The notes: generated by a model from the letters alone, not told the origin. A stretch of 64,000 bases of DNA from a virus (IMGVR_UViG_3300049172_000068:7387-71386); one strand, 5' to 3'; positions 1 to 64,000 are shown, counted from the stretch's first letter. Numbers and translations are program-made.

Positions 1-1
1 C

Positions 2-160
2 AAGCGGTACAGCGACGGCCACTACGGCACCACCACCATCGCCGCCTACGCCAAGTGGCAGAAGAAGCTCGGCTACACCGGAAAGGACGCCGACGGCATT
101 CCCGGCCGCACCTCCCTCGAACGCCTCGGCGACCGCTACGGCTTCGAGGTGATCGCGTGA
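2..160 (+). CDS. Endolysin C-terminal fragment (peptidoglycan-binding domain), 5' truncated by window
   Basis: My translation KRYSDGHYGTTTIAAYAKWQKKLGYTGKDADGIPGRTSLERLGDRYGFEVIA*; DG-x-YG-x-x-T...WQ-x-x-LG...ADG-x-PG is typical of PG-binding tails of Streptomyces phage lysins. Confidence 0.75.
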   Translation, partial: KRYSDGHYGTTTIAAYAKWQKKLGYTGKDADGIPGRTSLERLGDRYGFEVIA

Positions 161-711
161 CCGCCATCGACTACGACCTCGAATTCCTGGAGGACGGCCG
201 CCACATCGAGCTGATCTCCATCGGCATGGTGTGCGACGACGGCCGCGAGTACTACGCCGTCAACCGCGGCATGCCCGTGCGGAAGATCCGCAAGCACAGG
301 TGGCTGATGGAGAACGTCGTCCCCAACCTGCCCAAGGGGCACGGGGACCGGCGCAATCACGTGCCGAAGTCCTGGCTGTTCGACTACACCGACCCGCTCG
401 TGAAGCGACGCCAGCGCATCGCCGACGACGTCATGGACTTCATCCGCGCCGCCGGGCCCGACGTCCAGCTGTGGGCCAACTACGGCGCCTACGACCACGT
501 CGCCCTAGCCCAGCTCCGGGGCCGCATGATCGACCTGCCCGAAGGCGTCCCCATGTTCACCTGCGACATCCAGCAGGAACGCGCCCGCCTCGGCCTGCGC
601 TGGGGCGACCTCCCACAACAGGAGTCCGGAGAGCACAACGCCCTCGCAGACGCCCGCCACAACCAGACCGTCCGGCGCTGGCTCGCCGAACAGGAAGCGA
701 GAACCTCGTGA
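157..711 (+). CDS. 3'-5' exo(ribo)nuclease, DEDDh Rv2179c/RNase AS-like
   Basis: GTG overlaps the lysin stop (GTGA); motifs IDYDLEFLEDG..IELISIG, WANYGAYD, HNALADA. Confidence 0.75.
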   Translation: MTAIDYDLEFLEDGRHIELISIGMVCDDGREYYAVNRGMPVRKIRKHRWLMENVVPNLPKGHGDRRNHVPKSWLFDYTDPLVKRRQRIADDVMDFIRAAGPDVQLWANYGAYDHVALAQLRGRMIDLPEGVPMFTCDIQQERARLGLRWGDLPQQESGEHNALADARHNQTVRRWLAEQEARTS

Positions 712-1028
712 ACGCGTCCCTCGACAAGGCCTACTGGATCGGCCTCGCCATCTCCGTCGTGCTGCCGGTCCTCGTCGGCCTGGTCACCAAGCACGTCACC
801 CACCCGGGCGTGAAGGCCACCCTGCTGCTGGCGCTCAGCACCCTCACCGGCTTCCTCACCGAGCTCGCCAACCCGGGCCCCGACTACGACCTCGGCACCG
901 CCGTCGTCCTGTCGCTCGTCTCCTTCGCCACCGGCGTCCTGATGCACTTCGGCCTGTGGAAGCCGGCCGGCGTCAGCGACAAGGCACAGTCCGCGCTCGG
1001 CGGTGGCACTCCCGTCCGGAGCGTGTAG
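708..1028 (+). CDS. Putative holin (3 TM)
   Basis: GTGA overlap; three hydrophobic segments, charged tail, position in the lysis cassette. Confidence 0.7.
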   Translation: MNASLDKAYWIGLAISVVLPVLVGLVTKHVTHPGVKATLLLALSTLTGFLTELANPGPDYDLGTAVVLSLVSFATGVLMHFGLWKPAGVSDKAQSALGGGTPVRSV

Positions 1029-1469
1029 GTGCCGCGCCGTGCGGTCCGGCGGGTGTACAAGATGCTGGGCCGCCGCGGCTGCTTCCTCGCGATCCTCGGC
1101 GTCGGCAAGACCTGCTGGGGTGTGTCGTTCCTCGTCAACCCGCCCAGCGACGAGGGCTTGGAACTCCTCACGCGGTACTGCGAGCTGCGGCACTGGGCGT
1201 GGCTGTGGATCGTGTGCGGCCTCGTCACCCTCGGCTCAGCATTCGTCAAGATCGGCCGGGACCGGTTCGGGTTCCTGGCCGCCCTCATTCCCCCCACCGT
1301 GTGGGCCGCCGCCTACACGTTCGCCGTCATCACCGGCGACTACTCCCGCGGCGGCTTCGTCGCAGTCTGGTACCTGACGAGTCACGTCGGGGTGATCCTG
1401 TGGGCGAGCGCGGTTCCCGAATACTCGGTCCCCCCGCCCGTGCGCGCCCGGAGAGGCAAGGCCGCATGA
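1029..1469 (+). CDS. Lysis-cassette multi-pass membrane protein
   Basis: About 4 TM segments; near-identical copy at 63547-63987. Confidence 0.75.
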   Translation: MPRRAVRRVYKMLGRRGCFLAILGVGKTCWGVSFLVNPPSDEGLELLTRYCELRHWAWLWIVCGLVTLGSAFVKIGRDRFGFLAALIPPTVWAAAYTFAVITGDYSRGGFVAVWYLTSHVGVILWASAVPEYSVPPPVRARRGKAA

Positions 1470-1828
1470 ACGTGGGCGAGTGGGCAGCCATCATCGGCGC
1501 CGCCGGCAGTGTTCTCGGAGGGGGCGGCTGGTTCGTCTCCCGAGCCACTGTGAGGGCAGCGCAGGCAACGGCCCGCGCCAACGAGGCAGCAGCCGCGATC
1601 CAGGCGGCGCCGCAGGCACGCGCCCAGGAGTTCGCTGTGCTGGAGGCGACGGTGAAGCGGGTGGATGAGGAGAACGGCTCGCTGCGGGGCCGCATGTCCC
1701 GACTGGAGTCGATCGTGCGGGCGTTCGCGTGGACCACGGACCGGTGGGCCCGCCAGATGCACCGGGCCGGCATCGACCCGGAGCCCGCACATCCTCTGGT
1801 CGACGAGTACAACCGAACTGGAGTCTGA
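1466..1828 (+). CDS. Membrane-anchored coiled-coil protein of the lysis cassette
   Basis: ATGA overlap; N-terminal TM (AAIIGAAGSVLGGGGWFV) then heptad region; start repeated at 63984. Confidence 0.7.
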   Translation: MNVGEWAAIIGAAGSVLGGGGWFVSRATVRAAQATARANEAAAAIQAAPQARAQEFAVLEATVKRVDEENGSLRGRMSRLESIVRAFAWTTDRWARQMHRAGIDPEPAHPLVDEYNRTGV

Positions 1829-1829
1829 G

Positions 1830-1988
1830 ATGCCCGAGCCGATCCCTCTCCGGCCGCGCCGGGACGACACCGCCGCCGACATGCGGAGCCTCGTGCAGAT
1901 GGGGGAGGCCGAACCCCAGCCCATACCGGCGCCCGCCACCGATCCGTTCCTGGCACCGGACTGGCCGCCGGACGACGAACCCGCGTGA
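1830..1988 (+). CDS. Small Pro-rich hypothetical protein
   Basis: ATG 1 nt after the previous stop, followed by a terminator. Confidence 0.55.
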   Translation: MPEPIPLRPRRDDTAADMRSLVQMGEAEPQPIPAPATDPFLAPDWPPDDEPA

Positions 1989-1995
1989 ACGACAG

Positions 1996-2032
1996 CGCCC
2001 CCACCGCTTCGGCGGTGGGGGCGTTCTGCTGT
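1996..2032 (+). terminator. Intrinsic terminator-like hairpin
   Basis: CGCCCCCACCGC-TTCG-GCGGTGGGGGCG, 12-bp perfect stem with a UUCG loop. Confidence 0.8.
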
Positions 2033-2049
2033 GTCCAGGACCGGAGTTG

Positions 2050-2095
2050 GCCCGTCGGCCTCTCGATAACCCACACATATCAACGACCGTCGGGC
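2050..2095. other. Candidate lox-like recombination site upstream of the Cre-like gene
   Basis: Imperfect inverted repeat GCCCGTCGG..TCGATA-ACCCACACA-TATCAA..CCGTCGGGC. Confidence 0.3.
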
Positions 2096-2135
2096 GTATG
2101 CTAGTTCTACACAAACCCCCATAAAGGAGTCGAAC

Positions 2136-3176
2136 TTGGCGAGTGAACTCGAACCGGTGGAAGTGGAGTTCGTCCCGGCCGCGCAGCCGTCAGCTGCCAG
2201 GGACCGCCACATCTCAGGCGAGACCGCAGAAGACCTCAAGCGCGCCACTGCGGCCAACACGGAACGCGCCTACGCGCGCTGGTGGAATATGGCCCTCGCC
2301 TGGTGCGAGCGAGAGGGGCGCACTCCGCTGCCGATGACCGCCGAGACGATCGCCGAGTTCATCGGATACCTCATGCGCTCCACGTCCCAGGCGACCGGCA
2401 AGCCGTACTCGCCAGCCAGCCTCGACCAGGCCCTCTCTGCGGTCCGGACCGCGCACTTCCGTGCAGGTTTCGAAGGGCAACCCAACTCCAGGGCCGCCCG
2501 AGACCTGATCAAAGTGCACCGGCAGGACCGCGCGCGCGACGGCTGGCGCCCTCGGCGAGCCAAACCCGTGACCCTCGACGTACTGCGCCTCCTACTGGCC
2601 CAGTGCGACACCGGCTCCCTCAGCGGCCGACGAGACGCAACCATTCTCGTTCTGGGATACGGGCTCATGGGCCGCCGCTCAGAGCTCGCCTCCGTCACCA
2701 TCGACCAGCTGACGGTCGCAGACGAGTGGGTAACCGTCTTCATCCCCATGTCGAAGACCGACACCAGCGCCCACGGAGAAGACATCGACATCCCCAGGGC
2801 CATCGCGCCGGACATCGACGCCCGGGCCATCGTGAACTCCTATCTTGAAGGGCTGGCCGAGCACGGCATTACAGAGGGTCGGCTCCTGCGGAGTATCGAC
2901 GTATGGGGCAACATCGGCGCCGGCATGACCGGTGAGACGGTGAACGAGATCGTGAAGCGACTGGCCAAGGACGCCAAGCTGACGGACGCGGAACGGATGA
3001 CCGCGCACGGCCTTCGAGCCGGGGCGCCGACCGATGCCGCGGAGCGCGGCGTCCCTGTGCCCTTCATTGCCGAGCACGGACGCTGGAGCAAGAACTCGAC
3101 CCAGGTGCTCACCTACGTCCGCCCGGCCGACCGGCGCCGCAACAACCCGCTGCTCCCGCGCGACAATCGATCCTGA
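2136..3176 (+). CDS. Cre-like tyrosine recombinase
   Basis: NTERAY..W core-binding N-domain; RDATIL..GRRSE (R), HGLR (HxxR), GRW, LTY catalytic residues; no arm-binding domain. Confidence 0.85.
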   Translation: MASELEPVEVEFVPAAQPSAARDRHISGETAEDLKRATAANTERAYARWWNMALAWCEREGRTPLPMTAETIAEFIGYLMRSTSQATGKPYSPASLDQALSAVRTAHFRAGFEGQPNSRAARDLIKVHRQDRARDGWRPRRAKPVTLDVLRLLLAQCDTGSLSGRRDATILVLGYGLMGRRSELASVTIDQLTVADEWVTVFIPMSKTDTSAHGEDIDIPRAIAPDIDARAIVNSYLEGLAEHGITEGRLLRSIDVWGNIGAGMTGETVNEIVKRLAKDAKLTDAERMTAHGLRAGAPTDAAERGVPVPFIAEHGRWSKNSTQVLTYVRPADRRRNNPLLPRDNRS

Positions 3177-3183
3177 GCACGAC

Positions 3184-3224
3184 AACGCCCCCGCAGTCAG
3201 TCGACTGCGGGGGCGTTCTGCTGT
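3184..3224 (+). terminator. Intrinsic terminator-like hairpin
   Basis: AACGCCCCCGCAGTC-AGTC-GACTGCGGGGGCGTT; shares 16-bp GGGGGCGTTCTGCTGT with the hairpin at 2017-2032. Confidence 0.8.
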
Positions 3225-3445
3225 CCGGGGCTTAGCCCCAACCCGTGTCGTCGCTCATGACGCCTCCCCAGATCGGTGCGGCCCGCCGAGGTGCCCCCTC
3301 GCCCCGAAGGACCGTCGCGAAGACACGACGGGCCGCCCGAACACGGTACGCGGAACACGGCCGTCCTGTCAGGAGGTCGTGCCACACTGAGCGCAGCGCC
3401 CGCCGAGCATCCCCCGTCTCGGCGGGCCCTGCTTTTTGCTCTGGC

Positions 3446-3721
3446 TCAGATGGCCTCCCGCTGTTCGTGGAGGTCGTGGACGGTGGCGGTGAGGGTGCCG
3501 TCTTGCTGCTCGTAGTGGGAGAGGGCGAGGCCGAGGCCGAAGAAGGTGGGCGCCCATTCGCCGACGAAGATGCCCCACCGGTCGGCGCGGGCGACGCCGG
3601 TGCCGGGTTCGGCGTTGAGGCTGGTGGCCCACGCCACGACCGTGAGGCCGATGCTGGCGAAGGCGGCAATGTAGGCGTGTTCGCTGCGGATGCCCATGTC
3701 GTGCATCTTCTTGATGATCAT
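3446..3721 (-). CDS. Small 2-TM membrane protein
   Basis: MIIKKMHDMGIRSEHAY..ADRWGIFVGEWAPTFFGLG; GGAGG RBS. Confidence 0.7.
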   Translation of the reverse strand: MIIKKMHDMGIRSEHAYIAAFASIGLTVVAWATSLNAEPGTGVARADRWGIFVGEWAPTFFGLGLALSHYEQQDGTLTATVHDLHEQREAI

Positions 3722-3861
3722 GGTGCCTCCATCGAGGTGGGTGGGGTTGCTCAGGCCGTGTTCCTCACTCCATCCCACCTATTCGACCCATTTGCACCAT
3801 ATGAGGCATTGCTGCCCGTGTCATAAGCTGTTGCTGCTCGGGGCCACGATGGAGGTCAACC

Positions 3862-4770
3862 ATGCCCCGAACCGTGTGGTCAGGCGCGATCAGCTTCGGT
3901 CTCGTCACCGTGCCGATCAACGTCCAGAGCGCCACCGAGGACCACTCGATCCGCTTCCACCAGTACCACCTGGAGGACATGGGCCGGGTGCGGGTGCGCA
4001 AGTACTGCGAGGTCGAGGACCGCGAGGTCACCAGCGATGAGATCGGCAAGGGCTACGAGCTGAGCAAGACCCAGGTCATCCCGATCAGCGACGACGAGCT
4101 GCGCGACCTGCCGCTGCCGACGGCGAAGGCCATCGAGATTGCGGCGTTCGTTCCGCTGGACTCGGTCGACCCGATCCGGATTGGCGAGGGCTACTACCTC
4201 CAGCCGTCCGGCCAGGTCGCGGCCAAGCCGTACAAGCTCCTCGCCATGGCCCTCGCCCGCTCCTCGAAAGTCGCCGTCGCCAAATACGCGTGGTCCGGCC
4301 GGGAGCGCCTCGGTCTGCTGCGGGTGAAGGACGACGTGATCGTGCTGCACGCCATGCGCTGGCCCGACGAGATCCGCTACCCCAGCGAGCTCCTACCGGA
4401 GCCGGTCGAGCTGTCCGATGGCGAGATCGAAGGCGCGCTCGCTCTCATGGACTCCATGACGCGCGAGGACCTGGAAGGCGAGGACTTCCAGGACACCTAC
4501 ACCGAAGCCATCGAGCAGATCATCGAGGCGAAGCGGGAGCACCGCGAACCGCCGCGCCTGGAGGAGCCGGAGCAGAAGCCGGGCCAAATCGTCGACCTCA
4601 TGGCCGCCCTCCAAGAGTCCGTACAGAAGGCCCGGGTCTCGCGCGGCGAGGACGCCGACGTACACGAGATGCCAAAGAAGAAGACGGCAGCGAAGAAGCA
4701 GCCAGCCAAGAAGGCCACGAAGAAGGCCGCGGAGAAGAAGACGTCGGCGCGGAAGCCGCGCAGCGCCTAG
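3862..4770 (+). CDS. ku: Ku (NHEJ DNA end-binding) protein
   Basis: MPRTVWSGAISFGLVTVPI, YYLQP, KPYKLL, DLMAALQES and a Lys-rich tail; GGAGG RBS. Confidence 0.95.
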   Translation: MPRTVWSGAISFGLVTVPINVQSATEDHSIRFHQYHLEDMGRVRVRKYCEVEDREVTSDEIGKGYELSKTQVIPISDDELRDLPLPTAKAIEIAAFVPLDSVDPIRIGEGYYLQPSGQVAAKPYKLLAMALARSSKVAVAKYAWSGRERLGLLRVKDDVIVLHAMRWPDEIRYPSELLPEPVELSDGEIEGALALMDSMTREDLEGEDFQDTYTEAIEQIIEAKREHREPPRLEEPEQKPGQIVDLMAALQESVQKARVSRGEDADVHEMPKKKTAAKKQPAKKATKKAAEKKTSARKPRSA

Positions 4771-5102
4771 TCCAGAAACCCCAGCTCCGAGTCTGGCCGG
4801 CACGCCCCGCAGGCCTTCACCCCGTCGGCGAGCGCCCGCAGTGCCTCATCCCGCCGGATGCCCCGGGTGCGCTTCCCCGCGTTCCAGCAGCCGCCGACGT
4901 GCACCTGCACCGGTGGCGCGTCTCTGTTCAGCCCCTGCTCGATCAACCAGTCCGGGTCTGGTGGCCGGGCCTCGATGCCCCGCTGCCGCTCTTGCTCTCG
5001 CCGCTCGGCCGCCGCGATGGCCCGGCGCACCTCGTCGAGGGTGAGCTGGAGCCACGTCTCCAGGGTGCGGAGGCGGGGCAGGTCGGGCGGCAGGTCGGTC
5101 AC
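4767..5102 (-). CDS. DUF6233-like protein with C-terminal CxxC
   Basis: LPPDLPRLRTLETWL..VHVGGCW..ACGACRPDSELG; family name recalled, not verified. Confidence 0.65.
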   Translation of the reverse strand: MTDLPPDLPRLRTLETWLQLTLDEVRRAIAAAERREQERQRGIEARPPDPDWLIEQGLNRDAPPVQVHVGGCWNAGKRTRGIRRDEALRALADGVKACGACRPDSELGFLD

Positions 5103-5123
5103 GCCTCCAGCTTGCACCAAAAA

Positions 5124-5139
5124 TCGAACACGTGATCCC
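5124..5139. promoter_or_regulatory. Degenerate actinobacterial SOS box-like site
   Basis: TCGAAC-ACGT-GATCCC versus consensus TCGAAC-N4-GTTCGA, in a divergent intergenic gap. Confidence 0.35.
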
Positions 5140-5147
5140 ATCTGGCT

Positions 5148-5369
5148 ATGGTCAGACACCGGGTCGAGTACCTCACCGACAGGCAGGAGCAAATCCTCCG
5201 CCACATCCGCATGGCCATCACCGACCAGGGCGACGCCCCCACCGTCGCCGAGCTCGCCGACCGCGTCGGCCTGGCCGTCAGCACCGTGCACTACCAGCTG
5301 GTCGAGTTGGAAACCAAGGGTGCGATCGTCCGCGAACCGCACCAACACAGAGGGATCCGGCTCGCGTGA
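5148..5369 (+). CDS. LexA DNA-binding-domain-only protein
   Basis: LTDRQEQIL..I......G.APTVAELADRVGL.VSTVHYQL..LE.KG.I.R.....RGIRL matches the LexA N-domain; no peptidase domain. Confidence 0.8.
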   Translation: MVRHRVEYLTDRQEQILRHIRMAITDQGDAPTVAELADRVGLAVSTVHYQLVELETKGAIVREPHQHRGIRLA

Positions 5370-5560
5370 ACCCCGACCGCTACCACGTCGCCCTCACCTC
5401 CGACGGCCGCCCGGCCATGCACGGCTGGTGGGGCAGCGAGACCGTCGCCCGCGGCAAGGTGACCGGCTGGATCGGGCAGTGGGGTCGACCCGGGGCGCGC
5501 ATCACCCTCGTCGACGAGGACACCGGCGCGACGTTGACGACCTGGCCGGACGAGGCGTGA
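5366..5560 (+). CDS. Small Trp-rich hypothetical protein
   Basis: GTGA overlap with the LexA-like gene; PAMHGWWGSETVAR. Confidence 0.6.
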   Translation: MNPDRYHVALTSDGRPAMHGWWGSETVARGKVTGWIGQWGRPGARITLVDEDTGATLTTWPDEA

Positions 5561-5597
5561 CCGTCTGCCATCCTGGCGGGGACGCGAGGAGGCGCCC

Positions 5598-5816
5598 ATG
5601 TCGTACCACCCATACCCGAACGCCGAGCGTGCGCTGAAGCAGCTCGACCGGCACTATCCGCCCGCGCCCGTGATCCAGCTGGAGTGTCTGCGGCCGATGG
5701 CGGACAGCTTCGCGAAGCTGCGGGTGGACGCGCAGCGGGCCGCCCGGCAGGGCTTCGGGGCGGGGGCCTACGTGCTGTCGACTCGGCGTCCCGGCGTTGT
5801 CAGTGGCGGCGCGTAG
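5598..5816 (+). CDS. Hypothetical protein
   Basis: GAGGAGG RBS before ATG. Confidence 0.5.
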   Translation: MSYHPYPNAERALKQLDRHYPPAPVIQLECLRPMADSFAKLRVDAQRAARQGFGAGAYVLSTRRPGVVSGGA

Positions 5817-5897
5817 CCTGAGCTCATCATCCCGACGAGCAAGTCGGGTTGGCTCTGGCCCCGCCCCGCCTGGTCACGCAGGCGGGGCGCGCTGCTG

Positions 5898-6101
5898 TCA
5901 GCCCTCGGCGGGCGCGTGCCGCACGGCCCGCTTGAGCGCCATCTCCACCTCGACCCGCGACATCCCGGCCGCCTCAGCGTGCGCGGTGACCGCGTCCTGC
6001 ACGGCGTTGGCGGTGGCGACGGTGAGCCGCCCGGCCCGGTGCTCCTCCCATGCGGCGCGCTCCAGGGCTATCAGGGTGTCGGGGAACTCGATGTCGCTCA
6101 C
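5898..6101 (-). CDS. Hypothetical protein
   Basis: Helical 67-aa ORF downstream of the RHH gene. Confidence 0.6.
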   Translation of the reverse strand: MSDIEFPDTLIALERAAWEEHRAGRLTVATANAVQDAVTAHAEAAGMSRVEVEMALKRAVRHAPAEG

Positions 6102-6112
6102 GAGCCAGGATC

Positions 6113-6340
6113 CTACGTGGCCGTGTCGGTGGCCTCAGGTGCGGCTGGTCGCTCGGGCAGCTTGGCTCCGGGGCGCCTGACGTACCACTCCCAGAGCTGC
6201 CGGGTGATGCGGCTGCGGTCGCTGCCTGTCGCGCGGGCTGCGGCGTCGAAGTCGTTGACCAGTTCTTCGTCGATGCCGCGCACGACTCGCTGCTTGTGAC
6301 GGTGCCTGTGCTGTCGTCGGCGTTCCTCTTCGCTGGTCAT
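6113..6340 (-). CDS. Ribbon-helix-helix (CopG-like) regulator
   Basis: QRVVRGIDEELVNDFDAAARATGSDRSRITRQLWEWY fits a strand-helix-helix pattern. Confidence 0.65.
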   Translation of the reverse strand: MTSEEERRRQHRHRHKQRVVRGIDEELVNDFDAAARATGSDRSRITRQLWEWYVRRPGAKLPERPAAPEATDTAT

Positions 6341-6355
6341 GCACGAATCATGGCA

Positions 6356-6405
6356 GGTGGCTTGCCACCGGTCAAAGGGTCCGGCATCCTTGGTGGCAAG
6401 CCACC
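6356..6405. promoter_or_regulatory. Pair of mutually inverted 14-bp operators in a divergent promoter
   Basis: GGTGGCTTGCCACC (6356-6369) and its exact reverse complement GGTGGCAAGCCACC (6392-6405). Confidence 0.7.
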
Positions 6406-6421
6406 AAGAGGGAGTGCGCCA

Positions 6422-6781
6422 ATGAAAGAGCAGGACATCGAGAAGGCGATCAACGCCGAGGTCGAACGGCTATACGGCATCCGCCGACGCCAGTCACTCG
6501 GACATCAGCAGCCGGTGACCGGCTCGGTCCCTATCGGCGCGTTTGGCAACCTCATGGGTGCGACCGTGTCCGTCGTGCTGGACATCACCGTCGACGGGTC
6601 CGTGACCCCAGTCGCCGTCGTATCGTGCAGCGGCTTCGGCTGCGTCGATCCGATCCACTCCGTGCCGCAAGGTGGCAGGTTCCTCGAATGTGACCACGGC
6701 CAGCTCACCCATGAGGGGCGCCTGAAAGCTTGCAAGTGGGCTCAGACGCACGCCGAACAGTGCCGAGCGCTCCCTCGATAG
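6422..6781 (+). CDS. Hypothetical Cys/His-containing protein
   Basis: GAGGGAG RBS; C..GC..C..H..C motif. Confidence 0.6.
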   Translation: MKEQDIEKAINAEVERLYGIRRRQSLGHQQPVTGSVPIGAFGNLMGATVSVVLDITVDGSVTPVAVVSCSGFGCVDPIHSVPQGGRFLECDHGQLTHEGRLKACKWAQTHAEQCRALPR

Positions 6782-6821
6782 AGCACGCAAATCTCTACAG
6801 CTAGCAACCTGGAGTTTCACT

Positions 6822-7319
6822 ATGACGAGTAGCGCCGACACCGACCCGACCGCCGCAATCGAAGTCCTCGCCCGCCTGCTCTGTGCCGCCGACGTCCACG
6901 TGTACGGCGGCGTCACGCCGACATGGCGCGAACTCTCCACCAGCGGTCGCCGCGCCGCCCAGGTCAAGTACCGCAAGGCTGCCGCGTGGCTGCTGCCGAG
7001 GTTGACCGTCACTGCCACCCCCGCCGCGCAGGCCTCCACCGTCGACCGGGCCACCTTGCTGCGGGAGGCCGCCGACGCTGCCGCCGAGAAGCATCGGCTC
7101 AACCCCTGGATGACCGCCGCCGACGTGATCGCCGACGTGCGCCGTATGGCGGACCACCTCGGGCCGTCATCCACCCCAGGCGATGACCTGATCCTGCAGG
7201 ACTCGCAGCCGTTCATCCCGCCCGTCCACTACCGGCGTGACGACGGCGTCGACTGCTGCGTCCACGTCATCCCCGTCGGTCCCGACTCGTGCCCGGCCTG
7301 CCGCGAACTCGCCGACTAG
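6822..7319 (+). CDS. Hypothetical protein with C-terminal CCVH..CPAC
   Basis: GGAG RBS; ends at a terminator. Confidence 0.6.
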   Translation: MTSSADTDPTAAIEVLARLLCAADVHVYGGVTPTWRELSTSGRRAAQVKYRKAAAWLLPRLTVTATPAAQASTVDRATLLREAADAAAEKHRLNPWMTAADVIADVRRMADHLGPSSTPGDDLILQDSQPFIPPVHYRRDDGVDCCVHVIPVGPDSCPACRELAD

Positions 7320-7331
7320 GAAGGCAACCCC

Positions 7332-7357
7332 GAAGCCCCGCCATCGTGCGGGGCTTC
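7332..7357. terminator. Bidirectional terminator between convergent genes
   Basis: GAAGCCCCGC-CATCGT-GCGGGGCTTC. Confidence 0.7.
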
Positions 7358-7358
7358 G

Positions 7359-7538
7359 TCATGCCGCGGTGGTCATCTCCCCGCGCACGGCCTCCACCCA
7401 CTCATCCCGCAGCCGCTCGTACCGCTCCCGCGTCGGCCCCCACAACCACGTCCCCGTCTCCGCCATCAGGGCACGGATCTCCTCATTCACGGCCTCAGCA
7501 GACCGCACCGGGACCCTAAGCGGGGGAGTGGAGGACAT
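7359..7538 (-). CDS. 59-aa hypothetical protein (not in the supplied ORF track)
   Basis: My translation MSSTPPLRVPVRSAEAVNEEIRALMAETGTWLWGPTRERYERLRDEWVEAVRGEMTTAA*. Confidence 0.6.
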   Translation of the reverse strand: MSSTPPLRVPVRSAEAVNEEIRALMAETGTWLWGPTRERYERLRDEWVEAVRGEMTTAA

Positions 7539-7571
7539 GCCGAGATCGTAGCTGCGGGGTCTGACAGCGGG

Positions 7572-7814
7572 CTATGACTTCGGGGACTCCTGCACGAACG
7601 TCCCCAGCCCGACCTCGGCCCGGACCAGGCCCTCCTCTTTCAGGTGGCGGAGCACCTTCTGGGCGGTGCTCGCCGCCACCTCGAACTCGGTGCTGATATC
7701 CACGACCGAGGGAACCTTGGAGCCGGCCGGGTAGGTGCCGTCTTCGATGCGGCCGATGATGATGGCCGCGATCTGCCTCCAGATCGGCCGAGTCCGGTCA
7801 AGATCAACGCTCAC
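7572..7814 (-). CDS. GntR-family wHTH-only regulator
   Basis: PIWRQIAAIIIGRIEDGTYPAGSKVPSVVDISTEFEVAASTAQKVLRHLKEEGLV..G.GTFV. Confidence 0.85.
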   Translation of the reverse strand: MSVDLDRTRPIWRQIAAIIIGRIEDGTYPAGSKVPSVVDISTEFEVAASTAQKVLRHLKEEGLVRAEVGLGTFVQESPKS

Positions 7815-7832
7815 ACGGTTGACGCTAGATAC

Positions 7833-7883
7833 CCGCAGTACACCGCGCGACCGCAGTACAGTGCGGTCTACTGCGGTATACCG
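7833..7883. promoter_or_regulatory. GntR operator-like repeats
   Basis: CCGCAGTACA twice (7833, 7851), inverted TACTGCGG (7869-7876), palindrome CGGTATACCG (7874-7883). Confidence 0.6.
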
Positions 7884-7928
7884 TGACATTGCAGGACCCC
7901 CGCGACCGCTGGCCGGCGGCCCGGGGGC

Positions 7929-8168
7929 ATGGCCGACGAACGGAGCGTCGACGTGGACGAGGGTAGAGACCATCCAGCCGCAGGCGGAAGCGGACCGCCG
8001 ATAGTCGGCGAGCTCAGTCCCGTGCAGCGCGCCTACGGCCGCTACGCCAGCCACTTCCTGAAGTGTCAGGGCTGCCGGGACATCGACCGCTCGTGCGCTG
8101 AGGGTGGGCAGTTGTGGCGGGACTACGAGGACACCAGCGATGCCGTCGGCCGGCTGATGGATGGGTAA
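7929..8168 (+). CDS. Small HxxxCxxC protein divergent from GntR
   Basis: HFLKCQGC..C motif. Confidence 0.55.
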   Translation: MADERSVDVDEGRDHPAAGGSGPPIVGELSPVQRAYGRYASHFLKCQGCRDIDRSCAEGGQLWRDYEDTSDAVGRLMDG

Positions 8169-8415
8169 CCGGGGCGACTGGCCGGTACTGACACGTGCAC
8201 ATTCAGCCACCCTTGAACCCTGCTGAGGCTTACCTCATCACTGGTGACCTGCGGTGACGCAGGAACGTTTGGCCAACACCTGACCTGCGGTTACAGAAAC
8301 GCACCAGGTGCGAACAGAAAGTCGAAGAATATGCATGAGACACCTTCCGCCAGGGCCGAAACTCAGCTTTACTCCTGAGTCCAGGCGCCCCACACGCCCG
8401 GTCTGAAAGCGCTCA

Positions 8416-9039
8416 CTATCGCGTGGGCGACAGTCGAATCAGCCAACGATCCATCGGCAGGATCAGGTCAGCAGTCTCCAGGGGGCGGCCGTCATGGTCG
8501 AAGCGAGTGCGCACCACGCGGAAGGCCATCGAGTCGACGAGCAGCCCGAGCGCATGCGCCTGCTCCTCCGCCAGCTCCACGCACCCCAGCTCAGCCGTAT
8601 AGGACACATGCGGCCGGCGCTGGCCACGCCACCACGACGACACCAGCATCGCCGACCGGCCGCCCGGATCCAGGCACTCGACGGTTTCGTGCCGAAGCAT
8701 CGCGCCTTCGTGGACGCCAAGCCGCTCCGCAAGCTCCACCGTGGCGGGGCGCGGGCGGGTGTCGGTGGTCTCGGTGGAATACGGCCACTCGGCGTCCGCG
8801 TCCGTGAGAGTGCGCATAGCTGGAGGATGCGCCACATACACGGCCCGGCGCTCCTCGCCCTCGAGGACGCCGGTGCGGCGCAGGTGGACGTAGGCGAGGC
8901 GAACGGTCTGAGGGTTTACGCCGAGTTCGGCAGCTAGCTCGGCGCGAGAAGGCAGGTCCTGCCCTGGCCGCCATTCCCCGGCGGCAATGCGGCGCACGAT
9001 GTCAGCAGCGATACGCCGGTAGCGCGCACCCTCTGGCAT
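8416..9039 (-). CDS. GntR/HutC-family regulator (wHTH plus reduced UTRA-like domain; KorSA/TraR-like architecture)
   Basis: RYRRIAADIVRRIAAGEWRPGQDLPSRAELAAEL..; C-terminal RVVRTRFDHDGRPLE. Confidence 0.85.
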   Translation of the reverse strand: MPEGARYRRIAADIVRRIAAGEWRPGQDLPSRAELAAELGVNPQTVRLAYVHLRRTGVLEGEERRAVYVAHPPAMRTLTDADAEWPYSTETTDTRPRPATVELAERLGVHEGAMLRHETVECLDPGGRSAMLVSSWWRGQRRPHVSYTAELGCVELAEEQAHALGLLVDSMAFRVVRTRFDHDGRPLETADLILPMDRWLIRLSPTR

Positions 9040-9095
9040 CCGGACCCCTGCCGACGATCATGACGTGGAGTCAGACGCTATGAGGCTCCTCAGAA

Positions 9096-9111
9096 GCTGG
9101 ATATATCCAGC
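9096..9111. promoter_or_regulatory. Perfect 16-bp palindrome, probable GntR operator
   Basis: GCTGGATATATCCAGC, 57 bp upstream of the GntR start. Confidence 0.6.
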
Positions 9112-9246
9112 GGGCAAGCGTCACGTGGCCGCTCAACTGAACAGAGGTTTCGGGGGCCGCAGCATTCAGGTGGCTGCGGATCCCGGATGACCCACCAACC
9201 TTGAGGAGGTCTCGGCCGCCGCAAGGCGTTCCGTCATGCACTAGAT

Positions 9247-9262
9247 TCGAACGTGCGTTCCC
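9247..9262. promoter_or_regulatory. SOS box-like site
   Basis: TCGAAC-GTGC-GTTCCC, 10/12 match to TCGAAC-N4-GTTCGA. Confidence 0.45.
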
Positions 9263-9376
9263 TCTTTCGTGTGAACAGGGCTATGACCTGCAGCATCTGG
9301 GGGACGCGAACGGTGGGAGGGCGGACGTGTCGGCGCGCCACCAAAGGGTGCCCCTCCCTTGTGGCCGCCGACGCGA

Positions 9377-9409
9377 GCGCACCCCCGGGTCTTCGGGCCG
9401 GGGGTGCGC
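9377..9409. terminator. GC-rich hairpin
   Basis: GCGCACCCCCGG-9nt-CCGGGGGTGCGC. Confidence 0.6.
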
Positions 9410-9421
9410 GCTCACCCTTCC

Positions 9422-9732
9422 TGGGAGATATGGGAGACGAATGGGAGATGACCTGTCACGCCAAACTCAAGCCAACACCTAATGAACCCCAACGAACGCT
9501 GCACCGATCCCGCAATCTGCGGGGAGCGATGTGATCGTCGCAGGTCAACGAGTACCCAACGGAGGTACCCGGGCGACGCGGGGGATCGTCCGAGGCGGGG
9601 GGTAATACCCCTAACGGAAACCGTAAGGCGTGGCATTAAAGCGCAGCTCAGCCGCCCCAGCCATCATGCCTCAGACTCGCCCTTCCTTGCATCCTCGTTG
9701 GGTGTGGGAGATTCCTGGGAGATCATCTCCCC
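9422..9732. other. attP-like junction with integrase arm-type repeats on both sides; core not identified
   Basis: TGGGAGA at 9422, 9431, 9442, 9705 and 9716, inverted TCTCCCC at 9726; overlaps the integrase 3' end. Confidence 0.6.
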
Positions 9733-10971
9733 GCTCTCCTTCTTGCGTCGCGGCCGGGCCAGCTCCCACTCCGCAGGGTCGTCCACCAGCGAAGTCGACT
9801 TCTCCCACAGCTTCTGCAGGTCGGTCGCGATGTCCTTCTCCATGGCCAGCGTCGTGTGCGAGTAGGTGCCCTCGACGCCCGGGATCGTGTGCCGCATCCG
9901 CTCCTCGACCGCCACCCGCGGATGCTTCAGCTCGTCCAGCCAGACCTTCATGGAGTGCCGGAGCCCGTGCGGCACCAGGTTCTCGATCCCGGCGACCGCC
10001 TTCATGTCCGGCATACGTGACGGTCGGCCCAGACGGTCCGGCACGGCCTTGTGGCCGTCGACGAACCGCCGCCAGATGTCCGCGTAGAAGTACGCCCCGG
10101 TGTCCATCTTCCGGCCCGTCGCGCTCGGGAACACCCACTCCGATTTGTGGGAGGCGAGCACCTCGCGCAGCAGCCCGGCGAGGAACGGCGGCAGGATGAT
10201 GCTGCCCGTCGACTCGTACTTCGGCGCCACCTGAGCCTTCTTGCCGTCGACGTACTGGCTCTGCTCCTGCACCAGCAGCCGGCACCCCTGCCCCTGGTCC
10301 TCGAGGATCAGGTGTTCGCGGCGCAGGCCGGCCGCCTCGGAGATCCGCAACCCGCAGTAGGCGATCGTCAGCACGAGTGTGTAGCCGACGAGGCCGCGCA
10401 TCTCGCGCGCGTTGCGTGCCAGCAGGTAGGCCTGGCGGGGGGTGGCGATGACGACCTCGTCGTGCTGCTGCTTGCCCTTGTACCGGCCGCGGCGCCGCGA
10501 CTTGAGCGTCGGCACCGGGTTGTCGGCTCGCACCTTCGAGGTGACCGCGTCGTCGAACATGACCCGCAGCACCGACATGACCGACTTCACGTAGCGGGGC
10601 TTGTACTGGCGACGTAGCTGCTGCTCCCACGTCTTGACGGCCACCTCGGTGATGTCGCCCATGGCGGCGTCCCCCCAGCGGGGGAGGATCACCGAACGCA
10701 GGCGCTGCCGGTAGGTCTTATCGCTCCGGTTCGCCAGCTCCACCGACTCAATCCACAGGTCCGCCCACTCGCGGACGGTGATGCGGCTGTCCCGTGGATC
10801 AAGGAACGTCTTACGCCGGACGTCCGTCTCGAGGCCGGCCGCGTAGTTCTTGGCCGAGGTCTTCGTGGTGAACGGCTGGTCGTTGTCGTCGCGGGTGACT
10901 GACCCCCAGGTGCCGTCAGGCAGCTTGTATCTGCCGCGCCACGATTTCCCGCGCTTCTCCGCATAAGCCAT
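9664..10971 (-). CDS. int: Tyrosine integrase with N-terminal arm-binding domain
   Basis: MAYAEKRGKSWRGRYKLPDG N-domain; CGLRISE (R), HGLRHS, RMRH, GTYSH (Y). Confidence 0.95.
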   Translation of the reverse strand: MAYAEKRGKSWRGRYKLPDGTWGSVTRDDNDQPFTTKTSAKNYAAGLETDVRRKTFLDPRDSRITVREWADLWIESVELANRSDKTYRQRLRSVILPRWGDAAMGDITEVAVKTWEQQLRRQYKPRYVKSVMSVLRVMFDDAVTSKVRADNPVPTLKSRRRGRYKGKQQHDEVVIATPRQAYLLARNAREMRGLVGYTLVLTIAYCGLRISEAAGLRREHLILEDQGQGCRLLVQEQSQYVDGKKAQVAPKYESTGSIILPPFLAGLLREVLASHKSEWVFPSATGRKMDTGAYFYADIWRRFVDGHKAVPDRLGRPSRMPDMKAVAGIENLVPHGLRHSMKVWLDELKHPRVAVEERMRHTIPGVEGTYSHTTLAMEKDIATDLQKLWEKSTSLVDDPAEWELARPRRKKESGEMISQESPTPNEDARKGESEA

Positions 10972-11002
10972 GGATCACCTCGCCGAGCCGTGCATTTGCG
11001 CA

Positions 11003-11224
11003 TCAACCTCTGACGGCACGCAAGGCCGAAAGGACTGTCGAGTCGTCCAGCTCCTGGCAGTCACCGGCTATATGACTGTCCAGCAGCTCCTGCATGCGTT
11101 GCGCACCGCATTCAGTGATCAGCTTACGGTCGACGCAGATGATGAAGCGGCCGTCGCCGTGATCCTCTTTGAGGATCTGGCCCTCGAACGGCATACCTGA
11201 GACACGCAGTACCCGCACACACAT
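11003..11224 (-). CDS. Small hypothetical protein between repressor and int
   Basis: MCVRVLRVSGMPFEGQIL..; co-oriented with the repressor. Confidence 0.55.
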   Translation of the reverse strand: MCVRVLRVSGMPFEGQILKEDHGDGRFIICVDRKLITECGAQRMQELLDSHIAGDCQELDDSTVLSALRAVRG

Positions 11225-11328
11225 TGGTCCCCCAAGACCGCCGCGGGTGCCCCTCCCTCGTGGTCCCGCCATGAGATCACATCTTGTTGAGGGGCGGGAG
11301 GGGTTGGACGCGATCGGTGTGCGAGCGG

Positions 11329-11880
11329 TTACGAACCGTCTGCGGCTTGGGGTTCGTCGTCGCCGGGCAGCCCGTGCAGCTGGCTTTCGGCGCGCCGCCA
11401 GGCGAGGAGCGCTTCCTGAATCTGCTCAGGGGTGGCGTCGGGCTGACCGTGGACCACGACCGTCATGCGCACACCGTTGGCCCCGGGTAGCCGGATGACG
11501 GTGGAGTCGAGCAGCGGGTCGTCGCTCTCGAGCTCGTCGACGATCCGCAGGGGCAGCTTGCCGCGCAGCTTGTCCGAGCCGCCGCGAAGGTTGGCCGAAA
11601 CGTCGTGGACGACGGAGGCGGGTTTGGGTTCGCCGCCGTGAAGGATTGCGAGCCCGGATCCTTCGGCCCAGCCGATGTGAGGCTCGACCTTGGCGAGCGA
11701 TGGAGGGATACGGCCGGGGCGGCGGCTGGCGTCTTCGAGGTTCTGGACGCTGCCTTCGCTGATGCCGGCGCGTTCGGCGAGGGTGACCTGCGAGAGGCCA
11801 CGTGCTTCGCGTGCCGCCCGGATGGCGGTTGCGAGCTTGGGCCACTGCAGTTTGGTCCGGTCCTCTGTCATGGCCTTCAT
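11329..11880 (-). CDS. Immunity repressor (XRE HTH)
   Basis: LATAIRAAREARGLSQVTLAERAGISEGSVQNLE; divergent from cro; start uncertain (11871 or 11880). Confidence 0.85.
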   Translation of the reverse strand: MKAMTEDRTKLQWPKLATAIRAAREARGLSQVTLAERAGISEGSVQNLEDASRRPGRIPPSLAKVEPHIGWAEGSGLAILHGGEPKPASVVHDVSANLRGGSDKLRGKLPLRIVDELESDDPLLDSTVIRLPGANGVRMTVVVHGQPDATPEQIQEALLAWRRAESQLHGLPGDDEPQAADGS

Positions 11881-12066
11881 GATGCCGCACGGTTTGGCAA
11901 CACGCACTGATCGAATCCCCCAATTGACCAGGATTGATCGGTCTTATGGGGTCTCTTTTGTTGCTTCGTTAGCCCCTCGTTGCGCCTGCGCCCCGTAAGT
12001 GCGCCCGTGCGCGCCGTGCACCTCTGGCCATAGTTGAAGCCTTGGCGCCCCATCGAGCGCTCAATG

Positions 12067-12100
12067 AAACCCAATAAACACCCAACGAAACCCAGCGAAC
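12067..12100 (+). repeat. 10-11-bp periodic direct repeats upstream of cro
   Basis: AAACCCAATA/AACACCCAACG/AAACCCAGCG/AAC; a similar array lies at 9463-9497. Confidence 0.6.
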
Positions 12101-12140
12101 TCCTTGCGCCCTGCCGTCCGATGGGTCTACGTTGTGTCTC

Positions 12141-12359
12141 GTGAGACCCAACGGAGCCGCAATGAAGGCCATCCGCGAGGCACGGGGGATCAGCCTTCAG
12201 CAGCTCGCCAAGGACATCGGCCGAGATGTCGGCTTCCTCTCCCGGGTCGAGAACGACCAGCAGGGAGCGGGAGACGAAACCCTCCACCGCTACGCCGAAC
12301 GTCTGAACGTGCCGCTCAAGGCCATAACCCACAAGGAGAAGTCCCGTGATCAGGAATGA
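12141..12359 (+). CDS. Cro-like XRE HTH protein
   Basis: MRPNGAAMKAIREARGISLQQLAKDIGRDVGFLSRVE. Confidence 0.85.
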   Translation: MRPNGAAMKAIREARGISLQQLAKDIGRDVGFLSRVENDQQGAGDETLHRYAERLNVPLKAITHKEKSRDQE

Positions 12360-12705
12360 CCTCGCTCCCCCCACCGTGGTCGGCGAGGGGGAGATCGCCG
12401 CCGCAGTCGACACCACGCTCATCCTGCGGCTCGCCTCGGCGGTCGAGCAGCTGGCCTCTCAGCAGGCCATCGAAAGCCTTGAGCTGCGCTGCTTCACCCC
12501 CGAAGAGGCCGCCGTGATCCTCGGTAAGACCGAGAACTGGGTTGCCGACCAGATCCGGGCCCGCCGGATCCCGTTCACCTATGTCGGCCGCACGCCGCGC
12601 CTGACCGCCGCCCACATCCGACAGATCCAGGCCCAGGGCGAAGTACTCCCGCACAAGTACGCCAAGCCCGTCTCCGCTCGGACGCCGGCCCGCGCCGCCG
12701 CCTGA
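12346..12705 (+). CDS. Excisionase-like HTH protein
   Basis: FTPEEAAVILGKTENWVADQIRARRIPFTYVGRTPRLT (HTH_17/MerR-like); follows cro. Confidence 0.75.
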   Translation: MIRNDLAPPTVVGEGEIAAAVDTTLILRLASAVEQLASQQAIESLELRCFTPEEAAVILGKTENWVADQIRARRIPFTYVGRTPRLTAAHIRQIQAQGEVLPHKYAKPVSARTPARAAA

Positions 12706-12788
12706 GCGGCAAAGAGGCCGCCCCGTTGGCCCGGGACGACCTCAGTGATCCACCCCTGACGAACCTCACGAAACGAAAGGGGCTTCAC

Positions 12789-13118
12789 GTGAAGCCATCA
12801 TCCCAGACCGCCCTCGTTATCGACCAGACGAAGATTCGCATGGACGAGGATCTCGCCCGCCGCGGGGCGCCCGGCTTTCCCCGGTCGTTGGACTGGTGGA
12901 AGCGCAACACGCCTCTCTGGGTCGATGTGGCAGAAGACGAGCAGGGGCGCATCACCCTGGAGCCGAACGGGCGTCAGGCCGATGGCGCAGTCCGCGAGGT
13001 GACGCCCGCGCTTCGACGTCGCCACCTCCAGTACACCCGCAACTGGGCAACCAGCCTCGTCTTCCTGGACCTCTCCGACGCGATGGTCAACGCCGTCTCC
13101 GAGGAGGCGGCCCGATGA
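12789..13118 (+). CDS. Early hypothetical protein
   Basis: AAAGGGG RBS; coupled to the next ORF. Confidence 0.6.
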   Translation: MKPSSQTALVIDQTKIRMDEDLARRGAPGFPRSLDWWKRNTPLWVDVAEDEQGRITLEPNGRQADGAVREVTPALRRRHLQYTRNWATSLVFLDLSDAMVNAVSEEAAR

Positions 13119-13384
13119 ACGACCTGACCCCGTTCGACCACATCACCGCGAAGCTCCCGCAGCTGTCCGCGTTCCAGGCCGCCTGGAACGAGGCCGAGGA
13201 GCTGCTGACCGAGACGCACCCGGAGGGCTTCGAGGTCGAGGAGATCGGCCGTATCGCCTTCGGCTGCCTGCCTGAGGAGGAGAAGCCGGCCGCGCTGGAC
13301 GCCCTCTATTACTGCTGGTGGACCGCCCTGCAGTCCGACCGTGAGCGGCGTGCCGCCTTCGAGGCCATGGAGGGTCAGCGATGA
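13115..13384 (+). CDS. Early hypothetical protein
   Basis: ATGA overlap chain. Confidence 0.65.
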   Translation: MNDLTPFDHITAKLPQLSAFQAAWNEAEELLTETHPEGFEVEEIGRIAFGCLPEEEKPAALDALYYCWWTALQSDRERRAAFEAMEGQR

Positions 13385-14163
13385 GCAACTACCCCGAGAT
13401 CGCCGCCCGCTTCGCCGGCCACGAGATGACCGTGCTCCACGATGACGGCCTGTACCGGCATCTGCGGTTCGAGGGCACGGCCGAGTCCTCGCTCGGTCGC
13501 TACCCGAGCTACCCGTTCGAGCTCATCACCTGGCCGTACAACCTCGTCGTCAAGTCGGGTTGGACGTTCCACTTCGACATCGACGCCACCCCCGACATGT
13601 TCAACCTGTTCCGGAAGACCGCGCTCTCCGGGCAGATCAACCCCGGTTACTGGTCGGAGAAGGTCCGCGCCGGACGCGACGAAGTCGAGGACTACTCGAT
13701 TGACCTCCTGAAGAAGGAGATCGACGAGACGGTCACCTACTGGACCGAGGAACTGGCGCCGGGCGGGGTGCTCACTGCCGAGCAGCTGCGGAGCAAGGTC
13801 CACGAGCACTTCTTCGGGGACCTCGGTGACTACAACGTCGAGTACGAAGACGAGGCGCACCGGGCGCTGCACGACTTCCAGGTCGGCGACCACTTCAAGG
13901 CGACCTGCCAGTGCGGAGCGTCCAAGGCGCACGAGTACTACACCGTCGTCACCGAGTGGCGCAGGCAGCACCTCAGCGCACTGCCTCACCGCCACGATGA
14001 GGGTGTCGACCCGGCGCCGATCGTGCACGACTCCGGCTACCACTTCTACGACTGGCACGAGTGGCGGCTGAAGGACTTCACGCCGGGCTTCCTGCACTCC
14101 TGCTACGCGATCCGCCACGGCATCGACCTGTGGGACGCCGCCCGAAAGCAGGTGGCCGCATGA
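13381..14163 (+). CDS. Phage hypothetical protein (260 aa)
   Basis: HDDGLYRHLRF..FELITWP..INPGYWSEKV; overlap chain. Confidence 0.75.
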   Translation: MSNYPEIAARFAGHEMTVLHDDGLYRHLRFEGTAESSLGRYPSYPFELITWPYNLVVKSGWTFHFDIDATPDMFNLFRKTALSGQINPGYWSEKVRAGRDEVEDYSIDLLKKEIDETVTYWTEELAPGGVLTAEQLRSKVHEHFFGDLGDYNVEYEDEAHRALHDFQVGDHFKATCQCGASKAHEYYTVVTEWRRQHLSALPHRHDEGVDPAPIVHDSGYHFYDWHEWRLKDFTPGFLHSCYAIRHGIDLWDAARKQVAA

Positions 14164-14723
14164 ACGCCGAGCAGTGGAACGCGCTCTACCCGGTCGGCAC
14201 GCTCGTCTTCGCCTACCCGGGGGCCCGTCCGGAGGACGACGCGAACGACGAGCGTCTCGTGACCCGCACCCGCAGCAGGGCCTCCCTGCTCGGCGGCCAC
14301 ACCGACGTCGTCTGGGTCGACGGGCACAGCGCCTGCATCTCCCTCACCCACGTCGACCCGGTGTCGGAGAGCATGTGGAAGGCCGCCAAGCAGGCCGAGG
14401 AGACCGCCGCCGCTGTGGCCGCGCAGGGTGCGCTGCCGGTGCCGGTCGGCGACCAGCCCCAGCCGCTCGGCCACGCGACTCCGGCCGAGACTGTCCCCAC
14501 CCTGCTGGCCACGATCAAGGAACTGCGTGACCTGCGCGCCCCGCTGATCGAGGCACTTCGCACGGTCTACCAGTCGATGACCAGCTGCGTCGGTGACGAG
14601 TGGGCCATGGAGTGGCTCGGCGAAGTCTGGACGCAGATCCCGCTCGACGTCCGCGCCCTCGCGGACGACACGGACGCGGCGGCCGAACTCGCCGCCGCCC
14701 CGACCGAGGGGGCCTCGTCGTGA
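14160..14723 (+). CDS. Early hypothetical protein
   Basis: MNAEQWNALYPVGT..TRTRSRASLLGGHTDVVWVDG. Confidence 0.7.
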   Translation: MNAEQWNALYPVGTLVFAYPGARPEDDANDERLVTRTRSRASLLGGHTDVVWVDGHSACISLTHVDPVSESMWKAAKQAEETAAAVAAQGALPVPVGDQPQPLGHATPAETVPTLLATIKELRDLRAPLIEALRTVYQSMTSCVGDEWAMEWLGEVWTQIPLDVRALADDTDAAAELAAAPTEGASS

Positions 14724-14911
14724 GCGACCGCCAGTACCCGATCCGGCCGCAACCGGACGACGACCCGCGCTTCACCCGCGGCCTCGCCCTCGACGTCGCC
14801 AAGATCCTCGAACAGCACGGCTACCCGCCGGTCCGCAACGGCCGCGACTTCCTCGAACTCCAGCAAGCCCTCTACGGATTCCTCTACACCGGCCCCAAGG
14901 AGACGTCGTGA
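14720..14911 (+). CDS. Early hypothetical protein
   Basis: GTGA overlap chain. Confidence 0.6.
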   Translation: MSDRQYPIRPQPDDDPRFTRGLALDVAKILEQHGYPPVRNGRDFLELQQALYGFLYTGPKETS

Positions 14912-15150
14912 CCACGGACCTCGACGGCACGGTCATAGACCTCGACCGCGTGCAGGTCGCCCTGGACGGCACGCGCTGGCTGTGGACCTGCGACATCTCC
15001 GACGCCGGTGACCCGCTCATGCAGCGCCTCGACAGCCCCGTCCCGACCGTGCTGGTGCTGCCGTCCGTGTGGATGACCCACGGGCCCGTGCTCGCCGAGC
15101 AGCAGCCGACCACCTCCGCCATGTACCGGCAAGTCCTGGAGGCAGCGTGA
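14908..15150 (+). CDS. Early hypothetical protein
   Basis: GTGA overlap chain. Confidence 0.6.
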   Translation: MTTDLDGTVIDLDRVQVALDGTRWLWTCDISDAGDPLMQRLDSPVPTVLVLPSVWMTHGPVLAEQQPTTSAMYRQVLEAA

Positions 15151-15398
15151 ACTTCCTCAAGAGCGACGTCCTCGCCCTGCTCGACGTCGATGTCCTGCGC
15201 AGCGAACAGGCCGACGAACGGCGCTGCATCCGAGCCCACGTGGCGGGCGGCATGCCCGTCGACGAGGTCTGCGCCACCTGGGTCGACCGGCACCAGGACG
15301 AGATCGACCGACAGGAAACCGGCATGCCGCTGGCCGTCGCACTCGCCGAGTCGATGCGCCAGCGATACGGCCGCACCGGGGCCAGGGAGAACGCGTGA
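15147..15398 (+). CDS. Early hypothetical protein
   Basis: GTGA overlap chain. Confidence 0.55.
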   Translation: MNFLKSDVLALLDVDVLRSEQADERRCIRAHVAGGMPVDEVCATWVDRHQDEIDRQETGMPLAVALAESMRQRYGRTGARENA

Positions 15399-15583
15399 CC
15401 GCCCCGGCCGAGCGCGGCACCGACGCCGAAGTTCAGGCCGCCATCGACCAGCTCACCGCCCGCGAAGCCGAACTCGCCGCCGAGATCGCCTTCCAGCGCG
15501 AGCAGCGCTTCGAACTCCGCACCGCCGCCAGCTTCCGCGAATCGCGCGAGGCCGGCTACATCGACCGCACCGGACTGGAGTAG
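15395..15583 (+). CDS. Early hypothetical protein
   Basis: GTGA overlap chain. Confidence 0.55.
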   Translation: MTAPAERGTDAEVQAAIDQLTAREAELAAEIAFQREQRFELRTAASFRESREAGYIDRTGLE

Positions 15584-15586
15584 ACC

Positions 15587-15946
15587 GTGACGACTCCCGC
15601 AACCAGGGCCATAGAGGCCGCCAACGTCCTCGACAAGGCGGTCGGCCACCTGCAGAAGGTCGGCCACTACAAGGGCTACCTGTACGACGAGCAGCAGGCC
15701 GAGGACACCGCCCTGGAGTCCTGCCGAGTGTGCGCCGTCGGGTCGATCCTCGCCGCCGCCTACGGCGAGCCCCGCTACCCGGCCCTCGACACCGCCAAGT
15801 CCGACGTCACCGACACCGCCATCGACGCGGTCGAGGAGACGGTCGGCACGCCGGTGCCTGTGTGGAACGACGAACCCGAGCGCACCGTCGACGACGTCGT
15901 CACCGCCATGCGCACCACCGCGGCCAGGCTCCGAGAGGCCGCCTGA
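15587..15946 (+). CDS. Early hypothetical protein (DUF6197-like)
   Basis: CRVCAVGSI..WNDEPERTVDDVV; family name recalled. Confidence 0.6.
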   Translation: MTTPATRAIEAANVLDKAVGHLQKVGHYKGYLYDEQQAEDTALESCRVCAVGSILAAAYGEPRYPALDTAKSDVTDTAIDAVEETVGTPVPVWNDEPERTVDDVVTAMRTTAARLREAA

Positions 15947-16251
15947 TGGGCAGGCGGCGAGCCGGCGAAGACAACATACGGCTACGGGCCCGACTGCAGA
16001 TACTCGGCGACGACCTCGCCTGGTACCGGGCCCGACTCAGGGAAGTCACCGCCCGCTACCGGGCCGCCCGAGCCCGGGCCGAGATCGCCGACGGGCAGCG
16101 CGTCCTCGCCGAACAGCTCATCCAACGCCAAGTGCAGCAGCTGATGGCCCGCGACTCGGAGATCGAGGAACTACGCCGCCGGCTGCACGTGTCCGGCGAG
16201 GACACCGTCGAGACGCCACTCCCGGCCGCCTCCCGCCAGACCGCCGCATAG
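15946..16251 (+). CDS. Coiled-coil hypothetical protein
   Basis: TGATG overlap. Confidence 0.55.
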   Translation: MGRRRAGEDNIRLRARLQILGDDLAWYRARLREVTARYRAARARAEIADGQRVLAEQLIQRQVQQLMARDSEIEELRRRLHVSGEDTVETPLPAASRQTAA

Positions 16252-16358
16252 ACCGCCGCCCGCCGGATGACCACCAGGCCGGCGGAGCGGCGCACAAGAA
16301 AGAACCCCACCCGGGTCTAGCGGGCGGGGGTCCACCACCAGCATCCCAGGAGATCACC

Positions 16359-17540
16359 TTGTCCGTCACCATCAACGCCCACCAGCTGAAGCTGCTCCTC
16401 GACCAGACGGCCGACCACATGGGCCACGAGGACATCGAGCAGCTGCACGGCATCCGCCTCGACGTCGACAGCCAGTACCTCTACGCCGTCGCCTCCGACC
16501 GGTACACCCTCGCCGCCGCCCGCTACCGCCTCGCCGACAGCGACCAGAACCAGGAGCCGTGGGCCCGCCTCATCCCCGGCGACTTCATCCCCTCCCTTCG
16601 CCAGTGGGTCGACTCCCTGAAGGGCGCCGCCTACATCACCATCAGCACCGCCAAGGACCGGGTCGTCTTCGACGGGACGCACGCCGACCTCACCGTGGCC
16701 ACCAACACCGCGCTGGAGTTCCCCGACTGGCGGGGCCTGCTCCGCACCATCGCCGCGCAGACCGTCGAGGGCGAGCCGTTCCCGGCCCTCAACACCGACT
16801 ACCTGCCGCGCTGGTCCGCCATCCGGCAGAGCCTCCGCGTCCGCGTCACCGCCGACCGCAAGGCCGTCCTGTTCTTCGGCGAGAACTTCATCGGCGCCCA
16901 GATGCCCACCCATGGGGGAGGCATCGGCCCGGCCAAGGAGCAGACCTTCGAGTCCGCGCACGACCTGTGGCTGTGGACCCTCGCGGCGGGCGCCAAGGAC
17001 GTCGACATGGCGAGCCTGCCGCAGCCGGAGCCGTCCCGCTTCGAAGCCCCCCGAGACGTCAGCGAGACCGCCGCCAACCTGCTCCGCGGCGTCTTGGACT
17101 CCACGTCGAACGCCTTCAACTGCGACTTCGACGGCGACCGCGACGCCTGGTACGCGCACATCCGCTCCGGCGTCTCGGACTGGATGGCCTACCGGTTCCT
17201 CGACGCCCTGCACCAGGTCGACCCGCGGGCCGCCCAGCAGGTCGTCAACGACACGGCCGAGCAGCTGGACTCCGGTGAGCTCGGCGAGTGGGCGTGGGAC
17301 ATGGCCGAGGAGTCCGGCTTCAACCCGCAGAAGTGGAACGACGACCAGGAGGCGCGCCGCGCGAAGCAGATCGCGGAGGAGCCCCGCAGGTGGGCGGTCC
17401 GGCTGGCGCTGGCCCTGACCGACGCCAAGAACGCCGGGATCAACTTCCGCATCGACGACAACGAGTTCGTCAGTTTCGACGAGGAAGCCGGCGAGTGGAA
17501 GGCGGTCAAGCCGCAGCCCGCCGAGACGGCCACCGCCTGA
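16359..17540 (+). CDS. Protein with N-terminal DNA polymerase III beta-clamp-like region
   Basis: LHGIRLD..LYAVASDRYTLA and EFPDWRGLL resemble beta-clamp motifs; unknown C-domain. Confidence 0.55.
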   Translation: MSVTINAHQLKLLLDQTADHMGHEDIEQLHGIRLDVDSQYLYAVASDRYTLAAARYRLADSDQNQEPWARLIPGDFIPSLRQWVDSLKGAAYITISTAKDRVVFDGTHADLTVATNTALEFPDWRGLLRTIAAQTVEGEPFPALNTDYLPRWSAIRQSLRVRVTADRKAVLFFGENFIGAQMPTHGGGIGPAKEQTFESAHDLWLWTLAAGAKDVDMASLPQPEPSRFEAPRDVSETAANLLRGVLDSTSNAFNCDFDGDRDAWYAHIRSGVSDWMAYRFLDALHQVDPRAAQQVVNDTAEQLDSGELGEWAWDMAEESGFNPQKWNDDQEARRAKQIAEEPRRWAVRLALALTDAKNAGINFRIDDNEFVSFDEEAGEWKAVKPQPAETATA

Positions 17541-17665
17541 TCCATAACCCCATACCGGCGGCGCGTCGAGCCCCCACTCCGCGCCGCCACCCAGGGCCGC
17601 CAGCCCCGGACCCACCCCCTGGAGGGGCTGGCGGCCCCCACCTCGCACACCCGAAAGCAGGAGAC

Positions 17666-18010
17666 ATGAGCACCGAAACCACCACAATCCCGGCCGAGGT
17701 TGCCGCGCACGTCCTGTCCCACTTCGGCCGCGGCGGCTACCCGGCCGGCGACTGGGCCGAGTCCCTCATCACCCTCATCGACCGCGCCGACATGGCCAAC
17801 CGGGCCAAACTCCTCGCCGCGTTTCCCGACTACGGGGCCGCGGTCCTCCTCGCCAAGTACGACGAGGAGGGCATCGCCACCCTCCAGCGCATCGCCGGAC
17901 TGCCGAAGGCGTCGCTGCGGTGCCTGTGCGGAGACGAGGACGGCCCGTTCACCGAGGCGGGCCTGTGCGAGGGATGCGACCCCACCGCGACGCTGGACGG
18001 CGTCGCATGA
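17666..18010 (+). CDS. Hypothetical protein with C-terminal CxC..CxxC
   Basis: GGAG RBS. Confidence 0.6.
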   Translation: MSTETTTIPAEVAAHVLSHFGRGGYPAGDWAESLITLIDRADMANRAKLLAAFPDYGAAVLLAKYDEEGIATLQRIAGLPKASLRCLCGDEDGPFTEAGLCEGCDPTATLDGVA

Positions 18011-18852
18011 CCGACCCCCGCCACGCCTACGACACCGACCACGGGCGCTACTACCGCGACCCGGCTGGCGGCCCGGACCTCGTCTCCGTGACGAACGTCC
18101 TCTCCGCGGGCGTCGCCAAGTTCGCGCTCGTGCCGTGGGCCGTCAAGCTCACCGCCGAATACTGCGTCGACAACCGCCTCGACGTGGCCCGCCGCGCTCC
18201 ACACGACCGCGAGCAGCTCCTGAAGGACATTAAGGCCGTCCACCGGAATGCCCGCGACCGGGCCGCCGACCTCGGCACCCGCATCCACAAGCGCGCCGAG
18301 AAGATGGCCCTCCGCGCCCCGTTCGAGCCCGACCCCGAAGTCGACCCCTACGCCCGGCAGCTCACCCTGTTCTGGGAGCGGTGGGGCGTCGACCTCGAGC
18401 AGGACATCGTCGCCGCCGAAATCACCTTCGCTCACCGGCGCCTCGGCTACGCCGGCACCGGCGACCTGATGGCCCTGCTGCGCACCGGCCGGCGCCGGGT
18501 TAAGGGCCGGCGCACCAAGCAACTGTGGCTGATCGACTACAAGACGTCCGCCACCCGGCCCGCCTCCTCGGTCTACCCCGAGAACGCCATGCAGCTGGCC
18601 GCGCTGCGCTTCGCCGAATGCGTGTGGCTCCCGGACGACACCGACGGCCCCGTGCCCCCGATACAGCGCACCGGCGTCCTCAACCTCCGCCAGCGCTCCC
18701 ACGCCCTCGTGCCCATGCCCGGCAACCGGCGCACCCACCGCGCCTTCCGCGGCGCCCTGGAGACCACCAAGTGGCTCCACGCCGCCCCCACCACCTACCC
18801 CGCGCTCCTGCCGCCCCCGGCAGAGGCGCAGTCGACCCGAAAGGCAGCCTGA
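18007..18852 (+). CDS. PD-(D/E)XK (RecE/Cas4-like) exonuclease
   Basis: SVTNVL..GTRIH..YAGTGD..LIDYKTS..QLAAL. Confidence 0.85.
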   Translation: MTDPRHAYDTDHGRYYRDPAGGPDLVSVTNVLSAGVAKFALVPWAVKLTAEYCVDNRLDVARRAPHDREQLLKDIKAVHRNARDRAADLGTRIHKRAEKMALRAPFEPDPEVDPYARQLTLFWERWGVDLEQDIVAAEITFAHRRLGYAGTGDLMALLRTGRRRVKGRRTKQLWLIDYKTSATRPASSVYPENAMQLAALRFAECVWLPDDTDGPVPPIQRTGVLNLRQRSHALVPMPGNRRTHRAFRGALETTKWLHAAPTTYPALLPPPAEAQSTRKAA

Positions 18853-18853
18853 G

Positions 18854-19789
18854 ATGGGCTCCCGCCTCCTCAACATCCAGCGTCGCGCCGCCGAACACGG
18901 CCGGCTCCGCACCGGCTACACCAACGGCACCCGCCCCATGCGCTCCGCAACGTGGGTCGTCACTTCTCACTCCGAGGAGCACGTCCAGAAGGCGGCCGAG
19001 CTGTGGGGTGGCGACGTCGAGCGGTGGACACCGCTCAACTCGACGATCGAGCAGTGGCGCGTCATCACCAAGGCCCCGTCGATCGAAGCCCTGATCACGC
19101 CCGGCGACCCGCTCAACCAGTACAACGAGCTGTGGACCGGCGGCGGATGCAAGCGCCGCTGCGACGGCGAGATGGAACTCCTCTCCCGCCAGCCCTGCAT
19201 CTGCGCCCGCCAGTTCGGTGAGGACTGGCACCAGCAGAAGAAGGGCACCGTCTGCTCCGCTACCTCGCGCCTGAACGTCATGCTGCCGGACCTGTCCGGC
19301 ATGGGCATGTGGCGGGCCGAGACCCACTCCTTCTACGCCGCTTCCGAGTGGGGCGGCATGGTCGACATGGTCCTCGCCGGGACCGACGGCAAGGGCTTCG
19401 TGCCGGTGACGCTGCGGATCGAGCCCCGCCAGGTCGTCCGCGAGGGCAAGACGAAGAAGTTCCCGGTCGTCGTGGTCGAGCTGCGCGGGGTCACTCCCCG
19501 GCAGGCGCTCACCGGGCCGATGACCGCAGCTACCGCGTTGGACCCGGCCGGCGGCCAGGCCGTCGCCGCTATCGAGGCGCCCCGCCCGGACTACCTCGCC
19601 GAAGCCGAAGGCGCCCTCACCTCCGACGACGTGCGCGACGTGTGGCGCCGCGCCAGCGCCAACGGCCACGTCGACCCGAAGGGCCGCGACGACCTGTCCA
19701 AGCAGCTCATGGCGATCGCCGAGCGCATGGACGCCGAAGCCAGCAGCACCAACGACGACGAGCCCATCGAGGGCGAGCTCGTCGACTAG
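18854..19789 (+). CDS. Recombination protein (Gp3/'RDF-like' family), probable partner of the exonuclease
   Basis: GRLRTG..RCDGE..TSRLNVMLPD..WRAETHSFYAASE; adjacent to the exonuclease. Confidence 0.65.
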   Translation: MGSRLLNIQRRAAEHGRLRTGYTNGTRPMRSATWVVTSHSEEHVQKAAELWGGDVERWTPLNSTIEQWRVITKAPSIEALITPGDPLNQYNELWTGGGCKRRCDGEMELLSRQPCICARQFGEDWHQQKKGTVCSATSRLNVMLPDLSGMGMWRAETHSFYAASEWGGMVDMVLAGTDGKGFVPVTLRIEPRQVVREGKTKKFPVVVVELRGVTPRQALTGPMTAATALDPAGGQAVAAIEAPRPDYLAEAEGALTSDDVRDVWRRASANGHVDPKGRDDLSKQLMAIAERMDAEASSTNDDEPIEGELVD

Positions 19790-19802
19790 CCCGCACGCCT
19801 GA

Positions 19803-19829
19803 GGCCGCCCCGCGGGAACCGGGGCGGCC
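19803..19829 (+). terminator. GC-rich hairpin after the recombination genes
   Basis: GGCCGCCCCG-7nt-CGGGGCGGCC. Confidence 0.45.
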
Positions 19830-19848
19830 CCTACCCCAAGGACACCAG

Positions 19849-20217
19849 ATGACGAAGCGTTTGTCTGTCGCCGAGCGGCTCGCGTCCACCGAGAAGGACG
19901 CCCTCCTCGACGACATCGCCCGCCACTCCGAATGGGACCGGTTCCTCGTCGAGCAGGCCGTCCTCCACTTCGGGGAGCGCTACATCACCTTCAGCTGCAA
20001 CCAGATCCGCGAGCAGCTCCCGGAGCTGGGCAGCGGCTTCCTCGGCGCCGCCATCAACTCGCTGCGCACCGCCGGGATCATCGCCCACACCGGGCAGTAC
20101 GTGCCCTCCACCAGCGCCGCCACCCACGGACATCCGATAGCGGTTTGGACTTTGACCGGCAAGGGCCGCCTCATCGCCGCCCGCCGCCGCGCCGCACGGA
20201 CCCGGAAGGCGGCCTGA
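19849..20217 (+). CDS. Hypothetical protein (wHTH-like)
   Basis: AAGGA RBS. Confidence 0.6.
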   Translation: MTKRLSVAERLASTEKDALLDDIARHSEWDRFLVEQAVLHFGERYITFSCNQIREQLPELGSGFLGAAINSLRTAGIIAHTGQYVPSTSAATHGHPIAVWTLTGKGRLIAARRRAARTRKAA

Positions 20218-20336
20218 TGGAGACGATCAACCACCTCAACCTCGGCGCCCTGTACGTGATCGGCGTCGCGTTCGCCGCGGCGTGCTTCGGCATCGGCGCC
20301 GGCGTCGGCTGGCTCCTCAACAGGAGGCAGCGGTGA
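20217..20336 (+). CDS. Small 1-TM protein
   Basis: TGATG overlap; hydrophobic. Confidence 0.5.
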   Translation: METINHLNLGALYVIGVAFAAACFGIGAGVGWLLNRRQR

Positions 20337-20515
20337 TCGCCGAAGCCGTGTACACCGCCGAGGCCGTCATCTGGGGCGCCATCGCCGCCTTCGCGTTCCT
20401 AGCCGCCTTCACCGCCTACCTGGCCATCGCCCTCGGCTACTGGGCCGGCGTGTTCGCCATCTGGGCCAGCCGCACCATCACCCACCACCTCGCCACCCGG
20501 AAGGAGAAGCCATGA
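20333..20515 (+). CDS. Small TM protein
   Basis: GTGA overlap; hydrophobic. Confidence 0.5.
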   Translation: MIAEAVYTAEAVIWGAIAAFAFLAAFTAYLAIALGYWAGVFAIWASRTITHHLATRKEKP

Positions 20516-21345
20516 CCGCCGCCGCCAAGCCCCTGCCCGCGCACGGCACCTACGCCCGCGCCAACGGCAGCCCCCGCTACCGCAAGCCGTGCAAATGCGA
20601 GCCGTGCCTCGTCGCCCGCCGCCGCCACGACAAGAAGTGGAAGGTCAACCGAGCGCTCGGCAAGCCGGCCATGGTCGACGCAGCACCCGCCCGAGAGCAC
20701 ATCGCCGAGCTCCGCAAGACCCGCACCTGGGCGTCCATCTCCACCACCTCCGGCATCGCTCAAAGCAACCTGTACCGCATCGCCAACGGCAGTCGCACTG
20801 AGATCCAGCGCACCACCCGAGACGCCATCCTCGCCGCTCAGCCGGGGCCCAAGCCGGTCGAGACCCTGCAGATCGACGCCCTCGGATCGCGCCGCCGGCT
20901 GCAAGCACTGATGTTCGTCGGACACTCCGTGCGCCTCCTCGCCCGCGAATGCCGCGTCAGCAAGGACCGCGCTCACGACATTGCCCTCGGCCTGCAGCCC
21001 ACCGTTCGCGCCGACGTCGCGGAGCGCATCGCCGACGCCTACGTGAGGCTCGCCTTCCGGGCGCCGGCCCTCAACAAGTTCACCAACCGCACCCGCAACC
21101 TGGCGGCCAAGCGCGGCTGGCACGGGCCGCTCGCCTGGGACGACATCGACAACCCCGACTGCGAGCCCGAGACCGAGGACGGCGCCGAGCCTCCGCGCCG
21201 CCGCTCGGCCACCGTCGACCCTCACGCGGTCGCCCGCCTGACCGCGCTCGGCCGCACCAACGAGCAGATCGCCGTCGAACTCGGCTGCCACGAACGCACC
21301 GTCAGCCGGGCACGCAAGCGGGCCGAGATGCAGGCCGCCGCGTGA
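20512..21345 (+). CDS. Multi-HTH phage DNA-binding protein with CxCxxC
   Basis: CKCEPC; GSRRRLQALM..G; C-terminal GRTNEQIAVELGCHERTVSR. Confidence 0.7.
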   Translation: MTAAAKPLPAHGTYARANGSPRYRKPCKCEPCLVARRRHDKKWKVNRALGKPAMVDAAPAREHIAELRKTRTWASISTTSGIAQSNLYRIANGSRTEIQRTTRDAILAAQPGPKPVETLQIDALGSRRRLQALMFVGHSVRLLARECRVSKDRAHDIALGLQPTVRADVAERIADAYVRLAFRAPALNKFTNRTRNLAAKRGWHGPLAWDDIDNPDCEPETEDGAEPPRRRSATVDPHAVARLTALGRTNEQIAVELGCHERTVSRARKRAEMQAAA

Positions 21346-21432
21346 CCGCGGTCCGCCGGCCGCGCGCCGGACCCTGACCCGCCAGCACCGACAAGTCCGC
21401 CCCTCGACCGCACCAGTCAGAGAGAAGTCACG

Positions 21433-22377
21433 ATGCCCTGGGTCCGCTTGGACGATCGCTTCCCCTCGCACCGCAAGGTCGCGCTCCTGTCCGACCGCGC
21501 CTTCCGGCTGCACGTGTCCGCGATCTGCTGGTGCGCCGAAAACCTCACCGACGGCCACATCAGCGACCGCGAACTCCCGCTCGTCGCCCACATCCGCGCC
21601 ATCAAGGTCACCGCCAAGCAGCTGGAGGACGCCGGCCTGTGGGACCGCACCGAAGGCGGCTGGATGATCCACGACTACCTCGACTACAACCCGAGCCGCG
21701 AACAGGTGACCGCCGAGCGGAAGAAGAACGCCGAGCGGCAGGAGCGGTTCCGGCGACGGAAGGCCGGTAAGCCGGCACCGCCTCCTAACGGGGACCGTAA
21801 CGGCGGCAGTAACGGCGTTACGCAGAACGGCAAAACGCAGCCCGGCGACACGACGGCGACACGAACGCGACACGAACGCGACATGAGTGCATCGTCAAAC
21901 TATTCCGTTTCTGGAGAAGACTCGCAGGTCAACGAAGTGCGTAACGGCGTTACTAACGGCGCCCCGACCCGACCCGTACCCGAACCCCTATCTATGGCTG
22001 ATGTAGATGGGGGAGGTATCGGTAGTAGAAGCACCGGCCACGCCGCTCCCGCGGCGCCCCCCATCGAGGTCGACGGCTTCCAGTTGACCGACGCCATGCG
22101 CCGCTGGGCCGCCGCCACCTTCCCCGGCATCGACGTCGAGCACTCCACCGCGCAGTTCGTCAGCCACTACCGCTCAACCGGCGACCGACGCCGCTCCTGG
22201 CCGGACGCCTGGCAGAAGTGGATCCGCGACGACGCCCAACGCGCCACCCAACGAGCGCCCCGCCCCGGCGCCAACGTCATCGCCCTGCCCAACGGCCAGC
22301 AGCTCACCGGCACCGACGCCAAGGTCGCCGGCTGGATGGCCATCGCCGCCAACTGCTCCGACGAGGACTCCGCATGA
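21433..22377 (+). CDS. Phage replication initiator (replisome organiser)
   Basis: MPWVRLDDRFPSHRKV..AFRLHVSAICWC..TDGHI..GGWMIHDYLDYNPS; C-terminal F..HY..W..WQKWIR. Confidence 0.75.
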   Translation: MPWVRLDDRFPSHRKVALLSDRAFRLHVSAICWCAENLTDGHISDRELPLVAHIRAIKVTAKQLEDAGLWDRTEGGWMIHDYLDYNPSREQVTAERKKNAERQERFRRRKAGKPAPPPNGDRNGGSNGVTQNGKTQPGDTTATRTRHERDMSASSNYSVSGEDSQVNEVRNGVTNGAPTRPVPEPLSMADVDGGGIGSRSTGHAAPAAPPIEVDGFQLTDAMRRWAAATFPGIDVEHSTAQFVSHYRSTGDRRRSWPDAWQKWIRDDAQRATQRAPRPGANVIALPNGQQLTGTDAKVAGWMAIAANCSDEDSA

Positions 22378-23135
22378 ACAAGAAGCAAGCCGCAATGCTC
22401 CTTGCGCACGCCGCAGCATTCGACAACCGGCAGCCCTCGGACGCCGCCGCCGAAGCCTGGGCTGCCGCCCTCCACGACGTGCCACTCGACGACGACGCCC
22501 GTGGCGCTGTCGCCGCCTACTACACGACCCCGCCGCAGAACCCGAACGAGCGGCTGTGGATCCTCCCGCACCACGTCCGCACCCTCCGCAGCAAGATCCG
22601 CTCGTCGAGGCTGGAGAACTTCCAGTACGAGCCGCTGCCGGACGAAACGCCCGCCGAATTCCTCGCCCGCTACCGCGGCCAGGTCCAGGCGATCGCCTCC
22701 GGCCGCATAGCGGCACCCACTGGACGGCTGGCGCTTGAGGGTGGTCCGTCGCGGGAGTTCATGGCCGAGCTGGAGGCGCGCGGCTGGCAGGGCAACCGCA
22801 CCGTCGACGACTCCGACGAGGCGCCCGCGGCCGAACTCGCCGACACGGTCCGCCGTTCCGGCCCGCTCGGCGTCATCTGCCCCATGTGCGCCGCCGAGAT
22901 CGGCTTCCCCTGCAAGAGCGGCCACGCCACCAAGAAGCACCCGCTCGGCCGGCCGCTCACCAAGCCGCACACCGCCCGCATACGGGCCGCGTCCGGCGAG
23001 GAGCAGGCCACTCCCGAGCAGCGGGCCGCCGAAGAGCAGCGGGTCCGTGAGGCGTCCGCCCGGGCCCTCGCCCGCATCCGAGCCGAGCAGGACATTCCCG
23101 ACGCCGAGATCGTCGACGAGGAGGCCGCCTCGTGA
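22374..23135 (+). CDS. Helicase loader/inhibitor-like protein with zinc finger
   Basis: LLAHAAAFDNRQPS..AWAAAL..AVAAYY; CPMC..C..H; follows the initiator. Confidence 0.6.
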   Translation: MNKKQAAMLLAHAAAFDNRQPSDAAAEAWAAALHDVPLDDDARGAVAAYYTTPPQNPNERLWILPHHVRTLRSKIRSSRLENFQYEPLPDETPAEFLARYRGQVQAIASGRIAAPTGRLALEGGPSREFMAELEARGWQGNRTVDDSDEAPAAELADTVRRSGPLGVICPMCAAEIGFPCKSGHATKKHPLGRPLTKPHTARIRAASGEEQATPEQRAAEEQRVREASARALARIRAEQDIPDAEIVDEEAAS

Positions 23136-23458
23136 GCGCCCCGGAGCTGGAGCCGGAGGACGTCTCGGCGATGCGCCGAGAGGACCCGGACGGCTGGCGT
23201 CGCTACATGCGGCAGCAGATCACCAACGGCAAGCAGCGCCGCACCCCGCCGCCCAAGCCCGCGGCGCCCCGACCGCCCGGCCACCGGCCCGGCGCCTGGC
23301 CCACCGGCTCCAGCCCGCCCGGGCCATCGCCGGAACGGTCCCTGCCGAAGGCCGTCATCGACGCCGGGATCCGGCACTACCGCAACACCGAGCACTTCCC
23401 CGACCAGCCCTGCGACTGCGGCAAATGCCCGCCGCCCGACACCGAGGAGAACCAGTGA
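23132..23458 (+). CDS. Hypothetical protein
   Basis: Overlap chain. Confidence 0.55.
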   Translation: MSAPELEPEDVSAMRREDPDGWRRYMRQQITNGKQRRTPPPKPAAPRPPGHRPGAWPTGSSPPGPSPERSLPKAVIDAGIRHYRNTEHFPDQPCDCGKCPPPDTEENQ

Positions 23459-23751
23459 CCGCCAGCCCGATGCCCGACTCGATCCGCCACATCCTGCGCG
23501 CCGAACAGCACCCCGCCCGTGCCGTCCCCTGCGACCACTGCGGGGCCGCCGCGCACCGGCCGTGCCGCGTCGTCACCCGCAACCGGGTCCTCACCCAGCC
23601 CCACCCGCAGCGGATCTCCGCCTGGGCCCAGACCACCGCCTGCTGCCCGCAGTGCCAGGTCACCCCCACCGTGCCCTGCCACGCGGACGGACGCGCCCTC
23701 CTGATCGTCCACCCCCGCCGCGAGCAGGAAGCCAGGGAGACCGCCGCATGA
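23455..23751 (+). CDS. Double zinc-finger protein
   Basis: CDHC..C..H and CPQC..C..H. Confidence 0.65.
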   Translation: MTASPMPDSIRHILRAEQHPARAVPCDHCGAAAHRPCRVVTRNRVLTQPHPQRISAWAQTTACCPQCQVTPTVPCHADGRALLIVHPRREQEARETAA

Positions 23752-24026
23752 AGGTCCGCGCCGACATCGCCGCCCTCATCCGCGAAGGGCACACCAACGC
23801 CTCCATCGCCCGGCGACTGCACTGCGACCCGTCCACCGTCGCCCGGGCCCGGCAGGCACTCCGACTGCCGCCCGCCGACCAGCTCGGCCGCCTCTATCTC
23901 GAAGCCGTACCCACCGGCCGCGTCAAGGACTACCAGCCCCCCGCCGGCTGGATGCCCCTCTCGCCCGACCAACAGCGAGCCAACCGCGAACGCCTCCTCG
24001 CCGCACTCCGCGACGACGTCGCCTGA
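23748..24026 (+). CDS. HTH protein
   Basis: GHTNASIARRLHCDPSTVARAR. Confidence 0.65.
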   Translation: MKVRADIAALIREGHTNASIARRLHCDPSTVARARQALRLPPADQLGRLYLEAVPTGRVKDYQPPAGWMPLSPDQQRANRERLLAALRDDVA

Positions 24027-24076
24027 TGCCCGCCGCGCGGTGACGCCCGCCCGACCACCCACACGAGGAGACACCG

Positions 24077-24418
24077 ATGAGCACATCCGCCGACGAGCTT
24101 CGTGCCGCAGCGCGCACCCTCCGCGCGCTTCTCGCCGACCGCCAACTCACCCCCGGGCCCTGGCTGTCCATGGATCGCGGCGACCGCGTTCTCTGGGACG
24201 GCGAAGGTGCTGAAGACCAGCCGCCCGTGTACGTCGTCGATGAGCCGATGAGCAACGGCGCCAACGCCGACTACATCGCCGTCATGCACCCCGACGTAGG
24301 CCACGCCCTCGCCGACTGGCTGGACTCGGCCGCCCGGGACGCCGTCGAGATCGGCCCCGACCCGCACGCCGTTGCCGTGGCTCGCGCGATCAACCCCGCC
24401 GCCACCCCTGCCCCGTGA
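24077..24418 (+). CDS. Hypothetical protein
   Basis: GAGGAG RBS; TPGPW..NADYIAVMHPDVG. Confidence 0.65.
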   Translation: MSTSADELRAAARTLRALLADRQLTPGPWLSMDRGDRVLWDGEGAEDQPPVYVVDEPMSNGANADYIAVMHPDVGHALADWLDSAARDAVEIGPDPHAVAVARAINPAATPAP

Positions 24419-24509
24419 CCGCAGACGGCCCGGGCGCTGCTACCGCCCGGGCCTCAGCCCACCGTATCGCCGGCCGTCTCGCGCGGCCGGCCCCACCTCT
24501 GGAGGACCA

Positions 24510-25235
24510 GTGACCGACCAGACCGCCGAAGCCTTCACCCCGCCCGCCGCCCGAGGCCTGCCCGCCGGAACGCTGGAGGCCGCCGAGATCGGCGCCAATC
24601 GGCTCGATGCATGGGCCCGAACCCCGCGCGGCCGGAACTTCCTCGCCCACGCCCTGGTGCAACTGGCCCGCACCGGCTGGCTGCGCCAGGAGCCCGGTGA
24701 CGGCTTCGAGCCCATGACCGACCGCCCGACGGCCGAGCCCGCCGCTCCTGCCGTCCAGGCGCCCGCCACCGACCGGGCCGCTCCCGCCGTCTGGGTCGAC
24801 GGGCACCCGCAGTTGGAGGCCATCGCTGCCGCGGTGTGGGAGCGCTGCGGGCGCAGCGACAGCGGCATGTGCGTCGAGGACGATCCGCGCAACATCGCCG
24901 TCGCCGCGCTCGCCGCCGTGCTGCCCGCGCCCACCGACCGGGCCGCCGTGCTGCCGCCGCCCGCGCTCACTGAGGAGGGCCGCCTCCGAGCCCGCGTCCA
25001 GGTGCTCGAAGAGGACGCCGAGCGCGCTCAGGGCCTGGCCAAGGTGGGGGCGCGGTGCATGCGTGAGGGTCACCAAGGGCTGATCGAGTCGGGGCGCGCC
25101 GTCATCGAGGGGCACCGCTTCGCCCTGTCCGTTGCGCTGGGCCTCGGCACGGGCGCGCCGTGGGACGCGATCCACGAGCGGGTTGCCGAGCTGCGCCGCA
25201 TGGCCGACGAGGCGCAGATGGGGGGGTCCCGGTGA
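24510..25235 (+). CDS. Mosaic hypothetical protein
   Basis: GGAGG RBS. Confidence 0.55.
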   Translation: MTDQTAEAFTPPAARGLPAGTLEAAEIGANRLDAWARTPRGRNFLAHALVQLARTGWLRQEPGDGFEPMTDRPTAEPAAPAVQAPATDRAAPAVWVDGHPQLEAIAAAVWERCGRSDSGMCVEDDPRNIAVAALAAVLPAPTDRAAVLPPPALTEEGRLRARVQVLEEDAERAQGLAKVGARCMREGHQGLIESGRAVIEGHRFALSVALGLGTGAPWDAIHERVAELRRMADEAQMGGSR

Positions 25236-25411
25236 CCGCCCGCCGCGCCGCGGGGTGGGCCGTGCTGTCGCTCATCCCGCTCGTGTTCGTGACCATCGCC
25301 GTACTCGCTGGGCAGCTTGCTGAGATGGCGGTGGGCGTGGTGATCGCCGTCTTCTGCTGCCTGGCGCTGTGGTTCGGGCTCCGGCTCCTCGACGGCGGTG
25401 AGCCCCGGTGA
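25232..25411 (+). CDS. Small 2-TM protein
   Basis: Hydrophobic; overlap chain. Confidence 0.55.
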   Translation: MTARRAAGWAVLSLIPLVFVTIAVLAGQLAEMAVGVVIAVFCCLALWFGLRLLDGGEPR

Positions 25412-25587
25412 CCCGCCCGCCGCTGCGCTGGCAGCCCGACGACGGCAGTGCCGCGATCCTCTCCGCATACGCCCGCCGCGGCGAGAACCCCGCGAAGGTC
25501 CTGCGCCGCGCCCTGCTGCTCCTCGCCCGCGCCGACGGGGTGTTGGACATCCGCGGACGGGTGCCGCGGCAGGGGAGGCGGCCGTGA
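25408..25587 (+). CDS. 59-aa hypothetical protein (not in the track)
   Basis: My translation MTRPPLRWQPDDGSAAILSAYARRGENPAKVLRRALLLLARADG..; GTGA overlaps at both ends. Confidence 0.5.
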   Translation: MTRPPLRWQPDDGSAAILSAYARRGENPAKVLRRALLLLARADGVLDIRGRVPRQGRRP

Positions 25588-25826
25588 GGTCCCTGACCGC
25601 CCGGCGCCGCCACGTGCTTGCGCTCGTCGCCAACGGCCACACCAACGCCCAGATCGGCCGGCTACTCGGCATCCACGAACGCACCGTCAACCGCCACCTC
25701 GCCGAAATCTTCCAAGCCCTCGGCGCCCGCGACCGGGCCAACGCCGTCGCCATCGCCCTCGTCGTGGGGGAGCTCGGCGTGCACCAGATCCACATCCCCA
25801 GCAACCAGCGAGAGGCAGCCGCATGA
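25584..25826 (+). CDS. LuxR/GerE-type HTH regulator
   Basis: LTARRRHVLALVANGHTNAQIGRLLGIHERTVNRHLAEIFQALGARDRANAV. Confidence 0.85.
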   Translation: MRSLTARRRHVLALVANGHTNAQIGRLLGIHERTVNRHLAEIFQALGARDRANAVAIALVVGELGVHQIHIPSNQREAAA

Positions 25827-26254
25827 CGACCCGACCGGACCCCAACACCCCCGAGGCCCTCCAGGAAGCCACAGGAGGCCGCGAGAGCGCCTCTGAGGGT
25901 CCGAGTAGGCAGCGAGAGACCCCGAGGGGGCAGAACGGGCCGCAGAGGGGCGCACAGCGATTCCAGCACGAGCAGCAGCCCCGCGGCCCCGTCGACTGGG
26001 CCCGCCAGCAAGCCGCTGAGCGCGAGGCGGGCGCAGCAGGCCTCGACGCCCGAGTGCGCGCAGCCGTCCGTGACGCACTCGCTGCCATCCCGCGCGACAG
26101 CTACGTGGACCTTGATGTCGTCAGCGCCGTCGTCGCCAACGCAGCACTCGCCGAAGTGCACCGCGTGAGCACCCCCGCCCACAACGCCGGCCCCAGCGTC
26201 GCCGAATGCGCCCAAGCCGACCGCCGTTGGCCGCTCGAAAAGCACGGCGAATGA
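25823..26254 (+). CDS. Hypothetical protein
   Basis: Overlap chain. Confidence 0.5.
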   Translation: MTTRPDPNTPEALQEATGGRESASEGPSRQRETPRGQNGPQRGAQRFQHEQQPRGPVDWARQQAAEREAGAAGLDARVRAAVRDALAAIPRDSYVDLDVVSAVVANAALAEVHRVSTPAHNAGPSVAECAQADRRWPLEKHGE

Positions 26255-26377
26255 CCCACCGGCCGCTGCTCGCCGCCGCGTTCGCCGCCGCCCTCACCGC
26301 CTGGCCGCTCCTCGCCCACCACGACCGGCGAGCCCGGCAGCGGCGGCGAGCAGCACGCAACCGACAGGAGACCGATC

Positions 26378-26602
26378 GTGGACGCTGAACGCGACCTGCG
26401 CATCCAGGTGAAGGCGGCGCTTCTCGCCAGCAACATCAGCCAGGCCGAAGCCGCCCGCCGTCTCGAACTATCCACCAAGCACATGAGCCAGATGCTGACC
26501 GGCCGCGCCCCGCTCACCCTCATCTGGGCTGGACGCATCCTCACCCTCTGCGGGATGCGCCTCGTCATCGGCCTCCAGCACGACACCCAGCCCCGCCGAT
26601 AG
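26378..26602 (+). CDS. XRE HTH protein
   Basis: NISQAEAARRLELSTKHMSQMLTG. Confidence 0.75.
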   Translation: MDAERDLRIQVKAALLASNISQAEAARRLELSTKHMSQMLTGRAPLTLIWAGRILTLCGMRLVIGLQHDTQPRR

Positions 26603-26630
26603 CCCGCACCGCCGCACCAAGGAGCCCGCC

Positions 26631-27281
26631 GTGAACGAGTCCGCAGCCTGCTTCGTCTGCCGCAACGACCTCTTCGCCGACGAATGGGACCGCTACTGCT
26701 GCCGCCCCTGCGAAACCCGCATCGACAGCAACCTCGCCGCCCTCGCCGGCCCGCCCCTCTGGCAAAACGGGCGACTCGTCACCGGCCTGTTCGCCGCGCT
26801 CCCCGACGAACTCGAACCCAGTGCCAGCAACAAGGGCCCCCGCGTCAGCGGCAGCCGCAACGCCCCCATACCCGCCCGGCTCGGCCCGCTCAACGACTCC
26901 GCCAACGGCGGCCTCGTCAACGACCTCGAAGAATGGGTCCGCGACTGGGAACACCGCGGCTACGCCACCAGCTGCTCCGCCGTCCGCCCCCAGTACCGCA
27001 TGGACCAAGCCGTCGCCACACTGCGCTTCAACCTCGACACAGCCGTCCGCCGACACGAGGCCATCGGCCCCTTCGCCGAAGAAGTCCGCGAGATCCGAGG
27101 CACCTGCGAAGGGATGATCGTCGGAGCCCGGCCGCCCAAACCCCTCACCGCCGTCTGCCACTGCGGCACCGTCATCAGGTTCAACCTCAACACCCACATC
27201 CGGTACTGCAAAGGCTGCGGCACCGACTACGGCCACTCCGCCCTCGTCCAGATGGCGCTCGCGGAAGGGCGGGCCGCGTGA
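26631..27281 (+). CDS. Zinc-finger protein at the end of the early region (possible late regulator)
   Basis: CFVC..CRPC and CHC..CKGC motifs. Confidence 0.6.
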   Translation: MNESAACFVCRNDLFADEWDRYCCRPCETRIDSNLAALAGPPLWQNGRLVTGLFAALPDELEPSASNKGPRVSGSRNAPIPARLGPLNDSANGGLVNDLEEWVRDWEHRGYATSCSAVRPQYRMDQAVATLRFNLDTAVRRHEAIGPFAEEVREIRGTCEGMIVGARPPKPLTAVCHCGTVIRFNLNTHIRYCKGCGTDYGHSALVQMALAEGRAA

Positions 27282-27496
27282 CCGCCCGCCACGCCGCCGA
27301 CAAACTCCCCGTCTACAGCGGCAGCGACGGCCGCGCCTACATCGCCGCCGACGACGCCGTCGCCCTCATCCGCGCCATCGCCGAAACCTGCCGCAACCTC
27401 GCCGACGACCCCGACTGCACCCTCCACGGCGCCGGAGCCGCCATCGACCTCGAAGCCGACGCCATCGCCTGCCGGGCCATCGAGCACACGCTATGA
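27278..27496 (+). CDS. Hypothetical protein
   Basis: Overlap; ends at a terminator. Confidence 0.55.
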   Translation: MTARHAADKLPVYSGSDGRAYIAADDAVALIRAIAETCRNLADDPDCTLHGAGAAIDLEADAIACRAIEHTL

Positions 27497-27497
27497 C

Positions 27498-27535
27498 GAA
27501 GGGCCCGACCGCGAGTGCGGTCGGGCCCTTCTTTG
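27498..27535. terminator. Strong terminator separating early genes from the leftward Nudix operon
   Basis: GAAGGGCCCGACCGC-GAGT-GCGGTCGGGCCCTTC-TTT, 15-bp perfect stem. Confidence 0.85.
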
Positions 27536-27540
27536 CGTTC

Positions 27541-27849
27541 TCAGACGCGTGACACCTCGAGCGGCGCCGGCACCGGCGGGGCGTCCAGGCCGAACCTGTC
27601 CGCGAGGAGCATCCGGGCCGCGGTGTCGCGCTCGAAGGCGCTGCGGCCGGGCGGCATCGACAGGATGCGGGAGCCGTCAGGAACCTCGACGAACGCCCCG
27701 AAGAACGTGGCATCCGTGATCGATGAGTTGACGAGTTCCACGTCCAGCTCGGCGAGGAGCTCGTCGAGTGGCGCATCCAACAGGCGATCTGTCGACAAAG
27801 CGGGGCGCGCTAAAGCGAGCGCTTCGCTACTCTGCATGGGTAGCTCCAT
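27541..27849 (-). CDS. Small ImmA/IrrE-N-like protein lacking HEXXH
   Basis: LLAELDVELVNSSITDATFFGAFV..ILSMPPGRSAFERD. Confidence 0.45.
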   Translation of the reverse strand: MELPMQSSEALALARPALSTDRLLDAPLDELLAELDVELVNSSITDATFFGAFVEVPDGSRILSMPPGRSAFERDTAARMLLADRFGLDAPPVPAPLEVSRV

Positions 27850-27999
27850 CCTTCACAGGGGTTGGGTTGCTGGATCTGCGAGTCGCCACTCGCGGGTCGA
27901 ACTGGCCGGGCGGTCGCCACCGCCCGGCCGTTCGCGTTTCTAGGAGCCTCGTGGATGAGGCCGCCGGATTGGGAGGGCACCACACAAGACCTTCACAGG

Positions 28000-28410
28000 T
28001 CAGTGCGGCAGAACCTCGTCGAGGTACTCCTGGACCTTCTCGTACAGCGGGTACGGCACGTAGTCCGTGATCTCCGAGTGGGAGACCCAGGCGACCGCGT
28101 CGAGTTCGTCCTCGTCCGCGACCCGGGCTTCGCCCTGCAGCACCTCGCAGGCCGTGTACGACATCGCGCGCCCGGTCTTCGGGTGAACGCGCTCGCCCAG
28201 GAGCCGGATCGCCGTGACGACCAGCCCGGTCTCCTCGACCGTCTCCCGAACGGCCGCATCCTCGGCGGCCTCGCCGGGCTCGATCTGGCCGGCCGGGAAC
28301 TGCCACATGAGCTCGCCCTCGGAGACGCGACGGCGCACCATCAGCACGCGGTCGTCCTGCACGATGATCGCGGCGCTGATGCCGGGCTTCTCGGTGATCG
28401 TCTCGGTCAT
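28000..28410 (-). CDS. Nudix hydrolase with canonical box
   Basis: GQIEPGEAAEDAAVRETVEETGL = GX5EX7REUXEEXGU; ATGA overlap with the upstream gene. Confidence 0.9.
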   Translation of the reverse strand: MTETITEKPGISAAIIVQDDRVLMVRRRVSEGELMWQFPAGQIEPGEAAEDAAVRETVEETGLVVTAIRLLGERVHPKTGRAMSYTACEVLQGEARVADEDELDAVAWVSHSEITDYVPYPLYEKVQEYLDEVLPH

Positions 28411-29048
28411 ACCGTTGCCTCCAGGGCGTCCAGGATCGGCGGATAGATGCGGTCGGTGGGGATGAAGCGGCTGAGCTCGCTTATCGGAGCCCATGCCACG
28501 GCGACGTTCTCCGAGGAATCCCCGTTGACCGCCTCGCCGTGCACGTAATCGCAGATGAAGTAATCGCACATTGCGCGCGTATTAGGGTGCAGTCGTTCAC
28601 CCAGATGTTCACGGACCAGGCAATGCACGCCCGTCTCGTCCAGGGTTTCCCGGACCGCGACCTTCGACGCCGAGCCGCCCGGCTTGACGATGCCTGCCGG
28701 GAACTGCCAGGCGATGTCGTCACCGTCCTGCCTGCACACGAGCAGCACCTCACCGCCACGTCGGACCACGGCGATGGCCACCCGGAGTGCCTGCGCCTCT
28801 GGCTGGGGCGCCCCTGTCCGCAACGAATGGATGAACCGCCGGCGCACCGCATCACCTGCCAATCTGTAGGTCGTATCCAGGATTCGCTGCGTCTCCGGCT
28901 GGGGCACCATTTTCGGATTGGCGCGCCATGAGGCCACGCTCCGAACCGACACCCCGAGTTTCGCTGCGAATTCTTCCTGGGTGATCTCGAATGCGTCATG
29001 GAGCCGGGCGGCTTTCTCCCCGGTCCACTGCTGAACTCCGTCGTCCAC
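28407..29048 (-). CDS. XRE-HTH plus degenerate Nudix fusion (probable sensor-regulator)
   Basis: ITQEEFAAKLGVSVRSVASW HTH; box GIVKPGGSASKVAVRETLDETGV with E>G and EE>DE changes; GAGGAG RBS. Confidence 0.85.
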   Translation of the reverse strand: MDDGVQQWTGEKAARLHDAFEITQEEFAAKLGVSVRSVASWRANPKMVPQPETQRILDTTYRLAGDAVRRRFIHSLRTGAPQPEAQALRVAIAVVRRGGEVLLVCRQDGDDIAWQFPAGIVKPGGSASKVAVRETLDETGVHCLVREHLGERLHPNTRAMCDYFICDYVHGEAVNGDSSENVAVAWAPISELSRFIPTDRIYPPILDALEATV

Positions 29049-29091
29049 TATCGGCTCCTCGGCCGCCTTTGTGGGCCCTTCCGCAGCGGGC

Positions 29092-29152
29092 CTGCATGGG
29101 GCTGCATGGTCCGCTTCAGATCACTGCATGGTGCTGCATGGGATCTTCATGG
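29092..29152. repeat. 8-bp direct repeat array CTGCATGG
   Basis: Exact at 29092, 29102, 29124 and 29134; one-mismatch copy at 29145. Confidence 0.8.
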
Positions 29153-29200
29153 TCTGGGCGCGCCTGCACGCGAAGACTCGATCCCATGACGGAATCGCGA

Positions 29201-29446
29201 TCACCTGCCTCGTGCGAGGGCCTCCGCGCGAGAGCCGCTGAAGCCGAGGAGGTCGCCCACCTCGGCCCAGGTTCGACCTTCGTAGAGCTCCCATACGACC
29301 GCCTTCTGGATCTCCATGAGTGCGCGGTCGGCGGCGTTGTGTTTCGCGCGTTCATTCTTCGCCGCTTCGAAGCGCTCAATCGGATCAGCGATGGCGGCAA
29401 CGGGGGCGGCCTCGGCGTTGGCGTATTCGGTGAGCGCATCGGTCAT
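29201..29446 (-). CDS. Small C-terminal HTH protein
   Basis: RTWAEVGDLLGFSGSRAEAL; divergent from the transfer operon. Confidence 0.65.
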   Translation of the reverse strand: MTDALTEYANAEAAPVAAIADPIERFEAAKNERAKHNAADRALMEIQKAVVWELYEGRTWAEVGDLLGFSGSRAEALARGR

Positions 29447-29533
29447 GGGCTCAGGGTAGGGATCGATGTCCGCCCCTTCAACCCTGTGTTGATGATCGCG
29501 GCGCAGCGGTTCCAGCTTTCTGGGCGAGGGGAG

Positions 29534-29575
29534 TTGACAGGTCGTCGGGGACGCCCTTCAATAGGGGTATTGAAG
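29534..29575 (+). promoter_or_regulatory. Candidate promoter/operator of the transfer operon
   Basis: TTGACA at 29534-29539; palindrome CTTCAATA-GGGG-TATTGAAG at 29556-29575. Confidence 0.5.
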
Positions 29576-29710
29576 TCGACGGCGCTCCACCGCTCGAAGC
29601 TTCAGCAGTCGCTCCACCGACTGCACCCCACAAACGAAAACGGCCCCAGCTCAGGGACTCCACTCCCTGGCCAGGGCCTCACCACGAGGAATCTCTGAAG
29701 GGTCCCCCTC

Positions 29711-30037
29711 ATGGCTACTGAGATCGTACCGGCGCCCGTGAGCGCTGAGCGCACCACCGCCCCGCTTCCGCCGGCCGCCACCGAGCCGCTGAGCGATTTC
29801 GCGGCCAAGCTCGTGGACCGGTTGGAACTGCGTCTGACGGCGCCGGAGGTTCTTCCGGCTGTGGCCCGCTATCAGGTCGCCTCGTACCGGACTGCTCAGT
29901 TGTCGAGCTGCTTGTACCGCTACGGCCTGTCGGACGCCGACTTCGATTCGCTCGAGTTCGCTCAAGACACGATGCGCGAGGCCCGCGCCGTCCTTGCCGC
30001 CGCCGGCCGCCTGGACCTGATCGGGGTGGCCGCATGA
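29711..30037 (+). CDS. Hypothetical protein, first gene of the transfer operon
   Basis: ORF ending in an AA tail, downstream of the candidate promoter. Confidence 0.55.
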   Translation: MATEIVPAPVSAERTTAPLPPAATEPLSDFAAKLVDRLELRLTAPEVLPAVARYQVASYRTAQLSSCLYRYGLSDADFDSLEFAQDTMREARAVLAAAGRLDLIGVAA

Positions 30038-30305
30038 TCGCCGCCGACGACACCCCGCAGCCGGAGCCGACGCCGGATCTGCCGCCGCTGCCGCAGGAGC
30101 CGGCTGCCCGCCGTCGGGCGATGAAGGTTCGGAAGTGGTGACGGTGACCGACGCCGAGCGCGCGGAACTGTCCCGCAAGTTGGCCGAGGCGAACCGCCAG
30201 AGCCGCAACCGGCCCAACTAGGGCCCCTGATCGCCGCGGGTGGCGGTGTCCGCCCCCGTCCCGCCGCCCGCGGCTCCCACTTCGCACGCCCCGAGAGGAG
30301 GCGCC

Positions 30306-30743
30306 ATGCTCGCCGACGACAACCCACGCCTGAGCCCCATGTGGTCGGGCCGTCGGGCCCCGTTCCAGGCGCTGCAGGACGCGCTCAGCGTGCTGGCCGG
30401 CTCCTACGACATGCGTGACGGCCGCAGCGACGACCCCATGTCGCGGGTGTCTGTCTCGGTCGACGACTGGCACGGGCAGCCGATCGTCCCGGCCCGCCGG
30501 TTCCCGGTCGCCGCGTTCGATGACCTGCTGCTCGCGGTGCAGCTGCTGGCGGCCCGGCATCGTGCCGAGGACGTGGCGGCGGGCTGGGTCGGGCAGGTCG
30601 ACGCCGAGCGCAGGGCCGCCGTCCGGGACCGCTGGCAGGCCCGAGGTGCCGACATGGGCGAGTTCCGGGCCGCGCTGCGGGCCGAGTTCGCCGAGTCGGC
30701 CCGGCTGTACGAGTCCGCGCCTCGCTTCGACGACGCGCCCTGA
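30306..30743 (+). CDS. Hypothetical protein
   Basis: GAGGAGG RBS before ATG 30306. Confidence 0.55.
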   Translation: MLADDNPRLSPMWSGRRAPFQALQDALSVLAGSYDMRDGRSDDPMSRVSVSVDDWHGQPIVPARRFPVAAFDDLLLAVQLLAARHRAEDVAAGWVGQVDAERRAAVRDRWQARGADMGEFRAALRAEFAESARLYESAPRFDDAP

Positions 30744-30793
30744 TCTTCACCCCCATCCCTTTCCCGCTCCACCTGACCAGTGAGGAACCACCC

Positions 30794-31024
30794 ATGTCTC
30801 CGTACCTGTTCGACGCTGATCTCGCCGCCACTGATCTGGGCCGCCAGGCCCGCGCTGCGACGCCGGTGTCCGCGCTGTCCGTGCTGTCCATCAGTGACCT
30901 GTTCACCGACTACGCCGCCGCTGTCGCCCGGGGTGACCGTGCCCGGGTGGCGGAGATCCGCCTGGCCGCCGACCCGCAGCTGGTGGCCGAGCTGGACGGC
31001 TTCGACTACCCGGCCGCCGCCTGA
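30794..31024 (+). CDS. Hypothetical protein
   Basis: GAGGA RBS. Confidence 0.55.
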   Translation: MSPYLFDADLAATDLGRQARAATPVSALSVLSISDLFTDYAAAVARGDRARVAEIRLAADPQLVAELDGFDYPAAA

Positions 31025-31149
31025 TGGCTGACCGCTGTGCTCAGTGCGAGGAGCACGCCGAGCTGCACCGCGGCAACTGGCTGGGTTTCGGCAAGCAGAA
31101 CGATCCGTGCCCGCCGTGTGAGGACCACGCCAAGAACGGCTGCCGCTGA
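31024..31149 (+). CDS. 41-aa CxxC/H protein (not in the track)
   Basis: My translation MADRCAQCEEHAELHRGNWLGFGKQNDPCPPCEDHAKNGCR*; TGATG overlap. Confidence 0.55.
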   Translation: MADRCAQCEEHAELHRGNWLGFGKQNDPCPPCEDHAKNGCR

Positions 31150-31221
31150 CCGCCGCAAGATCAGCTGGTGGCAACCGGCCGGCTGCCCGATCCATACCTC
31201 CAACCCCGAGAGGAGCCCACC

Positions 31222-31416
31222 GTGGCCCTGTTCCGTCGCACTCCCGCACCGAAGGGCTACCGCCCCACCGAGGCCGAGGTGGCGTCTGCCGCCGCCCAGT
31301 TGAACGCGGGCAGCCACCACGCCGCCTACGACCTCACCCTCCATTCCGGCGACTACCAGCAGGACACCGCGATGCGAATCCTCGGCCACTGCATCGAGGA
31401 CGGGGGCGGCTCGTGA
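31222..31416 (+). CDS. Hypothetical protein
   Basis: GAGGAG RBS. Confidence 0.55.
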   Translation: MALFRRTPAPKGYRPTEAEVASAAAQLNAGSHHAAYDLTLHSGDYQQDTAMRILGHCIEDGGGS

Positions 31417-31583
31417 GTCACTTCCACTGCCCCGACTGCCACCCGCAGTTGCAGCGCGGCGTGACCCCGGCGATCTGCGGCGAGATCATCCCGCCCGCCA
31501 TCGTCGGCAACGGCCCGGAGCGGAAGTGCCAGCCGTGCAAGAGCTCGCTGCGCCGGCACAAGGCCAGCCACCGCAAGCGCTGA
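31413..31583 (+). CDS. 56-aa zinc-binding protein (not in the track)
   Basis: HCPDC..C..CQPC; GTGA overlap. Confidence 0.5.
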   Translation: MSHFHCPDCHPQLQRGVTPAICGEIIPPAIVGNGPERKCQPCKSSLRRHKASHRKR

Positions 31584-31678
31584 CCGGCTGTCCGCGGCCC
31601 GCGTGTCGCACGCGGGCCCTGGAGAACTGGCGCAGCACCACCCCCAACCCCGTCCGTTCCGACCTGGAAGAGGTCGTC

Positions 31679-31882
31679 ATGTTCCGCGTCATCGCCTGGG
31701 CTGCCCTCGCCTTCTACCTGATCACCGTCGGCCTGTGGCCGGCCGCTCTCGCCCCGGTCTCGCTGGGCCTGGACGGGATCGCCGCGGTCATCGCCGCGGT
31801 CCCCGGCCCGGTTCTGGCCCTGGCCGCCGGCGCCGCCTGGCTGAAGCACCGGCCCGCCCCCGCCAAGACCGCCACCGCCTGA
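31679..31882 (+). CDS. Small Spd-like membrane protein
   Basis: 2 TM segments; GAGG RBS; directly upstream of the transfer genes. Confidence 0.6.
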   Translation: MFRVIAWAALAFYLITVGLWPAALAPVSLGLDGIAAVIAAVPGPVLALAAGAAWLKHRPAPAKTATA

Positions 31883-31903
31883 GACCCGAAGGGACTGATA
31901 CCC

Positions 31904-33187
31904 GTGACCGCCACGTCGATCGAAATGCTCAACGGCCACGACCACTTTGACCCGGTCGCGCTGGCTGAGGCGGAGGCGATCCGGACCCGCGCCGAAGCCG
32001 AAGCCGAAGCCGCCCGAATTAAGGCCGAGGGCGAGGCGGAGGCCGAGAAGATCCTGGCCGCCGAGAAGGCCGAGAAGGAGCGCCTTTCCAATGAGCGCGC
32101 GGCGATGCGGCTGGAGAAGGAGCGCGCCGACCACGAGGCGCACCTCGCCAAGAAGGCCGCCGAGAAGGCCAAGGCCGACGCCGAGCGGGAGAAGGCCGAG
32201 CAGGCCGCCGAGGAGGAGGCCGAGCGTGAGGCGCAACTGCTCGCCGAGCAGGAGCGGGCGGAGCGCTGGTGGAAGTGGGGCGCCCGCGGCATCTACGCCG
32301 TCGGCCTGATCATCGCCGCGCCGGTGCAGTTCATGCACTTCTGGGACCCCGAGCGGCCGTTCCTCGTCGCAGCCCCTGGTCTCCTGGAGGGCTTCGCGCT
32401 GGTGCTGGCCTTCGGTGCCACGTGGGCTGTTGCCCACCGGCGGGACGTTGCCCCGTACCGGATCGGCATCATGCTCGGCGCGATGATCGCAGCCGCGATC
32501 AACCTGCACGGCGGCATGACCGACCCGGCGATCGGCTTCAACGCGGGCCTGATCGGCGCCATCGCCTCGCTGGGCGGGCCGATCGTGCTGATGGCTTACG
32601 AGCACGGCATCGCGCAGAAGGTCGACGGCATCCCCTCCTTCCGAGAGCGGCGCGCAGCCGAGCGTGCCCGGCGTGAAGCGGAAGCCGCACGCGAGAAGGC
32701 GCGAGCTGAGAAGCAGGCCACCGAGGCTCGCGCCGCGGCCGAGAAGGCTGCCGCACAGGCCCGCGCCGAGGAGGAGCAGCGGCGCCGCGACGACGACCGT
32801 CGGACGGGCCACGACGAGGTGTGGCAGGTCGCCGACTCGATGCGTTCGGCGCGCGGCTCGCAGTACGTCACCGAGCAGATCTGGGCCGAAGCCTGGTACC
32901 GCGTGACGGGCTGCAAGACGGTCGGTATCACCCCCGAGATCGAGGCCAAGTCGCGTGCCGCGGCGGCCCGCATGAAGGTCGCCACCGACGTTCCGATAAT
33001 CGGTGACTTCGCGCAGGTCGAATCCCAAAAGGGCCCCCGCCCCAAGAAGGCCCCCGACGCTCCCGACGGGCGCCGCAACAACGGCGGTACTCCGCCCGTC
33101 CGCCGGCCCGGCCAGACCGCCCCCATCCACCCCGTCGCCCGCGCCCAGGCGCGCCTTGAGCAGACCACCGGGAAGGACTCGCAGTGA
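31904..33187 (+). CDS. Coiled-coil plus 4-TM protein (SpdB/DUF2637-like)
   Basis: E/A/K-rich coils flank four TM helices; GTGA-coupled to traB. Confidence 0.7.
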   Translation: MTATSIEMLNGHDHFDPVALAEAEAIRTRAEAEAEAARIKAEGEAEAEKILAAEKAEKERLSNERAAMRLEKERADHEAHLAKKAAEKAKADAEREKAEQAAEEEAEREAQLLAEQERAERWWKWGARGIYAVGLIIAAPVQFMHFWDPERPFLVAAPGLLEGFALVLAFGATWAVAHRRDVAPYRIGIMLGAMIAAAINLHGGMTDPAIGFNAGLIGAIASLGGPIVLMAYEHGIAQKVDGIPSFRERRAAERARREAEAAREKARAEKQATEARAAAEKAAAQARAEEEQRRRDDDRRTGHDEVWQVADSMRSARGSQYVTEQIWAEAWYRVTGCKTVGITPEIEAKSRAAAARMKVATDVPIIGDFAQVESQKGPRPKKAPDAPDGRRNNGGTPPVRRPGQTAPIHPVARAQARLEQTTGKDSQ

Positions 33188-35292
33188 GCATAGAGACGAC
33201 CCCCAGCAGCGCCCCGGACCCGGAGTGGGAGCGCATCGTCGGCGACTACCTGAACGCCCCCGGCGAGGCGCCCGTCGAGAAGCAGACGACGTCCGTCGAC
33301 CTGATGGGCGACACCCCCCTCACCCCGGCCTGGACGAAGACCCGCACCGGCTGGAAGAGCTGGGCCGAGCTCGGTCGCATCAACACGATGCGCGGCTTCC
33401 GTAAGTGGCTGCGCCGGCAGGCCAGCGAGCACGGTCACGCCTCCCAGATCGGCCGCGGTGTGCGCCGCACCGCGCTGTGGGTGCAGGGCACCGAAGGCGC
33501 CCAAGTCCTCGCCGCCCGGCACGAGGTGCAGCAGACGCAGCGCGACTACAAGGCCGCGAAGTGGGCGCACGACCGGCGGCTCATGCCCGGAAAGGAGAAG
33601 GAGAAGCGGCGCCGGGAGATGGAGGGTGCGTTCGCCGACTCGGCGTCGGCGATGAGTAAGTACCGGTCGGCGCAGCGGGATGCTCGGATGCGGCGGGCCG
33701 TGCGCGGCGTCGCGGCCCTCGCTCCGATCGCCGGTGTCGAGGGTGCCGGCCTGGCGCTGCTCGGCGCCCCGGGCGGGATCGCCGCCACCGCGGCGACCCT
33801 GGCCGCGTTCGCGTTGATCGGCCGGCGCACCACCGCAGGGGAGCTGTACACCGACCGCGACGCGAAGATCGGCGACGGGGACCGGATGACCGACGAGATG
33901 GTCAACCGCGTCTACCGCAGCGCCAAGGTCATCGGCGCGGAAGACATCGTCAAGCTGCTGTCGCCGTGCACGCTCACCGCGGACGGCTCCGCCTGGGAGG
34001 TTCGGCTGGAGCTACCCGACGGCATCCCCGCCTCGAAGGCGCTCGGCGCGACGGCGCAGCTCGCGAACGGCTTCGGCGTCAGCGTGCAGCAGGTATCGCA
34101 GACCAAGGGTGAGCGGGAGGACTGGCTCACCCTGCGCGTCACCCTCAAGGTTCCCTTCACGGGTAAGCCCAAGAGGGGGCCGCTGCTCACCGCGGAGAAG
34201 GTCAACCTGTGGCAGCCGGTGCCGATGGCCGTGTCCGAGCGCGGTGACGTCATGGCCGTGGAGTGGTTCGAGAAGACCGCCCTGTACGGCGGCGAGCCCG
34301 GGTCCGGCAAGTCGGCTGCGGCGAACAACCCGCTGCTCTCCGCGAGCCTGGATGTGACCGCCGACTTCTATCTGGCCGACGGCAAGGGCGGCTTCGACCT
34401 GTCACCGTTCGAGCCGATCGCCCAGATGATCGACACCGACGGCGACCCCGAGCAGCTGCTCGCCATCCTGCGGCACGTGTGGGAAGTGGTCCTTCCCGGG
34501 CTGAAGCAGACGGTCAAGGACCACCGGGTCCGCAAGTTCTCCGAGGCGCTGGCCGCGCAGGACGAGCGGGTGCGCTTCACCATCCTTTACATCGACGAGT
34601 GGGCCTCCTACATGGCCGCCGCCAGCCAGGAGCAGCAGAAGGAGCTGGACCGGCTCCTGCGGCTGATAACGCAGCAGGGCCGCGCCTACGCGGTGATCGT
34701 CATCGCGGCCACGCAGAAGCCCGACTCGAACGCTGTGCCCACCGGCATCCGCGACATCCTGTCCACACGCTGGGCCGGCCGCTGCATGACACCCGAGGCG
34801 TCCGACACGATCCTCGGCAAGGGCCGGGCGTCCGCCGGCTACAACGCGCAGCGGATCCTCAAGTCGCAGCGAGGTGTGGGCTACCTGCAGACCGGCGAGA
34901 CCTCGGAGCCCACGCTCACGCAGTCGTACTTCTACACCGACGAAGAGGTCGAGGTGATCCTGCGGCGGGCCTACGAGCTGCGGAAGGCGGCTGGCGTGCT
35001 GCCGGTCGCAGTCGAGCCCGAGGTGACGGTCCTCGACCATCTGATCAAGGCGGCGGCCGGAACTGGGCGCGGCAACGTAACCCGCGCCGAGGTGTTCGCC
35101 TACCTAGCCACCGTCGACGAGGAGTTCGTTCAGGCCGGTGGCGAGAGTGATGAGCGCTACCGGTCTCGGGTCGGCAGCCTCCTCAAGGAGCGCGTCGCTG
35201 AACTCGGGGCCGAAGTGCCCGCAGTGCAGTTCCCGCTCGACGGTAAGCGCGTCTGGGGATGGACCCTTGAGGCTCTCCAGGGAGCCCGATAG
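33184..35292 (+). CDS. traB: TraB-type FtsK/SpoIIIE conjugative dsDNA translocase
   Basis: N-terminal TM pair; Walker A GEPGSGKS, Walker B ILYIDE, AATQKP, GRC..SDTILG; C-terminal wHTH-like domain. Confidence 0.88.
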   Translation: MSIETTPSSAPDPEWERIVGDYLNAPGEAPVEKQTTSVDLMGDTPLTPAWTKTRTGWKSWAELGRINTMRGFRKWLRRQASEHGHASQIGRGVRRTALWVQGTEGAQVLAARHEVQQTQRDYKAAKWAHDRRLMPGKEKEKRRREMEGAFADSASAMSKYRSAQRDARMRRAVRGVAALAPIAGVEGAGLALLGAPGGIAATAATLAAFALIGRRTTAGELYTDRDAKIGDGDRMTDEMVNRVYRSAKVIGAEDIVKLLSPCTLTADGSAWEVRLELPDGIPASKALGATAQLANGFGVSVQQVSQTKGEREDWLTLRVTLKVPFTGKPKRGPLLTAEKVNLWQPVPMAVSERGDVMAVEWFEKTALYGGEPGSGKSAAANNPLLSASLDVTADFYLADGKGGFDLSPFEPIAQMIDTDGDPEQLLAILRHVWEVVLPGLKQTVKDHRVRKFSEALAAQDERVRFTILYIDEWASYMAAASQEQQKELDRLLRLITQQGRAYAVIVIAATQKPDSNAVPTGIRDILSTRWAGRCMTPEASDTILGKGRASAGYNAQRILKSQRGVGYLQTGETSEPTLTQSYFYTDEEVEVILRRAYELRKAAGVLPVAVEPEVTVLDHLIKAAAGTGRGNVTRAEVFAYLATVDEEFVQAGGESDERYRSRVGSLLKERVAELGAEVPAVQFPLDGKRVWGWTLEALQGAR

Positions 35293-35336
35293 GCCCCGTT
35301 TGCCCCTAAGTGGGTGTATCGGTATCTACCAGTTTG

Positions 35337-35466
35337 CCCCTGTGTGACCCCTATGCAGAGAGGGCGTCACCCTGTGCACCGCGCACAGGGGTCGGGCCTG
35401 CCTGCACAGGGGGCCGCACAGTCCATGACCTGCGGCTTCATCGCCGCGCACAGTCCCTGCACACCC
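35337..35466. repeat. GCACAG(GG/TC) repeat cluster, candidate clt
   Basis: CCCTGTG 35338, CCCTGTGC 35370, GCACAGGG 35383 and 35404, GCACAGTC 35416 and 35448, CCCTGCAC 35455; non-coding, right after traB. Confidence 0.55.
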
Positions 35467-35483
35467 CTACGAAGGAGATCCGC

Positions 35484-35810
35484 ATGCCCGCCAAGTACAC
35501 CGCCGGAGAGATCGCCCGTCTCGCCCGCCTGGAGTTCAAAGCCGCCCGCCGCGTCGTCGCCGCCGGCCACGAGGCCGCTGGAGGCAACGACCGGGCACAG
35601 GACCGCATCCACGACCGTGCCCAGCAGCGCTGGGAGCGAGAAGCCAGCGTCGCCTTCAACCAGCTGGACGCCGCGGAGAGCGAGCTCGCCAAGGCCGAGA
35701 TCGCCCTGCGGTCCGCCCGGGGCACGGACAAGGCCGCCGCTCGCAGCGCCCGCAACGACGCCAAGGACAAGGTCCGCCGCGCAGACAAGACCGCCCGCAA
35801 GTACCGCTGA
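35484..35810 (+). CDS. Coiled-coil protein (DUF6257-like, plasmid-associated)
   Basis: AAGGAG RBS; YTAGEIARLARLEFKAARR; family name recalled. Confidence 0.6.
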   Translation: MPAKYTAGEIARLARLEFKAARRVVAAGHEAAGGNDRAQDRIHDRAQQRWEREASVAFNQLDAAESELAKAEIALRSARGTDKAAARSARNDAKDKVRRADKTARKYR

Positions 35811-35829
35811 CCAGAGGAGCCCATCCGCC

Positions 35830-36312
35830 ATGTCCGCCCTGCCCGAGCGGTACCGCCCCTACGCCAACCAGGCCGCCGGGCAGCCGCACCGGCCCACCGC
35901 CATCTACCAGCCGCAGCCCGTCGCCCGCTACGACGAGCGCCCGCCGATCGCCTGGGTCGCCGACCCCTACAACCCGGACCGCTCCGTCGCCGTTGACGCC
36001 CGCCTCATCCAGCGCCCCGAGCCCGCCCAGCCGCGCGACCTCTCGCCGCAGCCGCTCCTTGACCCGGTCGCGCAACGCTGGCTTGGCGCAGGCGTCGGAG
36101 TCGGAGCCGCCGGAGCGGGCGTCGGCTGGGGCCTCGGCCAACTCGCCGCGGGCATCGCCCTCATGGGCACCGCCGGAGTGGCCATCCTCGCCGGGCTCCT
36201 CCTCGCCGCCGCCAGCATGCGAGGCCGCAGCATCACCAACATCCACAACGAGGCCCACACCCACGTCACGCAGAAGTGGCTCGGCCGGACCAACGTCACC
36301 AACCAGCAGTAG
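35830..36312 (+). CDS. Spd-like membrane protein
   Basis: Pro-rich N-terminus, Gly-rich 2 TM, T/N/H-rich tail as seen in Streptomyces plasmid spread proteins. Confidence 0.6.
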   Translation: MSALPERYRPYANQAAGQPHRPTAIYQPQPVARYDERPPIAWVADPYNPDRSVAVDARLIQRPEPAQPRDLSPQPLLDPVAQRWLGAGVGVGAAGAGVGWGLGQLAAGIALMGTAGVAILAGLLLAAASMRGRSITNIHNEAHTHVTQKWLGRTNVTNQQ

Positions 36313-36321
36313 GAGAACCCA

Positions 36322-36510
36322 ATGGAGCGTTACCACCACCTGTACTGGATGTACACGATCCTGGCCCCGCTCATCCTGGGCCTGATCGCTCTCGCCTTGA
36401 TCCTCCTGCCTGGGGAGCCGAACACCGGCCGCATGCTCATCGGGCTGGCGGTCTACCTCGTGATCGCCGTCGTCGGTGGCTTCTTCATCACCCGCCGCTT
36501 CGACCGGTGA
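36322..36510 (+). CDS. Small 2-TM protein
   Basis: AGGAG RBS; hydrophobic. Confidence 0.6.
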   Translation: MERYHHLYWMYTILAPLILGLIALALILLPGEPNTGRMLIGLAVYLVIAVVGGFFITRRFDR

Positions 36511-36521
36511 AAGGACTCGTC

Positions 36522-36770
36522 ATGACCGAGCCGTTCTGGTGGCCGCAGGTACTGGCCGCGACGTCGACCCGTCGTCAGGCGGCGGGCATGCTCCTCGCCC
36601 ACGCCACCCCCACCGCCCACGACGGCACGCTGCGGCTGCACTTCGACCGGGCCGATATTGCCGCGGCGTGGCGGGACAGCGGGGCGCAGGCCGCGCTCGA
36701 AGGGGCCCTCACTCAGCTCGGGCACCGCATGACGATCGAAATCCGTACCCTCACAACACAGGAGGCATAG
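36522..36770 (+). CDS. Hypothetical protein
   Basis: AAGGA RBS. Confidence 0.55.
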   Translation: MTEPFWWPQVLAATSTRRQAAGMLLAHATPTAHDGTLRLHFDRADIAAAWRDSGAQAALEGALTQLGHRMTIEIRTLTTQEA

Positions 36771-36772
36771 CC

Positions 36773-37060
36773 ATGGGATACGCGCTCTACGAGATCACCC
36801 GCAACGGCGAGACCATCGAAGCCGGATACGCCGTCGAGACCGTCTGTGAAGAGGATGGCTGCACCGAGAAGATAGACCGCGGCCTCGCCCACCTCTGCGG
36901 CGCCCAGCCCGGCGGCGATGAATACGGCTGCGGCGGCTACTACTGCGGTTACCACCTCTACGGCGGCATCGGCCCCGCGCAAGGGCTCTGCAAGCGCGAC
37001 TCGAAGCGCTGGGAGGAGCAGGAGGAGAGCGAGGAAGAGCCTGCCTCTTCCGTCACTTGA
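36773..37060 (+). CDS. Cys-rich hypothetical phage protein
   Basis: GGAGG RBS; C...C..IDRGLAHLCG..GCGGYYC..H. Confidence 0.65.
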   Translation: MGYALYEITRNGETIEAGYAVETVCEEDGCTEKIDRGLAHLCGAQPGGDEYGCGGYYCGYHLYGGIGPAQGLCKRDSKRWEEQEESEEEPASSVT

Positions 37061-37161
37061 CAGATCAGGCACACCGAAGCGATCATCTGCTCAGATAGCC
37101 TTCGTGCGCTTTGAGGCCCGCCACACTGGTGGGCCTTTCGCCATTTCCGGGGGAGGTGCCC

Positions 37162-37389
37162 ATGCTCCCTGGCTACGTCTCCGCGGCGGATGCCGCCTAC
37201 TACGCCGGTGTTCCCGTCGGCACGATCTGGCGCTGGGCGTCGGAAGGTCGCATCAGCAAGACCGGGCGCGGCAAGACTGCGGGCTACCGCGTGTTCGACC
37301 TGCCTAAGGGCCGCCGCGATGAGTACACGCGCGAACTGATCGAACCCGGCAAGCCACCGCCCCTGCCCGCTGGCGCCAAGGCCGCCTGA
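37162..37389 (+). CDS. Small MerR/Xis-like HTH protein before the late genes
   Basis: VSAADAAYYAGVPVGTIWRWASEGRI; GGAGG RBS. Confidence 0.7.
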   Translation: MLPGYVSAADAAYYAGVPVGTIWRWASEGRISKTGRGKTAGYRVFDLPKGRRDEYTRELIEPGKPPPLPAGAKAA

Positions 37390-37469
37390 CTGTCCCGCCG
37401 TTCGTGCCGGTCCCGCGGACGGCGGGGCTTCCAACCGCGCCACGCGGCGCCCATCCCTGAGGAGGCCGC

Positions 37470-37856
37470 GTGGCCGACGCGCTCACCAATACGGCAGAGA
37501 ACCTCACCCTCGACTGGATCCTCGGCGTCGGCACACCGACCCGGCCCACCACCCCGCTGAAGGTCGCCCTGGTCACCGCGAACGGCACCGACACGGCGGC
37601 GGGCACCGAGGTGACCGGCGGCTCCTACGCCCGGCAGGACCTTGCGGTGGCCGCCGCGGTCGGCGGGGCGACCAGCAACTCGGCCGACCTGGTCTTCACC
37701 GGCATGCCGGCTGCGACCGTGGTCGGTGTCGAGATCTGGGACTCGGCGGGGACGCCGGTGCGGCTCTGGTACGGGCCGCTCACTGCGTCCCGCACCGTCT
37801 CCGCGGGGGATGAACTGGTGCTCTCGGCGGGGCAGCTCACCTTGTCCCTGGCGTGA
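37470..37856 (+). CDS. Virion structural protein (tail/fibre-associated)
   Basis: T/A/G-rich beta protein; LKVALVT..EVTGGSYARQ..F. Confidence 0.7.
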   Translation: MADALTNTAENLTLDWILGVGTPTRPTTPLKVALVTANGTDTAAGTEVTGGSYARQDLAVAAAVGGATSNSADLVFTGMPAATVVGVEIWDSAGTPVRLWYGPLTASRTVSAGDELVLSAGQLTLSLA

Positions 37857-37868
37857 TCGGAGGCCCGC

Positions 37869-38981
37869 ATGCCGAGCCTCTCCACGCTGATCGACAATTT
37901 CAATGCGGGCACGCTCGGCCCCGAGTGGGGCAACAGCTACGGCGGCACGGCAGTCGTCGGCGGCCGGGCCCGCGTCCCATGCACGACCGGCTATGCGGGC
38001 TGTCAGACCGGCTACGCGTGGACGCTGGCCGGCGCCTCCCTATTCGTACAGGTGCCCACCGCACCGGCAGCGGCCGGGGCTGCGGTCGAGGCGTACTTCG
38101 CGCTCACCGTCCAAGGCGCCACCGAAGGCACGCGGGTCGGGTTCTCGATGAACGCCGTCACAGGGCTTCTGCGGTGCGTGTCCGAGACGGACTACTGGGA
38201 CGACGCCGCGGTCGAGCTCACCTACGATCCGGTCGCGCACCTGTTCCTGCGGCTCGCCGAGGATGGGGTGAACCTCACCTGGGCCACGTCGCCCGACGGC
38301 AGCACGTGGACGACGAGGCGTACCCTCGCGACCCCGGCGTGGATCGTGGCCGATGCGGAGGCCTGCGCGCTAGACATGAGCGCCCACCGCGACTCCGGCA
38401 CTGACGACTACGTCGAGTTCGACCTCGTCAACACGCTCTCCAACGGGGCGGTGTTCACGGCCGCCGCGGACCTGTCCGCGCAGACCACGCTCGATGCCGC
38501 GGCCCTTGTAGCCGCCGGCGCCACAGCCGCACTGAGCGCCGAGGGCAGCCTCACTGCGACGCCCGTGCTGACCGCGCACGCAGCAGCCGCCCTGTCCGGC
38601 GAGGCGACACTCACCGCCGCATCCGCCGACACAGCGATCCCGGAGGTGGCCGAGTTGTCCGCCGGAGACTGGGACCTGTACATCGAGCAAGGCAGCACGT
38701 TCCTGCAGCGGTTTACAGTCGACGACGACCCCGACTTCACGTGGGACGGCTGGACGGCCCGCTCACAGATCCGGTCCGAAGCCTCGGCGAACGGTGAGCT
38801 GCTGCTCGACCTCACCGACTATCTGACCGTGGACGGCGCCGAGATTCGCCTTGCGATCCCCGCCAGCGTGACCGAGACCCTCACCCGCAACGGACGCTGG
38901 GACCTAGAGGTCGTCCAGGGCGCGACCGTCGTGCGGCTGCTCAACGGGCGGGCGATCGTGTCGCCGGAGGTGACCCGGTGA
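37869..38981 (+). CDS. Virion protein: lectin-like N-domain plus C-terminal BppU-N/Ig-like adaptor
   Basis: C-terminal WDLYIEQGSTF..GWTARSQIR..RWDLEV..RLLNG. Confidence 0.6.
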   Translation: MPSLSTLIDNFNAGTLGPEWGNSYGGTAVVGGRARVPCTTGYAGCQTGYAWTLAGASLFVQVPTAPAAAGAAVEAYFALTVQGATEGTRVGFSMNAVTGLLRCVSETDYWDDAAVELTYDPVAHLFLRLAEDGVNLTWATSPDGSTWTTRRTLATPAWIVADAEACALDMSAHRDSGTDDYVEFDLVNTLSNGAVFTAAADLSAQTTLDAAALVAAGATAALSAEGSLTATPVLTAHAAAALSGEATLTAASADTAIPEVAELSAGDWDLYIEQGSTFLQRFTVDDDPDFTWDGWTARSQIRSEASANGELLLDLTDYLTVDGAEIRLAIPASVTETLTRNGRWDLEVVQGATVVRLLNGRAIVSPEVTR

Positions 38982-40165
38982 GGATCCTCGTCACTGGCGA
39001 ACGGCCCGCCGACGCGATCACCGTCAACGGCGGGCCACAGTCCCGCGTCGTCACCGTCAACGCCGGCCTCGTGTCCAGCGTCAACGGCCGCACGGGCGGG
39101 GTCACGCTCACCGCCGAGATCATCGGCGCCGACCCGGCAGGCTCAGCGGCGGCAGCGCAGACCGCAGCCATCAGCGCTGCGGCGGCCGACGCTACAGCGC
39201 AGATCGAGATACACACCGAGGCGGACGACCCGCACGGCGACCGCGCCTACGCCGACGACACGTTCCTCCCGCTCGCTGGCGGCACGCTCGCTGGCGGCCT
39301 GTTCGCCGACCTTGGCGTCCGCGTCCTCTTCGCGAAGACCACGTCAACGACGCAGCACGCCGGCACCTTCTACCAGGCGGGCACGTCGGGCGCGCACGTG
39401 TCCGCGCTCAACGTAGTCTCCGACAACCCGCAGGGATCGGCGTTCCAGCTGTCCGGGACGGAGACGGCCCTCGGCACCGCGAAGATCAGCCACCTGAACC
39501 CGGGTCCCGATGCCACCTCGGATGCTGGCGCGGCGGCCCTGAGCCTGGACCTGAAGCGCAACGGCAAGGCGGGCACGGCTGCGCAGGGCATCTTCGTCAC
39601 CGCGACCGAAGGCGCCACCACCGGCAACCTGATCGTGCTCCGCAACAACGGCCGCGACGACTTCGTGGTGAAAGGCACCGGCCGGACCGGCGTCGGAATG
39701 GACATCGGCGAAGCGCCCGAAGCGTCGCTCGAGGTGAAGCAGCCCGACACCACCACGCCCGGCCTCGTCGTCACCGGCATCGCATCCACGACCTCGCCGC
39801 TGTTCCAGACGAAGACCTCGGCGGGCACGGCCACGCTGGAGGTCGGCAGCAGCGGGGCGATCGTGCACCGGGCGATCAGCTTCTACACCAGCGCCCTCCA
39901 GCTGGGATCCACGTCGTCCGACCTTGGCGGCTCCGGTGGCGCGGTCATCTCGATGAAGGACGCCACCACGGCGCCCACCACGAACCCGACCGGCGGCGTC
40001 ATCGCCTACAGCCAGGGCGGCGTGTTCAAGGTCCGCAGCGCGGCCGGGGTCGTCTTCGACACCACGCGGCGCACCGTGACCGGGGCGAAGGGCGGCAACG
40101 CGGCACTCACCTCGCTCCTCACGCAGCTCGCCACGATCGGGCTCATCACCGATAGCACCACCTAA
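38978..40165 (+). CDS. Tail fibre with phage hyaluronate-lyase (HylP)-like domain
   Basis: SALNVVSDNPQGSAFQLSGTETALGTAKISHLNP..AAALSLDL..GTAAQGIFV..GNLIVLRNNGRDDFVV closely parallels the recalled HylP triple beta-helix segment. Confidence 0.75.
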   Translation: MRILVTGERPADAITVNGGPQSRVVTVNAGLVSSVNGRTGGVTLTAEIIGADPAGSAAAAQTAAISAAAADATAQIEIHTEADDPHGDRAYADDTFLPLAGGTLAGGLFADLGVRVLFAKTTSTTQHAGTFYQAGTSGAHVSALNVVSDNPQGSAFQLSGTETALGTAKISHLNPGPDATSDAGAAALSLDLKRNGKAGTAAQGIFVTATEGATTGNLIVLRNNGRDDFVVKGTGRTGVGMDIGEAPEASLEVKQPDTTTPGLVVTGIASTTSPLFQTKTSAGTATLEVGSSGAIVHRAISFYTSALQLGSTSSDLGGSGGAVISMKDATTAPTTNPTGGVIAYSQGGVFKVRSAAGVVFDTTRRTVTGAKGGNAALTSLLTQLATIGLITDSTT

Positions 40166-40190
40166 CCCGCATCCCGAAAGGCCCGCGCCC

Positions 40191-40514
40191 ATGGCCCGCT
40201 ACCGCAAGAAGCCCGTCGAGATCGAAGCCGTGCAACTGCGGTGGACGCAGTGGAACGAGGTCTGCGAGTTCCTCGGCGAAGCGCTAACCGCAGAGAACTC
40301 CGACGGCGCCTGGGAGATCACCGCCGAAGAAGCCTCGGACACCTGCGGCGAAGAGGGCCCGAACTACATCGCGCTCAATGTCCGCACCACCCATGGCGAG
40401 CTCGCGGTCGTGCGGCACGGCGACTGGATCATCCCCGAGAAGACGCCTGGTCGCTTCTACCCCTGCAAGCCCGACATCTTCGCCGCCACCTACGAGGCGG
40501 TGGACACGCCGTGA
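40191..40514 (+). CDS. Phage protein (RKKPV..EAVQ..GDWII..YPCKPDIF type)
   Basis: Motif recognised from many phages; function unknown. Confidence 0.7.
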   Translation: MARYRKKPVEIEAVQLRWTQWNEVCEFLGEALTAENSDGAWEITAEEASDTCGEEGPNYIALNVRTTHGELAVVRHGDWIIPEKTPGRFYPCKPDIFAATYEAVDTP

Positions 40515-40678
40515 GCGACGAGCCCGAGACTGACCCGCTCGCCGACGCCCGCAGCCTCCTCGCCGAGCACGAGCGGCAGCAGGACGAAGCCTGCCGCGCC
40601 GAGATCGAGCAGGTGCTCGCCAAGTACCGGCGCAAGCTCGTCGTCACCCAGCCGCAGATCACCATCGTCCCCCTGTAG
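40511..40678 (+). CDS. Hypothetical protein
   Basis: Overlap chain. Confidence 0.5.
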   Translation: MSDEPETDPLADARSLLAEHERQQDEACRAEIEQVLAKYRRKLVVTQPQITIVPL

Positions 40679-40687
40679 GAGACCGCC

Positions 40688-41230
40688 ATGCCCACCAGCA
40701 TCGCCGAGGGCAAGGACTGGTCCCTCCGCCTCTTCGAGCAGTACAAGCCCGACACCGTCTGCGACGTCGGGCCCGGCGAAGGCACCTACGCCAAGCTGTT
40801 CCGGCCCGCACACGAGGGCATCTGGTGGACGGCCATCGAGATCCACAAGCCCTACGTGACCAAGTACAAGCTGAAGTCCACCAAGACGCGGACCATGTAC
40901 GACGAGATCCACACCCTCGACGCCCGCGTCGCACCCGAGCATCTCTTCCACCGGGACCTCGCCATCTTCGGCGACGTCCTGGAACACATGGCCCGCGGAG
41001 ACGCCGTCGACCTCCTGCGCAAGGCCGAGGCGGCCGGGGCGTGGAACATCCTCGTTAGCCTGCCCATCGTCGAAGCGCCGCAGGGCGAAGTCGACGGCAA
41101 CCCGCACGAAGAGCACCTCCACCACTGGGACGCCGACGACATGGACGCCGTCCTCGCCGAACTCGGCGGGCAGGTCCAGTTGATGCGGGGCGAAACGCTC
41201 GGCTGCTGGTGGTGGAGCCGACGCACCTGA
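40688..41230 (+). CDS. Class I SAM-dependent methyltransferase-like protein (small-molecule/glycan type)
   Basis: Motif I VCDVGPGEG, AIEI, DLAIFGDVLEHM; no DPPY/NPPY or PCQ DNA-MTase motif. Confidence 0.7.
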   Translation: MPTSIAEGKDWSLRLFEQYKPDTVCDVGPGEGTYAKLFRPAHEGIWWTAIEIHKPYVTKYKLKSTKTRTMYDEIHTLDARVAPEHLFHRDLAIFGDVLEHMARGDAVDLLRKAEAAGAWNILVSLPIVEAPQGEVDGNPHEEHLHHWDADDMDAVLAELGGQVQLMRGETLGCWWWSRRT

Positions 41231-41256
41231 CCCCTACGACATGGAGGGCCCGCGCC

Positions 41257-41685
41257 ATGGATCTCCACGCCTGGATCACTCAGCAAGTCGACCGGGTCGA
41301 GCGATCGGTCGAGGACGACGTACTGCCGAGCAGCGAAGCCGAAGTCGTCCTGCGCCGCTGCGAGGCGGACCGAAGCATCCTCGCCCGGCATCGGCTCATT
41401 CCCGACGTCACCTACGAGCCCGCCTGTGAAGGTTGTGGCACCTACGGCGACATGGAGATGTCGAACGTAGACAACCTCAACGACTGCCCCGAGTTGCTCG
41501 ACCTCGCGCACGCCCACGGGATCACGCCCGACATCCTCGCCGGACTCGACCGGCCGCAGCCGCCCGTACCTAAGCCGCGTAACGAAGGGCGCCTCGGCCT
41601 CGCCGACATTCTCGCTCCGCGCACTCAGATGCGAAATGTGCCTGCCGCGCTACGTGGACCTCGCTGGAAGCATGGACGATCATGA
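41257..41685 (+). CDS. Hypothetical protein (DUF6221-like)
   Basis: VLRRCEADRSILARH..C..C..CPELLDLAHAHG; family name recalled. Confidence 0.6.
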   Translation: MDLHAWITQQVDRVERSVEDDVLPSSEAEVVLRRCEADRSILARHRLIPDVTYEPACEGCGTYGDMEMSNVDNLNDCPELLDLAHAHGITPDILAGLDRPQPPVPKPRNEGRLGLADILAPRTQMRNVPAALRGPRWKHGRS

Positions 41686-41975
41686 GCGGCGGCTGGCAGG
41701 GCTCGGACCGCAAGGCCCGGCTCCCGTCCGGCTGGGCGAAGATCCGGGCCCGCATCCTCGAACGCGACCCGACCTGCACGCTGTGTGGCGTGAGGCCGTC
41801 GAAATTCTGCGACCATATCCAAGCCAAGACCGATGACCATAGCGAGGCCGCACTCCAGGGCGTGTGCCGCCCCTGTCACGACCAGAAGTCCAGCCGTGAG
41901 GGCAACGAGGCCCAGCGCAACAATCCTCGGCCTGGACGAAAGCGACCCCCTGAACAACACCCCGGGCTGCGGTGA
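41682..41975 (+). CDS. HNH endonuclease (packaging-associated)
   Basis: RARILERDPTCTLC..DHI..LQGVCRPCHDQKS. Confidence 0.85.
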   Translation: MSGGWQGSDRKARLPSGWAKIRARILERDPTCTLCGVRPSKFCDHIQAKTDDHSEAALQGVCRPCHDQKSSREGNEAQRNNPRPGRKRPPEQHPGLR

Positions 41976-41979
41976 ACCC

Positions 41980-42180
41980 GTGCCTCGCTACCTCATCGTC
42001 CACCCCCGGGATCAGCGCAGGGACGACGTCCTCGTCGAAGACCCCACCCTCACACTCACCTTCGAAGCAGGGTGGGCCATCCTCGCCGACGACCGAGGCG
42101 TCTGCCTCGCCATCCCCAGCGGGCAAGGCGCGTCCATCCAGCGGGTAGACGTACAGGAGCCCGCGCCGCAAGAGGAGTGA
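41980..42180 (+). CDS. Hypothetical protein
   Basis: ORF between HNH and terS. Confidence 0.5.
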   Translation: MPRYLIVHPRDQRRDDVLVEDPTLTLTFEAGWAILADDRGVCLAIPSGQGASIQRVDVQEPAPQEE

Positions 42181-42186
42181 TCCACT

Positions 42187-42414
42187 GTGGCCAGCAAGGG
42201 ACGAGGCAACGCATCCACACTGCGCAGGTACTGGAGTACGGGACCAGGCGCAGCCAAGATCCGATGGGGCACGCCCGACGACTGGACCAGGTGCACACGC
42301 CAACTGCACAAGTACATGGGATCCAGGGCCAAGGGGTACTGCCAGCTACTCCACATCCGCAACACGGGAGCAGGCACAGGCAGCAGGGCCAACGTCGGCA
42401 GGCGCAGGCGGTAG
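42187..42414 (+). CDS. Small basic protein with RYW..G.GAAKIRWGTP.DW.RC motif
   Basis: Motif recalled from actinophage head-region proteins. Confidence 0.65.
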   Translation: MASKGRGNASTLRRYWSTGPGAAKIRWGTPDDWTRCTRQLHKYMGSRAKGYCQLLHIRNTGAGTGSRANVGRRRR

Positions 42415-42450
42415 GCAGCCGGCCACCCGAGGGGCACGAGGGAGGCAGGC

Positions 42451-42654
42451 ATGGAGGTCTCCCAAGCGCGGCAGCGTGTGCAGGCCATAGCCGATGCAGC
42501 ACCTGACTTCGAGGCACAACACGGCCTCGAAGATGATCTGTTCGCTGACGTGCTCGCGGGCATCGCGATGACGTCGACCGATCCTCTGGCCAAGGCTCTG
42601 GCCGGCGCTGCTCTGGAGGCGAGAGAGATCGACTTCCAGCGGCCGTGCGCATGA
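42451..42654 (+). CDS. Hypothetical protein
   Basis: GGAGG RBS. Confidence 0.5.
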   Translation: MEVSQARQRVQAIADAAPDFEAQHGLEDDLFADVLAGIAMTSTDPLAKALAGAALEAREIDFQRPCA

Positions 42655-42760
42655 TCACCCTGGGGGGAGATCCCCCTCCCCGCGATCTTCAGGGATCGGG
42701 GCCGTATAGCACCTGACTTTCCGCCCGGGTTTCCTAGGGCGGCCGGCCGCCCTGGTGGCG
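42655..42760. other. Candidate cos/packaging region
   Basis: Non-coding gap between the HNH cluster and terS; G/C-run symmetry and 18-bp palindrome AGGGCGGCCGGCCGCCCT (42736-42753). Confidence 0.45.
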
Positions 42761-42827
42761 TGCCGTTTCAAGATCGTGGCCGCGCCCTGGAGGTGGGGTC
42801 GTCCGCACCGAGACCCTGGAGGTCGTC

Positions 42828-43265
42828 ATGGGTGCACGAGGGCCTATCGGTAAGCGCTCCGAGGAGCGCATGGGGCATCGCTCCAAGGACGAGAAGGACT
42901 CGATCACCAAGGCCCCGTCTGGGCCGCCGCTTGATCTGCCGGACCTGCCGGGCCCGGATCCGCTGTGGCATCCGATCGCCACCGACTGGTACCTGTCCCT
43001 TCAGGAGTCCGGCCAGGCCGTCTTTTACCAGCCGTCGGACTGGGCGATGGCCCGGTACGCGGCAGAGCTCATGTCCCGGGGGCTGTCGTCGGACCGGCCG
43101 CCGAACGGCCAGTACGTCTCGGCTCTCGATAGCGTCATGGCCCGTCTCCTGACGACCGAGGGGGACCGGCGCCGGGCGCGGATCGAGCTGGAGCGGAAGC
43201 CCGTCGGCCCACAGTTGGCATCGGTGAAGCCACTGGACGCCTACCGTGACCTCGCTGGTGGCTGA
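42828..43265 (+). CDS. terS: Terminase small subunit
   Basis: MGARGPIGKRSEER..WHPIATDWY..SGQ..FYQPSDW..L.TEGDRRRARIEL; precedes terL. Confidence 0.8.
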   Translation: MGARGPIGKRSEERMGHRSKDEKDSITKAPSGPPLDLPDLPGPDPLWHPIATDWYLSLQESGQAVFYQPSDWAMARYAAELMSRGLSSDRPPNGQYVSALDSVMARLLTTEGDRRRARIELERKPVGPQLASVKPLDAYRDLAGG

Positions 43266-44988
43266 CGAGGCTGCCCCGGAGGTCGTCGAGCCGTTCACGA
43301 TCGGACCGACCTGGAAGCGCGGCCCGGACGGGCGGTTCATCCTGCCCGAGTACACGCTGGGCTGGCACTGTCTAGCGTGGACGGCAACCTACCTTCAGCA
43401 CTACGTCGGGGCGCCCTGGCGGTACACCGCCGAGCAGGCCCGGCTGACGCTGTGGTGGTACGCGATGGATCCGGCAACGAACCGGTTCCTCTATCGAGAC
43501 GGTGTGATCCAACGGCTGAAGGGACACGGCAAGGATCCCCTCGGCGCTTCGTGGTCGGGGTTTGAGTTCGTCGGCCCGTGCCGCCCGTCGGGGCAGGTTG
43601 CGGATGAGGGCGACGAATGGGGGATCCCCCCTGGGCAGCCGATCGGAGTACAGCACCCGGCGGCCTGGGTGCAGATCGCTGCCGTGTCGCAGGACCAGAC
43701 GCGCTCGACGATGACGCTCTTCCCAGGCATGTTCAGTAGGCGGGCGCTCGAGGAGTACCGCATCGATCTCGGCAAGGAGATCATCTACGCCGACAAGGGG
43801 CGCGCTCGAATCGAAGCTGTCACCTCGTCGCCTCGCGCCATGGAGGGCGGTCGGCCGACCTTCGTCCTGTTGAACGAGACGCATCACTGGATCGACTCGA
43901 ACCAGGGCCACGAGATGGCTGCGGTCATCGAGCGCAACTCGACGAAGAGCGCGGACGGCATGTCTCGCACGCTGGCTCTCACGAACGCCTATGAGCCTGG
44001 TGAGGACAGTGTCGCGGAGCGCACCCGGGAGGCGTTCGAGTCGGTTGAGGCCGGCCGGGTGGTGGATACGGGCCTGTTCTACGACTCGCTGGAGGCTCCG
44101 GCTGAGGCGAAGTTGACCGAGGAGTGGATCGTCCCAACCTTGAAGGCGGTCCGCGGGGATTCGACGTGGCTGGACATCGAGCGGTTGAAGGCGTCGATCC
44201 TTGATATCCGTAACCCGCCGAGCAGGTCGCGGCGCTTCTGGTTCAACCAGATCGTGGCCGCGGAGGATGCGTTCCTCGCCCCCTATGAGTGGGACGCCTG
44301 CGGGCGTGAGGGTGCCGGGCTGCAACCGAATGACGAGATCGTCCTGTTCTTCGACGGCTCCAAGTCGGACGACGCCACGGGCCTGGCGGCCTGCCGCATG
44401 TCGGACGGGTTCGTCACTGCGCTGGGCGTGTGGCAGCGGCCGCCGAACTGGCCAGGGGATGTGCCGTGGCGGGTTCCGCGTGAGGAGGTCGACGGGACGG
44501 TGGATCAGGTGTTCGCGGACTACCGGCCGATCGCGTTCTTCGCCGACCCGGGCGCCGGCCACGACGACGCCGACGGTGAACGCTATTGGGACGGCTACAT
44601 CGACGCCTGGGCTCAACGATACGGGAAGAAGCTGAAACTGAAGGCGGTGACGGGCGGCGCGAACCGGCATGCGGTGCTGTGGGATATGCGTGACCGGCGC
44701 CGCCAGCAGACCTTCACGGAGGCCGTGGACCGCTTCTACCGGGATGTGCTGGAGCGGCAGTTGTTCCATGACGGGCACCGGATGCTGCGTCAGCACGTCG
44801 CGAATGCGCGGCGCCGCACCAACGCGTGGGGCTACACGATCGGCAAGGAGCACCGCGAGTCGGCCCGCAAGGTCGACCTCGCGGTCTGTGCGATCGGGGC
44901 GCGGATGCTGCGCCGGATGATGTTGAACTCGACGGCGTGGGCGAAGCGCGGCACGCCCGGCAAGGGGAGGGTGGTGGTGCTTCGATGA
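43246..44988 (+). CDS. terL: Terminase large subunit
   Basis: RLKGHGKD (Walker A variant), LLNETHHW, FFDGSKSDDATGL, KVDLAV. Confidence 0.92.
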   Translation: MTSLVADEAAPEVVEPFTIGPTWKRGPDGRFILPEYTLGWHCLAWTATYLQHYVGAPWRYTAEQARLTLWWYAMDPATNRFLYRDGVIQRLKGHGKDPLGASWSGFEFVGPCRPSGQVADEGDEWGIPPGQPIGVQHPAAWVQIAAVSQDQTRSTMTLFPGMFSRRALEEYRIDLGKEIIYADKGRARIEAVTSSPRAMEGGRPTFVLLNETHHWIDSNQGHEMAAVIERNSTKSADGMSRTLALTNAYEPGEDSVAERTREAFESVEAGRVVDTGLFYDSLEAPAEAKLTEEWIVPTLKAVRGDSTWLDIERLKASILDIRNPPSRSRRFWFNQIVAAEDAFLAPYEWDACGREGAGLQPNDEIVLFFDGSKSDDATGLAACRMSDGFVTALGVWQRPPNWPGDVPWRVPREEVDGTVDQVFADYRPIAFFADPGAGHDDADGERYWDGYIDAWAQRYGKKLKLKAVTGGANRHAVLWDMRDRRRQQTFTEAVDRFYRDVLERQLFHDGHRMLRQHVANARRRTNAWGYTIGKEHRESARKVDLAVCAIGARMLRRMMLNSTAWAKRGTPGKGRVVVLR

Positions 44989-46415
44989 CTGCGACCATCC
45001 CTGAACTGCCGCTTCTGTCGCTGTCGGGCGACGAGATGCAGCTGCTGACGGCGCTGCGCTCGGATCTGCTGTCGCAGCGGTTCAAGCTGGAGCTGCTGGA
45101 CTCGTACTTCAACGGTGAGCAGCGCATCCGGGATCTGGGCATCTCGATTCCGCCGCAGCTCAAGGGCCTTCACACGGTTATCGGATGGCCGCGCATCGGT
45201 GTCGAGTCGCTGGAGCAGCGCCTCGACCTCGAGGCGTTCCGCTGGGCGGACGGTACGGACGCCTCTGATCTGGACGAGATCGCCGAGTCGAACGACCTGT
45301 ATGACGAAGCGTCGTTGGCGCACCTGGATGCTCTGACCTACGGCCGCGAGTACGTGTCGGTCGGCTCGGGTGAGGCGGGCGACCCGCCGCTGATCACGTT
45401 CGAGTCGCCGATGGACATGACGATGTTCTGGGACGCCCGTCTGCGGCTGGCGACGGCGGCTCTGCGCGAGTCGGTCGAGGACGGGCTGCGGATCGCCACC
45501 CTGTACCTGCCGGACCAGACCGTGTACGCCGCCGAGGCGGATGGCGGCTGGGAGGTCTTCGACCGGGACATCCACAACCTGGGCATGGTGCCTGTGCTGC
45601 GGATGGCGAACCGGCAGCGCACCGCAGACCGCATCGGCAAGTCGGAGATCACACCCGAGGTCATGTCGATCACGGATGCGGCCTGCCGCCGCCTGATGGG
45701 TATCGAGGTGGGCGCCGAGTTCTTCCAGGCGCCGCAGCGCTACATCCTCGGCGTGTCGGAGAGCGCCTTCCAGGACGCGGAGGGCAACGCCAAGTCGGCC
45801 TGGGAGACGTACATCGGCCGCGTGCTGGCGCTGGAGCGGGACGAGAACGGGGAAGTGCCCACGGTCGGGCAGTTCGCCGCCCACGACCCATCCGGGCAGA
45901 CGAAGATCATCGACCTCTACGCCCGCATCATGGCGTCGCAGTTGTCGGTGGCGCCTCACGTGCTCGGCTACACCAGCGACAATCCGGCAAGCGCGGACGC
46001 CATCCGGTTCGCTGACAACGGGCAGATCAAGAAGGCGGAGCGGCGCATCCGCCGCTTCTCGGCGACGCACCGGGACGCGATGAGGCTGGCGCTCTGGTTC
46101 CGCGATGGGGAGCCTCCCGACAAGTCGCGCCGCATCGAGTGTGTCTGGCGTAACCCGGCAACGCCGACGGTCGCCGCGCAGGCCGACGCTGCCGTGAAGC
46201 TCGTCCAGGCGGGCATCCTGCCGGCCGATGGCGATGTGGTTCTGGAGATGGCGGGCTTCAACGAGGACCAGCGGCGCCGGGTGGCTGCCGAGCGCCGGCG
46301 CAGCGCCAACACGGCGGCCAGCCGCCAGCTCATGGACCGTCTCGCCGCCATGAGCGAGGACGCCGAGCCGCCCACCACAGCCGAGGTGACCGGTGGCGAC
46401 AACGGTCTCGGATAG
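44985..46415 (+). CDS. Portal protein
   Basis: YFNGEQ..GWPRIGV..PQRYILG..NPASADAI; follows terL. Confidence 0.9.
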   Translation: MTATIPELPLLSLSGDEMQLLTALRSDLLSQRFKLELLDSYFNGEQRIRDLGISIPPQLKGLHTVIGWPRIGVESLEQRLDLEAFRWADGTDASDLDEIAESNDLYDEASLAHLDALTYGREYVSVGSGEAGDPPLITFESPMDMTMFWDARLRLATAALRESVEDGLRIATLYLPDQTVYAAEADGGWEVFDRDIHNLGMVPVLRMANRQRTADRIGKSEITPEVMSITDAACRRLMGIEVGAEFFQAPQRYILGVSESAFQDAEGNAKSAWETYIGRVLALERDENGEVPTVGQFAAHDPSGQTKIIDLYARIMASQLSVAPHVLGYTSDNPASADAIRFADNGQIKKAERRIRRFSATHRDAMRLALWFRDGEPPDKSRRIECVWRNPATPTVAAQADAAVKLVQAGILPADGDVVLEMAGFNEDQRRRVAAERRRSANTAASRQLMDRLAAMSEDAEPPTTAEVTGGDNGLG

Positions 46416-47172
46416 CGGCGACGACGCGCGCCGCTACCGGGCGGCGCAGGTCGGCCTGACCAGGCTTCTGGTGCGTGATGTTCGCGGTGTGCGGCGGTTG
46501 ATCCTGCCGTCCCGGTTGCGTGAGAGCGTCCCGGACTGGATGACCGCGATGAACACGGTCATCGCCCAGTACGCGCGCACTTCGGCCGCTCTGGCGGCGG
46601 ACTTCTACGAGGGGCAGCGGGAGGCGGCCCGGGTTCCGGGCTCGTTCACCGTGCCGGTCGCGGAGCCGCCCCCGCCGGAGCAGACGGAGGCCTCGCTGCG
46701 GTGGGCCACGAAGGATCTGTGGCCGCGAGATCCAGACGACTCGGCGGCTACGGACGCACAGCGCCAGCCGACCGATGTGCGCCTCGCGCAAGCGGAGAAG
46801 AAGGCCGAGCAGGTCGCGCAGAAGCTGGTGGCCGACACGGGCCGCGGCACTGTCCAGGAGGCGGTGCGGCAGGACCGGCAGGCCACCGCGTGGGCGCGCT
46901 CGGCGGCCCGTGGGGCGTGCGCCTTCTGCAAGATGCTCGCCTTGCGCGGCGCCGTGTACGAGAAGGGCACATCGGATTTCCGGGCACACGACGGCTGTCA
47001 CTGCGGCGTGGTCCCGGTGTTCAAGGGGCAGCGGTTCGAGCTGTCCCCGCATGCCCGTGAGTGGGAGCGCATCTACCGCGAGTTCGCGCAGGGCCACTCC
47101 GGTGACCAGCTTCGCCTGTTCAGGCGGGCTCTCGCCGAGCACGACAGCAATCCGCTGCCGGGCTCGAACTGA
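46393..47172 (+). CDS. Minor head/MuF-like protein
   Basis: ACAFCKMLALRG..AHDGCHC. Confidence 0.7.
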   Translation: MATTVSDSGDDARRYRAAQVGLTRLLVRDVRGVRRLILPSRLRESVPDWMTAMNTVIAQYARTSAALAADFYEGQREAARVPGSFTVPVAEPPPPEQTEASLRWATKDLWPRDPDDSAATDAQRQPTDVRLAQAEKKAEQVAQKLVADTGRGTVQEAVRQDRQATAWARSAARGACAFCKMLALRGAVYEKGTSDFRAHDGCHCGVVPVFKGQRFELSPHAREWERIYREFAQGHSGDQLRLFRRALAEHDSNPLPGSN

Positions 47173-47229
47173 CCAACCCATGGCTGCCCTGGTGGCGGCC
47201 TTTCTCAGCCCCTGGAGGGCCAACTAGCC

Positions 47230-47820
47230 ATGCCTGAAAACGAGGAGACCGAGCAGGTCGAGACGGAGCCGCAGGAGGCCGAGACCGCCCTGGAGGCGGC
47301 AGGGTCCGAGGAGGAGCCGTTCGACCGGAAGCGCGCCGAGGCTGCCCTCAAGAAGAAGAACTCCGAGGCGGAGAACCTTCGCAAGCGTCTGAAGGAACTG
47401 GAGCCTCTCGCGAAGAGGGCGAAGGACCTCGAGGACGCACAGAAGTCGGAGCAGGAGAGGCTCACGGAGCAGCTCACCGTCGCTGAGCAGCGCGCCCAGG
47501 CCTACCAGCAGCGCGCTGTCCGGGCCGAGGTGCGGGCACTGGCGGCGGTCGAGTTCGCCGACCCGGATGACGCGCACGCTTTCCTCGACCTGGACAGCTT
47601 CGTCAATGACGACGGCGACATTGACGCCGACGGCATCCAGCAGGGCCTGAAGGACCTGCTGAAGCGCAAGCCGCACCTCGCGAAGCCGGTCGACAGCTCG
47701 CCGCGGGCACCGAAGGCGGACCGCACGCAGGGCTCTTCGGGCAATGGCAACCGCACTCCCAACGATCCAGGCGAGGAATTCGCCTCATTCCTGAACAGGT
47801 CCCTCACTCGGGGCCGCTGA
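47230..47820 (+). CDS. Head scaffolding protein
   Basis: Acidic coiled coil, KPHLA, precedes the capsid gene. Confidence 0.8.
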   Translation: MPENEETEQVETEPQEAETALEAAGSEEEPFDRKRAEAALKKKNSEAENLRKRLKELEPLAKRAKDLEDAQKSEQERLTEQLTVAEQRAQAYQQRAVRAEVRALAAVEFADPDDAHAFLDLDSFVNDDGDIDADGIQQGLKDLLKRKPHLAKPVDSSPRAPKADRTQGSSGNGNRTPNDPGEEFASFLNRSLTRGR

Positions 47821-47835
47821 GAAAGGTAGCCCCTC

Positions 47836-48801
47836 ATGGTGGCAACGCCCCCGATCAAGCTCTCGTCGGTCGACGAGACGTTCCTCCCGCCCACCCTGGT
47901 GGGCCCGATCTTCGAGAAGTCGGTCGAGGCCAGCGCGGTGATGTCGCTGGCCAAGCGGGTTCCGCTGTCGATGACGGCGCAGACCTCCGTGCCCGTCCCG
48001 CTGGACGTGCCGACCGCGGACTGGGTGTCTGAGGGTGGCCGCAAGCCGCTGTCGACGGGCGGCGTCGACATCAAGCACATGAGCGGCAAGAAGATCGCTG
48101 TGCTCATTCCGGTGTCGATGGAGGTCGCGAACTCCAACGCGGCGGGCCTGTGGACGCAGCTCCAGCGGGATCTGCCGACGGCGTTCGCCCGGGCCTTCGA
48201 TCACGCGACGATCCACGGCCTGACGATGAAGGGCGCCACGGGCCCGTTCGCGGACTTCCTCGGGAACACCTCCAAGGAGGTTGTCCTCGGGACCGCGTCG
48301 CAGACGACCGGCGGCATCTGGACGGACTTCGTCAACGGCATGGAGCTGCTGATCGACGATGACTGGGACTTCACCGGCACCGTCGCCGACAATCGCGTCA
48401 AGCCGAAGCTTCTGAAGGCCACCTCGTCGACCGGCGAACCGCTCTTCGTGGACACCCGTTCCTCGGCGGCCACGGGCACCGGGCGGGCGCTGCAGGGTGA
48501 GCTGCTCGGTGAGCCGCTCGCATACTCGCGCAGCGTGTCCGGCAAGCAGCGCCGCCAGTCCACCTCGGTGGACTCCGGCCTGCGGGCGATCGGCGGTGAC
48601 TGGTCGCAGGCGGCGTTCGGTGTCGGCATGGACATCACGGTGCGGATCTCCCGCGACGCGACGTATATCGATGAGGACGGCGGCGTCCACTCGGCGTTCC
48701 AGGACAACCTGGTGCTGCTCCTGGCGGAGGCCTACTACGGCTTCGTCATGGGCGACGAGGAGGCGTTCGTGCGGTACGTGGCGACCGCTGGAGCGTCGTG
48801 A
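47836..48801 (+). CDS. Major capsid protein (HK97 fold)
   Basis: ADWVSEGGRKP..KKIAVLIPVSME..AFARAFD..GDWSQ..FQDNLVLLLAEAYYG. Confidence 0.92.
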   Translation: MVATPPIKLSSVDETFLPPTLVGPIFEKSVEASAVMSLAKRVPLSMTAQTSVPVPLDVPTADWVSEGGRKPLSTGGVDIKHMSGKKIAVLIPVSMEVANSNAAGLWTQLQRDLPTAFARAFDHATIHGLTMKGATGPFADFLGNTSKEVVLGTASQTTGGIWTDFVNGMELLIDDDWDFTGTVADNRVKPKLLKATSSTGEPLFVDTRSSAATGTGRALQGELLGEPLAYSRSVSGKQRRQSTSVDSGLRAIGGDWSQAAFGVGMDITVRISRDATYIDEDGGVHSAFQDNLVLLLAEAYYGFVMGDEEAFVRYVATAGAS

Positions 48802-49826
48802 CCAAGACCCCTGCGGGTGGGGCTGGCCGGGCGGCGCTGCGTGTCGTCGCCCGGCTGCACGCTGCGCCTCCGCGGCACAACGCGGGGGCGGAGTGGATGG
48901 TCTGGAGCATGTTCCGGGCCCTGGTGGAGCGCGGGCATGACGTGTCTGTGTGGCTTTCCAGGTACTCGGGCGACCGGGAGCCGTATGAGCTGCACGGCGT
49001 GCGCGTCGTGCCGCTGGCGGCTCGCCTGGACTTCGCCTCGCAGATCAAGTCCGCCGATGTGCTGGTGTCTCATCTGGAGAACGTGCCGTCGGTGGCGTCG
49101 CTAGCGCGCGGCTACAGCAAGCCGTTCGTGGCGGTCTGCCACAACACCTACACGCCGACGTTCCGCAACATCGCCGCCGGCGGTTGCGCGCTCGCCGTGT
49201 ACAACAGCGAGTGGATGGCCCGCGAGGCGGAGCTGTACTTCACCGAATACCCGAAGAGCGTGCGACCGGCGGGCAGTCTGATTGTGCGACCTCCGGTCTT
49301 CGCGGCCGACTACGTCGCGAAGCGGCGCGGCGCGCACGTCACGCTGATCAACTGCAATGAGGCGAAGGGCGGCGAGCTCTTCCGTGAGCTGGCCAAACGG
49401 ATGCCGGAGCAGAAGTTCCTCGCGGTCAAGGGCTCCTACGGTGAGCAGGTCGACTACACCGGCCTGGACAACGTGGAGGTCGTCGAGCACGTCCCGGGCG
49501 ATCAGATGCGGGACCGCGTGTATGCGCGCACCCGCGTGCTGCTGATGCCGTCCAGCTATGAAAGCTGGGGCCGGGCCGGCGTGGAGGCCATGGCCTCCGG
49601 AGTCCCTGTGGTCGCGCACCCGACGCCGGGTCTGTGTGAGTCGCTGGGTGAGGCGGGAATCTTCCTGGACCGGAACGACCCCGAGGCGTGGGTGACTGTT
49701 CTCGGCAAGCTCGGCGAGGCGGCCGAGTACCGGCTGGCGTCGAAGCGGGCGAAGGCCCGCAGCGCCGAGCTGGATCCGACCGCTGAACTGGCCGCCTGGT
49801 GTGATGCCGTGGAGGCCCTGGCCTAG
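48798..49826 (+). CDS. GT-B/GT4 glycosyltransferase coupled to the capsid gene
   Basis: GAEW..RALVERGHDV; LMPSSYESWGRAGVEAMASGVPVV (EX7E); GTGA overlap with the capsid stop. Confidence 0.9.
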   Translation: MTKTPAGGAGRAALRVVARLHAAPPRHNAGAEWMVWSMFRALVERGHDVSVWLSRYSGDREPYELHGVRVVPLAARLDFASQIKSADVLVSHLENVPSVASLARGYSKPFVAVCHNTYTPTFRNIAAGGCALAVYNSEWMAREAELYFTEYPKSVRPAGSLIVRPPVFAADYVAKRRGAHVTLINCNEAKGGELFRELAKRMPEQKFLAVKGSYGEQVDYTGLDNVEVVEHVPGDQMRDRVYARTRVLLMPSSYESWGRAGVEAMASGVPVVAHPTPGLCESLGEAGIFLDRNDPEAWVTVLGKLGEAAEYRLASKRAKARSAELDPTAELAAWCDAVEALA

Positions 49827-49835
49827 GAGGTCGTC

Positions 49836-50252
49836 GTGGCGTTCGTGGCACCGACAGCGGAGCAGCTCGGCCTGTACCTCGGGCTCCCTGAGATCGACGG
49901 CGCCCGGGCTGATCTGCTCATCCAGCAGGCGGTCGCCTTGTGCGAGACGGTGGTGAAGCCGCTCCCCGATCAGGCCACTGCGGTGGTGCTGTCGGCGGCT
50001 GGCCGGGCCTACGTCAACCCGCAGCAGGTGTCCTACGAGACGATCGGCCCCATGTCGGTGCAGCGTCCGTCCGGTTCGGGCGGCCTGTATCTGACGCGGG
50101 CCGACAAAGCCGCACTGAAGAGCGCGGCTGGCCGAGGTGGGGCGTTCACCGTGGACCCGACTCCGGCCACAGCGGATCCGTCGCCGACGTATCCGATCGA
50201 CGACGACTACGGGCCGCCGCTGGAGTACGAACCCGGCTGGGGGTGGGTATAG
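49836..50252 (+). CDS. Head-tail adaptor
   Basis: AVVLSAAGRAYVNPQ..ETIGPMS..GGLYLT. Confidence 0.75.
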   Translation: MAFVAPTAEQLGLYLGLPEIDGARADLLIQQAVALCETVVKPLPDQATAVVLSAAGRAYVNPQQVSYETIGPMSVQRPSGSGGLYLTRADKAALKSAAGRGGAFTVDPTPATADPSPTYPIDDDYGPPLEYEPGWGWV

Positions 50253-50624
50253 ATGCCCGCCCCGTATCCGTTCGGGGAGACGGTGCGGATCGTGCGCACC
50301 GGCCCCTCGCCCGGGCGGGATCCTCGCGGACAGCCGCTACCCGGCCCGGACGAGTCGTTCGACCTGCCGGGCTGCGTGGTGGCGCCGCGGGAGCAGACGC
50401 CGACGGTAGGTGGCTCGGAGCAACAGGACCGGGACACCGTCATCGTCGGTTGGACCGTCTACGCTCCGCCCGATCATCCGAAGATGCCGCTGCTCACCAC
50501 CGACAAGGCGAAGATCCGGGGCGTGGTCTGCGAGATCACGGGTGAGCCCGGCGACTGGGGGCGCAACCCCTTCACCGGGCTCCGTGGCGTGGTGCAGTTC
50601 GCGGCAGACCGGGTGACCGGCTAG
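50253..50624 (+). CDS. Head closure protein
   Basis: Position; D..IRG..EI.GEP..W. Confidence 0.7.
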   Translation: MPAPYPFGETVRIVRTGPSPGRDPRGQPLPGPDESFDLPGCVVAPREQTPTVGGSEQQDRDTVIVGWTVYAPPDHPKMPLLTTDKAKIRGVVCEITGEPGDWGRNPFTGLRGVVQFAADRVTG

Positions 50625-50944
50625 CCGCGGGCCTGCTCCACAGCGGCGATCAGCTTCTCGGCGGCGTCGTTGCTTTTGCGCGGGATGGACAGGCTGTACG
50701 GGTCCTCATACGGCGGCCTGCCGCCACCGAACGAGCCGGTGGGCTTCTCGGGCGCGGGCTGGCTGTCCGGCATGAGGAACTGCACGTAGCCGTGGAACAG
50801 CCGGTTGCCCGGCTTGAACCGGCTGCCGGTCACGTCCGCGGCCCTGATCCGCACTGGCGCCGGCTTCGGCCCGATCGGCGTCTTCGTGATGGTGACCCAT
50901 TCGCCGTCGAAGCTGATGCGGCCGAGCACGCCTTTGACGTCCAT
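50621..50944 (-). CDS. DUF4429-like (PH-like) protein, antisense moron
   Basis: KGVLGRISFDGEWVTIT..IRAADVTGSRFKP..GYVQF; AAGGGGG RBS; family name recalled. Confidence 0.7.
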   Translation of the reverse strand: MDVKGVLGRISFDGEWVTITKTPIGPKPAPVRIRAADVTGSRFKPGNRLFHGYVQFLMPDSQPAPEKPTGSFGGGRPPYEDPYSLSIPRKSNDAAEKLIAAVEQARG

Positions 50945-50975
50945 ACGCCCCCCTTGAGTGTGAGGAGTTGAGGGT

Positions 50976-51302
50976 ATGGCAGCGCGGTTCAAGATGAAGC
51001 GGAAAGGCGTGGGCCAGCTGCTGAAGTCCGAGATGATCCGGGCGGACCTCGTGCGCCGCGCCGAAGACATCCGAGCCTCCGCGGTCGCCCTCTCGCCTGT
51101 CGGCAGCTCAGGTGACCCGCACCCGGGCCAGTACAAGGGCGCCTGGGAAGTCGACAGCACGCGCCGCGGCGGCCGGCGCCGTGACCGGGCCGTCGCCTAC
51201 GTGCGCAACCCCACGTACTACGCCCGGTGGGTGGAGTACGGCACTGAACGGGTCCGGGCCCACCACGTCCTGCTGCGGGCCGCTGCCGCGGGCGCTGACT
51301 GA
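50976..51302 (+). CDS. HK97 gp10-like neck protein
   Basis: NPTYYARWVEYGT..HHVLLRA. Confidence 0.75.
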   Translation: MAARFKMKRKGVGQLLKSEMIRADLVRRAEDIRASAVALSPVGSSGDPHPGQYKGAWEVDSTRRGGRRRDRAVAYVRNPTYYARWVEYGTERVRAHHVLLRAAAAGAD

Positions 51303-51703
51303 TGGCCGCCGTCGGCTCGGTCGACGTCGAGCTGGAGGTCATCGTGTGGCTTCGCGCCCGCCTCGACCCCGATGTCGTCGTCCGCGACGAGACGGACAAC
51401 AACCTCCTCAACGAACTACCCACGGTGCAGGTGCAGCGGATCCCGTCGGGCGGCGATGACGGGATCCGGCTCGACCGGGCCTTCATCGACATCGACGTCT
51501 ACGCCGCGACGCGCGCCGAGGCGATCGGCCTGTCGGCGACGATCCGCGGCCTGCTACTGACCGAGCTGCGCGGCACCTCAACAGAGGCGGCCGTGTTCAG
51601 CCGGGTGGGCACGATCAGCGCCCCTGGCGTCCGCCCCTACGAGAACACTGCCCTGCGACGCGTCGGGGCGGTCTACGAGATCTACAGTCACCCGGTCTCC
51701 TGA
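51302..51703 (+). CDS. Tail terminator
   Basis: LPTVQVQRIPSGG..IDIDVYA; position. Confidence 0.75.
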   Translation: MAAVGSVDVELEVIVWLRARLDPDVVVRDETDNNLLNELPTVQVQRIPSGGDDGIRLDRAFIDIDVYAATRAEAIGLSATIRGLLLTELRGTSTEAAVFSRVGTISAPGVRPYENTALRRVGAVYEIYSHPVS

Positions 51704-51777
51704 CCGGCTGGGCCCGCGCCGGACCCTGTAAGCCGACCCCGCCTGCCGCGGGGTCTTCGCATGTCTGGAGACCCTTC

Positions 51778-52365
51778 ATGGTTTCGATCACCCGCGCGGC
51801 GGACCTTCTGGAAGTCGGCGCGAACGGCGGCGGCTGGGTTGCCCCTCTCGGCAGCACCTCGCCCGGAGACCCCGCCATTCAGCCGGCGTCGCCGTGGCTG
51901 CCGCTTGGCGCCATCAGCGACGACGGCCTGGTGCAGGGCTTCGAGGAGGACACGCAGTCCTTCACCCCCTGGGGCTACACCGCCCCGATCCGCACCACCA
52001 TCACCAGCTCGCTGCGCACGTTCGGGCTGACGGTGTGGGAGACCGGCCGCACCACCGTGCAGTCGCTGCAGTACCGCATCGACGCCGCAGACCTGGCACC
52101 GACCGGCGGCCTCACGTCGTTCTCGGAGACCGCGAGCCCGGTGCCGGACCGCCGTGCGTTCTGGTTCGTCGTCCTCGACGGCGACAACTTCCAGCGCGGC
52201 TTCTACGTGCCGGAGGGCGAGATCACCGAACGCAGCGACGTCACGCACAAGCAGGACGAGATCGCGGGCTTCGAGTGGACGATCACCGCCTACCCGGACA
52301 CCGCCGGCAACACCGTCTACCACTTCGACCGCGTCCCGGGGACCGAGGCCTACACCGGGTCCTGA
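51778..52365 (+). CDS. Major tail tube protein
   Basis: LGAISDDG..GFEWTITAYPD. Confidence 0.85.
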   Translation: MVSITRAADLLEVGANGGGWVAPLGSTSPGDPAIQPASPWLPLGAISDDGLVQGFEEDTQSFTPWGYTAPIRTTITSSLRTFGLTVWETGRTTVQSLQYRIDAADLAPTGGLTSFSETASPVPDRRAFWFVVLDGDNFQRGFYVPEGEITERSDVTHKQDEIAGFEWTITAYPDTAGNTVYHFDRVPGTEAYTGS

Positions 52366-52453
52366 GCCGGTGGACGGGCCGCCACCCTGGCGCGGGCCCG
52401 GCCCGTCCACCTTCACCCCTGCCCGCGCCATCGCACAGAAGGAGGCCCGCGCC

Positions 52454-52804
52454 ATGCCCGCCACCAAAGACCAGATCGAAGCCGCCCGCGCCCAAGAGGC
52501 CGAGGCCGACGAGCAGGAATACGTCACCGTGCCGCTCGCCGGACACGACGGCGTCACCAAGGACGTCCGCTGCACGCCCGCCGGACGCTGGCGCGCCTCG
52601 ACGATCCGCGCCCTCAACACCGGCGAGATCGACACGTTCATGGAGACCAACCTCCACCCGGACGACTTCGAGATCTTCAAGGAACTCGACCCCGACATGG
52701 ACGGCTTCGGCAAGTTCGTCGCCGACGCCAGCCGGATCAGCGGTGAGGCCCTGGGGAAATCCAGTGGACCCACGCGGTCCTCACGCAGCACGCGGAAGCG
52801 GTAG
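52454..52804 (+). CDS. Tail assembly chaperone G
   Basis: AAGGAGG RBS; between tube and tape measure genes. Confidence 0.8.
   Translation: MPATKDQIEAARAQEAEADEQEYVTVPLAGHDGVTKDVRCTPAGRWRASTIRALNTGEIDTFMETNLHPDDFEIFKELDPDMDGFGKFVADASRISGEALGKSSGPTRSSRSTRKR
52753..52760 (+). other. Programmed -1 frameshift site (GGGGAAAT) producing the G-T chaperone
   Basis: CTG GGG AAA TCC; the -1 frame is open from here to 53208 (EIQWTHAVLTQHAEAVEADLLERG..MSWRRL..). Confidence 0.8.
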
Positions 52805-53208
52805 AGGCCGACCTGCTTGAGCGGGGCATCGATGTTCTCGACGTCCACCGTGGACGTATGTCGTGGCGGCGTCTGCGGATCCTGATCCAGCACCTGCCGC
52901 CCGAGTCGGCCACGTGGACGGCACTGCGCAACACCATGGATCCCGATGAGCTCGCCGAACAGGGCGAGAAGGGCGAGCCGGAGAAGGCCCGATGGTCTCA
53001 GCTGGAGCAGCTCGTCGCGGTCGTAGCGGATCGGGTGGCGCACATGGAGTGGGCGCTGTGGACCGTGAATATCGAGAAGAAGTCGCAGCGCCCGGATCCC
53101 CCTGAGCCGATCCGTCGGCCGGGTGCGAAGCCGCGCAGGGCGAAGGCGAAGCTGACCGAGAAGAGCGCAGACACCCTGCTCAAACTCATCCAGGGAGGCG
53201 CTGAGTAG
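52756..53208 (+). CDS. Tail assembly chaperone T (frameshift extension)
   Basis: AVEADL..SWRRLRILIQHLPPESAT typical of actinophage GT. Confidence 0.8.
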   Translation, partial: EIQWTHAVLTQHAEAVEADLLERGIDVLDVHRGRMSWRRLRILIQHLPPESATWTALRNTMDPDELAEQGEKGEPEKARWSQLEQLVAVVADRVAHMEWALWTVNIEKKSQRPDPPEPIRRPGAKPRRAKAKLTEKSADTLLKLIQGGAE

Positions 53209-53226
53209 CGCCACGGAGGAGGTGCC

Positions 53227-56200
53227 GTGGCCGCCATCAGCGTGGGTTCCGTCGAAGTCGACGTCGTCCCCAACACTCAGGGGATCCGTGCCCGCATGCA
53301 GGCGGCTCTCGTGCCTGCTGCCGACGAGGTCGGGAACGAGATCTCCCGCATCATCGGCCGGCACATCTCCCGTGGCGTGGCGGACGCGGTGCGGACCGGT
53401 GTCGCGAACGGAGCCCGCACCGCGCAGCCCGCAGCGGTGCGGGGAGGCCAGCAGACGGGGTCGGCGTTCGGCCGGAGCCTGAAGGCGCAACTCCAGGCGG
53501 CGCTGGCGAACTTGCCGGAGATCCGTCTCCGTGCGGACTCGTCGGACGCGCAGCGTGAACTCGCGCAGATCCAGGCGCAGATGCGAGCACTCTCGGATGC
53601 CCGCATCGGCATCGATGTCGACACGGCCACGGCGACAGCGGCGATGACGCAGCTGCAGGCGCGTCTGGACCGTCTGTCGGCGTCGGACGCTGACGTGCAG
53701 ATCCGTGTGGATGCTGCGGCGGCTTCCGCGCAGCTGGCGGCGTTCAACGCCCAGGTGAACCGGCTGGACGGACAGACGGCCACCGTCGACGTCGACACCC
53801 GCTCCGCAACAGCGAACATGCGGATGCTCACGCAGACGGCCATCATGTTCGGCCCGGCGATCATCCCAGCCCTGCCTGTGGTTGCGGCCGGGCTGGGTGC
53901 CATCGCCGCAGCGGCAGCGGCTGCCGCTGTCGGTGTCGGTTCGATCGCTCTTGTCGCCGTGCCGGCCATCGTCCAGATGGGCAAGGTCATGCAGGCGCAG
54001 AAGGCCGCCCAGGACGCGTCGACGAACGCCACGATGCGGGGTGGCCAGGCCGCCTCTCAGGGCGCCCAGCGGGCACTGCAGATGGCCTCTGCGCAGCAGT
54101 CTCTGGCTTCCGCGCACCGGAACGCGGCACGGCAGATCCGGCAGGCCGAGCAGGGTGTCGCAGACGCGGTGCGCTCCGCGTCGGAGGCGAACCTGCGGGC
54201 GAAGCAGCAGCTGGCGGACGCAGTAAAGCAGGCCGCGGACCGCCAGCGGCAGGCGGCCGAGCGGGTGGCCCGGGCCGAGGAGTCGCTGGCGGACGCGCAG
54301 CGTGACGCGCGGCAGGCGCAGCAGGACCTGAACCAGGCCCGCCGCGACGCCGCCCAGGAGCTCGCCGACCTGGAGACCCGCCTCACCAACGCTCAGCTCT
54401 CTGAGCGGGACGCGGTTCTCTCAGTCCAAGAGGCCCGGGACCGGCTGCGCGCGGTACAGGCGTCCGGTTCCAAGGCATCTCTGCTGGAGCAGCAGCGGGC
54501 ACAACTCGCCTACGACCAAGCCGTGCAGCGGCTGAAGGAGCAGCAGGCCGAGACGAAGAGCCTGACGTCGCAGAAGAAGGCCGCGGACAAGGCCGGCGTC
54601 GAGGGCTCCAAGACGGTGCAGGACGCGCAGGAGCGTCTTCGGCAGGCCGACGAGGCGGTGACTGAGCAGCAGGGCGAGCTGGCTCGGGCGCGGCAGGACG
54701 CGGCTCGCCAGCAGGTCGAAGCCCAGCAGGCCGTCGCAGAGGCGCAGCGGAACGTGGCCCGGACCCAGGAGGACGGGGCTCGTTCGGTGGCCCGCGCCCA
54801 GGAGCAGTTGGCTGAGGCGCAGCAGTCGGCTGCGGATTCGATCGCATCGGCTCAGCGTCAGATTGCCTCCGCGTCGCTTCAGGCGGCCGGGGGAGTGGAT
54901 CAGGCTGCCATCGCGCAGGCCAAGTATCAGGCCGAGCTGGCGAAGCTGACGCCGGCGGCGCGGGAGACGTTCGACGCATTCCTCGACCTGAAGTCCGCAT
55001 TCTCGGACTGGTCGCGAGCCCTGCAGCCCGCCGTGATGCCGATCTTCACGCGGGCGCTGGAGGGGCTGAAGAACTCCCTGCCTGGGCTGACGCCGTTCGT
55101 GAAGGAGGCGGCCGAAGCCATCAAGGGTCTACAGGACCGGGCGTCGGCCGGGTTCAAGAAGCCCTGGTGGAAGGAGTTCAAGTCCGATCTGGCGGGCTCC
55201 ATTAAGCCCGCCATCACCGGGCTCGGCATCTCCTTCGGGAACGTCTTCAAAGGCATGGCGGGCGTCTTGCAGGCCTTTTTCCCGCACATGGACTCCATCT
55301 CGGATCGCATGCAGAGGATCACGGGTCGCTTCGCGAATTGGGGAACCAGCCTGAAGGGTTCGCCGGAATTCGAGCGGTTCCTCGCGTACTCCTCGGAGCA
55401 CGGCCCGCTCCTCGCGGAAGCCCTCGGCAAGGTCGCCACAGCGTTCATCGACATCGGGCAGGCCCTCGAACCCGTGTCGGGACCGCTGCTGAAGTTGATC
55501 GGCCAACTGGCCGAGGGGCTCAGCTCGATCGCCACCCATCTGCCCGAACTCGTCCTCGGCATGTGGGGCCTGTTCGTCGCGACGCGCCTGTGGGCGGGCG
55601 TCATGTTCATCGTGAACGGCGCCATGGCCGCGTTCAACTTGATCAGCATGGCCGGCCCCTGGGGTTGGATCGCCCTCGCCATCGCGGGCGTGGTGCTCGC
55701 GGTCATCTACCTCTACCGGCGGTTCGCCTGGTTCCGGACTGCCGTACAAGCCGTCTGGTCGGCGATCAAGACGGGCGCCCTGTGGCTGTGGAACAACGCC
55801 CTCAAGCCGGCGTTCACCGCCATTTGGGGTGGCTTGCAGACCGTTGGCCGCTGGGCCATGTGGCTCTGGAATAACGCGATCAAGCCCGCCTTCAACGGCA
55901 TCGTCTTCATCGGGAAGATCCTCCTGACTGCCCTGGTCACGATCGTCTTCCTGCCGCTGTATGCCGCGTTCAAGCTGATCGCCTGGGTCGCGATGTGGCT
56001 GTGGAAGAACGCGATCAAGCCCGCGTTCGAGGGCATCGCCTGGATCGCCAAATGGCTCTGGACGAACGTCTTCCGGCCCACATTCCAGTGGATCGGCGAC
56101 AAGGCGAAGTGGCTGTGGAACAACGCCATCAAACCGGCCTGGGCGGGGATCCAGACCGGCGCCAAGTGGATGTGGGAGAAGGTCCTCCGGCCGGTCTTCC

Positions 56201-57759
56201 GCTTCATCTGGCAGGGCATGCAGGAGGTCGGCCGGTGGGGCAAGTGGCTGTGGCAGAACGCCATCAAGCCTGCCTGGAACGGCATCGTGGCGGCGGGGAA
56301 GTGGGCGTGGGAGAAGGGCATCAAGCCCGTCTTCGAGCGTTTCAAGGACATCGTCAAGAGCCTGAGAGGCGCGTTCGATACCGCGGTCAGTGGTATCCGC
56401 ACCGCCTGGGACAAGATCAAGTCGGTTTCGCGGAAGCCAGTCCAGTTCGTCGTCGACACTGTTTACAACAAGGGCATCGTCGCCGTCTGGAACAAGGTGG
56501 CCTCTGCATTCGGGGCGCCCAAGCTGTCGACCTACAAGTTCGCCAGCGGCGGCATCATGCCCGGCTACAGCCCGGGCCGGGACGTCCACAAGTTCGTCTC
56601 CCCGACAGGCGGCGCGCTGGAGTTGTCCGGCGGCGAGTCCTTCTTCCGTCCCGAGTTCACTCGTGGCGTCGGGTCTGGGTTCGTCAGCACCATGAACTCC
56701 ATCGCCAAGTCCAGGGGCGCCCAGGGCGTGAAGGCAGCCCTGGCGCCGGTGCTGGGCGGGAACCCCGCAATGGCCACGGACCGCTCGCTCCGCTACGCCA
56801 ACGGCGGGACCTTCCCGGTGCAGCGGTTCGCAGACGGCGGCATCTTCGGCTGGATCAAGAAGACCGCGAGCGCTGCGGTCGGCGCCGGCTCCGACGCCTG
56901 GAACTTCGTCAAGAAGGGAGCGAGCTGGCTCAGTGACACCCTCGAGGCGTCCGCCCGCGCGGGCGTCAAGAACGTGGTGAACCCGCTACTGAGCTCCTTC
57001 CCGGGCATGGACACCGGGTTCGGCAAGATGATCCGCCGCATCCCCACGAAGATCATCGACGCCCTGTTCGGCTACAGCAAGGAGGCCGACAAGCGGGGCG
57101 CAGGCGGCATCGGCGGCCCTCGCATCGCCGCAGCCTTGAAGTGGGCGAAGACGCAGAACGGCAAGCCGTACCAGTGGGCCGGCAACGGCGATCCCTCGTG
57201 GGACTGCTCCGGTTTCATGTCCGCAATCGAGAGCGTCATCCGGGGCCAGAAGCCACACCGTCGGTGGGCGACGATGGCCTTCCACGGGAAGACAGCTCCG
57301 CCCGGATGGGTCAAGAACGGTGCATCCGCCTTCCGCGTCGGCATCACCAATGCGGGTGTCGGGCACACCGCGGGCACCCTCGGCAAGACCAAGGTCGAGA
57401 GCCGCGGCGGAGACGGTGTTGTCGTCGGCAACCGAGCCCGCGGCTACAACGACCGCTTGTTCAACTCGTGGTACGGGTTCATGCCCGGCAGCTACGACAG
57501 CGGCGGCTATCTTCAGCCCGGCATGAACCTCGCCTACAACGGCACCGGGCGGCCCGAGCCGGTCTTCACTACGACCCAGGCCAACGCGCTCACTTCGCTG
57601 GCGGCCCGCGGCGGCTCCAGCGGACCGGCCACCTTCGAGGGCGACCTCTATCTCGACTCGGGCGAGTTCCTCGGCAAGGTACGCGGCGAGGCGCAGCAGG
57701 TGGTCATGGAGCGGGACCGCATGGTGATGGCTGCCGGCCGTGGTGGGAGGAGGGCCTGA
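53227..57759 (+). CDS. Tape measure protein with C-terminal NlpC/P60-like domain
   Basis: 1510 aa; coiled coil, W-x3-N repeats; KPYQWAG..WDCSGF..GHT. Confidence 0.93.
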   Translation: MAAISVGSVEVDVVPNTQGIRARMQAALVPAADEVGNEISRIIGRHISRGVADAVRTGVANGARTAQPAAVRGGQQTGSAFGRSLKAQLQAALANLPEIRLRADSSDAQRELAQIQAQMRALSDARIGIDVDTATATAAMTQLQARLDRLSASDADVQIRVDAAAASAQLAAFNAQVNRLDGQTATVDVDTRSATANMRMLTQTAIMFGPAIIPALPVVAAGLGAIAAAAAAAAVGVGSIALVAVPAIVQMGKVMQAQKAAQDASTNATMRGGQAASQGAQRALQMASAQQSLASAHRNAARQIRQAEQGVADAVRSASEANLRAKQQLADAVKQAADRQRQAAERVARAEESLADAQRDARQAQQDLNQARRDAAQELADLETRLTNAQLSERDAVLSVQEARDRLRAVQASGSKASLLEQQRAQLAYDQAVQRLKEQQAETKSLTSQKKAADKAGVEGSKTVQDAQERLRQADEAVTEQQGELARARQDAARQQVEAQQAVAEAQRNVARTQEDGARSVARAQEQLAEAQQSAADSIASAQRQIASASLQAAGGVDQAAIAQAKYQAELAKLTPAARETFDAFLDLKSAFSDWSRALQPAVMPIFTRALEGLKNSLPGLTPFVKEAAEAIKGLQDRASAGFKKPWWKEFKSDLAGSIKPAITGLGISFGNVFKGMAGVLQAFFPHMDSISDRMQRITGRFANWGTSLKGSPEFERFLAYSSEHGPLLAEALGKVATAFIDIGQALEPVSGPLLKLIGQLAEGLSSIATHLPELVLGMWGLFVATRLWAGVMFIVNGAMAAFNLISMAGPWGWIALAIAGVVLAVIYLYRRFAWFRTAVQAVWSAIKTGALWLWNNALKPAFTAIWGGLQTVGRWAMWLWNNAIKPAFNGIVFIGKILLTALVTIVFLPLYAAFKLIAWVAMWLWKNAIKPAFEGIAWIAKWLWTNVFRPTFQWIGDKAKWLWNNAIKPAWAGIQTGAKWMWEKVLRPVFRFIWQGMQEVGRWGKWLWQNAIKPAWNGIVAAGKWAWEKGIKPVFERFKDIVKSLRGAFDTAVSGIRTAWDKIKSVSRKPVQFVVDTVYNKGIVAVWNKVASAFGAPKLSTYKFASGGIMPGYSPGRDVHKFVSPTGGALELSGGESFFRPEFTRGVGSGFVSTMNSIAKSRGAQGVKAALAPVLGGNPAMATDRSLRYANGGTFPVQRFADGGIFGWIKKTASAAVGAGSDAWNFVKKGASWLSDTLEASARAGVKNVVNPLLSSFPGMDTGFGKMIRRIPTKIIDALFGYSKEADKRGAGGIGGPRIAAALKWAKTQNGKPYQWAGNGDPSWDCSGFMSAIESVIRGQKPHRRWATMAFHGKTAPPGWVKNGASAFRVGITNAGVGHTAGTLGKTKVESRGGDGVVVGNRARGYNDRLFNSWYGFMPGSYDSGGYLQPGMNLAYNGTGRPEPVFTTTQANALTSLAARGGSSGPATFEGDLYLDSGEFLGKVRGEAQQVVMERDRMVMAAGRGGRRA

Positions 57760-59990
57760 TGCCGATTCCTGGAAACCTGTTGTCGGCCACGACGGAGACC
57801 ATCGACCCGAACACGTCGGGCTGGACCTCGCACCTCAACTGCACGATCCACGCAGGGGTGGGCGGACGGACGGGCGGTGGCGGCTGCTTGTCTGTGCGGT
57901 CGGTGGCGGCGGGGGAGATGCAGGCCCGCACCGTCTCCTCCTATCCGATCACCTCCGGGGCGACGTATTACGTGTTCGCCGACACCGCTGGCGTGGTGGG
58001 GGAGCGGATCGGCATCCGGTGGATGTACGGGGCGATCCAGCTCGGCATCACCTGGTCGGTGCCGACTACGGGGTCCTCAGCGGCGTGGCACCGCGTCTCT
58101 GTCGCAGGCGTCGCGCCCGCGGGCGCGACGCAGGCGCAGGTACTGCTGTCCTCTACGGAGGTCGGGGCGAGCGTCAACCACTTCTGGGAGAACGTCTACC
58201 TCGGCCTGCCGATCAGGACCGTCGGCAACCTGTTCCCGTTCAACACCGAGTCGTCCGAGGTGGACGCCTCGGGCTGGGCGCCGGTCGTCAACGCCTCGAT
58301 CAGCCGGCAGACGCCGGTCATGGGCTGGGCGGTCGACAACTACCTGGCCGGCGGGCAGACCCTGGCGATGACCGCGGTCGCCGCGGGCAACGCCAGCATC
58401 CTGGCGGTGGACCGGCCGACGGTCACACCGGGCCAGGAGTACCTGGCCTACGCCTATCTGCAGCCGCCGACCGTGGCGTCGACGGCGTGGATCGAGCTCA
58501 GGTTCTACGACGTCAACGGCAACCAGATCCAGGCCACCCGCTCCGTGCTGGCGCCGCCGACTCCGGCGACCGGCATGTACCGGCAGCGAGTGTCCGACCA
58601 TGCGCCGGCCAACGCGGCCACCTGCTCGCTCGCCGCCGGGCTGGACGGGGCGTCGGCCGGGCAGGTGCTGCGGCTGGAGACCATCGTCATCGCAGCAGCA
58701 CCGTCCATGCAGGCCGGCACCGTGGTTCCGTATGCAGACGGCAGCTTCGAGCAGGGCGTCGCCGGATGGACGACGGTCTCCGGTGTGGCAACGCTCGACC
58801 GCACAACACCGTGGGGCGACAGCTTCTTCGAGGGCGCCTACTCGCTGGCCATCACGTCGTCGACAGCCACCACGTCGACGATCCGCTCCGCACGCTTCCC
58901 GGTCACCCCGGGCGAGAACTGGCGGGCCCAGCTCGTCGCCCACCCGGACGCCGGATCCTGGTCGACCGTCGGGGTGCGGCTCCGCTGGTATGACGCGGCT
59001 AACAACGACCTCGGCGCCACCGTCGGCGTCAACTACGTCGTGCCGGGCAGCAGCTGGTACGCCATGCCGTCCGACGGCGAAGCCCCAGCCGGTGCGACAC
59101 AGGCGGCGATCGAGCTGGTCGTCACCGCGACGGCCACAGCCAGCGTCCTGCACGTCGACCTCGTCACCCTGTGGGAAGTGCTGCCGCAGACCGCGGTCGA
59201 GGAACACTCCGACGACGGCTACGCCACGCTCACCCTGCGGGAGCTGCCGCTCGACTTCTTCCTGTCGCTGTACCGGGTTACCCCGGACGGAGCCCGCACC
59301 CTCGTGCGAGGCTCCGAAGGCCTCATCGACCGGCAGGCCATCACCTCCGATCTGCTGCTCGTCGAGGACCACGAGGCACCGTTCGGCGTGCCGGTCTACT
59401 ACCACATCGCCATCTACAACTCGTCGGGCGAGGTGGCGTCTACGCGGACGTCGGCGGCGGTCACGCTCACCCTCGCCGACATCAACACCTGCTGGCTGAA
59501 GGATCCTGGCAACCCGCAGAGGAACATACTCGTCATGGTGCAGCGGGCGCCGGACTGGCAGCGTCCCATCGAACAGGCTGCGTTCGTGGTGCGAGGCCGC
59601 CGCAACAAGGTCGTCCTCTCTGGCCGGCGGCAGGGCCTCGAGGGGGACCTCGCCGTCTGGACCCGCTCGGACGAAGAGCGGGCAGCGCTGCACTTGCTGC
59701 TCGACTCCGGCAACGTGCTGCTGTGGCAGGCCTCACCGGGGCTCGGTGTCGCCGACATGTACGTCAACGTCGCCCAAGTCACCGAGACCCGTGTCAGCCC
59801 ACTCGCACAGGAGCAGTGGCGGGCCTGGACGCTGCCGCTCACCGAGGCGGACATGCCCGCCAACCTCGGCGTCAACGGTGCCGCCGGCCGCACCTGGCAG
59901 GACATCCTCACCGAGTTCACGACCTGGGCGGACTTGCAAGACGTGTACGCCACCTGGGAAGACGTGCTCCTCGACCGCCGAACGGGGTGA
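57759..59990 (+). CDS. Distal tail-like protein with tandem carbohydrate-binding-like modules
   Basis: Three repeated N-x-F/ESE..W..W..I modules, then C-terminal TCWLKDPGNP.. Confidence 0.7.
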   Translation: MPIPGNLLSATTETIDPNTSGWTSHLNCTIHAGVGGRTGGGGCLSVRSVAAGEMQARTVSSYPITSGATYYVFADTAGVVGERIGIRWMYGAIQLGITWSVPTTGSSAAWHRVSVAGVAPAGATQAQVLLSSTEVGASVNHFWENVYLGLPIRTVGNLFPFNTESSEVDASGWAPVVNASISRQTPVMGWAVDNYLAGGQTLAMTAVAAGNASILAVDRPTVTPGQEYLAYAYLQPPTVASTAWIELRFYDVNGNQIQATRSVLAPPTPATGMYRQRVSDHAPANAATCSLAAGLDGASAGQVLRLETIVIAAAPSMQAGTVVPYADGSFEQGVAGWTTVSGVATLDRTTPWGDSFFEGAYSLAITSSTATTSTIRSARFPVTPGENWRAQLVAHPDAGSWSTVGVRLRWYDAANNDLGATVGVNYVVPGSSWYAMPSDGEAPAGATQAAIELVVTATATASVLHVDLVTLWEVLPQTAVEEHSDDGYATLTLRELPLDFFLSLYRVTPDGARTLVRGSEGLIDRQAITSDLLLVEDHEAPFGVPVYYHIAIYNSSGEVASTRTSAAVTLTLADINTCWLKDPGNPQRNILVMVQRAPDWQRPIEQAAFVVRGRRNKVVLSGRRQGLEGDLAVWTRSDEERAALHLLLDSGNVLLWQASPGLGVADMYVNVAQVTETRVSPLAQEQWRAWTLPLTEADMPANLGVNGAAGRTWQDILTEFTTWADLQDVYATWEDVLLDRRTG

Positions 59991-59993
59991 TCG

Positions 59994-61088
59994 ATGTACC
60001 CCGTCAGCCCGCGGTTCCTGCCGCGGCTCGCCGAGGACCACCGGCCGCTCACTGAGGTGAAACTGTTCCTCACCGACGGCCGCGTCATCGACCTGGAGCA
60101 CATAGGGGGCAGCGTCACCGTCGACCGAGCCCAGGCCATCCGCCGCACCTGCACCGTCACCGTCGCGGATCCGTCCCTCATTCCGCGGACCCCCGCTGAC
60201 CAGCTCGCCACCTACGGGGCGCGGCTGCGTATCAGGCGCGGGGTGGAGTACGGCCACCCCAACGACACCGAGCTCGTGCCGCTGGGTCTGTTCAGGCTGG
60301 ACTCCGTCGACGGCGACGTAACCGAAGGGCCCGCCACCCTGCAAGGCAAGGGCCTCGAGGCGGTCGTCGCCGACGACAAGTTCACAGCTCCGTACAAGGT
60401 GGCCGGCACCGTCGTCGGCGCGGTCACCGCGCTCATCCAGCGCAGCATCCCCGCCGCCGACATCATCAGCCTCATCGTCGACCAGTCCATCGGCTCCCGG
60501 GTCTTCGACGTCGAAGCTGATCCGTGGGCCGGCGCCCAGGAGGTCGCGGCGGCTGCCGGAGCCGAGGTGTACGCCAACGCCGACGGGGTGTTCGTCATCT
60601 CCACCCTGCCGGACCTGCTCACCTCCACTCCGGTATGGGCAGTCGAAGCGACCGAAGGCGGCGTGTACATCTCCGGCAACCGGGCCATGAGCAGCGACGG
60701 CGTCTACAACGGCGTGCTGGCTCGCGGCGAGAACACCTCAGAGAACGCCCCGCCGGTCTCCTACCTCGCTGTCGACACCGACCCGACGAGCCCCACGTAC
60801 TGGTCCGGGCCCTATGGGCACAGGCCCATGTTCTACAGCTCGTCGACGCTCACCACGACCAACGCCTGCGCGCAGGCCGCGAACCTCAAGCTCGCCGCCG
60901 CCCGGGCGCCGAACGCGAGCGGCGACATCTCCGCCCTGCCGAATCCGGCACTCGAACCCGGCGACGTCATCCGCGTTACGCACGAGGACAGCAGCCGCGA
61001 ACTTCACCAGGTTGCCTCCTTCTCCGTGCCGCTCGACCTCGGCGGGGACTTCCCGATCTCGACGATCTCGGCGAAGGAGGACGCGTGA
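59994..61088 (+). CDS. Baseplate hub/Tal-like protein (DUF5047-like)
   Basis: GGSVTVDR..IRRTCTV..NPALEPGDVIRV. Confidence 0.75.
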   Translation: MYPVSPRFLPRLAEDHRPLTEVKLFLTDGRVIDLEHIGGSVTVDRAQAIRRTCTVTVADPSLIPRTPADQLATYGARLRIRRGVEYGHPNDTELVPLGLFRLDSVDGDVTEGPATLQGKGLEAVVADDKFTAPYKVAGTVVGAVTALIQRSIPAADIISLIVDQSIGSRVFDVEADPWAGAQEVAAAAGAEVYANADGVFVISTLPDLLTSTPVWAVEATEGGVYISGNRAMSSDGVYNGVLARGENTSENAPPVSYLAVDTDPTSPTYWSGPYGHRPMFYSSSTLTTTNACAQAANLKLAAARAPNASGDISALPNPALEPGDVIRVTHEDSSRELHQVASFSVPLDLGGDFPISTISAKEDA

Positions 61089-61687
61089 GCGACAAGAGCC
61101 TCTTCGCGCACGCCCGCGAGTTCGCCGACTTCCAGGCCACCGAAGCCGTCCGCGCGGGCGCCAACAGCCCGGCTGTGCGCGGCTCCGACTGGCGCCTTGC
61201 CACCGTCACCGCCGTCAACACGGACGGCACCGTCGATGCCGACGGCATCCCCGACATCCGTTGCATCGACACCTACACCCTGCCGACGGTCGGTGACGTC
61301 ATCCGCATCGACCAGTCCAGCAGCGGCAACTGGCTCGCCGTGGGCACCCTCGCCACCGTCAGCGGATGGACCACACTCACCCTCGCCGCCGGCTACACGA
61401 ACCCCGGCCACGGCTACACCGCCAGCTGGATGCGCGAAGGCCGCCGCATCTGGATGCGGGGCCGCATCAGTCCCACCTCGGGAACGATCGCCGACGGCGA
61501 CACCCTCGCCACCATCCCTGCGGCGATCCGGCCCGGCGTGGCCGTGGCCTGGGCGGTGGCCCGCGACGCGTCGACCATGCCAGCCGTGTGCCGCCTGGAA
61601 ATCACCGCCGCTGGCGCCCTCAGAACCTTCCAGTCCAGCGCCCTGCCGCAGTGGGTGGGCCTCGACGGCATCAGCTACACCATCTAG
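61085..61687 (+). CDS. Minor tail protein
   Basis: LATVTAV..PTVGD; WTTLTLAAGY..RIWMRG. Confidence 0.7.
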   Translation: MSDKSLFAHAREFADFQATEAVRAGANSPAVRGSDWRLATVTAVNTDGTVDADGIPDIRCIDTYTLPTVGDVIRIDQSSSGNWLAVGTLATVSGWTTLTLAAGYTNPGHGYTASWMREGRRIWMRGRISPTSGTIADGDTLATIPAAIRPGVAVAWAVARDASTMPAVCRLEITAAGALRTFQSSALPQWVGLDGISYTI

Positions 61688-61695
61688 GAGGCCCC

Positions 61696-62307
61696 GTGCC
61701 GACCACGGACGACTACGGCCAGGGCGTACAGATCGCCTCGCTCACGGACGCACCCGATGCGGAAAAGCTCGCGAAGAGCATCGTCAACGCCATCGCCCAG
61801 CGCAGCGTCCTGCGGTTCACGTCCGCATCCGCCCGGGGCGCCACCCTCACCTCACCGGTCGAGGGCATGCTGACGTGGCTGCAGGACGTCAACCGCCTCG
61901 ACCTGTACGACGGCACCACCTGGGTCGCAGTGTCCGTGGGCCGCTCCTCCTGGACGACCATCACACCCGAGTCGCCGTGGACGCAGAACGGCAACAACAA
62001 CGGCAACCTGCAGTACCGACTCCTCAACATCAGCGGCGAGGAGTCCCTGCAGTTCCGCGGGGCGCTCGGCCGCGCCTCGTATCCGACGTCACCGGCGGGC
62101 AGCTACGTCGTCAACAACACCGCCCTGCCGAGCATCGTGCGGCCGTCGACCCTGCGCACCGTGCTGATCCCCTGCTCCGACACCAGCAGCGACCGCATCG
62201 CCCTCAAGCTCGACGTCCGTGTTGACGGCTACCTCGAGGTCTTTGGTTTCAGCAGCAGCGCCAAACCGCCGTGGATCGGCTTCAACGGCGTCACCGTCAG
62301 CCTCTAA
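61696..62307 (+). CDS. Minor tail/fibre protein
   Basis: LRFTSASAR..PVEGMLTWL..YDGTTW. Confidence 0.7.
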   Translation: MPTTDDYGQGVQIASLTDAPDAEKLAKSIVNAIAQRSVLRFTSASARGATLTSPVEGMLTWLQDVNRLDLYDGTTWVAVSVGRSSWTTITPESPWTQNGNNNGNLQYRLLNISGEESLQFRGALGRASYPTSPAGSYVVNNTALPSIVRPSTLRTVLIPCSDTSSDRIALKLDVRVDGYLEVFGFSSSAKPPWIGFNGVTVSL

Positions 62308-62329
62308 CCCGCACAGAAAGGGGGACGGC

Positions 62330-63172
62330 GTGAAGCTCGTCTCCAGATCTCAGTGGGGTGCCCGCGCCTACCGCATGCCCAACGGCGCCACCCTGTACAG
62401 CGGCGACCGACGCCGCGGCGTGAAGCTCCACTACCTCGGCACCGCCTACACGGACCGGGCGCACGACAAGTGCGACGACTACGTCCGCCAGATCCAGGCC
62501 CAGCACATGGACGGCAACGGCTGGTCCGACATCGGCTACAGCTTCCTCGTCTGCACCCACGGCTACGTCTACGAGGGCCGCGGCCTGCGCCACCGTAACT
62601 CGGCGAACGGCAACACCACCCTCAACGATCAGGACTACGCGGTGCTGCTGCTGGTCGGCTCCTCCGGCCTCACCAAGCCGACCGACGCCCAGCTCAACGG
62701 GGCCCGCGACGCCATCGACCACTGCCGCAAGGAAGGCCCGGCCGGCAACTGGCTCGGCGGCCACCGCGACGGCTACGCCACCAGCTGCCCCGGCGACTAC
62801 GTCTACGTCTGGGCCAAGGCCGGCGCGCCCCGACCCACCGCACCTCAGGAGGACGACCCCATGGCGGGCATGACCAAGCAGGACATCTACGACGCCGTCT
62901 GGAAGACCGACCAGGTCGCCGCCCCGGACACCGCGCCGGACCGCAAGACGAACACCAACTGGCAGCCGCAGTCCTACATCAAGGACATCGGCAACCGGGT
63001 GCGCGCCATGGACGCCCGGCTCACCGCCCAGTCCGCCGCCATCACCAAGCTGGCGCAGCTCGTCGGCTCCGACGTCGACACCGCCCAGGTCGTCGCCGCC
63101 GTGGAGAAGGCCATCGCCGACGCCGTGGTCAAGGTCAGCGTCGACGTCACCACCGAGAACCAGGAGTCCTGA
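62330..63172 (+). CDS. Endolysin, PGRP-type amidase
   Basis: VSRSQWGA..LHY..GWSDIGYSF..GHRD..TSCPG. Confidence 0.9.
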   Translation: MKLVSRSQWGARAYRMPNGATLYSGDRRRGVKLHYLGTAYTDRAHDKCDDYVRQIQAQHMDGNGWSDIGYSFLVCTHGYVYEGRGLRHRNSANGNTTLNDQDYAVLLLVGSSGLTKPTDAQLNGARDAIDHCRKEGPAGNWLGGHRDGYATSCPGDYVYVWAKAGAPRPTAPQEDDPMAGMTKQDIYDAVWKTDQVAAPDTAPDRKTNTNWQPQSYIKDIGNRVRAMDARLTAQSAAITKLAQLVGSDVDTAQVVAAVEKAIADAVVKVSVDVTTENQES

Positions 63173-63174
63173 CC

Positions 63175-63546
63175 ATGAAGATCTTCGGCAGAGAGCCGGT
63201 GACGATCCTCGCGTTCATCGCCGTCGCCCTGAAGCTCAGCTCCGCCTACGGGCTCGACGTGTCCGCCGAACTGCAGGCCGCCATCATGGTGTTCCTCTCC
63301 TGCGTCGTCGCCGTCGCCGAGGCGTTCATCCTGAAGACCGGCGCTGCGTTCGCCGCCCTCGTCAATGTCGGCCACGCCGCCATCGCCCTGTACCTGGCGT
63401 TCGGCCTGAACATGAGCGCCGAGCAGCAGGCCAACTGGATGCTCCTGATCGAGGGCCTCGTCGCCCTGTTCATCGTGCGCCCGCAGGTGACCGCGCCCAT
63501 CGCCGCCCTGCGCATCGAACAGTCGAGTCTGGTCAAGGCGGCCTGA
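63175..63546 (+). CDS. Holin
   Basis: MKIFGREP; about 4 TM; follows the endolysin. Confidence 0.75.
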   Translation: MKIFGREPVTILAFIAVALKLSSAYGLDVSAELQAAIMVFLSCVVAVAEAFILKTGAAFAALVNVGHAAIALYLAFGLNMSAEQQANWMLLIEGLVALFIVRPQVTAPIAALRIEQSSLVKAA

Positions 63547-63987
63547 ATGCCCTGCCGTGCGGCCCGGCGGCTGCACAAGGCCCTGGGCCGCCGCGGCAGC
63601 TTCCTAGCGATCCTCGGCGTCGGCAAAACCTGTTGGGGTGTGTCGTTCCTCGTCAACCCGCCCAGCGACGAGGGCCTGGAACTCCTCACACGGTACTGCG
63701 AGCTGCGGCACTGGGCGTGGCTGTGGATCGTGTGCGGCCTCGTCACCCTCGGCTCAGCATTCGTCAAGATCGGCCGGGACCGGTTCGGATTCCTGGCCGC
63801 CCTCATTCCCCCCACCGTGTGGGCCGCCGCCTACACGTTCGCCGTCTTCATCGGCGACTACTCCCGCGGCGGGTTCGTCGCAGTCTGGTACCTGACGAGT
63901 CACGTCGGGGTGATCCTGTGGGCGAGCGCGGTTCCCGAATACTCGGTCCCCCCGCCCGTGCGCGCCCGGAGAGGCAAGGCCGCATGA
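63547..63987 (+). CDS. Lysis-cassette membrane protein (paralog of 1029-1469)
   Basis: About 96% nucleotide identity by my alignment. Confidence 0.75.
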   Translation: MPCRAARRLHKALGRRGSFLAILGVGKTCWGVSFLVNPPSDEGLELLTRYCELRHWAWLWIVCGLVTLGSAFVKIGRDRFGFLAALIPPTVWAAAYTFAVFIGDYSRGGFVAVWYLTSHVGVILWASAVPEYSVPPPVRARRGKAA

Positions 63988-64000
63988 ACGTGGGCGAGTG
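63547..64000 (+). repeat. Direct repeat of 1029-1482
   Basis: About 19 mismatches in 454 nt counted by hand, about 11 of them in the first 60 nt. Confidence 0.9.

Follow-up and report, generated by a model that had tools for sequence, protein, structure and literature searches.

The window (the whole stretch of DNA analysed here: 64,000 nt, bases 7387–71386 of the 71,386-bp virus record IMGVR_UViG_3300049172_000068) carries a divergent block of genes between the early operon and the late genes of a siphovirus that is probably temperate. The block contains homologues of the TraB and SpdB2 proteins of Streptomyces plasmids, a repeat cluster directly 3' of traB, and genes for Nudix, HTH and small membrane proteins. 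Its features, in window coordinates, are:

27498–27531, plus strand: intrinsic terminator at the end of the early operon and left edge of the block (15-bp stem, 12 GC pairs, T-rich tail)
27541–27798, minus strand: g56, 85 aa, no family assignment (GC3 gene call)
28000–28410, minus strand: canonical Nudix hydrolase, Pif-like candidate (Pfam NUDIX, 1.4e-23)
28407–29048, minus strand: fusion of an XRE-type HTH with a Nudix domain, its gene coupled to the Nudix gene downstream (Pfam NUDIX, 7e-16; HTH_3, 3e-4)
29092–29141, no strand: four copies of CTGCATGG in the Nudix operon's promoter region (direct repeat family D14)
29201–29446, minus strand: HTH protein of 81 aa, encoded divergently to the transfer operon (weak match to phrog_686, HTH DNA-binding protein, 9e-4)
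29711–31416, plus strand: five small genes of 108, 167, 76, 41 (CxxC zinc-ribbon-like) and 82 aa (GC3 gene calls)
31526–31882, plus strand: 118-aa protein, Spd-like by position, with two TM segments at 50–68 and 74–92 (hydropathy)
31904–33187, plus strand: SpdB2 homologue, 427 aa (N-terminal coiled coil, four TM, second coiled coil, basic tail)
33184–35292, plus strand: TraB-type dsDNA translocase, 702 aa (pSVH1 TraB match, tree, Walker motifs)
35293–35483, no strand: candidate clt, 5–7 copies of GCACAGG-type 8-mers in two opposed arms (cluster statistics)
35484–35810, plus strand: 108-aa basic helical protein (weak Pfam DUF6257, 2e-4, under the cut-off)
35830–36312, plus strand: 160-aa single-TM protein (TM 109–127)
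36322–36510, plus strand: 62-aa protein with two TM segments (hydropathy)
36507–37060, plus strand: two small genes of 87 and 95 aa (the latter Cys-rich), the last of the block before the g73 homologue (gene calls)

Both the block itself and the strong terminator that bounds it on the left agree with the original prediction, whereas the right end given there, 36510, is not borne out. The related phage-plasmid NZ_CP108705.1 has no such block: its g54 and g73 homologues lie side by side, so that all that separates these two genes in the window phage is extra, and this comparison puts the end at about 37,060. GC content falls to 0.66 at 28–30 kb.

The ATPase is 38.5% identical to pSVH1 TraB over 623 aa (E = 1e-109), against 23% for chromosomal FtsK (E = 1e-7). 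Identity to pSVH1 TraB and two other plasmid TraBs ranges from 38 to 40%, and phrog_1358 is matched at 3e-103. In the tree, phage TraBs join plasmid and AICE TraBs in one clade with 99% support, inside which they form a separate branch, and both chromosomal FtsK and the small pSAM2-type Tra are more distant from the window protein than plasmid TraB is. The placement in an FtsK tree that had been proposed as a check thus puts the ATPase in the pSVH1-type TraB clade, distant from chromosomal FtsK. The Pfam FtsK_SpoIIIE profile is barely reached (24.2 bits, cut-off 24). Membership of the NCBIfam equivalog plasmid_TraB (NF041214) was rejected, at 28.3 bits against a cut-off of 800, and the protein is placed in the wider TraB clade.

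A Walker A motif, GEPGSGKS, stands at 370 and a Walker B-like ILYIDE at about 466. Ahead of the motor, Kyte-Doolittle hydropathy predicts a membrane anchor formed by a hydrophobic hairpin (172–217). The AlphaFold model of residues 600–702 (pLDDT 89) has the H-b-H-H-b-b topology of a winged helix, and its best Foldseek matches are the winged helices of forkhead, histone H1 and ORC, with weak E values of 0.03 or worse. All of the traits first listed for this protein are therefore found (702 aa, Walker A/B, TM pair and C-terminal wHTH), the latter two as predictions. The genes of the block are intact and under purifying selection; for TraB, dN/dS is 0.10–0.42 and none of about 20 copies contains stop codons. 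In one relative (G290) TraB is 44% and terL 84% identical, so that TraB diverges much more quickly than the structural genes, which could reflect a relaxed or changed function instead of diversifying specificity.

The coiled-coil, four-TM gene described as coupled to the ATPase overlaps it by 4 nt (spdB2 stop, traB start), and a gene of 430–450 aa overlaps traB in all relatives. No Pfam family matched its product at E values up to 0.01. Alignment by hhalign of 12 phage copies with three plasmid/AICE SpdB2 proteins gave a probability of 99.3% (E = 1.9e-20, 182 columns). Four hydrophobic segments lie within residues 126–232 and, together with its homology and its place beside traB, the protein has the published SpdB2 layout of a coiled coil, four TM helices and a C-terminal domain (PMC4447253).

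The smaller genes vary more in their distribution. The 118-aa two-TM protein is 45–92% identical in most relatives, where it immediately precedes the SpdB2 homologue, and relatives also have copies of g60, g62, g63 and g64 upstream of their traB. The five small plus-strand genes at 29711–31416 gave no family matches, and g56 matched nothing in Pfam or PHROG; copies of the latter (35–84% identity) occur in six loci (L011, L012, L013, L015, L016, L022), in several relatives at the same location. Downstream of traB, the DUF6257-like gene has copies 3' of traB in L007, L009 and L024. The two further membrane genes that had been reported are also present: the 160-aa protein has a homologue (39% identity) on plasmid NZ_CP130726.1, 3 kb downstream of its traB, and the 62-aa protein has copies 77–85% identical 3' of traB in L018 and L021. 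The small Zn/HTH genes and the Nudix genes were likewise recognised correctly, the former including the 41-aa CxxC protein and the 81-aa HTH protein, a candidate local repressor, and the latter by Pfam. The Nudix pair is missing from most relatives, the canonical gene being restricted to some (L012, L022, G308). The four CTGCATGG units upstream may be operator-like.

The 191-nt gap after traB holds the repeat cluster that had been noted 3' of the ATPase. GCACAG[GT] occurs 5 times in this gap, compared with 17 times across the 71-kb record (Poisson about 1e-9), and the cluster spans 35371–35455. Each related locus has 5–12 copies of one 8-mer within about 180 nt 3' of traB, arranged in two opposed arms with offsets that are conserved across loci; the array of pSVH1, for which the same script returns GACCCGGA-type repeats, has the same layout. 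In all 20 of the 20 loci, each of the six 8-bp motif types goes with its own type of TraB C-terminal winged helix, of which there are likewise six, and these types are spread across the motor-domain tree. The TraB of L005, for example, is 91% identical to that of the window but differs in both C-terminus and motif. The variable C-terminal residues are those of the predicted recognition helix and wing. This matching is the strongest evidence in the analysis and points to a working TraB-clt pair on the phage DNA.

The phage was described originally as complete, and Int, a cI-like repressor, a DnaN-like protein, terL, portal, protease, capsid, a 1510-aa tape measure protein and tail genes are indeed present, the gene complement of a temperate siphovirus. 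The term prophage does not hold for this record. An ORF starting at window position 63984, ATGA-coupled to the gene before it, crosses the record end in frame, re-enters at the record start and ends at base 1330, so the genome is circular or permuted, with the probable attP intact. The record is the circular (attP) form. Integration is seen in a syntenic relative whose integrase differs (63.4 kb, tRNA-Val, 44-bp repeats), and further relatives lie on contigs of 0.16–9 Mb. Two features outside the block bear on integration and regulation:

7572–8997, minus strand: two GntR-family genes, for an 80-aa GntR wHTH and a 193-aa GntR+UTRA protein (Pfam)
8998–10971, minus strand: tyrosine integrase (Pfam Phage_integrase) and a 666-nt non-coding stretch, probably attP (gene-call gap)

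Because the record is circular, phage genes lie on either side of the integrase and probable attP. The GntR-family pair are candidate TraR/Kor-type regulators; g19, in this region, matches the N-terminus of pSVH1 TraR at 36% identity. In plasmid tra operons the GntR repressor usually adjoins, and in relatives of the phage GntR/UTRA genes adjoin the tra operon, standing where the 81-aa HTH gene is found here. The GntR genes of the window phage are 20 kb from the tra operon, which counts against the reading favoured below.

The position of the spdB2-traB-repeat trio is shared by 17 of 20 related loci, and the trio forms the invariant core in phages. terL lies 4–12 kb away in 17 of 20 distinct loci, which comprise at least five terL/portal types. 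The survey suggested at the outset therefore found the same cassette at the early/late boundary of numerous related phages and prophages. Protein clusters at 53% identity or more number at least 120, many of them on Mb-size Streptomyces contigs. The phage-type TraB occurs in only 3–4 of 401 sampled Streptomyces species genomes, and no close homologue was found among 50,697 cultured phage records.

The view that the block is not an autonomous element nested in the phage is upheld. Neither the block nor the whole record contains a detectable Rep, Prim-Pol, ParA/B or second integrase, and there are no flanking direct repeats around the block. Six-frame searches returned no match for Prim-Pol, nor, across the whole record and with positive controls, for ParA (AAA_31) or ParB_N; searches with RepAM and Rep_1 gave no match, but neither did their controls. 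No window protein matches the Rep of pSVH1 or the Rep-like gene of a true AICE in G242, which served as a contrast and has both Rep-like and Int genes. A nested AICE or plasmid was accordingly rejected, given also the conserved position across at least five terminase types. Decayed cassettes, or cassettes flanked by their own att or Rep, had been named as grounds for abandoning the idea; those surveyed are intact, under purifying selection and free of flanking att or Rep. As to class, an AICE was rejected on the grounds that no replication initiator of its own was matched, that the genome is 71 kb and that it has virion genes. A phage-plasmid of the pZL12/pSLE1 type was also rejected, ParA/ParB being unmatched and an integrase and cI-like repressor being present.

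We favour, with a probability of roughly 0.6, the interpretation that the 27.5–37.1 kb block is a built-in, selectively maintained module for DNA transfer or spreading, of the type found in Streptomyces plasmids and AICEs; the plasmids use such proteins and repeats to move double-stranded DNA from hypha to hypha. In the mechanism we envisage, the minus-strand HTH and Nudix genes and the distant GntR genes would govern, by divergent regulation, a plus-strand operon ending in spdB2-traB. TraB would be anchored in the membrane and presumably hexameric, as in pSVH1, with its C-terminal winged helix docking on the GCACAGG 8-bp repeats of clt directly 3' of traB. The FtsK-like motor could then drive the circular dsDNA of the phage across the hyphal wall, or across septal cross-walls, with SpdB2 and the small membrane proteins as channel and spreading apparatus, and with the phage integrase and replication genes replacing the Rep/Int module of an AICE. 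The outcome would be a capsid-free, lysis-free passage to neighbouring compartments or hyphae besides ordinary infection by particles. The analysis shows homology, conserved position, purifying selection and the match between TraB specificity domain and repeat motif; membrane assembly, DNA pumping, the timing of operon expression and transfer itself are inferred, and the phage probably has a second, capsid-free spreading route. Counting against this interpretation are the rapid divergence of TraB, its low scores on the FtsK_SpoIIIE and plasmid_TraB profiles, the distance to the GntR genes, the loss of the Nudix pair in most relatives, the rarity of the phage-type TraB in sampled Streptomyces genomes and the lack of a close homologue among cultured phage records, which leaves no laboratory phage with the module to hand. 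Of the original reading as a conjugative prophage, the TraB clade, the conserved cassette, the intact genes and the co-variation of C-terminus and repeats stand; the integrated form does not, the record being circular and integration being shown only for a relative. More tentatively, and at somewhat less than even odds, a whole lineage of integrating Streptomyces phages may be truly conjugative, the excised circle being pumped by its own TraB via its own clt into adjacent hyphae, with neither capsids nor lysis. The six or more interchangeable winged-helix/clt types would then act as specificity classes, like incompatibility or immunity groups, that block co-resident elements from using each other's pumps.

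Spreading inside one mycelium is an equally good reading of these genes as capsid-free transfer to others. In its strict form, TraB-SpdB2 would move replicating phage circles only across septal cross-walls or into prespore compartments, such that one entry lysogenises or lyses the colony, or spores inherit the phage, with no transfer to other strains. FtsK-like pumps are active at closing septa, and the phages keep the spdB2-traB-clt core invariant with immunity-type Nudix genes mostly absent. The spdB2 of pSVH1 is needed for intramycelial spreading and not for primary transfer, and Thoma et al. suggested exactly such a role for phage SpdB2 homologues; in the same plasmid, however, traB is the sole gene essential for intermycelial transfer (PMC4447253). 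Sequence does not separate the two roles. Six TraB/clt types are also more easily explained if the elements meet in mixed populations, and we regard confinement to a single mycelium as rather unlikely.

It is less probable still that the module performs some other service for phage or host, such as the mobilisation of DNA, chromosomal or other, the exclusion of incoming plasmids, AICEs or phages, or Kil-type growth inhibition, with the repeats serving as a regulatory site and not as a transfer origin. Plasmid traB is described as a kil gene and TraB as able to mobilise chromosomal markers (work cited in PMC4447253), the PHROGs category of the family is 'moron, auxiliary metabolic gene and host takeover', and the cassette is optional in the lineage, as the related phage-plasmid NZ_CP108705.1 illustrates. 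Yet the array has the layout of a plasmid clt and its motif shifts with the DNA-reading domain of TraB, as expected of a cis-acting substrate site, and SpdB2 and its membrane partners are co-conserved. A decaying AICE or plasmid remnant hitch-hiking in the phage would accord with the GC dip and with the block being an insertion relative to NZ_CP108705.1, which has the same late genes. That reading is poorly supported and very improbable, in view of ORFs kept intact under selection in about 20 diverged copies, a shared position in phages whose terminases are of at least five types, the co-variation of TraB and clt, and the lack of Rep/Int remnants or att scars in the block.

If the module works as we propose, the border between phages and conjugative elements would be blurred in a novel manner. 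In pZL12, the one case studied, a plasmid forms virions as well; here an integrating prophage would leave either as a virion or as naked dsDNA via a single-protein pump. This would alter the view of gene flow, of lysogen spread in colonies and of phage host range in mycelial antibiotic producers. The matched winged-helix/repeat types would constitute a natural set of orthogonal DNA-pump/target pairs, directly testable by swapping, and standard Streptomyces genetics suffices for testing each step.

The closest parallel is the tra-spd region of pSVH1, which comprises TraR, SpdB3, Spd79, SpdB2, Orf108, TraB and clt (Thoma et al., 2015; PMC4447253). In both, a divergent regulator heads the operon and spdB2 is followed by traB and directly afterwards by a two-armed array of 8-bp repeats; TraB is 38.5% identical and SpdB2 homologous by profile comparison. 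The phage differs in having no Rep, in its carrier, a 71-kb tailed-phage genome, in its motif (GCACAGG, as opposed to GACCCGGA) and winged helix, in the overlap of spdB2 and traB with no Orf108 between them, and in its adjacent regulators, a small HTH protein and an HTH-Nudix protein where pSVH1 has GntR. AICEs are elements of 9–24 kb with RepSA/RepAM/Prim-Pol and no virion genes (te Poele et al., 2008; PMC2440964), and pSAM2 encodes a Nudix protein, Pif, that acts as a conjugal-immunity factor (PMC2440964). The phage resembles pSAM2/pSVH1-like AICEs (for example G242:C3) in its tyrosine integrase, tRNA-type integration in a relative, Pif-like Nudix protein, GntR, SpdB2-like protein and TraB, and in the logic of excision followed by transfer. 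It is distinguished from them by a full head, tail and packaging set and by integrase and replication genes of phage type.

pZL12/phiZL12 (Zhong et al., 2010, J Bacteriol 192:3747, as cited in PMC3583192 and PMC4487206) is described in citing papers as a tailed-phage genome that conjugates via a major tra gene and its neighbours (PMC3583192), and to that extent it shares with the window phage the combination of tailed-phage genome and tra gene(s). Elements of this type are maintained as plasmids with ParA/ParB, whereas the window phage lacks ParA/B and encodes an integrase and a cI-like repressor. The pZL12-like NZ_CP108705.1 has the whole late module in common with it at 50–90% amino-acid identity, with no detectable homologue of its TraB or block. 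Our literature search found no paper on an integrating phage with such a conjugation module, pZL12 being the known precedent; already in print are the conjugation of pZL12 (as cited in PMC3583192) and the occurrence of SpdB2 homologues in the actinophages phiC31 and VWB, with the suggestion that they spread phage DNA (PMC4447253, citing its refs 34 and 35). The window phage, a probably temperate phage of Streptomyces, has in common with the temperate Streptomyces phages phiC31 and VWB that it encodes a plasmid spreading protein. As cited there, those phages have SpdB2 homologues only, whereas the window phage combines SpdB2 with a TraB motor and a cognate candidate clt.

The gene content of the 71,386-bp record is that of a complete temperate tailed phage of Streptomyces type. 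CheckV rates it as complete, G+C is about 70% in the window, and gene calling by third-position GC yielded 104 genes. The window covers bases 7387-71386 of the record, which IMG/VR lists as linear and which has no terminal overlap. An ORF that starts at window position 63984, ATGA-coupled to the preceding gene, runs in frame over the record ends to record base 1330, and keeps coding-type GC3 across the join (window 63984-64000 joined to record bases 1-1330). Because this ORF spans the ends, the record is best read as a single complete genome, circularly permuted, in which attP is intact next to the integrase, and not as the integrated prophage of the original prediction. A reading as two tandem prophages finds no support, given the same seamless ORF and the position of window genes 5-12 after the tail genes in an integrated relative. 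The features on which the argument draws are as follows.

9664-10971, tyrosine integrase, in the lysogeny/early gene set
Other lysogeny/early genes: cI-like HTH repressor, Xis-like HTH_17 gene, DnaN-like protein, Gp3-like protein
27498-27531, strong terminator, left edge of the block
After the terminator, four minus-strand genes: 85-aa ORF, canonical Nudix, XRE-HTH-Nudix fusion, 81-aa HTH protein
264-nt divergent region, then plus-strand small genes, including a 41-aa CxxC protein and a two-TM protein
427-aa protein: two coiled coils with four hydrophobic segments between them; stop codon overlapping the 702-aa ATPase gene at its start
702-aa ATPase: Walker A GEPGSGKS at 370, Walker B-like motif at about 466, hydrophobic hairpin at 172-217
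191-nt non-coding repeat stretch 3' of the ATPase, then five small genes, two of them for membrane proteins
43246-44988, large terminase, late gene
Other late genes: portal, protease, major capsid, 1510-aa tape measure, distal tail genes
First 7.4 kb of the record: tail-fibre-like proteins

Between the tail genes and attP are genes for another tyrosine recombinase and for a Ku homologue (window 2157-3176 and 3862-4770); the integrated relative has this recombinase, with its small neighbours, at the corresponding end. Directly 3' of the major capsid gene is a glycosyltransferase-like gene (48798-49826; phrog_26352, more weakly phrog_2170) that is conserved in relatives and in a phage-plasmid.

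The block is present as originally described, from the terminator through spdB2-traB to the small membrane genes, and its ATPase is a TraB. It shares 38.5% identity with pSVH1 TraB over 623 residues (E 1e-109) and 37-40% with two other plasmid TraBs, whereas identity with the chromosomal FtsK of two Streptomyces genomes is only 23% (E 1e-7). In a quick maximum-likelihood tree (IQ-TREE), the kind of check proposed at the outset to tell TraB from chromosomal FtsK, the phage copies group with the plasmid/AICE TraBs in a single clade with 99% support, within which the four plasmid/AICE TraBs make up a separate branch; FtsK and the small pSAM2-type Tra proteins fall outside. PHROGs family phrog_1358 matches the protein at 3e-103, the motor is at the edge of detection in Pfam (24.2 bits), the protein falls outside the narrow NCBIfam TraB equivalog, and a sequence search of solved structures returned only weak motor-domain matches, to a TcpA-type coupling protein (1e-4) and to FtsK (5e-3). 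FtsK-like genes are mentioned in virulent Streptomyces phages such as Geonosis, Jaresh and AndoPrime (PMC11536984, PMC13587820), but by tblastn these are not close relatives of the window TraB. A common actinophage FtsK-like gene was ruled out in the same way, since tblastn of 50,697 phage records gave just two matches, both at 25% and from phages of Bacillus and Staphylococcus. One relative, the 1063-aa P0021 (76% identity over 55% of the query), has a domain of the LAGLIDADG homing-endonuclease kind, suggestive of an intein within the pump gene.

The 427-aa protein has no BLAST match to pSVH1 SpdB2, and its homology was revealed by profile comparison only: a profile of 12 phage copies aligned with a profile built from three plasmid/AICE SpdB2 proteins (probability 99.3%, E 1.9e-20). 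Its layout also agrees with the one published for SpdB2 (PMC4447253), in which a coiled coil at 1-99 is followed by four TM helices and then a C-terminal domain.

Downstream of traB, five copies of GCACAG[GT] lie within 85 nt, compared with just 17 in the whole record. We ran the repeat analysis on all relatives with pSVH1 as a positive control, and found an 8-mer repeated 5-12 times in the roughly 180 nt downstream of the traB stop, arranged as two opposed arms with conserved offsets of about 12, 24, 46, 66 and 78, then 90, 111, 122, 154 and 165. The motif of pSVH1 and of the AICE in genome G242 is GACCCGGA-like, matching the TraB recognition sequence published for pSVH1. The phage motifs fall into six types (GCACAGG, GTCCAGGC, CCCCGTCC, GCCGGACG, ACCCTGCC and GCACCC-like), classes assigned by eye from k-mer counts and checked against the positive control. 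The last 103 residues of TraB are predicted to form an H-b-H-H-b-b winged helix (pLDDT 89), consistent with the best Foldseek matches to forkhead, histone H1 and ORC winged helices, none of which had E below 0.001. At all 20 of the 20 loci the last 75 residues sort into the same six groups as the motifs, and the groups differ mainly in the predicted recognition helix and wing. The groups are scattered over the quick motor-domain tree; for instance, the window and loci L005, L018 and L019, mutual closest relatives overall, are of types A, B, F and E, respectively. From this scatter it follows that the reading domain and its target have been exchanged together, repeatedly. Such covariation is hard to explain unless TraB binds the repeats that follow its gene and this binding is under selection. 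At L018:12646-12909 (= G002:C6:56889-57152), beyond traB and its repeats, a separate ORF codes for another TraB-like winged helix. This shares 48% identity with the type B C-terminus, while the resident TraB belongs to type F, and may represent a spare specificity cassette or a relic of one.

Close relatives of the window TraB (58-91% identity) were found on 13 IMG/VR contigs and in 7 species genomes, where the contigs reach 9 Mb; hosts of relatives include S. azureus ATCC 14921, S. bullii CGMCC 4.7019, S. wuyuanensis CGMCC 4.7042 and Streptomyces sp. cg35. Protein clusters with at least 53% identity to it number at least 120, and many come from named Streptomyces chromosomes; for the more distant clusters, the gene contexts were sampled through the search of species genomes. 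Among 401 sampled Streptomyces species genomes, the phage type occurs in four and the 40%-identity plasmid/AICE type in about eight. A gene of 430-450 aa overlaps the traB start in every locus, and 17 of 20 distinct loci have a large terminase inside the flank that was retrieved. The survey suggested for the early/late boundary thus found the position of spdB2-traB conserved in many phages, with at least five terminase/portal types nearby (terL phrog_9 variants, phrog_38 and phrog_2; portal phrog_104, 12 and 533). In genome G290 the backbone is of the window type (terL 84%), but TraB is only 44% identical. Far from being mostly decayed, the cassettes carry no stop codon in any of about 20 TraB copies, and dN/dS over the first 620 alignment columns is 0.10-0.42, indicating purifying selection. 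One relative is demonstrably integrated: Streptomyces sp. NPDC094143 has a syntenic 63.4-kb prophage on a 332-kb contig, ordered Int, early genes, spdB2-traB, terL, tail genes and homologues of window genes 5-12, and flanked by 44-bp direct repeats, one of them inside tRNA-Val.

Relative to one related plasmid, the block is an addition. The 88-kb plasmid NZ_CP108705.1, with ParA/ParB and a type III PKS, is probably pZL12/pSLE1-like and has the whole late module in common with the window phage (50-90% amino-acid identity). Homologues of window genes 54 and 73, which edge the block, adjoin each other there, and therefore about 27.3-37.1 kb is extra in the window. A nested AICE is ruled out: as predicted, searches found no Rep, and also no Prim-Pol, ParA or ParB, in block or record and no second integrase in the block, whose boundaries have no tRNA gene, flanking direct repeats or att repeats, and the position is conserved in many phages. 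Circular Streptomyces plasmids NZ_CP108705.1 and NZ_CP109578.1 (88-92 kb) are phage-plasmids that MOB-suite types as non-mobilizable, and nothing in the phage collection closely matches the terL of a pZL12-like plasmid. A three-gene module before the terminase (window 37470-40165; Gp80-like fibre protein, LtfC-like protein, HylP-like hyaluronidase fibre) co-travels with the TraB block in many relatives and is absent from NZ_CP108705.1.

In pSVH1 and AICEs a GntR repressor (TraR/KorSA) lies divergently ahead of the transfer operon, and in pSAM2 korSA is coupled to the immunity gene pif, which encodes a Nudix protein (PMC4447253, PMC2440964). In several phage relatives GntR/UTRA genes occupy this place, whereas the window has a small HTH gene and an HTH-Nudix/Nudix pair, its two GntR genes (7572-7814 and 8416-8997) being near attP. 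The small HTH, HTH-Nudix/Nudix or GntR proteins may control the transfer operon. Between the HTH-Nudix and small HTH genes, four CTGCATGG units arranged as two 18-nt direct repeats (29092-29141) look like an operator. Of the two GntR/UTRA genes adjoining the phage tra operon in Streptomyces sp. cg35, one (L021:1918-2853, minus strand) encodes a regulator with an N-terminal GIY-YIG nuclease domain.

Our literature search found no paper on an integrating phage with a TraB-clt-SpdB2 module, clt being the candidate docking repeats. SpdB2 homologues of phages phiC31 and VWB have been suggested to help in spreading phage DNA (PMC4447253), and pZL12 is cited as a plasmid-phage that conjugates (PMC3583192, PMC4487206). 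Judged from sequence, the module described here would act on phage DNA. The contrast with a classical AICE is clear at the pSVH1-type TraB locus of G242, where Nudix, an SpdB2-like gene and TraB are accompanied by a Rep-size gene and an integrase, without phage genes, whereas the window block has neither Rep nor integrase and lies inside a phage.
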